Assembly: GCA_024137785.1 (NCBI GenBank)
Contig: JAHRHZ010000085.1
Location: 2,767,494 to 2,831,493 of the forward strand
Length of the DNA: 64,000 nucleotides
Direction of reading: 5' to 3'
Source: Ginglymostoma cirratum
Taxonomy: Eukaryota
Part shown: one piece after another, positions 1-64,000 of the stretch
Position numbering within the stretch: position 1 is the first letter of the stretch
Layout of the letters: every line of letters begins with the position of its first letter
Program-made: the position numbers and the translations under genes
The notes under the pieces: generated by a model
The model's database searches: none
What the model was told of the DNA's origin: nothing
What the model saw: the letters and a program-made list of their open reading frames with translations, nothing else

Positions 1-1430
1 TGCAGGGTTCCCAGGCTGAATATGATTTGCTGTTCCTGCAGCCTTCGGGTGGCATCACTGTGGCATTGCAGGAGGCCAAGGATGGACATGTCATCTGAGG
101 AATGGGAGGGGGAATTGAAATGGTTCGCGACTGGGATGTGCAGTTGTTTGTTCCGAACTGAGCGCAGGTGTTCTGCAAAGCGGTCCCCAAGCCTCCGCTT
201 GGTTTCCCCGATGTAGAGGAAGCCACAACGGGTACAGCGGATGCAGTATACCACATTGGCAGATGTGCAGGTGAACATCTGCCTGATGTGGAAAGTCTTC
301 TTGGGGCCTGGGATTGGGGTGAGGGAGGAGGTGTGGGGGCAGGTGTAGCACTTCCTGCGGTTACAAGGAAAAGTGCCGGGTGTGGTGGGGCTGGAGGGGA
401 GTGTGAAGCGGACAAGGGAGTCGCGGAGGGAGTGGTCCCTCCGGAAGGCAGGTAAGGGTGGGGAGGGAAAAATGTCTTTGGTGGTGGGGTCTGATTGCAG
501 ATGGCGGAAGTGTTGGAGGATGATGCGTTGGATCCAGCGGTTGGTGGGGTGGTACGTGAGGCCGAGGGGGATTCTTTTTTGGTTATTATTGCGGGGACGG
601 GGCGTGAGGGATGTGTTCCGGGAAATGCGGGAGACACGGTCGAGGACGTTCTCGACCACTGTCGGGGGGAAGTTGTGGTCCTTGAAGAATGAGGACATTT
701 GAGATGTGCGGGAGTGGAATGTCTCATCCTGGGAGCAGATGCGCCGGAGGCGAAGGAATTGGGAATAGGGGATGGCATTTTTGCAGGAGGGTGGGTGGGA
801 GGAGGTGTATTCCAGGTAGCTGTGGGAGTCAGTGGGCTTGAAATGGACATCTGTTTCTAGGTGGTTGCCCGAAATGGAGACAGAGAGGTCCAGGAAGGAG
901 AGAGAAGTGTTGGAGATGGTCCAGGTGAACTTCAGGTTGGGGTGGAAGGTGTTAATGAAGTGGATGAACTGTTTGAGCTCCTCGTGGGAGCACGAGGCGG
1001 CGCCGATGCAATCATCAATGTAACGGAGGAAGAGGTGGGGTTTAGGGCCACTGTAGGTACGGAAGAGGGATTGTTCCACATAACCTACAAAGAGGCAGGC
1101 ATAGCTTGGGCCCATGCGGGTACCCATGGCCACCCCCTTTGTCTGTAGGAAGTGGGAGGAATTGAAAGAAAAGTTGTTGAGGGTGAGGACGAGTTCGGCT
1201 AGGCGGATGAGGGTGTCGGTGGAGGGGGATTGGTCCGTTCTGCGGGACAGGAAGAAGCGGAGGGCCTTTTGGCCATCAGCATGGGGAATACAGGTGTATA
1301 GGGACTGGACGTCCATTGTAAAAATGAGGTGTTGGGGACTGGGGAATTGGAAGTTCTGGAGGAGGTGGAGGGCGTGGGTGGTGTCACGGACGTAGGAAGG
1401 GAGTTCCTGGACCAAGGGGTGAAAATGGAG
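1..1430 (-). mobile_element. Penelope-like element (RT + GIY-YIG), 5'-truncated, runs off the window start
   Basis: Near-identical reverse complement of the 29016-30545 ORF region (MGPSYACLF, FLRYIDD, VYCIRC..LYIGET). Confidence 0.92.
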
Positions 1431-2863
1431 AATTCAACAGTCTATTGTGACAGAATTGTCAGCAGGAATCAACAGGGGAATGAAATGGGGAACTTTGATG
1501 GAGGAATGTCCAGGAAAGTTGGCAGAAAGAGAGAGAGCTGGACCATCAGTAGCCCAGAGAATTTGAAGGACATGAAGTTCGAAAGCACAAAGTGTCTGAA
1601 ATAAACATTGCGGGAGCAACGAACCGAAAAGTAAATTGAGGGGAATGAGGTTGCGTGGGAACAGAAAACTGTGAGAGAACAATGATCGAAATAAAGTTTG
1701 CAAAGCATCACAGAACCTTTGTTTAGCCAGAGGTAGCAAGAAATATATTTACAAACAGGTTGCCCAGATAAAATGCTTTTTTTAATGCTGGAGGAAATAG
1801 GGATTGCAGAAGCTGAAGCTCTATATTTTTAAGTGGGTCACTTGTGCGCTCCAAGGCTTCTATTTAATTTCGAGACAGAAAGAGAAATTGCCGCAAAAGC
1901 TCAGCAGCTCTGGCAGCCTTTGTGGAGCGAAGTCAGAGTTAACTTTTCGGGTTGAGTCGCCCTTCCCGACAACCGAATTCTGCTTCCAGACCTGCTGAGC
2001 TTTTCCAGCAGGTTTTCTCTTTGATTTACATTATTCACAGTTCTTTCGATTTTTATTTTTTTTAAATTTCACCCTTGTTTAAACAGATAGAGAAGGCCTT
2101 GGCTTGAACAGGGATCGAGCCTTGCATCGGGTTGCAGAATGAGATTTCACATATTAATGAGAAGAAATGCATGTCACTTGTGACAGAAACGTGTGTCTAA
2201 ATAACTTGGAAGCAGAGCCTGAGTTCAGCAATAACTCAGCGAACTTAGGTTGTAAGCAACCAGATCGATATGGGATACAACAGAAAGTGCTCACAAAACC
2301 CAGCAAGTCGGGCAACATCTGTGGACAGAGAATCAGAGTTAATGTTTTCCGTCTCAGACCTTACACGCATGTGCCACAGACATGTCGAACTGGAAGAATT
2401 AGCTGTTAAATAATCCGAAAGAACGGGGGAAAGATCTATGCACTGAGATAAACGACACATACAGAAAACAAACAGAACATACGTACACGAGACTAGTACA
2501 GGCAGATACAATTAAATCAAGCACAAAACTACACACATATAAAAGCATGTTGTGGAGAACGCACATAAAATGTACACAAACAAGTGGCATATTAATCAAA
2601 GCAAACATGAAGTACTAGCTTGGAAATTCACTGAAATAATAGCTTTAGTAAATCCGGAACACCATCACCCAAACACCATCAGGACTATCACTCAGCTAAC
2701 GGCAGCACTGCAACCAATTCAGCGCTCACTGAGCAGGATCATCACAAGCGAGCCACAGACACTGAAATCATCGAAATCGCCAGAAAGCTGTGACCCAGCC
2801 TCCAGCAGTACCATCACATCTTCCCGAGCAGGATCATCATATAACTAGTAGTGGCTTCAGTTT

Positions 2864-3009
2864 TAAAGATAAAAGGTACTGCAGATGCTGGAGAATCCGA
2901 GATAACAAGCATGGGGCTGAATGAACACAGCAGGTCAGGCAGCATCAGTTTTCCTGCTCCTATGATGCTGCCTGACCTGCTGTGTTCATCCAGCCCCATG
3001 CTTGTTCTC
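2864..3009. mobile_element. Palindromic Penelope-derived mini-element
   Basis: Two inverted copies of the PLE 3' end; TSD GTGGCTTCAGTTT at 2851-2863 and 3010-3022. Confidence 0.85.
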
Positions 3010-4585
3010 GTGGCTTCAGTTTGTTGCTCACGGGATCATCCAGTAATCAGCCGCATTATTCCTTCATAATAAACACTGACAACTTTTTTTGCAGCAGTGC
3101 CCGGGTTTGTGAAACACAGAGATAAAGGATTAACCAGTCACCGCCAGCCACATTAATATATCACCAGCCTTACCCAGTCAGAAGCTGAAAACCATCAGCT
3201 ACAGCGTAGATTGATGTAAAGTGCTCACAGCGATGGAAGGTTCAAAAATTGGGGAGCACTGCTTTTATGGCGAAGAGCATAAAATTGAACAGTGACACGG
3301 TGAGCAGTATGTTTTAGACAGCGAGTGTTCAGGGTGGAGAATGAGCTATTTCACGTCTGCTGGGAAAACAGAATCGAGACCTTCCAAACAGAATGTGTTA
3401 ATTGCCTGGAGAGAAAACCATGCAGCACCAGAAATGGAACTCATTACCGCAAAGGGCTGTGGAGGCCAAGTCATTGAGTGTATTTTAGACAGAGATAGAT
3501 AGGTTCGTTTTTGGTGATGAGATTGTGGGAAACGGGGAGAAGGCGGGAGAATCGGGTAGAGAAACACATCAGCCTTGTTCGAACAGCAGAGCAGTCTCGA
3601 CGGACCGAATGGCCTAATTCTGCTCCAATGTCTTCTGGTCTTTAGTGGAAAAGGGACCCATGGAGTCACTCCTGCGGAGAGTCAGTGCTTCCATGTGAGC
3701 TGTAATAAATCCATCATTATTTCATTATTATATGTTACAATCAGCAACAACCAGCCTCGGGTGGTAACACACAGGCATCAGCACTGGCGCCCAGTCATTA
3801 ACATCAGCTTCACCCAGTCTTCAGCACTGGCACCGTCCAGTCACAAGTGGCACTATGAATTCAATAGAAGCGAGACAATCAATAAAATACCAGAGTTCGG
3901 TTTACAGCTGAAAGCATCGCGGTTTAAAGAAGCAGACAGCAATGAACACATTTACACGCTCTTCATCACTGCAGCCCGAGGTCTGCCTCCCACGCATCAA
4001 CAGCACATTGTACATTCACACCTAAACTTCAATTACACTCATTATCACCCAGTCGCGATCACGACTAGCAAGCCCTCAGCCACATTCTGCTACCGCCAGG
4101 AGCATTAACGACCGATCAGCAGTAAATCTGAAATACCACAGACAGCAGCCATTCGCCAGTAAAATAAAACCTGTAATCATGAAGAGCATTTAGCTTCCAA
4201 CAGAAACACAAGGACACCGGCAGTATCCAGCATTTACTGGAATCGTATCACCCAGTGCTCAGCACCAAAATGATTCAGCAGCATCAGACTCCAGCAGCAA
4301 AAAAAGTCACCGAGTATAATTATCTAGTCTCCACCTGCATCACTTAGTCATTGGAGAAAATCCCAATCACCAACTTTACAAACATCAGCAACAGCAAAGC
4401 CCAATTAGGAACAACATCAAGCCACTCGCCAACAACATTGCCCAGTCGCTAACAACTAAATGCATTCATGGGTAAGACCATTTATCTGTCAGAAAAATCA
4501 ACAATACTTAGTCACTGGCAATCAGATCATCCGCTCATGGGCAGCATCTCCCAGTCACCTGCAAAGCGATCCAATGTGCAGTTAC

Positions 4586-4800
4586 CGAGATAACAAGCAT
4601 GGGGCTGGATGAACACAGCAGGTCAAGCAGCATCATAGATTGCTTTGGGACACCAAAGCAAGGCCGGTGCCCTGAAGGGTTTAGGCCCGAAACGTCAACT
4701 TTTCCTGCTCCGATCATGTTGCTTGACCGGCTGTGTTCATCCAGCCCCGTGCTTGTTATCTCGGATTCTCCAGCATCTGCAGTACCTTTTATCTCTGATA
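4586..4800. mobile_element. Palindromic Penelope-derived mini-element with filler DNA
   Basis: TSD CAATGTGCAGTTAC at 4572-4585 and 4801-4814. Confidence 0.85.
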
Positions 4801-5494
4801 CAATGTGCAGTTACACTGTGTTGTCACTAACAACGTGACCCTGTCACCTTCCCTCATCCACTGGACATTGACGATCGTTATTCCATCAAACTGTTTTCTG
4901 GTGATTGTTCTTTGAGAAACCTATTGCCTAATTTGGATTGAGGCTTAATTCTGTTTTTTTTATCAGTCTGACTGGTATCCTAATCGGTTGTGATTCGGAA
5001 AGGTCGAAATTTGTTACATGACAGACAAATTATTCCAGACTCGTATGTAATAACCTTGATGTAACTTTTCAAAGTAATACTGTAAGAACAACCTGTCCTT
5101 ATGTTCTCACACAGTTGTGTTTCCGTTTTATTGTCGCAGTTCTCTCATGCTATACATTGCGGGCAAACACAACACCGCTCTCACCACACATGCACGAAAA
5201 GTACCAGTAACAAGATCATCGAGTTTGCAGTTAATCAATTCGGAAATTATCACGTGATGCAAAATGTTCCATAATCTCTTGAAGAGCAGCAATATGTGAG
5301 GTGTATTTAACTCCCACGCTGAGTTCATATGTCAGATGTAAAAGTAAAAACACCAGTCTGTCGAGGGTGAGGCTTCATTCACTTTGTCAAACACTCTGTC
5401 GCAACCTGCTCATTGCCACATTACCTCCAAGGGTCCTGTGCACTTCTCAATAATATTTGTCCTAATTTACAGTGAACTGATTGAGTTTGCCGAA

Positions 5495-5546
5495 ATGGGA
5501 GTTTTGAATGTTCTGTGGTCTATCTCAACCCTCGGCATTTACACAG
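5495..5546 (+). CDS. Gene A exon 1: leader peptide of VJ-C1 IgSF receptor
   Basis: ATG at 5495; MGVLNVLWSISTLGIYT-G is hydrophobic and signal-like; phase-1 donor G|GTATAT at 5547. Confidence 0.85.
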
Positions 5547-5729
5547 GTATATGTACTGACAGAGGTCGAATAAATTTTAAGAGGCATTGGAATTGTGTAC
5601 ACATTACTTTGTTCAATACGTGTGTTGCTTTTTTTAACAAAATTTTTTTATCGTTATATTCTTTGACACATTGTTCTCTCACTAACAGTCTTGCGAATCA
5701 TTGTCTGCTCATGTGCTTGTTTCTCACAG

Positions 5730-6050
5730 TCGCTGATGGGAGCTCTCTCCAGATGGGTCAGTCCCCCACCCGTTTGACTGCGGTGAAAGGTACAAATGTG
5801 TCCATGAATTGCACTTACACACTTTTCGATCCCAAAGCAATCCTGGATGTTTCCTGGTCGAGACGAAACCAGAACAGGACATTAGAAGTGACAGCAGACA
5901 ACAGGAAAGTTGTGATATCTTTGAAGCAAGCAGCTACCGAGTTACACCTGTTGGATGTGGATTTTCAGGACAGCGGAGTATATTATTGCAGCGCGAGAGA
6001 CAGGAAACAGAAAATTTCTTCTCGGAATGGGACTGAGGTTATCGTGCACG
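5730..6050 (+). CDS. Gene A exon 2: V-set Ig domain with in-exon J-like G strand (VJ)
   Basis: Acceptor ttctcacag|; Q-S-P start, B-strand Cys (VSMNC), C-strand Trp (VSWSR), L-x-L-x-x-V-x-x-x-DSGVYYC, ends RNGTEVIVH; phase-1 donor G|GTGAGT. Confidence 0.93.
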
Positions 6051-7639
6051 GTGAGTGATGTAAAGGGCTCGGGCAGGATTATGCAGGTGTATTTGGAGAA
6101 TGTTCAACAGACGAGCAGAGAAGTATTGCTTATGTGTTTCGAGCTGTGCTTCTCATTTTCTACGCTTTGCAGCAATCGCTGTCTTTTCGCACAGGCGCAT
6201 TGTTTAAAGCCTGCAGAAATCAGTAAATAAGGCTTTAGGCAATCATTAATATCATTTCAGTGTAAAGAACCGAAAGAACTGCGGGTGTTGGAAATCAGAA
6301 ATAAAAGCAGAAAACTCAGCAGGCCTGGCAGCAACTGTGGAGAGGAATAAGAGTTATTGCTTCGGATCTAGTTCTGTTTCTGTTTACCATTTAACTGTAT
6401 TTCAGTTATCTCTATTGCTGTTCCGACATTGAGTCACTAGTTTAGATAGCGTTCATTGTTAATCCGATTTCTCTTTGAATAAGTGGCAGAGGGAAATATT
6501 CTTGAATTGCCGTTGAGTATCGTTAATGCGTTAAGATCGTACTGTAATGGATAACTGAAAAGTTGTTTCTTCAGCGATAATGAAGATTTTTTTTTAATGT
6601 CCAGTGATAATTCTCAATGCTTTGAGTAACGATATTTGTCTTTAGCTTCGTTCTGTACAGTCACCCCTCAACACGAGACTCAGCTCCTGATCCAAATTCT
6701 CCAGAATGCGGAATCAATTGCTCATATTTAACCAGTCAAGTCTTTTCTGAATATTATATTTTTCAATGAGATCAGCTCTGATCGCTCCAAACTCCAAATA
6801 ACATCGACGAAAAATACACATCCCCTAAATACAGGACAATTCGGTAACAGCAGCGACAAATAATGTTAATCTTCGTTGCTCTTCCTCCAATTCAAATACA
6901 AACTCTCTCAAATATGGAGACCAAACTGCAGATAGCATTCTCAGAGTGGTTTAACCAAAGCACTGTGAAATTGCCCAAAGACTTATTTCTAACTTTGTAG
7001 TTCCTGTCCCCTTGCACTAACAAACGTTCAGTTTTCCTTCTTAATTGCCTGTCCCTCCTGCATTCTGACCTTCCAAGCTTCTTGTAGGATAGCACACAAA
7101 TGCCACTGAGCATCCAAAGAGTTTTGCACATTTCAAAAATATCCTGTTTAACTATTCATTTCCCAAAGTGCACAACATCATACTTTATATTTAACCCGCA
7201 AGCCTCTTCCCCATGTCCCTAGCCTTGCGATGCATCTTACTCACAGCTTTATTTTGTTATTTTGTTTGTTTATTCTTTGGATGTGTTCATCTATGGATAT
7301 GTCAACATTTTTTGCCCACATTTACTTTACTTTCACTGATTAACTCACACAGCAGTTAATGGACCACCTTGTTGCTGACAGGAACGGCTCATATTCTGGC
7401 TAGGTTGGATAAATTAGGCAGAATTCTTCCTGAAGGAAAGCATTTGAGCCAGAGGGGTTTTGACAACAATTGATGATGGTTGGCATTGTCACAGTAATTG
7501 TGATTTGAATTCATTAAATATTGAAAGAATAATCATTGAAGAACTCAATCAAAATTAGTAATAAATTTCCACCAGTGCTAGGATTTGGATCCATATTCAC
7601 AGGACATTAATGTGCGACTCTGGATTACTGAGAAGGATA

Positions 7640-8935
7640 AGTGATACGATCAGATAATACATTATTGCATGGTACAGGGGGAGGTATTCATTCGCACACA
7701 TGGAGGAGTCATTCGGGATAACAAATCAGAGTAAATTGATAATTTGTGGACTAGCGAATTGCAGCTAGTGTCATAGATGAGTGCCGATACTCAAATACTT
7801 CTAAATTGCAATAATATATGACTGGAGAGGTGTGTGAGGGGAAGAGGTTCAGATTCCCAGCACATTGGGAACAAATCTGGGAGAGTTGGGACCTGCAGAC
7901 TTGAGAGTGGGAGTATGAACTGCACAGGTTTAACTGGGCAGGTATTGAACTGATGTCCGAAGGGATGTATTAGTCAGTGCGGTGGGAGCATTTAAACTAA
8001 AATGGCTGGGCCTTAGGAGGTACCCAGGGAGATAGAAGAGATGAAACCAAGGGGGGGGGGAAAACAGAAAAAATGGGGATTAAGAAAGAGATAGGTGCAG
8101 AATTCAAGTGTAATAATCAATCAGGACCACATTGCAAAAATAATGTGAACAGGTCAGATTCTTAAACAGTCAAGCCTTGACGACTTATTTCTTAATGGAC
8201 ATAGATTCACAATAAAGTGGATAAACGAGTAATGCAACTAGATATAAAATGCATACCATATAGGTAGGATTACAAGACTTGGCTCAAATTGATGACGAAT
8301 GGGAATTGAATATCCAGAGTGTTCAGTTTTTAGGAAGACAGATAGATAGGTAAACGAGGTTGTGTAACATTGCTGGTTAAGGAGGGCAGTAATACAATAG
8401 TGAGGCAGGATATTAGCTCACATAAAATAGAATCTGTATGGATAGAACTTAGAAAGACCAAGTGGTATAAAATGAGAGTGGGGTATGTTGAAAGATCACC
8501 AATCTGCTGGCATAATATTAGGGAAAGCATTTAACAGGAAATTAGAAATGCAAGAAATGGAAGGGCTGCCGTAATTAAGGTGGCATTCGTCTGCATATAG
8601 GTTGGGTAAATCAAGTCAATAATAATATCATAGAGGCAAAATTCCTGGAGTGTGTATGGCATGGTTTTCTGGATCAGTGCATTGCAGAACCATTGACAAA
8701 ACAGGCCATCCTTAACTGGGTAATGAAAATGGGATAATTGGTAATTTGGCTGTGCAAGATCCCTTGGGAAAGAGTGACCATGGTTTGACAAAATTGCTCA
8801 TTAAGTTAGACAGTGACATTGTTGCCTCTGAGACTGGAGTTCTGAAATTAAATAAAGGAAAATGTGCAGCATGTGATGGCTGTGATGAATTAGGGAGTGT
8901 TAGTTAAAGAGATGATTGTGTAAAAGTAAAGAGAA
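7640..8935 (+). mobile_element. Degenerate CR1-type LINE fragment (ORF1 end / APE region)
   Basis: Decayed APE-like motifs (e.g. GAATCTGTATGGATAGAACTTAGAAA, CCCTTGGGAAAGAGTGACCAT). Confidence 0.6.
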
Positions 8936-8946
8936 ACATGTCAAAA

Positions 8947-9434
8947 GTGGCTTTAAGAGGTGTGTTTTATCCTGGTTTCTTCCAGATAGAGAGAGAAGTG
9001 TGGGGAACAGGCGACGAGCAGTCTTTGAGAAGATAAACAATTTGTGAAGTCTTTGGTGTCTTTTTTTTTTAGAAAGGCTGGAACCATAGAAGCAGGCTGA
9101 ATGGGTTTGGTCAAGTTCCCACCCACAAAACCAGGGATTTTTAGTTCTTAATTTTCAGCAGAAATTGCTGTTTAATTCTTGAACAAGTGGAAGCTATTTT
9201 TCCCTGTGTCGATTTCAGACTAAAGCCGACAGATCTGAAAACTAAAAACTAAAAATCCCTGGTTCTGTGGGTGGAAACTTGACCAAACTCATTCAGTCTG
9301 CTTCTCTTGTTCCAGATTTTCAAAAAAAAGCACCCAAGGCTTCACAAGTTGTTTATCTTTTCACAGACTGTGGCACCTGTCTCCGACAGTCTCTCTATAA
9401 AAGAACCCAGGAAAAAGCACACTTCTTAAAGCCA
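8947..9434. repeat. Fold-back inverted repeat, arms about 210 bp, spacer about 75 bp
   Basis: GTGGCTTTAAGAGGTGTG...ACCAGGGATTTTTAGTT mirrored by AACTAAAAATCCCTGGT...CACACTTCTTAAAGCCA. Confidence 0.85.
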
Positions 9435-9479
9435 TAGCATTGTCGTAATAGTAACAGGAAACTGGCTTATTGGAGGATG

Positions 9480-9703
9480 GCAACAGAAATTGCTGGAAAA
9501 ACTCAACAGGTCTGGCAGCATCTGGGAGACAAAGCAGAATTAAAGCTTTGGATTCAGTGATCCTTCTGAAGAATGGTCTGAAGAAGTGCCACTGGAGCTG
9601 AAACATTAATTCTGCTTTGTCTCCACATATGTGGCCAGACCGGCTGACATTTGCCAGAAATTTCTGTTTTTGTTTCTGATTTCCAGGGTCTGCAGTTCTT
9701 TGA
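9480..9703. mobile_element. Family-2 palindromic PLE mini-element (further copies near 1876-2050, 2280-2360, 6265-6370, 43800-43900, 45165-45265, 45510-45660, 50105-50230, 51672-51775)
   Basis: Shared AAATTGCTGGAAAA.CTCAGCAGGTCTGGCAGCATCTGTGGAGAG and its reverse complement; matches the end of the 32447-34040 PLE. Confidence 0.8.
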
Positions 9704-10685
9704 TTCATGATTACAGGATAGGTCTGGGTCATACTGTTTTTAGATACCAGCTGTTAAAGAACAGTTGCAAATGAATAAAACAAGTTACCAGCATTGATCT
9801 GCCAGTGCATTGCAACACTGGAGAATTTGGGCATCCCAGAAAGGCAGAGGACAGAATTATTCAGCCTAGGGCTGAGAAGTAAGACTGATACTATTAATCT
9901 GTTCGATGCATTCTATAGACCGCAAACCAGGAGGAACAAAATCAGAAAACAAATTGAAAGCATAAATTATAAAGAACTGCAAGAATTATGAGTTAGTTGT
10001 AAAGAGGCTCTTTAAATTTCCAAGCACAGACCAGTATATTAACAGTGTTAAATGCAAGAGTTGTGGAGAGTTTCAATATCGGTATATTTTCAGACCAATA
10101 AGGAAAGAGTCACTGCTGGATCCAGTGCTGAGAAATAATTTGGTTCAACGGGATATACATCTACAGGGAGATAATTCGGACAAATATCTGTGATATTTGA
10201 AGGTTTACATTGCCTCTGGGAATGTAAAAAACAAATTAAGAGTAAAAGTGAAGTTTCTTTTTAATTCATTTGTGGGATGGTGGGTGTCGCTGGCTGGCCA
10301 GCACTTATTGCCCATCCCTAGTTGCTGTTGAGAAGGTTGGAGTTGGAGAACAGCCAAATGCTACCTAATGGGTCTGAGCAAGATAATTGGCATTGCACAT
10401 GGCCAGGCAAAACTGCAAATGAACAATAAATAGCTTTTAATGAATTAGAATTGGGTTTTATTGTCACATGCACTCAAGGGATACAGGAGTGCAGTGAGAA
10501 GTTTACAATGTCACCATTAATGGTGCCATCTTAGGTATAAGGTACGTTGGTACAAAATCTTAGATAAAGAGTAGAAAAATAAAGTTAAAAGTTCAACATC
10601 ACTGTTCTTGTCAAGAAACAAAGTGAAAAGGTTCAAACCGCAGTTCTTCTCTGGCCATGGGCCTGCACAGGTTTTTACCATGAGC

Positions 10686-10870
10686 ATCATAGGACCAGGA
10701 AAACTTGACGTTTTGGGCCTAAACCCTTCATCAGAAATGATTTCTGATGAAGGGTTTAGGCCCGAAACGTCAAGTTTTCCTGCTCCTATGATGCTGCTTG
10801 ACCTGCTGTGTTCATCCAGCCCCATGCTTGTTATCTCGGATTCTCCAGCATCTGCAGTACCTTTTGTCTC
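10686..10870. mobile_element. Palindromic Penelope-derived mini-element in gene A intron 2
   Basis: TSD TTTTTACCATGAGC at 10672-10685 and 10871-10884; arms meet at ...TCATCAGAAAT-G-ATTTCTGATGA... Confidence 0.88.
10740..10775 (+). ncRNA. Minimal type I hammerhead ribozyme motif
   Basis: ATTT-CTGATGA-A-GGGT(ttag)GCCC-GAAA-C-GTC-AAGT: CUGANGA and GAAA cores, stem II, GUC cleavage triplet, stem I ATTT/AAGT. Confidence 0.8.
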
Positions 10871-11700
10871 TTTTTACCATGAGCGCTCGGTATTTCTCAC
10901 ACGCTTGGTTCAATCTTTCTCCCTGGGCTTGATCTCTCCCCTCCATTGGGCTCGATCTGTCAATCCCTGAGCCTCAAGGCTGCCATCTCGCCATCGACCG
11001 CCTTTCACTGTCTCCTGCGTTAGACTCAATCTCTTGACTTCTCAATTCCTGTGCTCCACGAACATATTTCAGGTCGAGTGAAGTTGCATTCCACAAATAG
11101 GTAAGGAGAAATAAACGCTGGAATGCCTTGGATAAAGGAAAACATAGAGGGTAATTTGAAGCTGAAAGGGTGTGAGGGTCTCCAGATGTCGGTTGGACAA
11201 TGCAATTGAGAATCTGCCTGATGAGAGGAGTCTCAGATATCGGAAGTAAAAGAAAGAAAAATCTGAGAATCAAAGAGAAAATATCAGCATAAGATGGCAG
11301 GTAACAGAGAAAATAATCCCAACAGGTTGTATGGGTACGTGAATTGTAAAATTCGGATAAAATGATGATTGAAATTGCTTCGAGCCTGAAAAGGGAAGAC
11401 AGGCACAGACACTTTTTGAAAGTCTGAGGAGTTAATTGGATACATTGTATCAGCCTTTAATGACAAAGAAGATTCAGTCCAATTTGCAATTCCAGTGCAG
11501 GGAGCTTGGAATATGATTTAGAATTGCAGGAAGAAAGATATCAGAACTCTTGGTTGTATTTAAAATTAATAAATGTCCGAAAACAAATGAGGAGCTGTGT
11601 CACAAGACCTAATTGTGAAACTTTGTAGGTGATCTTCTTTACTTTTCTTGTATAACATGTGAGAAACAATTTTAACAAGTTTCCATTAATTAAATCCCAG

Positions 11701-11976
11701 TGCCACCAACTCCTGTGAAGATTACTCATCAGTCCCATTCCACACTGCTCTGTGCAACAGCTGGATTCTTTCCAAAGGAGGTTAACATCACGTGGTATGA
11801 AAATAATATGGAAATTACAGCTGGGTTCAACACAACTATAAAATGGAACAAGGAAGGGTTATATCAAATTTCCAGTTACCTCAGCCCTGTGCAGAATGCA
11901 GTGATGTATACCTGTGAAGTTTCTCATGTTTCTCTCAATGTGCCAGCCAATGACAGCTACATGTTTCTTGATCAGG
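11701..11976 (+). CDS. Gene A exon 3: C1-set Ig domain
   Basis: Acceptor tcccag|; LLCATAGFFPKEVNITW...GLYQISSYL...YTCEVSHVSL are C1-set hallmarks; phase-1 donor G|GTAAGA. Confidence 0.93.
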
Positions 11977-12897
11977 GTAAGATTCTCACATTGACAATAA
12001 TCATTTGAATAGGATGCGTGCTTGATATAGAGGACTGTCTTGTTTTACTGGCCTGTAGTATGTCATTCTTAATGAACTGAGTTTGAAAGATGCCACTATG
12101 TTCATTGCGGTGCAAAGTACAACTCAGGTGGTGCAGGACAATGTGGCACTTTTAAGCTTCATTTGAGTGTGGTTATTGAACATTTCGTCTGCTCTGAATA
12201 GGGCATATTTCACTCTGATGTGAAGAGGGTTGTTCCCAAGTCCTGTGATGATTTGTAGAGTTTTGTTAGGAATTTTGATGATTGAAAATTGAGTGCTGAT
12301 CTTGAGGTTACAAAATACATGTGTGCATAGAGAATGAGCCATCAGGTAATGCACATGAACCCAAAAAACTGAGAGTTATTTTGTCAGAAAATCTAAACTG
12401 CAGCTTACTGTGGTGAAGTTATAGTCAAAGTAGATCTTAAATAAGCAACATAGCGATAAATTAATCAAGAAGTGCAGGGAGCCACAGGGATCAGTGCTGG
12501 GGCATCTGCTGTTCTTGACCTACATAAATGATTTGGAGGAAAACGTAGCTGGTCTAATTAGTAGGCTTGCAGATAATACAAAGATTGGTGAAGTTACGGA
12601 TAGTGAGGAGGATTGTCAGAGGATACAGCAGGACACACATCAGTTGTAGGCAGAAGCAGAAAAATGGCAGATGGAGTTTAATCTGGCAAAATGTGAGGTG
12701 ATGCATTTTGGAAGGTCGAGTTCATAAGATAAGATGTCAGGGCAGAATTAGACTATTTGGCCCATTGAAGTCTGCTCCGTCATTTGATATGGCTGACATG
12801 CTCCTCACTCCTATCTTCCTGTCTTCTCCCCATAGTCCTTCAACCCATCACTGATTAAGAACCTGTCTCACACCTCATTAAATTTACTCACTGTCCC

Positions 12898-13683
12898 TGT
12901 TAGGTTCGTTTTTGGAGACCCTCACGGACTTGATGCAATAACAAGACACTGACCTGTTTAGAAAAACACAAATCCTTTATTACAAAGCAAGTACAAGCTG
13001 TGGAGGATCACTGTACTCAACCCGGCACAGAGTGCAGAGTCTCGTAAGCGATTATCCCCGAGGAGTGGACAGTCCCCACTTCTTGTACCTTATCGAGTGC
13101 GCAGTACATAAAGCAATTTTACATCTCACAATGGCATGTTACATGAAACAATCACTACATTGGACAATGACATGATAACACAAACAATTACTACATCGAA
13201 AACATAAAGAGAGCAGGATGCAGTATCGATTGTTCGCAAAGTGACTGCTAACAGCAGGAGGCGATTTCAAGTTGCCGAAGTGACAGAATGCAATTTCAAG
13301 CTTCCGAAGTGTCTGGCTTGAACAAAGGTCTGTGTCCTGGCCCCTTCAGCAGAAACAGAAGTTACATTCTTTACAGGATTTCAGAAGCCTTACACCTTTA
13401 CAAACGTTGCCACCTAATCTTATTTGAGACAGCTTCCACGTACCCCTGTGCAGGAAAATAAAGATTTACAAAGTTTATCCCTAATTCTATTCAGGCAGGA
13501 AGGTTAAGGTAGTGTCTTTCCTACTTATGTATAGGAAGATAAGGATTTACAAAGTTTTACACCTAATTCTAGTTGGGCAGGTTGTTTTAAGGCAGTGCCT
13601 GCATACCTCTGTGTAAGCAGATAAAGAGCACTAATTTATAGAGAATATAGAAATCAATGGGATGTTATCACAATAACATCTCA
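12898..13683 (-). mobile_element. Solo LTR inserted in a CR1 copy
   Basis: TG...CA ends; 4-bp TSD TCCC (12894-12897, 13684-13687); CR1 sequence resumes across it; minus-strand AATAAA near 12976; internal direct repeats at about 13460-13520 and 13545-13600. Confidence 0.75.
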
Positions 13684-14264
13684 TCCCAGCATCCACTGCA
13701 CTTTGGGGTAGTGAATTCCACGGATTCACAACCCTTTGGGAGAAGTAGTTTCTCCTCAATTCTATTTTAAATTTGCGACCCCTTATCCTAATACTATGCT
13801 GTCTCATCCGAGAATGCCTCACAAGAGGAAGCATCTGCTCCATGTCCATTTTATCTATACCTTTTATCATTTTGAATACCTCAATTTGATCTCCCCTCAT
13901 TCTTCTAAATTCCAGAGAGTTTCGGTTTAATCTGTTCAATCTCTCTTCATATGACAAATTCCTCATCTCTGGAATCAATCTCATGAACCTCCTTTGAATT
14001 GCCTCCAATGCTACTTCATCTTTCCTCGACTAAGGGGACCAAAACAGTGCACAATACTCCAGATGCAGTCTCACCAATACCTTGCCCAGTTGCAAAAATA
14101 CTTCCTTACTTTTATATTCTATTCCTCGAGCTATAAATGCCAAGATTCCATTCACTTTCCTTATTATCTGCTGTACTTTCATGTTAGTTTTCTGTGACAC
14201 GTAAATGAGCACTCCCGAATCCCTCTGCACCCGAGCACCTCAAAGTCCCTCCCCATTTAGATAA

Positions 14265-14630
14265 TCATAGAATCGTAGAATCATAAGATCATAGAATCCC
14301 TGCAGTGTGGAAACAGGCAATTCAGCCCAACAAGTCCACACTGCCCCTGTGAAGAGGATCCCACCCAGACCCATTCCCCTATCCCTGCATTTCCCATGTC
14401 TAACCTACCTAACCTAAACATCCGTGGGCACTCTGGACAATTTAGCACAGCCAATCCACCTAACCTGCACATCTTTGGATTGTGGGAGGAAACCGGAGCA
14501 CCCTGAGAAACCCACATAAATATAGGGAGAATGTGCAAACTTCACACAGACAGTCACCAAGGCTGAAATTGGACTCGGGTCCCTGGCGCTGTGAGTCTGC
14601 AGTGCTAACCACTGAGCCACTGTGCCACCA
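14265..14630 (-). mobile_element. tRNA-derived SINE (HE1-like); other copies at about 34425-34755 (+) and 51147-51490 (-)
   Basis: GGTGGCACAGTGGCTCAGTGGTTAGCACTG A-box head, GTTTGCACATTCTCCC core, (GATTCTAT)n tail. Confidence 0.8.
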
Positions 14631-15449
14631 AAACAATAATACATTGCCTTCCCATTTTTCTGACCAAAACGCATGACCTCACATTTATCCATGTTAAATG
14701 CCATCTGCCACATTTCGGCCCACTCTCTGAATGCATCTATTTCCATTTGTAAGGTTCTTCTTTCCTCATTGCTATTTCCCGTTCCCCTCTTATTTTTGTG
14801 TCATCTGTAAATTTGGCTATAGAGCCTTCTATCCCTGTGTCCAAGTTGTGAATGGAGATTGTAAATAACTGGAGTCCAAGGACTAACCCTGTGGCAGCCC
14901 ACGAATTACTTATTGCTATCAAGAATAAAACCCATTTATCCCTACTCTCTGTCTTCTGACCATCAGTCAGTCACCCGTCCAAGCTAATAAATTACCCCAA
15001 TCCCAAATAACCCAACCTTGTGAATTAACCTTTTGTGTGGCACCTTATCAAAAGTCTTCCAGAAGTCCAGATATATTAATGTACAGGTTCCCCATTATCC
15101 ACTTTGCTTGTTACATCTTTGAAGAACGCTCGCAAATTAGTCAAAAATGATTTGCCCTTCCTAAAACCATGATGACTCTGTTAGATAACACTTTGACTTT
15201 CCAAATGTCCTGATATTGCTTCCTTGACATTGATTCTAACTTAGCCAACAACAAGGTGTTAAACTAACTGTTCTGTAATTTCCCACATACTGCCTCCCTC
15301 ACATTTTAAATGAGTGCGTTACATTAACATTTTTCCAATCTACTGGAACTATTCCTGTGTCCAGGGAATTTTGGAGTATTGTAACCAATAGATTCACTAT
15401 CTCCACTGCTACTTCCTTTAATACTCTACGATGTAGGCCATCAGGCAGA

Positions 15450-18297
15450 TTAAGAAAAACATTAGTTCTGTAACTAGAGAAGGTATTTCTGAAAAATCGT
15501 CCAATGAAAAATATGGTTTGAAATTGGAAATAAAAAGGGAATGATCACCTTGATGGATTGTACTATAGACCTCCCAATAGTCAGAGGGAAATCGAGGAAC
15601 AAATATGCAGAGATATCTCAGACATATGTAAAAATAATAAGGTTGTAATAGTAGGTGATTTTAATTTTCCAAATAGTGACTGGACCTACCACAGTGATAA
15701 AACTTTGAATGGTGAAGAATTTATTAAATGTTGTCGAGAATTTTTTTTTGATATGTGAATATTCTCACTAGAGAAGGAGCAAAACTAGACCTTCTTTTGG
15801 GTAATAAGACAGTTCAAGTCACAAAGTGACATTTGGGCAACATTTTGTCCAGTGATCATAATTCTATTTGTTTAAAGTAGTCATGTAAAAAGATAAGTCT
15901 TCTATAAAAATAAAAGTTTTCATTTGGTGTATAGCAAATTTTAATGATATGAGAGAAGAACCCTCAAAATTGATTGGAGTAGACTGTTTGCAGACAAAGG
16001 ACAACTGATAAGTGGGAGGCTTTCAAAAATATGATGAGAGTTCAGAGTCATTGTGGTGCTGTCAGAGTGAAAGCTAAAACTGGTGGGATTAAAGAACAAT
16101 GGATGAACAAAGATATTCAAGTTCTAGTCAAGAAAAAAAAATCATTTATTAAGTATAAACAACTGGGTTCAAATGAATGCCTTGAATGGTTCAAAGAGTG
16201 TAGGGGCAATCTTAATAAGGAGATCAGGAAGGTGAAGACAGGATATGAGTTATCCTTGGCAAATAAGATTAGGGATAATCCAAAGAGATTCGACAAGTAC
16301 ATTAGGAGCAAAAGAACAACTGCAGTGATTGTAGGGCCTCTTAAAAATCAAAGAGGTTGTCTTAATGTTTAACTTCAAGAGATGGGAGGAATATTAAATT
16401 AATATTTTGCATTAGTTTTTACTGCAGAGAAAGAAATGGAGCCCAGAGAACTCGGGGAAATAAAGACTGAAGTTTTGAAAACAGTTCACGTGACAGAATA
16501 AGAAGTATTAAAAATAAAAAAGGTAGATAAATCTCCGATTATCCTGGGACTTTGTGGGAAGTTAGGGAAGAAATTGCGGGGGCCTTCACAGAAATATTTG
16601 TATCATCAATGAAGTTGGGTGAGGTGCTGCAAGACTGGGCAGTAGTTAACGTTGAGAGATAATAGATACTGCAGATGCTGGAGAATCTGAGATAACAAGG
16701 TGTGGAGCTGGATGAACACAGGCCAAGCAGCATCATAGGAGCAGGAAAGCTTGACGTTTCGGGCCTAGACCCTTCATCAGAAATCCATTTCTGATGAAGG
16801 GCCTAGGCCCGAAACATCAAGCTTTCGTGCTCCTATGATGCTGCTTGGCCTGCTGTGTTCATCCAGCTCCACACCTTGTAATCTGAGTAGTTAACGTTGA
16901 GTGTTTATTTAAGAAGGGATGGAAGGAGAAGTTTGGGAACTATAGACTTGCGAGTCTAACTTCGGTGCTAAGTTGTTGGAAGTGATTCTGAATTATAGCA
17001 TTTATACAAATCTGGAGAGGCAAGGAATGATTAGGGATAGTCAGCATGGTTTTGTGGAGGAAAAAGTGTGCCACAAACATAATTGAGTTTTTTGAGGAAG
17101 TAATCGAGAAGAAGGTTGAACAAGGGCAGATGGATAGACATTGTTTACTTGGACTTTAGTAAAGCCTTTGACAAGATTCCATATGGTAGACTAATTAGTA
17201 AAGTTTGATCACAGGGATTCAAAGTGAGCTAGATAGAAAATTGCCTTAATAGCAGAAGACAGAGTGTGATGGTGGAGGGCTGATTATTGGACTGGAGGCC
17301 TGTGACCAGTGGTGTTCCACTGGGATCAGTGCTTCTGTTTGTTGTTTATCTAAATTATTTAGATGAGAATACACAAAGCTTGGTGAGTAAGTTGGCGGAT
17401 GACACCAAGATTAGTGGTGTACAGGACAGTGAAGAAGGTTACCTAAGATTACAAAGAGATCTTGATCAGTTGGGTGAATGGACTGATGAGTGGAAAACGG
17501 AAAAAAATTTGTATAAATACTAGGTATTACATTTTAGTAAAACAAACAAAGAGAAGACTGATACAATTAAAAGTAGGGCCTTGCGCAGCGTTGCAGAACA
17601 GAGAGACCTGAGGATTCAGGTACATAATTCTTTGAAGTTTGCGTCACATATAGAAACGATGGTTTCGAAGGCGTTTTGTATGCTTGCCTTTGTTGCTCAG
17701 ACCTTTGAGTATATGAGCTGGGACGTTATATTTACTTTGTACAGGATGTTGGTGAGGCCTCTTCTGTGTCCAGTTCTGGTCTCCCTGTTACACGCAGGAT
17801 ATTATCAAGCTGGAGAGTGTTCAGAAGGGATTTGCCAAGATGTTGCCAAGAATGGAGGGTTTGAGTGATAAGGACAGGCTGGATAGGCTGGCACATTTTT
17901 CACTGGAGCGTAGGAGGTTGAGAGGTGACCTTACGGAGGTTTATAAAATAAAAAGGGGTATAGGTCAGCTGAATAGCAAGTGTACTTGTCCTAGGCTGGG
18001 GTATTTCAAGACTGGGGGTGTAGTTTTAAGGTCGCAGGAGAAAGATTTTAAAAAAACATTATGAACAACTTTTTTTACACTGTGAGCGGTGTGTAGAATG
18101 AACTTTTTGAGGAAGTGCTGGATCTGGGTACAGTTACAATGTTTAGAAGACATTTAGTTAAATACATGAACAGCAAATGTTTGGAGGGGCATCAGCCAAG
18201 TGCATGCAGGTGGGACTATTTTAGTTTGGAATTATGGTCGGCATAGACTGGTTGGACCGAAGGGTTTGTTTCCATTTTGTATGAAGCCATGACTCTT
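15450..18297 (+). mobile_element. CR1-type LINE, degenerate ORF2 (APE + RT + 3' end)
   Basis: YYRPPNS..VGDFNFP, SGVPLGSVL..KLADDTKI, RRRLRGDLTEVYKI. Confidence 0.88.
16657..16885. mobile_element. Palindromic mini-element with a hammerhead motif on each strand, nested in CR1
   Basis: TSD AGTAGTTAACGTTGAG at 16641-16656 and 16886-16901; minus motif about 16750-16784 with GTC site; plus motif about 16787-16821 with ATC site. Confidence 0.88.
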
Positions 18298-18973
18298 TCA
18301 TAATTGGTGTTCAATTTCATATATTTCCATCCTCCCCAATGCCCTGTGTTAAAATGTTTAATGATTTTCATTTTGAATTATTCTGACCGGCCTGTAGTTA
18401 CTGGACAGAAACCTCTGCACATTTTAACCTGAGATATATTATTTGGCAGCAACCTGCAGTGACAAGGAACAAAATTGAACCCCATGTCATTCACACAATG
18501 ACACCCACCAACGATCAGGACCTGTGTGATGCATTCAATGCCGCTCACTAGAATTTCACAGCCTGCGATTAAATTCCATGTAATTTAGTGTCCACAGTGG
18601 GCAAACAGTCTGTCTGATCGATTTAATTTTCTGCACAGAGGTACACGAATGGGGAGCAGAGCCTTACAGATAGAGAAAACCAGCAGGCATATGTGCACTT
18701 TCATGCTTTGAACAAAAAGAAAAAGACAGGGGAGACAATCACACTGTGGCAATTTGAAAGGGTTCAGGGCCCACTATGACAGCATCAGAATTTAATGACC
18801 ACGGATTCAAAATCTATCTAATTGAAATCTACACTCAGTAATGGTTATCACAAATCTCTTATTGATTGCCATAAAATGGATATGATTCACAAATGGCCTT
18901 GAGAGAAGGAAATCAATTATCCTTCTCTGGTCTGGCCGACATGTATTCCAGGCCAACAGCGAGTTGATGACTC

Positions 18974-19050
18974 CGAGATAATAGGAATTGCAGATGCTGG
19001 AGAATCCGAGATAACAAGGTATGGAGCTGGATGAACACAGCAGGCCAAGC
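18974..19050 (-). mobile_element. Single-arm truncated PLE mini-element
   Basis: TSD TGATGACTC at 18965-18973 and 19051-19059. Confidence 0.75.
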
Positions 19051-19417
19051 TGATGACTCTGATCTGTTTCCAAGAGACACTAGAAATATGGAGCAGTTGC
19101 TTAGTGTCCAATGACATCATCAACCCCTGAGCAACTGAAATGAGAAGGAATCTGTATGATTAAAATATGGCAACTAATAGAATTAAATGTTCATATTAGC
19201 GCAAATAGATCACTTTTATGTTCTTAATTCTTTCTCGGACTTTAGTTTATTCACGCTGCGCAATAATGTTGCAAATTGGAAGGAAAGATAGAATTGCCAA
19301 GTATTCCCTGAGAGATGGTTGCTTTAACATGTGTGTGACGTCTTATCTGACATCGGTTTCCCATTGCAATTTCTGCTCTTTAAGTGCTAACATTCGACTT
19401 GTTCTCCCTTTTTCTAG

Positions 19418-19525
19418 CTACCAGTGACAGTATTTTGCAAAAAGTGGCTGGATGTGCTGTAGCAGGATTATTACTTCTCGTGTTGGTAACTGTTGCGATG
19501 TGTTGCAAATTTAATACAACTAAAG
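19418..19525 (+). CDS. Gene A exon 4: transmembrane exon (uncharged)
   Basis: Polypyrimidine tract + tag|; ATSDSILQKVAGCAVAGLLLLVLVTVAMCCKFNTTK; phase 1-1; donor G|GTAAGA. Confidence 0.88.
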
Positions 19526-21167
19526 GTAAGACTTGTCACAAACTATGTTCAGAATTGGTTTTGATTATTTAGTTACAACTCAATGCTGCGGTGTAAGGTA
19601 GATTGATTAGTCACGTCAGGGGCATAGGTTTCCAAGTACAACAGTTTTGAGATCTTCTTCCCTCTGAAATCCAGTACTCCAATGATAGAAGGGGCTAAAA
19701 CCCAATCTACTCCTCATGCTAATTTCTCTATTCTTGAAAATAAAGATGAAACATATTTCATGCTTGATGGAAGACAGTTATCGGAACTCAGTAAATTAAA
19801 ATCAGCTAATTCTGAATTATAAAACAAACTCATTCTCATTCAATAATAGAAGGGAATGCTACTTTGTTAATTGTGATGAGAATGACCACGTTGCTTGATT
19901 ATAGCATAACTTTAGACTGATATGATTCCAAATGGTGTTTATGAATGAAATTGATCATTGATGAAAATGTTGTTCTCCAATAGGCACCGAGATAACTCCA
20001 GTTAATGCCAAAGATAACAGCCAGTTCGAAGAACAGGTTTGTTTCATGATCATGTTTGTTTTTGAGAAATAGAAAGTTGTTACAGTGTGCAACACACATA
20101 CATCATTATTTCCGGAACCGCCGTGACATCGGAGCAACTCCCGCCAAATCCATCTGTTCCTAATGATGCATTTGCCCTAAGTACATGGTTACATTGTGTC
20201 ACTGTAGATTGGATAGTTATTCAAGAGTATGAAGTGGCATATCCTCACTCAAAGTATAACCTAAACTGTTGGACATATTCAGCAGAACAGGCCAAAGCTA
20301 TGAAGAGAAACAGCTAAAGTATCTGGTGTAAGACCTTTGATCATTTTCCATTAATTGTGCTTTCAACATGTGTTGCCCACATGAAATCGTACATGACGTG
20401 CACACAATGCGTGGTTGCTGTCATTATTCAAGTCTAGCAGCAGTCTTTCTGTTACATTGAATTCTAAAAACTGAGCATTTGGTTTGTTCTTCACCACTCC
20501 AATTCTATGTCTTAGACAAGTGAATTGTGAATGCATATTCACGGAAATGGTTATTCTCCATTTGTCTGTATTGACAAATGGTTTGAAAATTGCCTGCATG
20601 ACACGTATGCCTGGAAGCACATGTTTCAGTGTTAGGTGACAAGGTTTTCAGTGCAGATAAATGGCATCTGGGTGACAAATTGCTCAAGTGAAAGCAATTC
20701 TGATGCAATTTTGGTTTACTGCACTGAGACAGGAGCTTGTTCTTATCTTCCAAGATCAGAGTTGATCACGAACAGAATGAGCATTGGTGATTTAACCCTA
20801 CACTTCACTCAAGTGAGCAAACAAACAATTGCAAGGAAGATAAAGTTATTCGCTTCGATTTCTGTTTCCAAACATCCCAGAGCATGCCAGGTAACAATGT
20901 GGAGTAAGAGGTTATTTTGAAAAGTAAGTTATGGAAAGGAAGTAAACGCCTCAAAAGGGATGTAATAAAAGCTGAAAAGTTGGAGAATATGAATGGTCTA
21001 GCAGTATCTGTGGAGAGAGAAACAGAGCTAACTTTCAAATCTGATATGACATTTGCTGAGAAAGGAAAATGACTATAAAATGATGTTGAAGGTTTTGGAG
21101 TAGATTTGTAGCTCAAGTTGAGTAGATTGAGCTTGTTTTTATAAAATGATGTTTTTGCTGTTGACAG

Positions 21168-21217
21168 ACAGCAGAGGAGACAACGGAACAGGTAGTGGTG
21201 GTGCCAAAGGCAAAAGG
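21168..21217 (+). CDS. Gene A exon 5: short cytoplasmic linker exon
   Basis: Acceptor tttttgctgttgacag|; DSRGDNGTGSGGAKGKR; donor AGG|GTAAAG; supplies the phase 1-to-0 change needed to read the ITIM exon in frame. Confidence 0.65.
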
Positions 21218-21940
21218 GTAAAGCAGTGTGAATGGTGATGAAGGAGTGTTGTAACACCTCTAACTGAGATGTGTGAAAAAGGAAAGAAAAGTGAGCCTGC
21301 AGTACTGACAGCAAAGACAACAAAATACAAAAAGGACACTGTGTAGATATTGTGGTTATAATCCTAGTGGACGGCAGAGGTCATGCTCTCATGGCCTCTA
21401 TAAGGACACAAGAGAGTCCACATGACCATAAACTCCATTGGAAAAGTTGTAATGCAAAATTCTAAAGAAAGTCTGCTGATTGTGAGGTGAATTTTTCCTT
21501 ACATGTATTTGTGTGCGTATCCATTTTTTTGAAATGCTGATGCTTATCAACTTCAAGGAAACATTGATTATGCTAAAATATACCATAAGACACATGTTAC
21601 AATGAGATAATTTAGCTCGTTTATAAACTACAGGAGTGGGGGAGAGCGCAACGGTGGTGAAGAAATGTATTTCATAAAGGCACTGTTCTATTGCTGGCAA
21701 AGATGTTCCTTTAAAGATGACAAATTTATCTGAGTTGTAGCTTAAGCCGGCAATATATTTGACTGAAATTCTAGGGGATAAATACAGTAGTACCGTCAAC
21801 AGTAACAGTATAACCGCAAGGTCAATGCTGTTATCCTTTAAGCCTTTTTTATCCTACTATATATTGTTCGCAATTTTTGATGCTGCACTGTACTTTATAA
21901 CTTAAGACTCAAATGGTGTTTCTATAATATTTCTCTTCAG

Positions 21941-22051
21941 AGAATACAACAAGGAGAGATGGGGCTTCTATCTTATGCTGTACTGAACTTCAGAGAATAC
22001 AAGAGAAGTAGAAAGCACAGAAATAAAGAAGACCGAACTTTGTATGCGACG
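21941..22051 (+). CDS. Gene A exon 6: cytoplasmic exon with ITIM (LSYAVL) and most of an ITSM (TLYAT)
   Basis: Acceptor ttctcttcag|; phase-0 reading RIQQGEMGLLSYAVLNFREYKRSRKHRNKEDRTLYAT; donor ACG|GTATAA. Confidence 0.8.
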
Positions 22052-22191
22052 GTATAACTGTAAAACAAAGCAATGTTTTCTAACTAAGACTGCTCTAACA
22101 CAAGTGCCTATTCCCATTGATGTATATTGAATACCTACAAGAATTAATTTGATAAGCAGCTGTTCTTGACATTTCCTTGTTACTTTTACAG

Positions 22192-22284
22192 ATTAAACAA
22201 GGGACGGAAGTAAATCTGACTTACGTGTCTCTGGATATGACTGATTTGTCAAAACAGCAACAAGGAAATAGACTGCAAATGTGA
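22192..22284 (+). CDS. Gene A exon 7: terminal coding exon with second ITIM (LTYVSL)
   Basis: Acceptor tacttttacag|; IKQGTEVNLTYVSLDMTDLSKQQQGNRLQM*; TGA 22282-22284. Summed exons = 1011 nt = 336 aa + stop. Confidence 0.78.
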   Translation: MKQGTEVNLTYVSLDMTDLSKQQQGNRLQM

Positions 22285-22547
22285 AGATAAGCAAGCCAAA
22301 CAGAGAATCCAGGATTGTGGAAGAAAATCATCCCAGTTTTACTGGGTCGAGCCATCTTCTTGAGCAGATATTATGTCTGCCTGATTGAATTGGGCTTATT
22401 AGAAAACACATTATTGTTTATCAGAAAGGCTGTAAAGAATCAAAGATGCAAAGACAGAAATACGTTCACTTCTGGGCCACTGTGCTCCTTGGATAAGCCA
22501 TACCTGTAAAAGGAAGGAATCTATGTATTGATTATCATCAGTTATAA

Positions 22548-22553
22548 AATAAA
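22548..22553 (+). promoter_or_regulatory. Candidate polyadenylation signal of gene A
   Basis: AATAAA about 260 nt after the stop codon. Confidence 0.45.
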
Positions 22554-23609
22554 TTAAAGACAGTGGATATCCCTTTTGTGCCCACTAGTTGATAACGTTG
22601 GAGAGTTAGATCATCCACCTGAATCCACAGTAATACATTGCAGCCTTGCATTGTACCTTCCACACATAAGAATCAGACCACTCGGCTCAAATGTTCTCTC
22701 CTAGTCTTTCTGCTCCACAGAATCTCCACCCAACCCTGATTAACCTGAATCCACCAAACTATCCTTCTGTACATTTGTGCCTGATGTATCTATCAAACTT
22801 CTCCTTCAGTCTCTCTGTGCTTATCGCAGCTAAAAACCCTACTGATAGAAAATTGCACATACCAAACATTTGCTGTGTGAAGAGATCCTTAACGATTTAT
22901 TGATAGATTTTCAAGTCATAAAATTATAATTCTGGATTATAGTTCTCATCTCACTCTGAAGTCAAAATACCATTTCCACACTTTTCTTTAAATCATTTTC
23001 ATCATTTTAAAAAAAACTGTCAGTTCATCCATTGGCTTTAAAACAAAACATGTGCAGGAAGACAACAATACCACTCAAACCAGTACCTGATTGACTTTTC
23101 CAGAATGCATATAACTCAACTCTTTGAATTGCAAAACGTATCCATCATTTTTTTGCCTGTCGTCAAAGGTGGCATTTTCAAAAAGAGCTGAGGAGAGAAA
23201 TCCAAATATATACTAGACTTTGAGAAAGATACATTCCTTTGTATCTCAGTCTGAACGTATTGGCTATTTAGTCTGTGTCATGAGCCTCGATCCCACAGCT
23301 AGTGGCAAACTCCTAATACCATCTACTCGTCAAAAAATTTAAACATTTTATATTTCAGTTAGACCAGCGTGTTTTCTTTTTCAAACTTGAAGCAAGATGG
23401 GCCTATTTGCTCATTTTCACCACAACGGACAGTCCCTTGATGCCAAGAGTCAATATAATGAAGTCCACTGCACTTCCTCCAGAACAACTATATTCTTCCT
23501 TCTGAAAGGAGACCAGATATCTGTGTACAAAAAATTGAGGGATCAAGTTGATGCAACAAAATGAAGGACACAGACAAAACCAAAAAACCTGAAATATGTA
23601 AACAATCGA

Positions 23610-24460
23610 GAAGGACTTACACAGGCTCGAAGAGCGGACAAACAAGTGGCAGATGGAATAAAATTCGGGAAAATATGAGGCTATGCAGTCAGTTGGGAAC
23701 AATAGAGGCATTGACTCTTTTCTAAAAGGGGAAAGTCATCAAAAATCCAAAGCACAATGGACTTATGAGCCCTAGTTCAGGATTTTCTTAAGGTTAATAT
23801 GCACGTTCAGTTCGGAATTAAGAAGGCAAGTGAAATGTTAGCATTCATTTCAAAGGGGTGAGAACACAACAGCAGGGGTGTAGTGCTGAGGCTGTATGAG
23901 CCTCTGGTCAGACTGCATTGGAATATTGTGAGCAGTCTTTGGTCCCATATCTAAAGAAAAATGTGCTAGAATTTGATTGGGAGGGGGGTACGTAAAAAGC
24001 TCATAAGATTGATCCCAGGAATGAAGGGCATGTCATATGAGGAGTGGTTGAGGACTCAAGATCTCACCTAGTTGGAGTTTAGAAGGATGAAGAGAATCTC
24101 ATTGAAACTTACAGAATACTGAGGTGCCTGGAACATGTGGATGTGGAGAAAATGTTTCCGTTAGTAGGAGGGAAGAGGGCCCAAGGTCAAAACATCAGAA
24201 TGAATGGACGACCCTTTAGAACTGAGATGGGGGAAATTTCTTCAGTCAGAGAGTAGTGAATCTGTGGAATTCACTGCTACAGAAGGTTGTAGAGACTCAG
24301 ACATTAAGTAACTCTAAGACAGTGATAGGTAGCTTCTTGATTCGTGAGGGGATCAAGGTTTATGGTGAGAATGAATGAGAAATCATGATCGAATGGTGGA
24401 ACAGACTCGCTGGGCTAAATGACTTAATTCTCTCCAATATATTATGGTCTGGTGGTCTAA
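23610..24460 (+). mobile_element. CR1-type LINE 3' fragment
   Basis: RT C-terminal and 3' UTR-like sequence (TTCTTCAGTCAGAGAGTAGTGAATCTGTGGAATTC). Confidence 0.75.
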
Positions 24461-25458
24461 GATGCAATGGGGCGTAGATAACATAAAAGCACAAGTAAAG
24501 GCTTTGCATTTTGATGCATTTAACATTTTTAACAAAACAAAAGCATTGACAACACACATTGACATGAATAAATATGACTTGATTCGTCCTTATGGAAATG
24601 TTTCTACAGGATGGGAAGTTTTTGGTTCTGAATATTGATCAGTCTATTACAATGAAGAAACGTAGGAAGCTTGATATAAACGAAGAGGTAGCACTACGAC
24701 TCAAAGATGGTATGTGTGCAGCAGTCGGGGCTGACATAAGTTTAGCAGATGAGAATGGAGAATCGATTTGTGAGAGGAGGAATGGTGGGCGATGTACAGA
24801 AAGTAGACAAAAAAAACAAATTGGGTGCTTCGGCTGAAGGGACAACAATAATCATGCCTGAATTTAAGCAATAAAAAGAAGTAGAAAAATTAAATTGGTA
24901 ATAGTTCACTCATTGAAGATTCACGGGATTAATTTGAGATTGTTTCTTAAAACAGTACACATGGAACTAACCAAATACTCGACTTGGTATGATGTATCCC
25001 CACAGAATTAATTCATGATTTTAGAGTAATGCCCACCCTGAGCAAGCCATGATCATAACTTGATTGAATTTTAAAGCCTGTTTGATACTGAAAAGACTCA
25101 GTTCAAGACTAATATTTTCAACTGTAAAAAGGGCGAAGGTGTGGGCAGAAAAGATGAGCTAGCTGAAGTGAACGTGAATGTTAGGCTATGAGATTGCTTA
25201 GGAGAAAATCAGTTGCCAAGATTTCAGTAGATATTTCAGAATATTCAGAGTAAGTACATTATTATCATAAATAAAATTTTCAAACGGATGATCCAGCATT
25301 CTTCACTAAACAATTCAGGAGTATTTCAAACGTCACGCAATAACCATTTAATTGCGCAAAACTGACTGGCCGGTCAGAAGACCAGTCAGAATAACAACAA
25401 ACAGCAGAGAATGTCTCAAAGGTCAATCAGACCAAATACAGCAGAACATGTGATGAGT

Positions 25459-25690
25459 CTGTGCTGCTGGAGCTATCTGGGCCCACTGAAGCTGTGCTGC
25501 TGGTGCAACTTGGGGGCCCACTGAGGCTGTGCTGCCGGTGCTACTTGGGGGCCCACTGAGGCTGTGCTGCTGGTGCGGCCTGGGCCCACTGAGGCTGTGC
25601 TGCTGGTGCTAAGTGGGGGCCCACTGAGGCTGTGCTGCTGATGCTGCCTGAGCCCACTGAGGATGTGCTGTTTGTGTTCCCTGGTCCTGC
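25459..25690. repeat. Minisatellite, 33-35 bp unit, about 6.5 copies
   Basis: (CTGTGCTGCTGGTGCTACTTGGGGGCCCACTGAGG)n. Confidence 0.9.
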
Positions 25691-25727
25691 TGCCTTGTCT
25701 GGGGCATTTAACGTTTTCACTCTTCAG

Positions 25728-26862
25728 GTTCTACATGGTAGACTAATTCGTAAAGTTAGGTCGCATGGGATTCAGGGCAAGCTTGTCAATTGAACACATA
25801 ATTGGGCTAATGGCAGGAGGCAGAGAGTGATGGTGGAGGGTTGCTTTTCGGATTGGAGACCTGTTACCCACAGTTTTCCACAGGGATCTATCCTGGTCTT
25901 CTTTTGTTTGTTATTTATGTAAATGATTTGGATGAGATGACAGAAGGCATGGTTAGTAAATTGTGGATGACACCAGAATTGGTGGCATAGTGGACGGTGA
26001 AGAGGGTTTTCTCAGATTACAAATGGATCTTGATCAAATGGGTCAATGGGTTGAAAAATGGCAGGTGGAGTCCAATCTGGATAAATTGCGAAGGAATTGC
26101 ATTTTGGTACAACAAACATGAGTAGAGTTTATACAATTAAAGTTAGGGCCTTGGGCAGTGCTGTGGAACAGAGGGACCTTGGGGTGCAGGTATATAATTC
26201 TTTGATGTTTGTGTTATGTACAGACAGGGTGGTTAAAAAGGCATTTTGCACACTTGTCTTCATTGCTCAGTCCTTTGAGTGCAGGCGTTGGGAAATCATG
26301 TTGTGGTTATACAGGACATTGTAAGGTCTCTTCTGGAATATATTTTCAAGCTATGATTGCCCAGTTATAGGAAGGATATTATTAAGCTGGGGTCAGAAGT
26401 GATTTACCAGGATATTGCAAGGTTTGGAATGTTTGAGTTATAAAGAAAGGCTGGATAGGCCGGGACTTTTCTCATTGGAGCATAGGAGGCAGAGAAGCGA
26501 CCTTATAGAAGCTGATAAAATAATGAGGAGTTCATGGCAGTTGTGCTTTCCCGAGGAAGGGGGATTTTAAAACTAAGGGCATATTTTTAATGTGAGAGGA
26601 GAGAGGTTTAAAGAAGACATGAGCAGCAAATCTTTTACACAAAGGGTGCTTCGTGAATGGAATGAACTTCCTGAGGAAGTGATGGATGTGGGTAAAACTG
26701 CAACGTTTAAAAGACATTTGGATAGATACATAGATAGGAAAGGTCTGGATGGATATGGGCCAGGAGCAGGCTGGTGGGTCTCGTAAGGTTTAGGATAACC
26801 GTCGGCATGGATTTGTTGGACTGAAGGGTCTGTTTCCGTGTGGTATGACTCTCTGAATCTCT
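25728..26862 (+). mobile_element. CR1-type LINE 3' fragment
   Basis: QRDLGVQVYNSL, RGERFKED..FTQRVLREWNELPEEV; ends with ATGACTCT tail. Confidence 0.8.
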
Positions 26863-27408
26863 GGCTCTAAGAGGTGACCAGGGCCATCTGCTGCAGGGCC
26901 CAACCATTCCTCCGCTGGGGGAACTGCTGCTGCTGCTTTGGCCCTGGCTCTGACCCCATCACCCTGCAAGTTCTTTGTTCACAGCCTCGGGGTAAAATGT
27001 TATGTCCACTTGGACATGCCAGCATGAAGGCAATGGCTGGTGTCATTGGTCCATCATTCATTTCACAGCATCTAAAATGTATTGCAAAGCTGTCTTTTTC
27101 CTTCAATTTGAGCAGGCTGGAAATCTGGCCTTGAAGAAGGGATTCACGTTGACAGGACACATCTTGCAATTTGTTGCCAGGAAGCTTCTCCTCCTCCCCC
27201 ACTTGCAGTAGCTCTGGGAAGTGATGTTGGGGGAGCTCCCATCCCACATGGGCTGAAGGACAATGTCCTCTGTGACAGCTACACCTTCGGGTGAATGGTC
27301 CTCATCAGTTTGGCCTGGGAGGTGATGACCAAGGGGGCATTCACTGTGCGCCATGGTGGGGGGAGCTGCCTATTGGACCTGCTAGATGGCAGACATCATG
27401 TGGTTTCA

Positions 27409-28880
27409 GAGATAAAAGGCACTGCAGATGCTGGAGAATCTGAGATACCAAGCATGGGGCTGGATGAACACAGCAGGTCAAGCAGCATCACAGGAGCAGG
27501 AAAACTTGACGTTTCGGGCCTAAACACTTCATCAGAAATGGGGGAGGGGAAGAGGGTTCTGAAATAAATAGTGAGAGAAGGGGAGGTGGATAGAGGATGG
27601 ATAGAGGAGAGGATAGGTGGAGAGGAGGCAGACAAGTCGAAGAGGTGGGGATGGAGCCAGCAAAGGTGAGTGTAGGTAGGGGGGTAGGAAGGAAATAGGT
27701 CAGTCCAGGGAGGACGGACAGGTCAAGGGGGCGGGATGATGTCAGTAGATAGGAGATGGGGGTGTGGCTTGAGGTGAGAGGAAAAACAGGTTAGGGAGGT
27801 GGAGATGAGCTGGGCTGGTTTTGGGATGCGGTTGGGGGAGGGGAGATTTTGAAGCTTGTGAAATCCACATTGATGCCATTGGGCTGCAGGGTTCCCAGGC
27901 TGAATATGATTTGCTGTTCCTGCAGCCTTCGTGTGGCATCACTGTGGCATTGCAGGAGGCCAAGGATGGACATGTCATCTGAGGAATGGGAAGGGGAGTT
28001 GAAATGGTTCGCGACTGGGAGGTGCAGTTGTTTGTTGCGAACTGAGCGCAGGTGTTCTGCAAAGTGGTCCCCAAGCCTCCGCTTGGTTTCCCCAATGTAG
28101 AGGAAGCCACAACGGGTACAGCGGATGCAGTATACCACATTGACAGATGTGCAGGTGAACCTCTGCCTGATGTGGAAATTCTTCTTGGGGCCTGGGATTG
28201 GGGTGAGGGAGGAGGTGTGGGGGCAGGTGGAGCACTTCCTGCGGTTACAAGGAAAAGTGCCGGGTGTGGTGGGGCTGGAGGGGAGTGTGGAGAGGACAAG
28301 GGAGTCGCGGAGGGAGTAGTCCCTCCGGAAGGCAGATAAGGGTGGGGAGGGAAAAATGTCTTTGGTGGTGGGGTCTGGTTGCAGATGGCGGAAGTGTCGG
28401 AGGATGGTGTGTTGGATCTGGAGGTTGGTGGGGTGGTATGTGAGGACGAGGGGATTCTTTTTTGGCTATTGTTGCGGGGACGAGGCGTGAGGGATGTGTT
28501 CCGGGAAATGCGGGAGACACGGTCGAGGCGTTCTCGACCACTGTGGGGGGAAGTTGCGGTCCTTGAAGAATGAGGACATTTGAGATGTGCGGGATTGGAA
28601 TGTCTCATCCTGGGAACAGATGCGGCGGAGGTGAAGGAACTGGGAAGAGGGGATGGGTGGGAGGAGGTGTATTCCAGGTAGCTGTGGGAGTCAGTGGGCT
28701 TGAAATGGACATCTGTCTCTAGGTGGTTGCCCGAGATGGAGACAGAGAGGTCCAGGAAGGAGAGAGAAGTGTTGGAGATGGTCCAGGTGAACTTCAGGTT
28801 GGGGTGGAAGGTGTTGGTGAATTGGATGAACTGTTCGAGCTCCTCGTGGGAGCACGAGGCGACGCCGATGCAGTCATCAA
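27409..28880 (-). mobile_element. Penelope-like element, left arm of inverted double insertion
   Basis: Reverse complement of 29130-30589 with small deletions; GIY-YIG ORF 27791-28138. Confidence 0.92.
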
Positions 28881-30589
28881 AAGGCCCTCCGCTTCTTCCT
28901 GTCCCGCAGAACGGACCAATCCCCCTCCACCAACACCCTCATCCGCCTAGCCGAACTCGTCCTCACCCTCAACAACTTTTCTTTCAATTCCTCCCACTTC
29001 CTACAGACAAAGGGGGTGGCCATGGGTACCCGCATGGGCCCAAGCTATGCCTGCCTCTTTGTCGGTTATGTGGAACAATCCCTCTTCCGCACCTACAGTG
29101 GCCCTAAACCCCACCTCTTCCTCCGTTACATTGATGACTGCATCGGCGACGCCTCGGGCTCCCACGAGGAGCTCGAACAGTTCATCCAATTCACCAACAC
29201 CTTCCACCCCAACCTGAAGTTCACCTGGACCATCTCCAACACTTCTCTCTCCTTCCTGGACCTCTCTGTCTCCATCCCGGGCAACCACCTAGAGACAGAT
29301 GTCCATTTCAAGCCCACTGACTCCCACAGCTACCTGGAAGACACCTCCTCGCACCCACCATCCTGCAAAAATGCCATCCCCTATTCCCAATTCCTTCGCC
29401 TCCGCCGCATCTGCTCCCAGGATGAGACATTCCAATCCCGCACATCTCAAATGTCCTCATTCTTCAAGGACCGCAACTTCCCCACCACAGTGGTCGAGAA
29501 CACCCTCGACCGTGTCTCCCGCATTTCCCGGAACACATCCCTCACGCCCCGTCCCCGCAACAATAACCAAAAAAGAATCCCCCTCGTCCTCACATACCAC
29601 CCCACCAACCTCCGGATCCAACGCATCATCCTCCGACACTTCCGCCATCTGCAATCAGACCCCACCACCAAAGACATTTTTCCCTCCCCACCCTTATCTG
29701 CCTTCCGGAGGGACCACTCCCTCCACGACTCCCTTGTCCGCTCCACACTCCCCTCCAGCCCCACCACACCCAGCACTTTTCCTTGTAACCGCAGGAAGTG
29801 CTACACCTGCCCCCACACCTCCTCCCTCACCCCAATCCCAGGCCCCAAGAAGACTTTCCACATCAGGCAGAGGTTCACCTGTACATCTGCCAATGTTGTA
29901 TACTGCATCCGCTGTACCCGTTGTGGCTTCCTCTACATTGGGGAAACCAAGCGGAGGCTTGGGGACCACTTTGCAGAACACCTGCGCTCAGTTCGCAACA
30001 AACAACTGCACCTCCCAGTCGCGAACCATTTCAACTCCCCCTCCCATTCCTCAGATGACATGTCCATCCTTGGCCTCCTGCAATGCCACAGTGATGCCAC
30101 CCGAAGGCTGCAGGAACAGCAAATCATATTCAGCCTGGGAAACCTGCAGCCCAATGGCATCAATGTGGATTTCACAAGCTTCAAAATCTCCCCTCCCCCA
30201 ACCGCATCCCAAAACCAGCCCAGCTCATCTCCACCTCCCTTACCTGTTTTTCCTCTCACCTCAAGCCACACCCCCATCTCCTATCTACTAACATCATCCC
30301 GCCCCCTTGACCTGTCCGTCCTCCCTGGACTGACCTATCTCCTCCCTACCCCCCTACCTACACTCACCTTTACTGGCTCCATCCCCGCCTCTTCGACTTG
30401 TCTGCCTCCTCTCCACCTATCTTCTCCTCTATCCATCCTCTATCCACCTCCCCCTCTCTCCCTATTTATTTCAGAACCCTCTTCCCCTCCCCCATTTCTG
30501 ATGAAGTGTTTAGGCCCGAAACGTCAAGTTTTCCTGCTCCTGTGATGCTGCTTGACCTGCTGTGTTCATCCAGCCCCATGCTTGTTATC
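28878..30589 (+). mobile_element. Penelope-like element, right arm; open RT C-terminal half + GIY-YIG endonuclease
   Basis: 509-aa ORF 29016-30545: GVAMGTRMGPSYA, YIDD, FLDL, then C-x2-C-x2-C and VVYCIRC..LYIGETKRRL..RF/HFAEH; 5'-truncated so non-autonomous. Confidence 0.95.
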
Positions 30590-31004
30590 ATGTGGTTCCA
30601 TACAGTAAGGAGCTGAGGGTTACTTTAGAAAGTGTCGCACCATCCCTACGCCTCCCAGTCACATGGGAAGCTGTTGGTGTCACTGCTGTGACCATTCCTC
30701 CTCTGCAAACAAAACCTCGAGCCCAGGCCAGAGCCCACCACTGTCCCGGGTTGTGGTGAGGGGTATTTGGGGGTGAGAAACCTCCCAGAACGGAGGCATG
30801 ATACAACGTGTAGAATATAGAGGCAGCCCACCCTCCTCCCCTCTCCACCAGGATGTGTCTCCTGCCACGTTGAATCTTCTTGCACTACTCCTCGTGTCCA
30901 AATCCGAATCTGGGTTTCCCAGCGCAGAAATGGCCTTGTGTCCTGCACCTGAGGGGCCAAAACACAATGATCTCGAGCTCGTCCTTACCACCTCACCACA
31001 ATAA

Positions 31005-31920
31005 TACCAAGCCCGGAACCAGTTATTAACACCTCAGCACTGTAATCCTAAACCCAGCCTTTAACACATCAGCACAGTAATCCGAAACCCAATCTTTAAC
31101 ACCTCAGCACGGTAATCCTAAACCCAGTTTTAACACCTAAGCACAGTAATCCTAAACCCATTCATTAACACCTCAGCGCGGTAATCCTAAACCCAGTCTT
31201 TAACACCTCAACATAATAACCCTAAACCCAGTCTTTAACACCTCAGCACGGTCATCCTAAACCCACTCATTAATACTTCAGCGCAGTAATCCTGTACGCA
31301 GTCTTTAACACCTCAGCATGGTAATCCTAAATCGAATCATTAACACCTCTGCGCTGTCATCCTAAACCCAGTCCTTAACACCTCAGCATGATAATCCTGA
31401 ACCCATTCATTAATACCTCAGTGCGGTAATCCTAAACCAAGTCATTAACACCTCAGCACGGTAATCCTAAACCCAGTCATTAACACCTCAACATGGTAAT
31501 CCTAAACCCAGTCATTAACACATCAGCATGGTAACCCTAAACCCAGTCTTTAACACCACAGCACGGTAATGCTAAACCCAGTCATTTACCCCTCAGCGCG
31601 GTAATCCTAAACCCAGCCTTTAAAACGTCAGCGCGATAATCCNNNNNNNNNNTTAAAACGTCAGCGCGATAATCCTGAACCCAGTCTTCAACACCTCAGC
31701 GCGCTAATCCTAAACCCAGTCATTAACACCTTAGCACGGTAATCGTAAACCCAGTTATTAATACCTCAGCACGGTAATCCTAAACCCAGTCATTATTTCC
31801 TCAGCACAGTAATCCTAAACTCAGCCTTTAACACTTCAGCACGGTAATCTTAAACCCTGTCATTAACACTTCATCGCAGTGATCCTGATCCCAGCCGTTA
31901 ACACCTCAGCACAGTGAACA
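31005..31920. repeat. 35-bp tandem satellite, about 25 visible copies, spanning an assembly gap
   Basis: (AAACCCAGTCATTAACACCTCAGCACGGTAATCCT)n. Confidence 0.95.
31643..31652. other. Assembly gap (10 N)
   Basis: N run; TTAAAACGTCAGCGCGATAATCC occurs on both sides, suggesting overlapping contig ends. Confidence 0.95.
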
Positions 31921-32446
31921 TAACACCCTCTGTCACTCATTACCTTGGCACATGGGCCCCAAGTTCGGAGATTGTGGTGATGGTCTTCCCTGGACTCATT
32001 ACTCCCCTGGCCTTTTATGTTTGTTGAGTGGCTCGGGGGAGGCAAAACAGACCGAGGCTGATGGGAGGCTGGAAAGCTTCAGAGAAATACAGGCCAAATG
32101 CAGGCAAATGGGACGAGTTTAGTTTGGGAAACATTGTCAGCATGGCCAGGTTGGGCCAAAAGGTCGATTTCTGTGCTGTGTGACTCTATGACTCTTTACA
32201 CTCTGAATTCTCCAGAAGAAGCTGACTGTTTTCTGCTGAAATATCCTGCATCTCTGTTGATCTATAGTTGAGTCAACAACATGGTGCCTGGGGTTTGGAC
32301 TTCAACTGTTTTGATCTTTTTTGTGCAGATGTTGCTGTTCCTCACGTTGTTCTCGTAAATTCACGACAGAATTTTTAACATTAGCTCAAAGCAGATTGCA
32401 CTTATCATTATTTTCTCCATGAATAGCTGGGAATAATCTGTAAATT

Positions 32447-34040
32447 AAAAACCAAAAGAACTGCAGATGCTGTAAATCAGGAACAAAAACAAAGTTGCTG
32501 GAGAAACTCGGCATGTCAGGCAGCATCTGCGAAGGCAAAAATAGAGTTATCGTTTTGGGTCCATTGGCCCTTCCTCAGAACTGATGGTGGCTGGGAAAAC
32601 ATCAGTTTATATGCAGAAAATAGGGATGTGCGTGGGGTAGGGAGTAAACGATAGGATAGAGCCAAAAGAGAGTGAGAGACAGTTGGACAGACAAAGGAAT
32701 TGATAATGATCAGGCTGGGAGGGTGAACAGTTGTTCATGGGGATAGTTAGTGATTAACAACAGAGGTTGTGTAATAGCAGGCTATGTGGTAACAAGGCCT
32801 GGTGTGTGGGGTAGGGGACTGGGACATGGGAGAGTTTAGGCCCTAAAATTATTGAACTCAATATTGAGTCCAGAGGGCAGTAGGATCCCCAAGTGGAAAA
32901 TGAGGTGTTGTTCCTCCAGCTTGCATTGGGTTTCACTGGAACACTGCAACAAGCCAGAGACAGAGTCGTTGGTCAGGGAGCAGGGTGGTGTGTTGAAGTG
33001 GCAGGCAACAGGTAGTTCAGGGTCTTTCTTGTGACCAGAACGTAGATGTTCTGCGAAGCGGTCGCCAAGTCTGCACTTCATTTCCCCAATGTAAAGGAGA
33101 CCACACTGTGAGCTGCGAATGCAGTAGATTAAATTCTGGGAAGTGCAGGTGAAGTGTTGTTTCACCTGAAAGGTATGTTTGGGCCCTTGGATACTGAGAA
33201 AGGAGGAGGTAAATGTGCAGGTGTTGCACCTTCTCTTGTTACAGGGGAAGGTGCCATAGGGCTGTGGGGAGGTGTTGGGGGTGAAGGAAGTGTTGACCAG
33301 GGTGTCCCAGAGTGAATGGTCCCTGCAGAAGTCGGACGACGGAGGGGAGGGGAAGATGTGTCTGGTGATGACATTTCACTGGAGGTGGCGGAAATGGCGT
33401 CTGACGATCTTCTGGATGTGGATGCTGGTGGGATGGTAGGTGAGGATAAGGAATAAGACTTCTGAGGAAGGGTCACCAGACCCAAAACCTTAACTCTGCT
33501 TTCCCCTTCACAGATGCTGCCAGACCTGCTGAACTTTTGCAGCAACTTTGTTTTTGTTCTTGATTTAGAGCATTCGTGGTTCTTTTGGTTTTTCTTTAGA
33601 GGACAAGGGAAACACTATTGCTGTTGTGGGAAAGTAAAGAAGGAGTGAGGGCGGAAGTGCGGGAGATGGGTCAGACCTTGTTGAGGGCCCTGTCGACAAC
33701 GGAGCTGGGGAATGCTCGGTTGAGGAAGAAGGTGGACATTTTGGAGGCTCCCTTGTCGAAGTTGGCATCTTCTGAGCATCTGCAACGGAGACAGAAGAAC
33801 TGAAAGAATGGGATGGAGTCTTTACAGGAAGTGGGGTGTGAGGATGTATAGTCCAGGTAGCTGTGGGAGCCGAAGGAGTAGGTAAAGGTCAGTCTGAGGG
33901 AATGAATAGCTGCTAATGGGGACCATTAGTGGCTGATAACTGGTAGTGTTTGATAGCAGCCTATGGGATGACAAGGCCTGGTGTGTGGGGGTAGGGGAAT
34001 GCATGTGGAAAGGTGCTCAAGCTTGAAAAATGTTGAATCC
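32447..34040 (-). mobile_element. Second, older Penelope-like family fragment with nested mini-element (about 33460-33597) and partial tandem repeat
   Basis: ORF 32836-33165 LIYCIRSSQCGLLYIGEMKCRLGDRFAEHL (GIY-YIG); 33900-34040 repeats 32725-32870. Confidence 0.85.
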
Positions 34041-36524
34041 ATCTTGAAGAAATTCTGCTCCTTTTGCCCACCTTCAAGAATGGGCTACTTCTGCTTATAA
34101 TTAGTATGAACATATGCTCATAATTACAGATTTATTTGTTGAATGTAATACTTAGAACCTTCTTTGGCAGGATTTGAAAGCATAAGAGAGCCTGAGAAAT
34201 ACTGGGCAAAGGTAGTGCTGAGGAATGTCAAGTGTAGCTGGACATGATCTCAATTGTTAGAAATGGTTATTGCCCTTGTGTAGCATGTTTGTTATCTGCA
34301 AATTATCAGCCCAAGTCTGAATGTTGTCCAGGTCTTTCTGCCTATGGAACGGGCCTGCGTCAGTATCAGAGGAGCTCTGATGGTGGTGAACATTGTGCAA
34401 TTATCAGCAAACATGGCCAATTTGGACAGCGTAGTGGCTTAGTGGTGAGCACAGCTGCCTTACAGCACCAGTGGCTTGGGTTTAGTTCCAGCTTTGGGCA
34501 AATGTCGATGTGGAGCTTGCACATTATCCCAGTGTCTCTTTGGGATTCCTCTGGGTGCTCTTCTTTCCTCTCTGAGTCGAAAGATGTGCTGGTTCGGTGG
34601 ATAGGGCATGCACAATTGCCTGTTATGTCCAGGGTTACGTGGGCTTGGTGAATGAGCCATGGGAAATACAGGGAGAGGGTAGGGGGTGGGTCTGGGAGGG
34701 ACAGTGTGCACCTGATGGGCTGAATAGCCTGCTTCCACACTGTAAGTATTCTCTTCTGTGATTGAATTCTGTCTTATAAAGGAGCAGTCGAAAGTAATTG
34801 AGGGAGGAGTCTACCAAAATAAAATAAAACTAGTCTGACTCCAAATGAAAACACAAACAGATTCTCAGCAAGGTCTCACATCTGGATGCATTGCCTGATC
34901 TAAAATGTCACCTCTTATTTACACTGATAAAACCTTTAGTTTTGATACTGTGTTGGCAGCAAGCTTGGTGACATGGATGCAAAGATTGAGTTGATGTTTA
35001 GACTCGTACAATTTGGAAGGCACGCAACATGGAATGACTTTGTCAAGTAAGGAGATCATGTGCATGGGCTGTCACACAAAGGCAGATAAGTCAATTGTAC
35101 TTGACTCTCCGGAATTAATAGAAAATATTGTTTCTTTTAATTTTTGAATTGTTCACTTCTTATCCTGCATGAGTTGTCTTTTGGTTTATATCGTTCTTGT
35201 TTTGTCATTTTACTCTGCTTCTTTCTTATCCTGTATCTAACAATTCTTGTTTGCTGTTTGTTGGAAAGTATTAAACTGCACCTTTGTGCCACCCACCAAG
35301 GTTGTGTTCAATATCGTTGCATGCACTCAGCTCTTTCCTGACTTTCAGTCATTTTGCAACAGGACTGCCTCTTACAATATGTGGAGATTATTAGCTTTTT
35401 ATTTATGTTTTGCATTGTGATTTTTGAACAACTGCAGATTTTTTTTGTGTGACAATTATCATTTAACAATTCCAGAACAGTACACAGACATTCAGAAACA
35501 GCTGTCTGTTTTGTCTCTCAGGCATCAACCTTGGAATAACAGAAGAAACTGAAAATGCTAACATGCTTATAATGATAGTGATTGGCACACTTGTTTGGAG
35601 CCTATACAATCCCAGATTTGTATATAATTAATATCTGAGGTGAATGGAAAATAAACTTGCCATTAGACAGATTTAACTGCGTGCATGTTCTGTCAGATTC
35701 CTTATGAAAAGGCACAGAGATATGTGATTCCAAGTTCACAAATCACACAAAAATTACAAAGCTGAAGTATCAAATACTTTTATTGCAATGACGTGAGAAT
35801 GTGAAAACAAATAATGTGTTTTATGTGAGTGCATTTTCAGTGGCCGTCTAGAGTACTGTGCTTCAAAGGAATTATATATTGCCCTTTGAGATCTACAGTG
35901 CAGCTGGATGGGTTGTACAGTTTGCATGACAAGAGCATGTTCCGTCAACATGGTGCGAATTTCATCAATTTTGTGGTTTAATTGGTGATACCAGTAGTTA
36001 TGTTTATAAAAAAGAAAGGGATTTGAGGATCAGATGCAAGTAAACTGTTTTGCTGGTTGGGAAATTCTCCAGAATGGACCTAAGTCAGAGTGAAATCACA
36101 ATTTATTTTGTGGCTCAGACAGTATAAACTCGATTAATTGAATAGGTCATAATAATAGCAATTTACTTTAATTCAGGTTCGGAATCTGTGGATCTGGATC
36201 ACAGGCGACTAATTTAACTTATTGCACTAATCAGCCTTGATTTTTTGAGTGATTGCAACATTAAGGGCAGATGGTGTGGGGTCGAAATGCTGAATGGCCT
36301 GTTTCATTCCTTTTGTCTCATGAACTTTTAAAAAGTATGAGATAGATTTTCTCTTAAACCATCAGAAGAAAAGGAAAGTGAACTTTAATGGGGAAATATC
36401 CATCAGACTTCTCAGACACTGAGTAGTTTAATCAGACATGGGTTATTTCCTTCAATTACTGTTTGATGGATAACTTCATTGCAGACATTTGAAATTACTT
36501 TTTTCCATTGTAATTTTCTAATAA

Positions 36525-37910
36525 GATCACAAGAGGTAAGAACAGCAGTAGGCTGTTCAGCTCCGACAGCCAGCTTTGCCATTCAATAGTTGCATGGCTG
36601 ATCCGACATTCCTATCCTTTGCCCTAAACCCTTCATTGCCATCCTAATGAAGAATCTTTCTATCTCAACCTTCAATATCCACAAGGACTCTGCCCCCACA
36701 TCTCTCCATGGGAAGGGGTTCCAAAGATTCAAAACCCGCTGACAGAAGAAATTCCTCCTCAATTCAATTTAAATTGGCACCTCTTTATTCTGAGACTGTG
36801 CCCTCTGGTCGCAGACTCTCATATGAAGAGAAACATCCTCTTAGCCTTTACCTTGCCAAACCTTTTAAGAATGTTCAATGTTTCAATGTGATTCCCCTCT
36901 CATTCTTCTAAACTCCAGTGTTTGGAATGTCAACCAGTTTCGCCTTTGCTGTTAATCCCTCCATTCTGTGGATCATCCTTGTGAACATTCTCTGATATGC
37001 CTCTCATGAAATGATAGATTATCTTAAATAATGGCACCAAAACTGTGCATAGTGGTCCAGATGCCGTCTCAAGACTTTGTACAGTTGCAGTAATACTTCC
37101 TTAATCTTATACTGCAACACCCTTGAAATAAAGGGCAACATTCCATGAGCCTTCATTATTACCAGTTGTACCTGCATGTCAGCTTTCTGTATTTCATACA
37201 GAAGTCCCCCCAAGTACCTTTGAGTTGCAGCTTTCTGCATCTTTTGTCCTTTAAATAACAGTGTCCTTTGTTCTCCTTTCCAAAATGAACAACTTCACAC
37301 ACTTCCCCACATTATATTCTATTTGCCAACTATTTGCTTCGAACGTAATCTGTCAATATCTCTCTGCAGACTGTTTCTATCCCTGTCACAAATATCTTTC
37401 CACTTATTTTTGTTCTATCTGCATATTTAGCTGCAGGACTTTCGCTTGTGTCATTCAAGTCATGAGTGAATATTGCAATCAGTTGTGATCCCAGTACTGA
37501 TCCCTGTGGAACCCCAGTCGTCACAGGTCACCAACGTAAAAATAAACGTGTATACCTACCCTATGTTTCCTGCTCATAAACCAATACTTCATACCATTGT
37601 ACTACCACCAACAACATGGGCTCTTATCTTATAACTTAACCTTTTTTGACGTAACTTGTCGAATGTCTTCTGGAAGTCCAAATACAACACATCTACTGGT
37701 TCCCTTCTATCCACTCTGGTTGAAACTGCCTCATAAGACTCTAATAAATTAGTCAGATGCGATTTCCTTTTCATGAAGCCATGTCAACTCTTCATAATGA
37801 TAATGATTTTCCAAATATTCTGCTGTTACTTACTTCTTTTACAATTTATTCCAATACACTTCCACCAACAGCTGTTGGATTTATTGGCCTATAGTTACAC
37901 AGTTTTTGCC
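36525..37910 (-). mobile_element. CR1-type LINE fragment
   Basis: VDVLYLDFQKTFDKL, TGVPQGSVLGS..KYADRTKI. Confidence 0.8.
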
Positions 37911-40475
37911 TTCCCCTCCCCTCTCTTTTTGAATAATGGTGAATTGCATTCTTCTCTTAGTCTTTCCACATTCCTCCTGCCTGTCCTTACTTGCCTAGCA
38001 AGATCATGTGTGGAGGTTTGTTTTATTCTTTTATGAAATGTGGACAAATCTGCTTGGGCAAGAATTTATTGCCATTGCAAGATTCTGTTAAATTGAATGG
38101 CTTACAAGGCCTTTTTAGGTGGCAGTTGGTAGCCAACCACATTGCCATGGGTCTGGAGTCACCTGTCGGCCAGGTCTGGTACAGATGGCAAATTTTCTTT
38201 CCTCAGGGACATTGGTAAAGCACATTTGTTGTGTGGTCACGATTAGGTTAACATTTTAATTCCTGATTTTTGAAACTGGATTCAAATTTCACCAGGTTCC
38301 ACGGTGGGATACAAAACAATATCCTCAGATTATAAACTGGAATTTTAGATTACTAATCAATCCAGCGCTGTACTTTGTACAATTCTGTATGCTCACTTAA
38401 AATGGGTTATAATTGGATTCTCCATCGTTCATGAGAGGTCCCTGCATTGAAGGAGCAGTTTAATCATGAAGGCTTATACAGATTGGACAAATGTCATCGG
38501 AGTTATCAACAATGGGATTAGATTATGTTGAAACAGCTGAGCAGATTTGATAGGGTAAAGACCAGAAAGATATTTCCGCATGTGCTTAAGTCTAGAATTG
38601 GGGGTTGGAAGATTTACAGAAAAGGACTCACCTATGTAACACTGAAATGAAAAATAAGTTACTCTTTCAGCAGGTCATTTGACTGTAACGTTCTTTAGAC
38701 TGTAGAATAAATATATTTGGCAGATGTTTGATGGACAATAGGGTCAAAGGTTACAAGGTGTGGGTGAAGTGCAGTGTGTTGTAGGTCAGAAATTTTGGTT
38801 AAGACTGCGATAATCTGAATACATGCTGAGAATGTTCAAGGGGCTCAGTTGTCTACCACTTCTCCTTGTCGTGATTTTCTCATAGCACTGGGGAGTGAGA
38901 CAATGAAGTGAAAGAATCACTAACTCAGAAATACTCACGGTCTGTTCTGCCATGAGCAACAATGGGACTGCTCACTCAGAGAGTCACTATAATTATGGTA
39001 CCAATATACAGCATATTTCAATTTCTGATTGGCTGGGAATGGACCTTCAACTGCCTGCCCTTCAACTGACCTTGTATGCCTTCGATAATCTCTGTTCCTG
39101 TTGGAGAATGAAACTAATGTTAACAATAAAAGCAATCATGATCATGAGGCATGATGAACTCACCAAAAGTTACATAATATTGGAACAAAGTGACCAGATT
39201 CAAAATCAGTTGAAAATTTTACCTATTGATTTGATATGGTCTGAAGTCCACTATATTCTTTTGCAATGCACATTTCACACTTTCACACCCAGAGTTGCCT
39301 GCTGCCTTGTTGCAGTATCAAAGGTATTTAATTTACAGCATTCATATCATCACCTTCAGTTATTGGAGAGAACAAAGACATGGTTCATCTTAATACTGAG
39401 ATGTTGACAAATTGTTCTGAAGGGTTCATTTTCCGGTATTGCCCATTTTGAGTTCTGAGACCCAGGAGGCCAATTGTTTTTACAGGTATCTGCATTGCTC
39501 TGAATATCGAGATCTAAGTCTGGGCTGTACACGTTCTCTGCTACAACATGCAACAATGAGTAGACCAAACAAAACAATTGAAAAGTGTTGTATCAGTACT
39601 TACCGACAGTTTTGCCTGATGTCCATCGCTTGATGAGAATTACAGCAAATAGATTTATGAAACCACCCACAACACATCTAGACACCAAAATGAGAAAAAG
39701 TTGTTTTCACTGCTGCCTAGAAGATGCAGAAAAAGTTGTATGTTTGCATCTTGCAGAAATGATGAAACAAGGTCAGAATAAAAAGTCAGGACAAAAACTT
39801 GGACATGCTTTCTTATGAAGGGTGCAATGCACACTTCATGATATCTTTCACCGTGATGCATAATCGGGTAAATTTTCTACTGACAAAGTGTGACTGATAA
39901 TAAGTCACACATGCATTATCAGTTCTGAATAATTTTCAAATGTTAATCAATTTCATAGTATATATCTGATTACATTGCGACCGGGTTTGTTGTGTATTTG
40001 TGTGCAATATCTCTAAGTATCATTGTGCTTCTATGAAATTTAATTGAATAGCTTTGCGCAAATTACAGAAAAGTAACTATACAGAAATACGATAAAGAGT
40101 GGAGAAATTAGCTCATTTTGAGAACAATGACCATCAGGCACAGCAGGCAGGTCCCTGCCTCCTTTGAGGATCGAGGTAGTATTTTGCACAGGGGCCAACA
40201 ACCCTAAAGTGGTGCAAAAAATTCATAAATAAAACTATGCAGGAGAAAATCGATTGACTTTAATGAATGGAATGGGATAGTAAATAAGAGCTACATGTAC
40301 ACAGTCTGGCCCCTTCATTGTGTAATTCATATCTCCTGGAGTTCATCCATTTCAAATGTTGAAATCACGACAATTACGGAGTTTTTTTTTAACGTGTAGT
40401 AACCTATGAACGTTCTTAAGACGTTTTCTCACCAAGAGTCCAGGACTGAGTTACAGTTCCGAGAAGGGCACTTAC

Positions 40476-40605
40476 CAATAATGGAGTAGTAGGGCCGATG
40501 TTTTTGTTGATTTGACCATGCTAGTCACCAGTATTCAAACTGTTGTCACAGTCCCATGACTGCAGATGTTTAATTTTCTGCATGCAATAACATCAGTTTC
40601 TCTTA
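40476..40605 (-). pseudogene. Possible decayed TM exon of gene B
   Basis: ctaactaacag| acceptor and TG|GTAAGT donor at the expected position; VRETDVIACRKLNICSHGTVTTV*ILVTSMVKST is only partly hydrophobic and contains a stop. Confidence 0.33.
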
Positions 40606-41144
40606 CTGTTAGTTAGCTCATTCAGTTTATACCCCAACACACCAGGTCTATCCTTGTCATTATCCCTGTTTACTTCAATTACACTGCCAAAGTAAACCTT
40701 ATGCAACCTCTCAACTGTCAATCGATTTTAATCGCATCAAAATCGAACTAAAACCTTTTTCAATTTGTTCCTCAACAATTCTTAGACCTGCACAGATTCA
40801 TGCGTCATAAGGATTCATGCAAAAATCTCAATGCAGAAAGTCTATGGAAGCTGTGAAATGTGATAAGACTGATGGCTGTAATAGATCCAAATTATCGCTG
40901 TTCTTCACGGTAACTCAGGCCATGAGAATGAAGTCCATTTGTTACGAAATTTATAGTCTGCATTCTACGTCACGACACTAAATTTACACAGTGACATGTT
41001 GTCACGTCCTGAGCCAAAAAAAAAAACAAAAGTTATGAATGGCAAGTGGCGCTTTTCAATATCATGCTTTAAAATAGCCCATGTAGGTCACAAGACGTCA
41101 CACCAAACTAGGAACAGAGAAACAGTTTGAAAAGTTCACATTTC

Positions 41145-41420
41145 TTAACCTGAATCGTGTAACTGACACGAGCTGGGAGCTTGAATGCTGTGTGGAAGAT
41201 CTGACACGTATACACTGAATCTGCTCTCCACATGATCGAGAAAGCTGGAAACTGTAAACAAGCTCCCCTATTTCCACACTTGCGTTGATCTCAGATGTAA
41301 TTAGGATATCATTTTAAAACCAAATTACGTGAATTTCCCCTGGGAAAAATGGAGCCGTTGTGCAGAGGAGAGTGATGGACGGAAAGGACAGATGAGTAAT
41401 CTTCACTGGAATTGGAAGCA
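41145..41420 (-). pseudogene. Gene B C1 exon (pseudogene)
   Basis: Acceptor attcacag|; VLPIPVKITHLSFPSITLLCTTAPFFPGEIHVIWF* (TAA 41314-41316), then frameshifted LFTVSSFL and SVYTCQIFHTAFKLPARVSYTIQ; clearly paralogous to gene A C1. Confidence 0.88.
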
Positions 41421-42944
41421 CTGTGAATACATTGATGGAAATATGTGTTGAAACGTTATTAGTACATTGCAACAGCAAAATATATGAAAGAACGGGTATC
41501 TTCGAAGAATAGAGTTGAGCGAACAATAAGAGTATTCCTTTAGTTTGGAAACCCCAGGAAGCAAAATAAATTCACCAAGACGCCTCAGACAGCAGCTTGC
41601 AAACAGAAGACCGCTTTTCCACCCAGAAAGACAAAGGCAGCTCAGACATGGGAGCACCATCATCTTCACATTCTCCTCCAAGCCACTCACGATCCTGACT
41701 TTGAAAATACATCACGGTTCACTCAGTGTCACTGGGTCAAAATCCTGCAATTCCCTCTCTAATGGCATTGTGGGTCTGAGTGCACCAACTGGACTGAATA
41801 GTTCAAGAAGTCAGTTTCTCGTCATCTTCTCAAGGGCATTTATAGGGTATGAGTAAAAAATGTTGGTTCTGTTAGCGACCAGCACATTCTACGAGTGATT
41901 AATAAAAAATTAAAACATCGGTTGAGCATGGAAATTATCTCTTCACTTGTCTTCATACAAACACTAGTTGATGGAAGCCACCATTAACGGACTGGAAACA
42001 ATTTGAGGTTCAGTTGTTCAGAATGCGCCTGTTCGATGTTTTAAAACTCCCTTAATCTTTCATTGTGATGGAAATATTCGGTTCCGTTTGTTCAGTTATG
42101 AGATATGTGTCGCTAGCACGTATTGCCTCTCCATTTCTACATTCATATAAACATCAACTTAGATGGGGTGACGGCATTGTAATGAGTAATTAATTTGCAC
42201 AAAAGTTATGATCATGACAGCAGAATAAAAACATATTCCGTCCAGCTAGGGCGAATCTATAGAAAACAATGCCTCCTAGGACAAACTGAATCAATATATT
42301 TCTGAGTTAAATACACTTTGTGATAGTAGTTCACACTGTGTGTAAATAAAATATTTGTTAAAATTAAACCAGCATAAGTAAAAAAGCTAGTAGGTCAATG
42401 ACCAGAACAACGATTGACCCAATAATCTATATTTTCGACGATTCGTGGCCAACATTCCTGGTGTATTTAGTGAATTTCTAAGACTCTACCCCAATTTTAG
42501 GCTTTGTTGAAAGAAAATGTAAAATTATTTTGGCCCTTCTCTCATCCTCTGACATCGCTGAGGTTTGATGTCTGGGTGCTTTACGTATTGTTTCATTTCC
42601 TTTCCAGTTGCAGTTAAGACAGTTAAGATTGAAAGGCACATTTTCAGCTGCATTTCAAAGCCTTTTAGTCCCATCTCATAACATTTTCTGAGTTACTTAA
42701 TCGTTTCTCTCGAGGTTTCCTCTGACTTTGTCTTGATTATAGTGTTTGACCTTCTTTTGTAATGCTCGGCGAATGTATGGCACAGCATTTTAACACAAAG
42801 AACTGAGCGCACATTTTTTTTCCAGTAGGTCTTTGAAAGACTCGAACAAACTCAATTTCGTGTTCTTTAATTGAAACTCTGTCAGAGAGACAAGCTGACA
42901 GCTTGAGTTTTTTTTTCGTTCATTCACGGGATGTGGCTTTCGCT

Positions 42945-43345
42945 GATGATGCCCAGCAGTTATTCCCCGCGCTACATCGGGAAAGCAACCAACATGATCA
43001 ACGAGCCCGCAACCCCCCCCCCCCCACCTCCCCGCGCTCCCCGCCGCCCCACCACCCCGGTTATACTCTCTTGTACTCTCTTCCTTCAGGCAGAAGATAT
43101 AAAAGTTTTGATACACGGATGATCAAATTCAAGAACAGCTTCTTCCCTGCTGTTATTAGACTTTTGAATAGACCTCTTTAGTTTTCATGCTGATCTCTCT
43201 CTGCACCTTCTGGGCGGCTGTAACACTGTATCCTGCACTCTGCTTTGTTACCCTGATGCCCCTGTCCAGTCCGATCTGCTCGTAAAGCATGTAAAACAAC
43301 ACTTTTCACTGTACCTCGGTACACGTGACAGTAAGAAATCAAAAT
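42945..43345 (+). mobile_element. Rex1/L2-type LINE 3' end
   Basis: LPSGRRYKSFDTRMIKFKNSFFPAVIRLLN followed by TTTTCACTGTACCTCGGTACACGTGACA tail. Confidence 0.7.
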
Positions 43346-44492
43346 CTTCAGTTGACCAGAGAACAGTGAAGAGTCATCCACTTTGCAGTGAGTCTGGAGT
43401 CTCATGTAGGCCAGACCAAGGAAGGGAAACAATTTCCTTCCCTAAAATAACGAGATGGTCTTTTCGAGCAATATGCAACGGATGCCATGGCGGGATTTGA
43501 ACTTGCGTCTCCAGATAATACCACTGGGACATTGGTCGTTCATATATTAATTGTGAATTGCTTTCACAACTTATACATCAAACCATATTCCACTTCCAAA
43601 GTAAACAGCTTCCTTTAAAATCGGGTATTTTACTTTTAGGAGTTAATGCATTTTGTTTATCCTCACGCAATGATGCTCTTCCAGTTCTATCATTAACTCC
43701 GTTAATGTCCCACCCAGTGGAGAATATCTGTCTCCTGCAGGACCTGTGGAAAGTAATTCTACATCCTTTGGCGCTCGGTTCCTCTGGATGACTTTGGGGC
43801 CTGGGGAAGGGTCACTGGACACGAACGTTAACTCTGATTTCTCTCCACAGATTCTGCCCGACACGTTGAGGTTTTTCAGCAATTTCTGTGTTTGCTTCAT
43901 TAACTTGTCTTTAATCCACTTCATCCCAGTTTCAAATCGTGTTTTGCTGTATGGCATCGGATTATGGGAAACACTTCAGTCTCACTGATGAGATCGTATG
44001 ACACTCAAACTGAATTCGAGCAACAGACGTTGTAAAAAAGTAAGTTTACAAATCGGCTTTGAAGCATGGGAATTAGCGCTGTTTTATTAAAAAATTCCCC
44101 AACCAGTCCTTGAAAAGAAACCACTTTATTTTAGATCTCATTGAATATTTACCACATGACAGAGTGCGGTGCACGTATGGAATGAGCTGCCAGAGGAAGT
44201 GGTGGAGTCTGGTCCAATTACAACATTTAAAAAGCATCTGGATGGGTATAGGAATAAGAAGGATTTAGAGGGATATGGGCTAAATGCTGGAAAATGGGAC
44301 GAGATTTACCTAGGACATCTGGTTAGCAGAGACGAGTTGGAGCGAAGGGTCTGTTTCCGTGCAGCGCATCTCTGTAGGAATATATTTCACCATGTCATTC
44401 GTGGTTATTGTTGTTTCTAAATCTATTACATGTAAATGAAGATAACTGTAAGCATAATTTTCCATCGGTTCAAACAAAGTCATCATGTATGC

Positions 44493-44722
44493 GAGAGATA
44501 ATAGGTACTGCAGATGCTGGAGAATCCGAGATAACAAGGTGTGGAGCTGGATGAACACAGCAGGCCAAGCAGCATCATAGGAGCAGGAAAGCTTGACGTT
44601 TCGGGCCAAGACCCTCCATCAGAATTTCTGACGAACGGTCTCGGCCCGAAACGTCAAGCTTTCCTGCTCCTGTGATGCTGCTTGGCCTGCTGTGTTCATC
44701 CAGCTCCACACCTTGTTATCTC
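44493..44722. mobile_element. Palindromic mini-element with hammerhead motif
   Basis: TSD TCATCATGTATGC at 44480-44492 and 44723-44735; CTGACGA...GAAACGTC on + strand. Confidence 0.88.
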
Positions 44723-46291
44723 TCATCATGTATGCACCATCCTACTGTAAATGACTTCAACCTTTGCAATACAATCTCTTAATGCGCTTTAAGAATGTGT
44801 AAGCTTGCAATGTGCAAGTGATCACAGAGCCACAGAGTCGTGGATATCTGCAGGATGAAAACATGGGGGCATGGAGCCCACTATCTATTTCATCTATGCC
44901 TCTCATGATTTTAATGCCTCTGTAAGGTCACCACTCTGTCTGCTATCCTCCAAGGAGGAAAAAAAAACACGAAACCAACGGCAGATCCTGTGGAAACGCT
45001 ATCAGCACAGATATAATCCACTGTCAGCAATTCTAGCCATGAATTATTGTCTAAATCGCAATTTATAACATTGCTGTGTTGGTGTAGCTTTGTTTTATTT
45101 TCACTCTGTCCAACGTATCCATCCCCCGTTTCCAATTTTGTGACATAGTTACTAACATACTGTAGCAGAAACAGAAATTTCTGGAGAAACTCGGCAGAGC
45201 TGGCAACAACTGTGGAGAGAAAGCAAAGTTAAAGTTTCGCGTCCGGAAACCCTTCTTCAGAACATTCCCTTCCTCGGGCAGACTGTGCCCTGGTTGATTC
45301 CATGACTGCTTCCTGATTGATTCCATAGACAATCAGGAAAAGACTCTGCGCGAAGGATAAATACAGTGGAGTTCTACAGATGAGAATAACGAATGAAATG
45401 GATCCAAATAAGATTTCATTGAGACCTGAATACTTCTTTGCGATGACGCGATGGATCTTTTAAACTCAGTGAACATCAGTTCAATCAACATTTTCCATGT
45501 TTGAAAATAAACGAAAGAACTGTGGATGCTGGAAATCAGAAACAGAAAACTGAATTTGGAATTCTGAAGATGGGTCACTGGCCCCGAAACGTTTACTCTG
45601 ATTTCTTTGCACAGCTGCCGCCAGACCGGTTGAGTTTTTCCCGTATTTTCTGTTTTTCGCATGTTTGAATCTGTTAATCGGTTAAAAATGTGAGGCCAGA
45701 AACTTCATGGATTCTGCAACAAGTGACTCAGGAGTTTACTCTTTGCCATCTACAAGCAAATATTACGATGCAATACCCGCGAAATTGTGTGTGCAGGTCA
45801 CTGCAACAATATTCCACAACAGTCTAAATAAACTCCAATGACAGCACGCAGAGGACTTTAAATGCTCAAGTTATAGGGACACTCTGCAGTAAGCGTCATC
45901 TCCAAAATGCGCTGTTACTTGATAAACCTTCTTAAACACAAAATCTCAAATCCATGGGCTGACAACCTTTCTTCCTTCTGACATGGTCAGAGTGGTTCAA
46001 ATTGTGACATATATGCAATAGGAATTGGTTGTGGCCCAAGGATGTCCATATTATTTTAAATTCTTTAAACAAGTAAGTGATATTTAAATAGGTTGTTCGA
46101 GATTGGAGAACATTGACGACCGGAAGTCAGCTTTCTGAATGACACTGACTGTTTCACGACACATAGTAGGGGCCAGGCAAGCGCAAAACATCTCAATGAC
46201 GGACACAAGTGTCTGTTATTTTATTCTGCGACATCTCCTTTCATAGCTATGGAATTTTACACTGGCCCATTAACAATTCAGTGGCACTTAC

Positions 46292-46612
46292 CGTGCACGA
46301 TAAGCCTCGACCCAATTCCATTGAAAATCTTCCTGCTCGCGACCCTATTGCTGCAATTGCAGATTCCGGAGTCCTGGAAATGGAGATTCAGCAGTTGGAA
46401 CTGAGTAGATCCATGCTTGAATGGGAACATGAGTTTCTTTTTTGCTGCTGTCAGATTCACAGATTTGTCCTGGTCGCTTCTCCCTCAGTAAACGTCCACC
46501 GATGGGTTATGATCGAACGGCGGAATGGAACAAAACATGGACACATTTGTACCTTCCAGTGCAGTCAGGCATGCGGGGAATTGAGTCACAGAGAAAGGGA
46601 TTTCGTTGGTAG
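46292..46612 (-). pseudogene. Gene B VJ exon (pseudogene)
   Basis: 321 nt, same length as the gene A V exon; ...LTALEGTNVSMFC...VDVY*...LLNLHFQDSGICNC...FNGIGSRLIVH; canonical Trp codon is TGA (46485-46487); YYC changed to CNC; splice sites intact. Confidence 0.9.
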
Positions 46613-46724
46613 CTGACAGAAACAAAAAAGAAACATGTACATATATAATTGCGGATTGGAAGCAGAAACGTCTATGTAGTTTTTACTCACTTTGTTTTTA
46701 TCTGACAAGTTTTCGTTTGAATAC

Positions 46725-46780
46725 CGGTGTAAATAATGCCCAACACTGAAATTATACCAGGCTCTTTCAAGTACAGACAT
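46725..46780 (-). pseudogene. Gene B leader exon (frameshifted)
   Basis: ATG at 46780; resembles gene A leader (...GGCATT(ATT)TACACCG|gtat vs GGCATTTACACAG|gtat) but is 56 nt (phase 2), implying a 1-nt indel. Confidence 0.7.
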
Positions 46781-49700
46781 TTTGACCAAAGTCGATAAAA
46801 TCAAACTCTCTCTGCAAGTAGCTGGAAAAGGTCATAAAAGTGCGGTATGGATAGAAGTACTTGAAGATGATATGGTATTGAAGGTGTCGCAATAAATCTT
46901 AGCAGATATAACTGTACCTCCAACATCAGGGCTCTGGCTTCTGTCTGACATCAAAGTTGACCGCACATTGTGGAACTTGAAACTTTTCCGCTCTCATCGA
47001 CCTTTAACACAATGTACATTTTTGCATCCACCGAACATTTCCGATTTGCTGCAGCCCTTAGCAAATTGTCAAATTGACCAGCTTGTGCTCACGTATACAT
47101 GGTAGAGTCACGAAACAGTCATCCTCCATTCACCGTTTTCAATGCACCTCAGGGATTTTGGATGGGTGTGTGCTGTGGAAACTCAACTGTCCATCTCAGT
47201 AGCATTGTGACATTTCTGAATAGGAACGGTGTTTTGGTGTTGGGTCCGTGACACTGTGACTGTCCTTCAGCTGACATGGCACTCTGCAATTGATTGGTAC
47301 GCTTTATTCTAATCACATTCGTTGAAATTACGGAATGGAACATCATCCCAAATTCAACAAAACGTTGATCAAATGTCTGTCTCACACAATAACTTTTGGG
47401 GGAAACGATTTTTCTGATTGCCCAGCACATATTCACAGCATATAGTGCGGCTGGTGATTGTGCAATGATTGTGTAGTTATTGTTAGTTATTATTCTTTTT
47501 CTGCCGCCGACCTGTTTCCTGTGGTTTACTGGTTCAGAGTACTGCTGCTAACAAGGTGTAGTTACTGACATGGACCTGATATATATTCTTGTGTCTGGGT
47601 GAGACAAGTGCTCATGATGGAAAATTTGCTATTGATCCTTTCTGTCTTCCATTGATTATGTTGGTTCTTGCAAGGATATTTTGTTTCCCAGTGACTTAAC
47701 ACTTCTGCTGCTGTAACTTCATAATGTTTAACTTTGTGATGGTGATCCCAACGAGTGTTTAGTGCTGTTGGTGACCGTGTGTATGTGTTCTTTTAGTGGA
47801 AACTCGATGTTGCTGGTCGTGACTCAGAGTTTCTGCTGGGATTACACTTGCGCCGCAGGTAATGGTGCTACTCAATCCTACTCACCAGTGTGACCTGGTC
47901 ATCATGTTTTTAAATGAATCCCACTGCTCGTTATCGTGTAAATCATTTTTGGCGACTGGGTGTTCCGACTGTTGTTGACTCAGTCGTAGTATTGCGAGAA
48001 TATATGTCGACCTGATTGTGTAAAATCTACATGTTTAAAAATATTCCCTGGTGAATTCTAACAGTTTTGCTGAGCAAAGGTTCCCCAAAGGTTGCGTGAG
48101 TATATGCTTGTGACAAAAATGAGTGAGCTTTTTCGTCATAACATATACCTTTTGAATGTGTGCTGCTTGTGATTTGGTTCAATGTTTCTGCGCATATATC
48201 TTCGGCGAGTACCTTGTATTATCTGTCTCTGTATGAAAGCCAATATGTGTGTTAGTATTATTTTTGGATTACATGTTCATGTGTGGCATTTTAGTGTGAG
48301 TTTACCTTGCTCTGGTGGAATGATTGCCAAGTAAATGCTTCACTTTGAATAGTTGTGTGTATATCAGTGCGTTGGCTGTGTTTTCTGTTAGATATTGCAC
48401 CAGTTCATAATCACGATACTATTATTTGATTCCAAACCAACTGAAAGTATTCACTTGTGCGTCTGCTCAAGATTTGTTCATCCTTTCAATCTGATTGTTC
48501 CACCTATTATCTGGTGTTTAGTGCACTGATCAAGTCCTATCTTGAGGTCAGACCTTCAGCTTGGTCTCTGGTACCTGAAATACTGAAGACAGTGCCTTGC
48601 CTCTGGGGCAACTGTGCCTCTGTTCTTCCTCCAGCCTTCCAAGTTTTCCACCACACTGCTGCATGTATGATTGGATTTCTGCAGTCATATGTCATGCATC
48701 CAAACAGGATATCTGCCATGTTCCATTCAGTATTGAACATTGAAATACATTTTGTTCAAGGTCTCGAGATCTGTGCTCATTTATTGCATAGTGACACGAA
48801 GAGTTTTGAGTCCAGCTTAATAGATGAAAGGGGAAATCCGACGATAAGACATAAGAATTATGACAAGATCACCTCACTAAAATGAAGCGGAAACAACCCG
48901 ACAAAACTCAATCAAATATTCATGAAAATACAGACATAGTTCTGTGGGGAATGTATCGATCCAATTTGATATGATATAACATCTTATTTACTTTTTAGTC
49001 TCAAAAGGCTCAAGCTCTCCTTGCAACAATGAGAGTTTAGCACCAATAAAAAGAGTATCCGTGGAAGAATAAATGAAGTTCGCACCTGTTCATAAGATGC
49101 CATTTTCCCTCAAATTTTGAGGTCGACTTATTCAATAAGCCTTGCACTGGATACTCGCGTTAGTTTCCAACATGAGAGACTAATGTGAGAAACGCAAAAT
49201 GATGCTTCGAAGATAACTGCTCCAGTGAAATAGATACTGGAAAGATCTCTGAAAATTTACTGAAAATATACAAACACTTCATTTTTTGACATAAAGTGAA
49301 GTCACTTCAAAACACAAACGTATTCTTTTCTTTTTATGCACAGTGCATTCACAAAAACACTGAATGGACTCTTCGTTCTATTGACTCAAGACTGCAGCCT
49401 ACGACCCAGCAACATTTCGGTTTATTGTGCAATACGTCCCACTCAGCCGAGCCGACAAGCAAGTGGAACCACTCTAGAGTTCACCTCAGGTCATGAAACA
49501 CAACTTTCCTTTCCTGTCGGTTTCATACTTCTATTCAAAATGTTCGAACATTTATTTCATACACTCAGTTTTGATCAGTTTTAGCATTCGGGTGTTTATA
49601 TTTCGTAATGATAAACAGATAATACCTGCCGCTTTTTGCTCTACACGCAAAAAAAAATCTGATCTAACCACCGGTGATTCAGCTCACAAATCGGAATTTC

Positions 49701-52464
49701 TCGAATTTGAGAACTCATAAAAGCAGCTCAATTGTTGAAGATATCTGCTTCAGGACGACACATATCTTTAACCATTGGTCTTTCGAACACCTATCTGACA
49801 ATGTGAATAAGTTTCAGTTCCGTCCTGTCCCAAACAAACACAGAATGGTCAGTTGTCTCGAACCGTTAACTTTATTTTCTCTGCACTGAGTTTCTCCAGC
49901 AATCAGTGTTTTTGTTTCAGATCCTCAGTATCCGCAACTGTTTGTTTGACGTCCTGTCCCAAAATTAGAGCACTCGCTCATTCCAGCCAAATAACTTTCG
50001 AGCTCCTACTCTCATACAAGCCCACAACGATGGAAGTTTTCAATAACAATATAATAGGCAAGCCAGCGCAGTAAAAAAAACACAATTTTTGTTTCGTTTA
50101 TGTCTTGCAGCATCTGTGGAGAGAAGTCAGAGTTAACATTTCGGGTCGAGTGACCCTTTCTCAGAACGAGTTTTCCAGCAATTTCTGTTTTTGTTTCTGG
50201 TTTACAGCATCCGCTGTTCTTTTCGTTTTTATTCAACATTTATTATTATGCTTTCACGGAATGTGGACGTTGTTGGCTGGGCCAGTATTTAATGTAAACG
50301 CCTAAATGCCCCTGAGAAAGCCGCCTCTCGCTGCCTTCTTAATCTGTTGTCGCCAACGTGGCGCAGATAAACCTAGTGAGCAGTTAGGGAGGGAATACAG
50401 CAGGGTTTCAGAAGCAGGGGATCGCTCCGCGTTGATCCACATCGTTGTATGGAAGTGCATTACTTCTTTCTAAACAGTAGAATTCCGGAGTTTGCTGAAA
50501 TCTCGCTACTTGCCTGAATGGCTACAGCTCCCACAGAACTGAGAAGGACGACATCAGGATAAAGTAGTGAAACTGACAGACAAGACATTCATTGTCTTAA
50601 AGCTTCAAGAAAGAAACACTGTCTCTGAGATTAATTGTCAGAGATTCCTCGAGACAGTGAATAAACAAAATGCTATTACCTATTATTTAATTGCAATTGA
50701 CATTTTAGTTGAACACATCTCAATTTCCGTCTAAATGCACTTCGCAACTGAAGAGCAGGAGCAGACTGAAGCAATCACTGATCTCGAACTTTCCATGCGT
50801 TCCATTACCATGGTTACGTCTTGAATTTGATGGATTTCTGAGCGAAATAGTCTTCGTGAATGTCAGTGGGTGTCTCCGCCAGGGAAAGTGGAATCTTTGT
50901 ATCACGGCTGCCCGAAAAAATCGGCAAAATTAAGCAAATCCACATCACTCACCAGCCGACGTGACAGTTACTTCATTTTACAGAAACTAACGATTTGCAA
51001 TAAGTAAAAACTTCGGCGTTTTTACACAATTAAGTCATTGATCCAACGGCCATGGCATTTTCATGGGAAGTTGAAAGCATGATTTAGAGCAGTTACTGAA
51101 TACATCCTGGTTTCTTTCGAACTCTAATTAGGTTACGAATGCCTTTGAATCATAGAATCCCTCCAGTGTGGTGAGAGGCCATTTGGCCCATCGAAACTGC
51201 ACCGACCCACCAAACAGCGTCCCACCCGACCCGCCCCCCCACCTTTATCCCGTTACCCCACATTCCGCAACCCCCCATTCCCACCGGTAATCCATATTTA
51301 CTGCTAATTACCAGACTGCGGACAATTTAGCATGGCCAATCCACCAAGCCCGCGTATCATCGGACTGTGGGAGGAAACCAGGGTACAAGGCAGAAACCCA
51401 AGCTGACAAGGGGAGAATATACAAACTCTACACAACCCAAAGCTGTACTCAAAGGGGGATCGCTGTCTCCATGAGACAGCAGTCCGACCATGTTTGAAAC
51501 ACGCTTTTTCTCTGAAATGGACTTTGCTATATCCTGTGGCTGCAATGAAATTCTGAGAAAAATGTTCTCAAAGAAAGAATATTATTGTTTTGTGGAAACG
51601 GATAAAAAAAGGGGCGGGTTTTGCACAAGTCTGGTTGATGCTACACTTCAGTCTGGAGGGCCATGTGAGTGACAAAAACAGAAAGTGCTGGAAAAGCTCA
51701 GCAAGTCTGGCAGCACCTGTGAAGAGAAATCAGAAATAATGTTTCGGTTCCGGTAACCCTTCCTGAGAACTGAAGAGGGCAATGTCGTGAACTGGGTAGC
51801 ATTAACATTTAGTTTTTCTGATGGAAAGAGGGGCTGTGACAGTAGTTTCACCACCTAGGCTTAGATTTTGCGATAACTGCAGTTGCCTCTCCGTGTTATC
51901 ATTTCCGCTCACTGTTACCAGAACAAGATCTTTTCTGAAAACGCATGCATGTTGTCCACTCGGCAAGGAATTAGTCACGTGCTTCTTGACTTCATCTCGA
52001 CGCAAGTGATTAATATTCGATGCATAGTTGATGTTCAAACAAACCTTCTTCAGTTCTCTTTTATATTCAATGTACGCTCTGCCAGAGTTTCGTTGTCGCT
52101 ATGTTTGTGAGTGGATCGCTGTGGAACTTATGTTTTTTGTGCATTTCGTATCCAGGTAAATGCTCCTTCTTAAAGCGTTTGAAATGTTCTTGATCGAGGT
52201 GGAAGAATAATTAAACTGATATTTGACGGATAATCGGACACTTTTTGTATGTTTTTCACGTCAGTGTTCCTTTTCCTAGGAAACCTCTGGTTTAGTGAAA
52301 ACATATTTGCGATAGTTCAGTTCGGGCAGGATTTCAGGTCGTGGAACAGAATTCAAAGAGCAGGACATGCTAAAATTCTACTGTGTGAGTGTATTGGATT
52401 AATTATGTTATATCATGCGGTACATCTTCCCTGTTTCATCAGAATATATATCTTTTGTTAACAG

Positions 52465-52776
52465 CTGCTGTGTGCACTTCGGACAATGTTACACCGAATG
52501 CTATGCTCATCAGGACCCTGCTACATTCAACAGCTATCATGTGATGTCCTTTCTCCTTCGAACTCAACCACTCAAACATAAATGTTTTTTGGTTCAGAGA
52601 AGATAAAAAGATGCTTCTCGAGGACGACAGCAGAACACTCTTTAATGTAAAGAGAGGTGGAGCCGACCTTCATCTCTTCAATGTGACTGTCCGGGACGCT
52701 GGAACATATTACTGTGCAGTCAAAAATCAGCATCAAACAGTTGATAACAAACCCGCTGCGCAACTTGATGTCTACG
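52465..52776 (+). pseudogene. Gene C V exon with single in-frame stop
   Basis: Acceptor ttttgttaacag|; ...STAIM*CPF...INVFWFRE...ADLHLFNVTVRDAGTYYCAVK...AAQLDVY; TGA at 52542-52544; donor G|GTTAGT. Confidence 0.88.
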
Positions 52777-53099
52777 GTTAGTGTAACCACAGTTAAACGT
52801 TAACGTTTGGCTCCAATGAACAGTGAATGCGAGTGAGCAATTATTTTCCGTAAATATATTCTGTGCATATAAAAGCGTTCACTTGTTTGGAACCTTGTGC
52901 TCAACAATGTGCAAACAAAACCCATCACAGTAAAATTACACAGTTCAGCAACTGCACTATATCAGCAAATGGCTTTTTAATTTATGGAGCGGTGAAAGCT
53001 AATGCAAAACTTTCAATGAGGCACTTCTTACAATGTGAGCATGGAGTAACGGAATGAATTGTCTCGAGGTTATTGGCAATATTAAGCATCTCTAAGGCT

Positions 53100-53326
53100 T
53101 TTGAGTAGATTTGTAGCTCTGGTTGTAGATGTTGTGGCTGGTTGGCTCGTCGAGTTGGTTCGTGGTTCCGCAAACGTTTCATTGCCCTGCTGGGAAACAT
53201 CATCACTGTTTTTCCGGGAAAGGACAACAGCGCTTCATTGGAGGCTGCACTGACGCTGTTATCCAGCAGGGCAATAAAACGTCTGCGGAACAACGAACCA
53301 GCTCGGAGAGCCAACCAACCACAATG
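53100..53326. mobile_element. Family-3 palindromic mini-element with decayed hammerhead motifs
   Basis: About 53130-53207 is inverted at about 53248-53326; motif remnants CTGACGC..AAAACGTC (+) and GTGATGA..GAAACGTT (-). Confidence 0.65.
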
Positions 53327-53487
53327 TTAAAAGTTTTAAATGTCATTTTATTTTCAACTTTGAAAAAACCAAATTCCTATTCCCTTCATTTAGACTGCGG
53401 CCGTCTCATTTTCTCTGATCCAGTTGCCAAACCACTGATTGGGAGGAGGGTGCAGTATGACAACGCAAACATATTTGTATTAATTAA

Positions 53488-53662
53488 GAGATAACACAGT
53501 GTGGAGCTGGAGGAACATAGCAAGCCAGGCATCATCAAAGGAGCAGGAAAGTTGATGTTTCGGTCGGGACTCACCCTTCCGAAAAAGGGTCTCCTTCTTT
53601 GTGTTCCTCCAGCTCCACGCTGTGTTATCTCTGACTCCAGAATCTGTAGTTCTTACTATCTC
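53488..53662. mobile_element. Older palindromic PLE mini-element in gene C intron
   Basis: TSD TTTGTATTAATTAA at 53474-53487 and 53663-53676. Confidence 0.8.
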
Positions 53663-53902
53663 TTTGTATTAATTAATATGCATACAAGGTAGTATCCAAT
53701 TTTGCTGAACGTACAGGTGATGTACAATTGCATTAGCAGGTCGCTACATGATAAAAGTAATAGCAACTCCTGGCACTATATATAATGACAATCATTGCAG
53801 CTGCCGTTTCCAGAAGTAACAGTTGGTTAGTTCATTAAATCGTTTAAGTTTTGGGATAGAAGCCCAATGTTCACATTTACGTGAATTTTATTTACAAAGC
53901 AG

Positions 53903-54208
53903 CTTCACCAGCTCCCCTGAGCATTGTATTGACAGGTTCCGAAGATCCTTCATCTGCTTCTTTCAAGCTGCAATGTAGAACATCTGGCTTTTATCCGGAA
54001 GACTACAACCTTACTTGGCACAGAAACAGTACACAAATCTTCACTGGATTTAGAAATGTAAAACAAGCAAAAGGCGAGGGACTTCATGAAGTGGCCAGCT
54101 CCTTGGACGTGCTAAATATGCCCGAAAGTGACACAGTCTACACGTGTCATGTGTATCATGTTTCGAGCTCATTTCCAGCAAATGCCAGCTACACCGTTAA
54201 GAAAGAAG
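53903..54208 (+). CDS. Gene C C1-set exon (open frame; gene probably a pseudogene)
   Basis: KLQCRTSGFYPEDYNLTW...GLHEVASSL...YTCHVYHVS; donor G|GTAAGATTCTC identical to the gene A C1 donor. Confidence 0.88.
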
Positions 54209-54814
54209 GTAAGATTCTCTGGCACGTTGTATGTTAATTTTTCAGACATCGTTTAAAAAGGTTGACGAAGTAGAAAGTGATTACTAAATTCAATCGCCTC
54301 CGATTATGTAAAACCCGAAATTTGACACGATTGTATAGTTAAAGGTTTCCTTTCTACAACTTATTCCGAAAGTGTATGGTGTATTGTCACGTCAGGTGCA
54401 CCAATTGTGGACATTCGTCATCGAGGGGTCCCATAGTTTAAATACATAATGTTGCAATTCACTGTGGAAGATGCGTTAAGTGTTAAAGTCAATAACTGTA
54501 AATCTTAGAGAGGGACAAAGAGCTGGTGAGGAGTATCATCAGGTTACACAGCACAGATGAGGCCCTTCGATCCATTGACTGCACTCTACCGATTTACTTT
54601 AATAACACTTTCTAGCAATTGGCCCATAACCTTGAATGTTATGCTATTTTAAGTGCTCGTCCACGTTCATTTCGTAAAAGGTTCCCATCTGGATTACCCT
54701 CCTGATACTCAACACCATCGGCGAAAAATTACTCCTCAGATTTCACTCGAAACCTCTTGCCTTTCCCTGCCGAAATTGTAACATCTCGTCATTCGCCTTC
54801 AACTGAAGTGAACA

Positions 54815-55045
54815 GAGATACCAGGAACTGCAGATGCTGAAAAATCTGAGAGAACAAGGTGTTGAGCTCAATGAATACAGCAGGCCAAGCAGCATCAGAG
54901 GAGCAGGAAAGCTGACGTTCCGGGCCTAGACCATTCTTCAGACCCCTTCTTCTTTCTGAAGAAGGGTCGAGGCCCGAAACGTCAGCTTTCCTGCTCTTCT
55001 GATGTTGCTTTGCCTGCTGTGTTCATCCTGCTCTACGCCTTGTTG
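54815..55045. mobile_element. Palindromic PLE mini-element with hammerhead motif
   Basis: Inverted arms; CTGAAGA-AGGGTCGAGGCCC-GAAACGTC at about 54956-54983. Confidence 0.8.
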
Positions 55046-58000
55046 ACGAAAAGGAACAGTTGCTTTTAATCCACCCTGTCCATTCCTTCATAATCGGAGA
55101 CACCTCACTCAGGGCTCTCCTCAACCGCCTCTGCTCCCAAGAAAACAATCCATATTTCTCCAAACGCTTCATAGCGAAAATGTTCCAAAGCAGACAGCAT
55201 CCTGGTAAATCTATTCTTATCCCACCCCAGTGCAATCAAATCGATCCGTATTGTTAGGCTGAAAGTATCTGACAGATTATTTTAAAGTCTGATTGAAATG
55301 ATTACAAGAAGATGTGCACTCATCATATCGCTAACTTGTTTAGTTAATACATCACACATATATGAATTAATCATCGCCATGTTAAATTACAGATATGTAT
55401 GAACGTGAAATGGTTCAGTTAAACTACTCAGAAATCTATTTTTAACAGCAATTTTCACACTGCCTTTTGGATCGCGTGAGACTTTGGCGGTTGGCAGCGT
55501 TTGGAGCTCTGTCCCAGATTCCACGGTGCCCGTCTCTCACGAACTCCAGCCCAATGGTGAAAGTTCAATGACTGGGGTAAAGTCCCTGATATTAATATTG
55601 TTTTTAATCTACCGTTACACGCCATATCACCACTTCCAGTACTTTCCCACGTTTTCAGCTGTGCAGAATAGAAGCTGAAAATATCTTCCAGGCGATTCCT
55701 TTTTAGTCGCACATTGTTGTTTCCCACCCAGCCAGGGTCATGCAGTTATCTCTCAACCAAAGAAGGCCGTTTTTACGCTCAACCTGTTATTTTGCACTTG
55801 TCTTCAATTGCTGATTTTCATATCTAATTAACCATTAATGATTAACCCTGAATGGTCTGGTTTGGAGATTTTTTTTAGCCCACACTACATACCACTCTTT
55901 GATATTTTCAAAATAGATTATCAAAATCTCATTCAAGCGCGTACATACTGCTCAATAGCTTCAAGCTGGTTATACATGCGATGTAGTTTACAGATCATTA
56001 CACAGGGACAAAGAAATGAAAAAAAAAAACAATTGACAGTAATATAACAAGGGTGATACCATAAGAGTATTGCTAAAGCTTTTGGTGACTGCCGCTGAAA
56101 TATGACCCTCAAATGCTTCATAGTAAAGGTTCCGGAGTTGTCTACTTTGCGAATGAATTGACCATGTCTGTAAGTCATGGCTGTAAAAACCATGGTGTAC
56201 TGCTGCCAAGTGAGAACTAATCTGCAGGACAGCCTGTTGTTTCTTCAAGATCACATGTTTCTCAAAGATACCCGACTCAATCGGTTGGTGAAGGGATACA
56301 CAGTTACAGCTTCCTATTGTTTGATAATGTGTCTTTATTTCTAATTTCATCATAGATAACATACATTTTGTCCCTAAATAGGTTGGCGGATGGTTCCTCT
56401 CTTTTATCATTAAATTTTCGAATACAATGTGAGTGCTGATTGCACGCTTGCGGTTCAGGTCAGTTTCATGGATGATTGTATCATTGAGTGGTAACTTCCT
56501 GTGCGAATACCCCTGCTTCGATGCAACAAAAAAAATGGTTGAAAGGTAGGGGGATATAAAGGGCATCCTAGGCGTTCTGGGGCTTTGTTCCTATAAGGTC
56601 TAATTGCTTTTATTCAGCTATTTGTCTTAAAATAAGCGTATCCCCAAAAGATAGGTCGGGTGCTGAACGGGAGCCACAATTACTGCTGTGTGCTATTTAA
56701 AATCACAAAAGTAGCATTAGATGCTCTGGCATTGCAATTACTCTTTAACAAACTAGGCATAAGCATTAATTTAGTAATGGTGAGTTGAAAAAATCTTTCC
56801 AAGACAGCAGGTGTACGGATAGCAATACTTTGGTTACTTGAAGTCACTGTGAGAAAACTATACAGTTCGAGCAGGTTCCAATGTATTCAGTTAGCTTCTG
56901 CACGAAGATTCGTCTGGGTGTGATACATTTCCAAAACAGCATTTTCATCAAACGTCCATACCATGTCGGTCAAAAACCAATTTGCTAAATCTCGATGGAC
57001 TAATTATTTGGTCAACGCAACGAATAGTTTAATAGGTTCCTTGGTTATTTGCCCAGCTTTAGCAATTTTATGTTTGGAGCCTCAACACCCATGGAAGTTA
57101 ACAGACCTATTCCTGCTTCTGCTCAACCTAGAACAGTGAAGAGTACATCCCTCCTGCCTTGCCTCTGTAATGTCAATGGTGTGTTTACAGAGCAGCAATG
57201 GGAAGGTAATTTATTTCCATTGGTTATTTCCACTGTCAAAATTAAAACAATATTCGATTTGAACACAAGAGTACAGACGTCATACTACTCCTGGAAATGG
57301 GGTAATTGAATTGTATTTAATGGACCTGGACTTTTGGCCCATCATAATATACCCCAAGACGGTTTACACCCCTTTATCTCCCTAGCATTTTGACAGAGCA
57401 GCTAATCATCCCGCATATGAGCCACTGCCAGGCAACATCTCTCTTCGGCGCTGTGACCCAATGTTATAGTAAGAAACCAGTTCTGTGGTGAGATGTAATT
57501 AGGTTCAGTGAGGGACATGCCTTCTTCAATAATCTAACATCGCCACAAAGCTTTGGGCCATTTGTTTAGCGGTCCGGGCCTGCACTTCACTGATTTGATT
57601 TCTCACTTAGTCGGGAATCGCACACTCTCCTCTGCCCATTGTATTCTCAGCAAAATAACACACCGGCTTGGTGCCTGGATTTTCTTAAGCTTAATTTCTC
57701 CGCCTATATTCTTGAGATGCTGAATCAAAGTAGCTACGTCTTTGGCTATTGCTTCCACTGAAGGGCCATGTGGCAATATATCATCAATATGAAGTGCTGT
57801 CATATCGCTGGAGAGACAGAACATCTCCAGATCCTGGTAATTAAACCATGGCAGAGATTTGGAATGTGCAAGTAGCCCTGCGTAATTTACAAACTGAGTG
57901 TTCTCCGCCCTCCCGTGTGAAAGCAAACTGGTTCTGTGAACTCTCATCAAGGAAATGTAAGTGTTCAGTAGGTTGATTCCGGCAAACCATTCATCAGTTC

Positions 58001-58689
58001 CCAATGACAGTTGCTCCGGGAATGTTACAATATCTGGCAAAGCCAATGCCAACGCTGGGGCGTGTTGGTTTCACCATCAGTCATTGACCATCATTCTCCA
58101 GTTACCACCTGGTTTCTGTACTGACCACACAAGGCAGTTATACGGGAAGACACTAGGTCTTCATCGAACCCTTGCTGTCACTGACCCTTCAGTCGTGTCT
58201 GCGATCTCCTTGTGCCCTCAATACTGCTTACCGTTAACAATTCGCGAAGGGAATGAAATGTATGAGGGTTTCCACTTAGTTTTCCCAACCACGACATTTA
58301 TCCTTAATACACCAAAACAAGACGTTCCTGTTGGAGTCCATATTCCCATTCCCCCGACTACAATCGCACCAGAGTCTGCACCGCCGGTCTTTCTGCTCTC
58401 TCAAGTTTATTAAAAGTCATTTTAGTTCCCGCATGTGTGGACCATATCAAGCCAGGCCACAATGTGTTGTTTATTTCCATTTCTCCAATGAATTGTGATA
58501 GGGATGTGTGATCTCTGTACCCCTGAGTCGACTCCCCATTTTGGTGAGATCTCAGTGTCCCAGCCACCTTCCCAGCGTAGGGGATTACTCACTCTCCACA
58601 TCTGCTCGCGTTCCTCTCATGTTGGGTACAGAAGGAACTCTGATGTATTCTTTTAATTTCTTTTTCTGAGAATTAGCATCTAAATCAGA

Positions 58690-58970
58690 GATAACAAGCA
58701 TGGGGCTGGATGAACACAACAGGTCAAGCAGCATCATCGGAGCAGGAAAACTTGACGTTTCGGGCCTAGACCCTTCATCAGAAATGGGGGAGGGGAAGAA
58801 GGTTCTGAAATAAATAGGGAGAGAGGGGGAGGCGGATCGAGTATGGATAGAGGAGAGGACAGGTGGAGAGGAGGCAGACAAGTCGAAGAGGCGGGTATGG
58901 AGCCAGTAAAGGTGAGTGTAGGTAGGGGGGTAGGGAGGAGATAGGTCAGTCCAGTAAAGGTGAGTGTCGG
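58690..58970 (-). mobile_element. Truncated PLE 3' end with intact hammerhead motif, nested in the ERV
   Basis: TSD TAAATCAGA at 58681-58689 and 58971-58979; minus-strand ATTTCTGATGAAGGGTCTAGGCCCGAAACGTCAAGT at about 58750-58785. Confidence 0.85.
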
Positions 58971-60821
58971 TAAATCAGAATTGCTGTCTCACACCATGGG
59001 AGGTGTCGATGTCCCTTTTGGTCCCTTACTGGATTTACAAATCTTCCAGAGGGAACATATAACATTAGTGGTGCTACCATGCATTTTCTTCTATTTCAGA
59101 CCTGTCTGTGACTGTTTTCCATAAAACAGTAAATATCTCATTTTGCTGATTTTCCTCATTCGCTTCCCGTCCTTTCCTGGGTTTCCCTTGTTCCTGCTCT
59201 CCTGCACGAGCTTGGCGCACTTCCGCATCCACTAACTGCCCAAACAACATGACAACTTCACCGACTGGTCTGCCCTGAGCAGGCCCCTACATTGCCAGCA
59301 GCGTCCCTCTGAGATGAGTTGCATGATCTGGATTCTCATTCCGGTTGTGAAAGCTTCCTGGTCCAGTCACTGCAAATCGTTTGTATACTGTCCTGTTGGT
59401 GTAGCCAACTGTCTCAATCAGGCACTTCCCTGTGATATTGTACGCCACGGGACAGCTTCCTGCTGCCAATCCATGGTGTTCAGGTAATTAGTACTCACTG
59501 CTACTCGTGTACATGCAGTTAATGTTCCAGGTCTATCGGCCCACATAGAGCATTATATGTGGCTTCATCTGAAAGCAAGTCTCCAAAATTCTGGCGTTCC
59601 TCATTATTGAGAGAAACATTAGACACCCACGGAGCCCCACAGCGGGTTCATCCAAGCTCCCAGCGCCCTGCTTTCTGACGGAATATTTTTTCCCCAAATC
59701 CTGCAATTCTGTCCGTGGATAATCCCGCACAATGCGAGCATGATGTCGGGCCAGCTGGCCGTGCCCCTTAGCTGTATTAGTTACTGACGGGCGCGCTAAG
59801 GGGTACATTATCACCATGAGGGACTCGTTCCCAATCAGTCCCCTCGTTCTCCGAATCGGACGAATATCACTTCCAGTGATCGGGGACCCGATCAGTTGAG
59901 GCGAATAAAAACGGCACTTTAGCTGGATTCACTTTCCAGTTTGTTTTTTTTTTTCCGGCTCGCCCACTTTTTGTCCTGGACTGTGGCCAATTTGCAGGCT
60001 GTACTCGTCTGCCTCTACTCAGCTTTATCTGTTCTTTCCTGAGCTGTCCGAGCCGCCCTCGCCAGCGCAGCGGTCAATGTCCCCTTCGCCTCCTTTAAAT
60101 CTCGCACCTCCCGGGGCAGCATACGGGAGTCCGCTCAGTCGGATCCACCCCATGTGGGTGACGCCCTTGGTTTGCTTTGGGAAGCCTACTTCCCCAGGCA
60201 GCCCTTCGTGGCACAGTGTAATCCCTTGGGATTCTGCTCTAAATTCGTTTCCCAGCTACAACCAACCTAACACATTGGATTAATCACGAAATGACCATCC
60301 CAGGGCACCGAATGTTTCCACAGGCAAAGTATCCACTTCTTGAAGATTTTGCTCAGATGCTGCTCGTAACGCCCAATGTCTTGTTGGGCTGAAAGTCCCG
60401 AACTGGTTCTCGTCGGTCTGATCAAAATGATGACAAGAAAATGCGTGTACTTCAGTATCTCGCTAATAATAGGGTTGAAATATTTCACACACAGATAAAT
60501 TAGTAAAGTGAGTTCATACGATACATATTTCGATATGGAAATGAAAGCTTAATCGTGAGGTGAAACGACTGAGATGGACATTAACGATGTGAGTTTCACA
60601 CTGCCTCTCTGCTCCTTGGGGACTTTGGTGATGACGGTACTTGGAGCGCTATCTCCGGTTCCACGGCACTTGGCTCACGCCCAACAGTGAAAGTTCAATG
60701 AATGGGGCTAAGTTCCCCCGACGTTAATATTATTCTGAATTTAATGATACACACTGTTTTACTATTTCGTCATGCTTTTCGTGGTTTTCCCGGCATCCCG
60801 CTGTGCAAAAACAAGGAATGA

Positions 60822-61035
60822 TATGGAGGTGCCAGTGTTGGAGTGGGGTGGAGACGAAGTAAGAAGTCACACAGACCACGATATCTTCCAACAGATTCAT
60901 TTGAAATCACAAGCTTTCGAAGCGCTGCTCTTTGGTCAGGTCCTCTTCACCTCATGAAGGTGCAGCTGTTGGAAAGCTTGTGATTCCAAAACAAAACGTG
61001 TTGAACTGTAACCTCGAGTCCTGTGACTTCGAACA
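60822..61035. mobile_element. Family-4 palindromic mini-element with decayed hammerhead motifs, inserted in ERV 5' LTR
   Basis: AATCACAAGCTTTCGAAGCGCTGCTC / GGTGCAGCTGTTGGAAAGCTTGTGATT inverted pair. Confidence 0.6.
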
Positions 61036-61159
61036 AAAAACAAAAACACTTCCAATGTGGCTCCTTTTGAAATGCACAATATTGTTTCCCTCCAAGCCAA
61101 AAGAAGCTGTAATGCTATATGACAGTTAATATTGGCAGAATTATTTCCAAAAGGATCTG

Positions 61160-61700
61160 GTCATACAGTCATAGATATGTACAGCACAGAAACCGACCTT
61201 TCATTTTAACTCGTCCATGCTGACCAGACATCCTAAATTAACTTAGTCCCATGCGCCAGCATTTGGCACATATCTCTCCAAACCATTCCGATTCATATAC
61301 GCATCAAGATGCCTTTTAAATTTTGTAATTGTCCCAGCCTGCACCACATCTTCTGGCAGTTCATTCCATCCATGCACTGCCCTCTGCATGAAGAAAGTTA
61401 CCCCTCAGGTCCATTTTAAATCGTTCCCCTCTTACATTAAACCAATGCCCTAAAGCTTAGGACTCTCCCACACTGGGGAAAGTACCTTGACTGTTCACCC
61501 TATCCACAGCGCTCATGGTTTTACAAACGTCTAGAAGGTCACCCCTCAGCCTCTGCAGTTCCAGAGAGAATAGCCCCAGCCTATTCAGCCTCTCTCTGTA
61601 GCTCAAACTGTCCAATCCTGGCAGTATTCTTGGATATCTTTTCCAAATGTTTTAAAGTTTTACAACATCTTTCCAAGAGCACTGAGACCAGTGTTTTTTT
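61160..61700 (-). mobile_element. CR1-type LINE 3' end
   Basis: Reverse complement of the same 3' end as 26400-26860. Confidence 0.7.
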
Positions 61701-62224
61701 ATGACACATACCATTCCAGGTTTTTATTGAATTCAAATTTCAGTATCTGCCCTGATGGCATTAAAATCCACATGCCAAGAGCATGCAGTTCTCTCTTGTT
61801 AGTCCAGTGAAGTACAAGTGTGCAATTACCTCCCCTCAACAGTTAGATCAGTTGCACATGGAGAAAGATTTTCTTTGAAAAGGTGTCAATTAATTTGTGT
61901 TCCAAAGTGAATCTCAGAGAACGTCATCCCTTTATAACTGTTATCCAATCTGAACTGTTTTTGCTTGCATATTGCCGGTGTCAGACATATTACTTATTTT
62001 CATTGCTTCATCTGCTTTTATTTCTCCAAATTCTTATGATTTGCCCTCTTTGTCTCCAACTGCATAAAGGAAAGCTGAGGGGAGAAGTTGACATGTGAAA
62101 TTTCATGTACAGTAGTAGAATATTAACAAGGCAGTTTAATGGGAAACAAAGCATGTGATATTTAAATTTGTATGTTTTGATTTCCAATATAATTTCTAAT
62201 TTTAGTGCTGTGTTCATCTAACAG

Positions 62225-62338
62225 ATTTTGCCTCTAAACTTAGTATTCCTGTTGTCGCTGGATGTGCCGCTGGAGCACTTGCAATTCTATTGTGCACAGC
62301 GACGATTGTGAAGTGTCGTCTCTTCATTATATCTAAAG
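62225..62338 (+). CDS. Gene C transmembrane exon
   Basis: Acceptor ctaacag|; DFASKLSIPVVAGCAAGALAILLCTATIVKCRLFIISK; phase 1-1; shares VAGCA-(x)-AG with the gene A TM; donor G|GTATGA. Confidence 0.82.
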
Positions 62339-64000
62339 GTATGAACAATGACAGACATTCTAAATGAAATAACTTGCATACAAACATTGATTAAACAACC
62401 TGAAGTGCATTCACACATTTGGGTAATGAAATCTGACTTGTTCAGTTAAATTGAATATATCATGTAAAAGTATTTGCAAACATTTGTGTCACTTCAACAC
62501 TTGCATTACATGTTCAGATTCAGAGCTTTAGTATGCTAAAGCCTATCTTTTCAGATCTGAAGTTAGTCCAGTGAATTTCACTGATGAAGTAATATTTTCA
62601 CTGCTTCAACACAAACTAAGTAATTGTAATTGTGTTCAACATTTTGAGATACAACCTGAATCCAGTTAAGCTCTGATACATTTTGTCTATGTGAATGGCA
62701 TGGTATTTTGCCATCAGACTGATGAAGGCAAACATCACACCTTTCTTGACAATTATTGCCAAATTTATTGTTACTAGGTTCAAAGGGAGAAACAAGAAAT
62801 CCTACTAAACACAAAGGTGAGGTAATGCCTTTAGCCATCGACTTTGCTTCAAAATTTATCTGAATGATTCAGAGACTGCAATCAAAAAAATCTCCTCTGT
62901 AAAACCATGTAAAAATCTATCTGGATGGAGTCAAAAAGTTTTATTATCATGACAAACGTGCAAATTAGTCTTTAATATGAAATAAACATATAGAAACAAA
63001 TGATTGGAAGTGTTATACACTTATAACTATCATATTCATCATGAATAAATCCATCATTGTACAGTCATTCATGTTTCAAGGTTCTCTTACAACATTGTTA
63101 ATTATCTTTTGTCACATGTTGGTGGATGAACATAGTTATCTAGTCTGGTCCTCAACAGAACTGCTCCAGAAAAGTATCCCTAACACACTCTGAAAGTCAT
63201 CCTTCACAGCTTTAGCGCACGTTAGTATGTCTTGATTGAATCCAGCCATGATTTTGCAAAATCCATATACTGCACTTCACTGATCTCTTTATTTGGCCTA
63301 TGCCTCACATTACTACTGGAGTTTGTGGCTTATAAGCTTCTGCCAATGTTTCCTCCTGTTTGCTGTTGCTTCACTCCATGATAGAAGATTCTTCATTTTA
63401 TTATTCTGATCTGTGATCCTAAGATACAGATTTCATCATTTACTATAAATGTAACAGTAACATATCTTCTATTCCTTTTTCTGCCCTAAATATCATTGGA
63501 TGATCGGTTTTCCTGATCATCCTGCACTAATTTTTTGTAAAATTAATTACATCAAAGCAATTCATTTCTATTTATTGACTTTAAATCATTTACCTTGTTG
63601 TCAGTGTTACACGCTTTGAGTAGACTGCCCTTGAAATTGTGTTATTTCTTGTGATTTCCAGCTTTGCTAATACTTACCTTCATTTCCCCTGGTCTTGTTA
63701 GGTTGTCACTTCATATTTCAATGAATCAGGTGCAGAGGTGCAGATCGCAAGCGAATGAAGAATTGCCAATGTTAAAGCAATATTGCACAAATAGTCTGAG
63801 AGCATATGTGTAAAACAAAGTTGATATTTTGTGTTTTGTTCTATGAATGAAAGGAACAACAATGGTTAACTGTTAAATTATTTCACTGCTCTATATATGA
63901 CCAGGTTCCCAATTGATCTGTTGCCTCATCTTTCTACCTGACCAAAAAAATCTTCAAATAGAAATTAACAATTTGCTGGAAAATACTATGAGTCATTTTG

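What the first reader, a model, noticed from the sequence alone, without database searches (positions are those of the whole stretch)
5495..22284. Intact non-rearranging VJ-C1 receptor with an inhibitory ITIM-ITSM-ITIM tail
Seen: seven exons with compatible phases give a 336-aa protein: leader, V domain whose J-like G strand (RNGTEVIVH; paralog FNGIGSRLIVH) is in the same exon, one C1 domain, uncharged TM, and LSYAVL / TLYATI / LTYVSL motifs. Established: C1 domains are largely confined to Ig, TCR, MHC, beta-2m, tapasin, SIRP and some B7-family proteins; germline VJ domains occur in SIRP, NKp30 and teleost NITR, and VJ-C1 genes are discussed as relatives of the pre-RAG antigen receptor. Inference: an antigen-receptor-shaped (TCR/IgL-like ectodomain) innate inhibitory receptor of a cartilaginous fish, possibly an uncharacterised family.
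Basis: partly seen in the sequence, partly recalled or inferred. Interest (0 to 1): 0.82.

Follow-up and report, generated by a model that had tools for sequence, protein, structure and literature searches.

The report
Shark SIRP-like V-C1 inhibitory receptor gene
This is a real, transcribed shark gene for a cell-surface receptor with one variable-type and one constant-type antibody-like domain and an inhibitory tail; it belongs to a large family, found in sharks, rays and chimaeras, that automatic annotation already labels "SIRP-alpha-like", so it is a useful but not unprecedented find.

Summary
Seven GT..AG exons (5495-22284, + strand) with compatible phases encode 337 aa: split leader, V domain with its G strand in the same exon, one C1-set domain, an uncharged TM, and LSYAVL / TLYATI / LTYVSL. 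Public RNA contigs confirm four junctions (C1>TM, TM>ex5, ex5>ex6, ex6>ex7), including the 53-nt exon 5 that sets the ITIM frame. The leader>V and V>C1 junctions rest on colinearity with a RefSeq orthologue (72% identity).

It is not an isolated oddity. Dozens of V-C1-TM proteins in sharks, rays and chimaera share every exon. NCBI names them inconsistently, most often [quoted passage not shown] (SIRP-alpha-like). In my limited tree the family's C1 groups with lungfish and turtle SIRP-like C1 domains, away from UrIg2, IgL and MHC. The tail aligns colinearly with a lungfish SIRP-alpha-like tail. Near-identical V domains also occur on Arg-TM, short-tailed forms, so these look like paired receptors.

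Caveats:
- This gene has one C1, where SIRPs have two.
- It has lost the first glycine of the J-like GxG and the family's fourth tyrosine.
- Introns 5 and 6 are also seen unspliced; retaining them would truncate the tail.
- Both in-window paralogues carry premature stops.

I found no paper describing the family. The same scan noted similar clusters elsewhere in this genome. Verdict: new member of a known kind.

The parts
5495..5546 (+). Exon 1: start codon and first part of a split leader (MGVLNVLWSISTLGIYT), phase-1 donor
   Evidence: GT donor and frame. The leader aligns with the leader of orthologue P0169. The junction was not tested by reads.
5730..6050 (+). Exon 2: V-set domain with Cys23, Trp41, DSGVYYC, and the J-like G strand (SRNGTEVIVH) in the same exon
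   Evidence: Pfam V-set 1.4e-12. 70% identical to the P0169 V domain. AG/GT borders, phase 1/1.
11701..11976 (+). Exon 3: single C1-set domain (LLCATAGFFP...W...YTCEVSH)
   Evidence: Pfam C1-set 3.2e-15. Best PDB hit is UrIg2, 8.5e-18 summed over 3 stretches; SIRP-gamma scores 2.5e-11. Its 3' end is seen joined to the TM exon in RNA contigs of runs X1 and X5.
19418..19525 (+). Exon 4: stalk, uncharged transmembrane helix (VAGCAVAGLLLLVLVTVAMCC) and stop-transfer KFNTTK
   Evidence: Joint 19525|19984 in X1, X5 and one X11 poly(A) read; loose end at 19417 equals the C1 exon end.
19984..20036 (+). Exon 5: 53-nt cytoplasmic exon (TEITPVNAKDNSQFEEQ) that shifts phase 1 to phase 0 and so sets the ITIM frame
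   Evidence: Both flanking joints are seen: 19525|19984 and 20036|21941 (X1, X3, X5). Skipping this exon gives a 23-aa motif-less tail.
21941..22051 (+). Exon 6: ITIM LSYAVL (21968-21985) and the first five residues of ITSM TLYAT(I) (22037-22051)
   Evidence: Frame and motifs. 79% identical to P0169. Joint 22051|22192 is seen only in X5; the unspliced form is seen in X1 and X5.
22192..22284 (+). Exon 7: completes TLYATI, carries ITIM LTYVSL (22216-22233), stop TGA at 22282-22284
22285..22506 (+). 3' UTR as far as RNA contigs reach; AATAAA lies further on at 22548
   Evidence: X1 contig runs to 22506. X5 contig ends at 22500 in adapter sequence. Depth is 0 beyond 22516. PAS scan.
39578..46646 (-). 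Paralogue 2 (V 46646-46293, C1 41421-41111, TM 39706-39578): pseudogene
   Evidence: Stop at the Trp41 position of V, and a stop plus a frameshift in C1. It carries the better J-like motif FNGIGSRLIVH.
52464..62349 (+). Paralogue 3 (V 52464-52778, C1 53902-54219, TM 62221-62349): divergent copy with one premature stop
   Evidence: Stop codon immediately before Cys23 of V. The C1 is open, Pfam C1-set 5.1e-9. No J-like motif. Any tail exons would lie at or beyond the window end.

Best explanation
Gene 1 encodes a type I membrane receptor of a multigene family found across cartilaginous fish. The family's nearest characterised relatives are the signal-regulatory proteins (SIRPs).

Shown here:
- The gene is transcribed and spliced so that a V domain with a germline-joined J-like G strand, one C1 domain, an uncharged TM helix and a tail with ITIM (LSYAVL), ITSM (TLYATI) and ITIM (LTYVSL) form one protein.
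- The same exon-by-exon architecture is conserved in sharks, rays and chimaera.
- The C1 domain groups with SIRP-like C1 domains.
- The tail is colinear with a lungfish SIRP-alpha-like tail.

Inferred:
- The V domain binds a still unknown ligand on another cell or on a microbe.
- Ligand engagement lets Src-family kinases phosphorylate the tail tyrosines.
- The LSYAVL-to-TLYATI pair, with tyrosines 23 residues apart, docks the tandem SH2 domains of SHP-1/SHP-2. That spacing recalls the roughly 24-residue spacing I remember for SIRP-alpha's first pair.
- The recruited phosphatases dampen activating signals in the expressing cell.
- Family members with nearly the same V domain but an Arg-containing TM and a short tail would be the activating partners. 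This is a paired-receptor system of the SIRP-alpha/SIRP-beta type, evolving by birth and death.
For: Gene and splicing:
- Exon borders, phases and 337-aa frame.
- V-set and C1-set calls.
- Four splice junctions in RNA contigs or reads from several studies, including both sides of exon 5.
- 72% gap-free colinearity with RefSeq P0169, Hemiscyllium 'tyrosine-protein phosphatase non-receptor type substrate 1-like'.
- Every exon aligns to family members from Heterodontus, Heptranchias, Mobula, Narcine and Callorhinchus.

Family range:
- All 51 hits of a family profile at E<=1e-5 are chondrichthyan.

SIRP affinity:
- C1 tree: family clade 93/92, and the branch joining it to lungfish and turtle SIRP-like C1 domains against UrIg2, IgL and MHC has 97/89 support. 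P0005 was verified as UrIg2 by 9dmx at 1.3e-142.
- Best single-domain non-family C1 matches include lungfish SIRP-like proteins, at about 1e-13 to 1e-12.
- Tails align colinearly with the lungfish SIRP-alpha-like tail ITYATL/TEYAEV/VTYADV/TEYATV, z 3.3-7.2 against shuffles.
- The family profile aligns colinearly with SIRP-alpha d1-d2 (3.6e-26).
- Protein-atlas nearest clusters are SIRP-alpha-like, score 0.96.

Fold and pairing:
- AF2 model of the orthologue has confident V and C1 folds and a TM helix.
- Arg-TM short-tail forms carry near-identical V domains: P0158/P0181, P0170/P0187, P0173/P0191.
Against: - There is only one C1 domain, where SIRPs have two.
- The V-domain tree is an unresolved polytomy, and the V exon alone does not pick SIRP V among its 60 best PDB hits; TCR-alpha V at 1e-5 is the best true V.
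- The best PDB hit of the C1 exon is UrIg2, though that score is summed over three domains.
- The reference set for my trees lacked mammalian SIRPs, TCR, tapasin, B7 and PRARP sequences.
- Tail similarity rests on short tyrosine motifs that can converge.
- This gene has lost the first Gly of the GxG bulge and the family's fourth tyrosine motif.
- Introns 5 and 6 are also present unspliced in RNA contigs. For intron 6, the unspliced contig has depth 132 against 76 for the spliced joint in X5, and only the unspliced form is seen in X1. Retention would give a tail ending at TLYATV* (intron 6) or a motif-less tail (intron 5).
- No ligand, phosphorylation or SHP binding is shown.
Confidence: 0.7

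Rival explanations
1. [quoted passage not shown] 2019, J Immunol). As I recall that paper, these are non-rearranging VJ(-C1)-TM proteins with a potential ITIM in bony fish, amphibians, reptiles and birds. On this reading it is not a SIRP relative.
For: The architecture is the same as I remember from the PRARP paper. That paper is only cited, not held, in the library. PRARP is listed among VJ genes relevant to antigen-receptor origins in PMC10751288.
Against: I had no PRARP sequence, so nothing could be tested. The C1 tree and the tail comparison point to SIRP-like proteins. PMC10751288 names PRARP among VJ genes in the MHC, whereas this scan's MHC notes lie on other assembly pieces than this cluster. 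That is weak evidence, because few windows have been scanned.
Confidence: 0.12
2. It is a relic of the pre-RAG antigen-receptor lineage. It would be a membrane-bound, single-C1 relative of UrIg/UrIg2, closer to Ig/TCR than to innate paired receptors.
For: The best PDB hit of the C1 exon is UrIg2, at 8.5e-18. The family profile hits UrIg2 V-C1 at 3.9e-30. Foldseek ranks Ig light chains first, with V-C1 colinear at about 5e-16. V-C1-TM is the chain plan of TCR.
Against: In the C1 tree, UrIg2 domains (identity verified), IgL and MHC sit across a 97/89 branch from the family plus SIRP-like domains. UrIg2 V is separated from the family V domains at 88/73. The PDB scores for UrIg2 are sums over several domains. 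Fab light chains dominate the PDB by number. UrIg and UrIg2 have three and nine C domains (PMC12227049).
Confidence: 0.07
3. It is a B7/butyrophilin-type ligand (V plus C1-like), as some automatic names of family members suggest (NCR3LG1-like, CD276 homolog, PD-L1-like).
For: By representative-based structure search, the best two-domain matches are B7-H6 (Z 16.6), B7-H3 and butyrophilins. Several RefSeq names follow this line.
Against: Z values are nearly tied over many V-C pairs, with SIRP-gamma at 13.6, so the structure search does not discriminate. The family has a J-like NGxGTxLIVH strand. It has a SIRP-alpha-type four-tyrosine tail and Arg-TM partners. From my own knowledge these are not B7 traits. 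Pfam prefers C1-set to the butyrophilin C domain by 11 orders of magnitude.
Confidence: 0.04
4. The gene is on its way to becoming a pseudogene, like its two neighbours. It is transcribed, but the fully spliced inhibitory protein would be a minor or non-functional product.
For: Both in-window paralogues carry stops. The J-like bulge is degenerate and the tail is shortened compared with the family. Introns 5 and 6 are also present unspliced in RNA contigs, and X1 shows only the unspliced form of intron 6. The C. plagiosum RefSeq model P0002 also ends in intron-5 read-through.
Against: The 337-codon frame is open across seven exons. All canonical Ig residues are intact. The Hemiscyllium orthologue keeps the same three motifs. 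Contig depths are a poor measure of isoform ratio (tool note).
Confidence: 0.07

Closest known systems
Signal-regulatory proteins (SIRP-alpha/SHPS-1, SIRP-beta, SIRP-gamma)
   Same: - N-terminal V domain with a germline J-like (S/N)GxGTxLxV strand.
- C1-set constant domain.
- In the family, a tail with four alternating tyrosine motifs ([LI]xYAxL ... TxYAx[IV] ... LTYAxL ... xEYAx[IV]), colinear with a lungfish SIRP-alpha-like tail.
- Inhibitory forms paired with charged-TM, short-tailed forms.
- C1 groups with SIRP-like C1 domains.
- NCBI's most frequent automatic name for the family.
   Different: - One C1 domain instead of two.
- This gene keeps only three of the four tyrosine motifs and has lost the first Gly of GxG.
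- V-domain affinity to SIRP V is unresolved.
- It is a large lineage-specific expansion in Chondrichthyes, not a one-to-one orthologue.
- CD47 binding and synteny were not tested.
UrIg and UrIg2 (non-rearranging elasmobranch VJ-C1 genes; Flajnik et al. 2023, 2025)
   Same: Elasmobranch, non-rearranging, with the VJ-type domain in one exon behind a split leader, followed by C1-set domains. UrIg2 is the best PDB sequence hit of the C1 exon. UrIg2 also has a TM form.
   Different: UrIg has three and UrIg2 nine or more C domains. UrIg is secreted. PMC12227049 mentions no ITIM. UrIg2 C and V domains fall on the other side of supported branches from this family.
PRARP genes of bony vertebrates (Fu et al. 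2019; recalled from memory, paper not held)
   Same: Non-rearranging VJ domain, C1 domain in non-avian species, TM, and a potential ITIM in the tail. This is the same overall plan.
   Different: PRARP was described as a pair of linked genes, not a large cluster, and PMC10751288 names it among VJ genes in the MHC.
Teleost NITR, skate MDIR, mammalian KIR/LILR-type paired receptors
   Same: Germline-encoded IgSF multigene families with ITIM-bearing and charged-TM members, evolving by birth and death with many pseudogenes.
   Different: Those families lack a C1-set domain. NITRs have V plus I-type domains, and MDIR are CD300/TREM-like V-only receptors. This statement rests on general knowledge and was not tested here.

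Membership tests
SIRP family | N-terminal V-set domain with germline-joined J-like G strand | tested here: met
   Pfam V-set 1.4e-12. V and the G strand lie in one exon. The family motif NGxGTxLIVH parallels lungfish NGSGTHLYV and turtle SGAGTAVTV. In this gene the motif is degenerate (SRNGTEVIVH).
SIRP family | Two membrane-proximal C1-set domains (V-C1-C1) | tested here: not met
   There is only one C1 exon between V and TM. The orthologue P0169 and nearly all family members have one C1.
SIRP family | C1 domain groups with SIRP C1 domains in phylogeny | tested here: met
   The family clade (93/92) joins lungfish and turtle SIRP-like C1 domains. The branch against UrIg2, IgL and MHC has 97/89 support. 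Sampling was limited: no mammalian SIRP, TCR, tapasin or B7 sequences.
SIRP family | SIRP-alpha-type tail: four tyrosines in two ITIM-type pairs | tested here: inconclusive
   The family consensus has four motifs and aligns colinearly with the lungfish SIRP-alpha-like tail, z 3.3-7.2. This gene and its Hemiscyllium orthologue keep three.
SIRP family | Binds CD47; tail recruits SHP-1/SHP-2 | not testable with these tools
   Needs binding and pull-down experiments.
SIRP family | Conserved synteny with the tetrapod SIRP locus | not tested
   The window holds only three family copies and transposable elements. No flanking marker genes are present.
UrIg/UrIg2 | VJ exon followed by three or more C1 domains | tested here: not met
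   One C1 exon only. UrIg has 3 and UrIg2 9-11 C domains (PMC12227049).
UrIg/UrIg2 | V and C domains cluster with UrIg/UrIg2 | tested here: not met
   UrIg2 (P0005, verified) and UrIg2-like domains are separated from the family by 97/89 for C1 and 88/73 for V.
Rearranging antigen receptors (Ig/TCR) | V and J as separate gene segments | tested here: not met
   The FR3 motif DSGVYYC, the CDR3-like stretch and the G strand are contiguous within exon 2 (5730-6050), which splices directly to C1.
PRARP | Sequence orthology to chicken, frog or fish PRARP | not testable with these tools
   No PRARP sequence or paper was available. Only the architecture, recalled from memory, matches.
ITIM-bearing inhibitory receptors (functional class) | Uncharged TM and at least one cytoplasmic (I/V/L/S)xYxx(I/V/L) motif, conserved in relatives | tested here: met
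   LSYAVL, TLYATI (ITSM, TxYxx[VI]) and LTYVSL. The motif columns are conserved in sharks, rays and chimaera. The TM has no charged residue.

The most novel reading that the evidence does not exclude
The chondrichthyan V(J)-C1-TM family, with ITIM-tailed members and Arg-TM members, may be a direct descendant of the ancestral single-C1, membrane-bound VJ-C1 receptor. SIRPs would then have arisen from it by C1 duplication, and PRARPs may have arisen from it as well. That would make it a TCR-chain-shaped innate paired-receptor system as informative for antigen-receptor origins as UrIg/UrIg2, and so far undescribed in the literature.
Probability: 0.2. Interest if true: 0.75.

Novelty: new member of a known kind. 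Interest (0 to 1): 0.5.

Why it matters
VJ-C1 genes that do not rearrange are the comparative evidence for what the RAG transposon invaded. This locus shows that cartilaginous fish carry more than UrIg and UrIg2. They also have a large, clustered, actively turning-over family of membrane V(J)-C1 receptors with SIRP-alpha-type inhibitory tails and Arg-TM partners.

If the SIRP affinity holds, the SIRP lineage would date back to the base of jawed vertebrates, in a two-domain form shaped like a light chain or a TCR chain. That gives a tractable set of genes for testing ligand recognition and SHP signalling in an early-branching vertebrate. For annotation, it argues for one family name in place of the seven or more unrelated automatic names now in RefSeq.

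Tried and rejected
- Word-index protein search with the V exon, using the stop-free frame 5348-6055 and region 129-236, found nothing.
- Literature: the 'PRARP' search returned only unrelated acronyms. The PRARP title phrases occur only in a reference list. The 2023 UrIg paper is not held. Three searches for SIRP-like or non-rearranging ITIM families in sharks found no description.
- The last protein search, with lungfish SIRP-alpha-like P0090, returned lungfish, one turtle and two frog proteins but no mammalian SIRP, so no curated SIRP could go into the trees.
- Structure search does not discriminate. Foldseek is swamped by Fab light chains. The representative search gives near-tied Z for B7, nectin, Neph, butyrophilin and SIRP pairs.
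- The V-domain tree has an unresolved backbone.
- Synteny: long ORFs elsewhere in the window gave only a weak GIY-YIG hit, pointing to a Penelope-like element, and no marker genes.
- Rejected: TM exon spliced straight to 21941. It gives a motif-less tail and was not seen in reads.
- Rejected: an artefact of chance ORFs. Every exon is conserved in other species.
- Left out by instruction: the joined 337-aa model was never sent to a database, fold or family tool. Those searches were made exon by exon by reference, and the fold was made on the orthologue P0169. The joined frame was built only inside scripts from window.fa, to check phases and to compare with proteins already fetched.

Full report
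**1. What is in the sequence**

On the + strand, seven segments with AG/GT borders join in compatible phases. They are 5495-5546, 5730-6050, 11701-11976, 19418-19525, 19984-20036, 21941-22051 and 22192-22284.

- Exon 1 is the first half of a split leader.
- Exon 2 is a V-set domain (Pfam 1.4e-12). It has Cys23, Trp41, DSGVYYC and its G strand (SRNGTEVIVH) in the same exon, so nothing needs to rearrange.
- Exon 3 is a C1-set domain (3.2e-15, against 5.7e-4 for C2-set).
- Exon 4 carries an uncharged TM helix.
- Exons 5-7 encode an 85-aa tail with LSYAVL (aa 280), TLYATI (aa 303, across the exon 6/7 junction) and LTYVSL (aa 316).

**2. Is it spliced that way?**

One reads call was allowed, of at most 6 kb. 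Contigs of three studies (X1, X3, X5) and raw poly(A) reads (X11) were laid.

- Joint 19525|19984: X1, X5 and one X11 read.
- Joint 20036|21941: X1, X3 and X5.
- Joint 22051|22192: X5 only.
- All three joints are GT..AG.
- Loose ends at 19417 in X1 and X5 read ...GCCAATGACAGCTACATGTTTCTTGATCAG, which is the 3' end of the C1 exon.

So C1>TM>ex5>ex6>ex7 is observed.

Intron 4 has no depth in X1 or X3 and only a low-depth, mismatch-bearing contig in X5, so these runs hold cDNA rather than genomic DNA. However:

- Intron 5 is present as one unspliced contig (20007-21967; depth 50 against 101 for the joint in X5).
- The 140-nt intron 6 is present unspliced in X1, which shows no spliced joint there, and in X5 (depth 132 against 76).
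- Retaining intron 6 would end the protein at TLYATV* (sequence), keeping the ITIM and the ITSM.
- Retaining intron 5 gives ...FEEQVCFMIMFVFEK*, with no motif.
- The RefSeq model P0002 of Chiloscyllium plagiosum ends in the same read-through.
- Contig depths are poor measures of abundance, so isoform ratios stay open.

Coverage ends near 22500-22506, and an AATAAA lies at 22548.

The leader>V and V>C1 junctions were not tested with reads. They rest on two things:
- a gap-free 72% alignment of the model (aa 6-328) to RefSeq protein P0169;
- the invariant ...LIVH|VPPTP... junction in all relatives.

**3. Relatives**

The C1 exon was searched by HMMER against 1.84 billion representatives and gave 871 hits. 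The single-C1 hits at 45-80% identity are V-C1-TM-tail proteins of 260-400 aa. They come from Hemiscyllium, Chiloscyllium, Heterodontus, Heptranchias, Scyliorhinus, Carcharodon, Cetorhinus, Mobula, Narcine, Hypanus, Amblyraja and Callorhinchus.

A profile of nine of them found 51 proteins at E<=1e-5, all chondrichthyan. Candidate selection in that tool is by shared words, so distant kin may be missed.

Their automatic names disagree. The most frequent is 'tyrosine-protein phosphatase non-receptor type substrate 1-like' (SIRP-alpha). Others are tapasin-related-like, NCR3LG1-like, CD276 homolog, Ig lambda-like, H-2 class I-like and PD-L1-like.

Each exon of the window gene aligns to them: V 55%, C1 59%, exon 5 53%, exon 6 46% and exon 7 50% identity to P0010. 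The closest protein is P0169 of Hemiscyllium ocellatum.

In the trees, the window's V and C1 are each sister to P0169, with support 100/98 and 100/97.

**4. Which known family is nearest?**

Evidence pointing to SIRPs:
- C1 exon against the PDB: UrIg2 scores 8.5e-18, but that is summed over three domains. SIRP-gamma and SIRP-alpha score 2.5e-11 and 4e-11. Ig and MHC domains also appear.
- The family profile aligns colinearly with UrIg2 V-C1 (3.9e-30), SIRP-alpha d1-d2 (3.6e-26) and Ig chains.
- I built a maximum-likelihood tree of 52 C1 domains. The family (93/92) sits next to lungfish and turtle SIRP-like domains. The branch separating both from UrIg2 (P0005, verified by 9dmx at 1.3e-142), UrIg2-like P0001, a salmonid IgL and a sturgeon MHC class I has 97/89 support.
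- Family tails align colinearly with the tail of lungfish SIRP-alpha-like P0090 (ITYATL...TEYAEV...VTYADV...TEYATV), at z 3.3-7.2 against shuffles.
- The family consensus has four tyrosine motifs. This gene and P0169 keep three.
- The protein atlas also points to SIRP-alpha clusters, score 0.96.

Evidence that is neutral or against:
- The V tree is unresolved. SIRP V, family V and a frog multi-C1 V clade leave one open node, and only UrIg2 V stands apart, at 88/73.
- The V exon alone prefers TCR-alpha V in the PDB, at 1e-5.
- The AF2 model of P0169 has confident V, C1 and TM parts. Its structural neighbours are Fab light chains or nearly tied B7, nectin, butyrophilin and SIRP pairs. That confirms the fold but not the family.

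**5. Paired forms and turnover**

Several relatives have a different TM, with an Arg near its start and ...VDH at its end, followed by a short tail. Examples are P0181, P0042, P0191, P0196 and P0187. Their V domains are almost identical to those of ITIM-tailed members: P0158/P0181, P0170/P0187 and P0173/P0191. This is the signature of paired inhibitory and activating receptors.

In the window, two further copies are broken.
- Copy 2 (- strand) has a stop at Trp41, and a stop plus a frameshift in C1.
- Copy 3 (+ strand) has a stop just before Cys23.

The Hemiscyllium model P0159 fuses the counterparts of copies 3 and 2. Earlier first-stage notes of this scan report similar V-C1 clusters 0.25-0.74 Mb upstream and 6.8 Mb downstream on the same piece, and on other pieces. 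I did not check those.

**6. Mechanism**

Shown: a transcribed, spliced V(J)-C1-TM protein with conserved ITIM, ITSM and ITIM motifs.

Inferred from the established biology of SIRP-alpha, PD-1 and other ITIM/ITSM receptors:
- the V domain engages a ligand;
- Src-family kinases phosphorylate Y282, Y305 and Y318;
- the Y282/Y305 pair, 23 residues apart, binds the tandem SH2 domains of SHP-1/SHP-2;
- this inhibits the cell;
- the Arg-TM partners signal through ITAM adaptors.

**7. Novelty**

UrIg and UrIg2 are the published non-rearranging VJ-C1 genes of elasmobranchs (PMC12227049). That paper mentions neither ITIM nor SIRP. I found no paper on this family.

The architecture itself is known. SIRPs have it, and PRARP has it as I recall from a paper that is not held. 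Gene models already exist in RefSeq. I therefore rate it a new member of a known kind, in a family that deserves a description and a single name.

- No N run was filled; 31643-31652 was left as it is.
- The joined protein was not sent to any search, family or fold tool. It was used only inside scripts.

Noticed in passing
window 20007-21967 and 22052-22191: Introns 5 and 6 of the gene are present unspliced in RNA contigs. Intron 6 is seen in X1 and X5, and X1 shows no spliced joint there. Intron 4 is cleanly absent in X1 and X3. Retention would give tail-shortened isoforms: TLYATV* for intron 6, or ...EEQVCFMIMFVFEK* for intron 5. The same intron-5 read-through ends the C. plagiosum RefSeq model P0002.
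   Followed up: partly
window 20908-21175: A short stretch inside intron 5 has very high depth in all four runs, with many different loose ends on both sides and reads on both strands. It looks like an abundantly transcribed dispersed repeat rather than part of this gene.
   Followed up: no
window 19983 (loose end in run X1): One X1 contig joins a paralogous V-exon end (...GGAATGGGTCTGAGCTTATTGTGCAC, i.e. ...NGSELIVH) directly to exon-5-like sequence. It differs from this gene's V end at 5 of 30 bases. It is either a V>tail isoform of another family member that skips C1 and TM, or an assembly chimera.
   Followed up: no
window 39578-46646 (-) and 52464-62349 (+): Two further family copies lie head to head, and both carry premature stops. 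The Hemiscyllium RefSeq model P0159 ('CDON-like', 546 aa) is a fusion of their two counterparts, although in this window the two copies lie on opposite strands.
   Followed up: partly
window 26000-34000: A GC-rich block (up to 57% GC) holds long ORFs on both strands, a weak GIY-YIG endonuclease hit (0.0019) and a 10-base N run at 31643-31652. It is probably a Penelope-like retroelement. Introns 2 and 3 of the gene (about 12.4-18.1 kb) hold reverse-transcriptase-like ORF fragments.
   Followed up: partly
protein P0127 (Mustelus asterias, 'immunoglobulin kappa light chain-like', 394 aa): This protein has a V with CGCGTTLKV, two C1 domains, a TM and a short tail. Its V groups with UrIg2 V (99/90), and its C domains group with UrIg2 C domains. 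It may be a short membrane-bound UrIg-family member.
   Followed up: no
proteins P0008, P0055, P0124, P0130, P0139 (frogs) and P0003 (Erpetoichthys): Uncharacterised proteins of 800-2100 aa with many C1-set domains, most of them opening with an N-terminal V-type domain, occur in several frogs and a bichir. They are among the best C1 matches. They recall UrIg2 in plan, although PMC12227049 says these non-rearranging genes are retained only in elasmobranchs.
   Followed up: no
proteins P0178, P0165, P0185: RefSeq isoforms of family members skip the TM exon and join C1 directly to the cytoplasmic exons. This predicts secreted proteins that still carry the tyrosine-motif tail.
   Followed up: no
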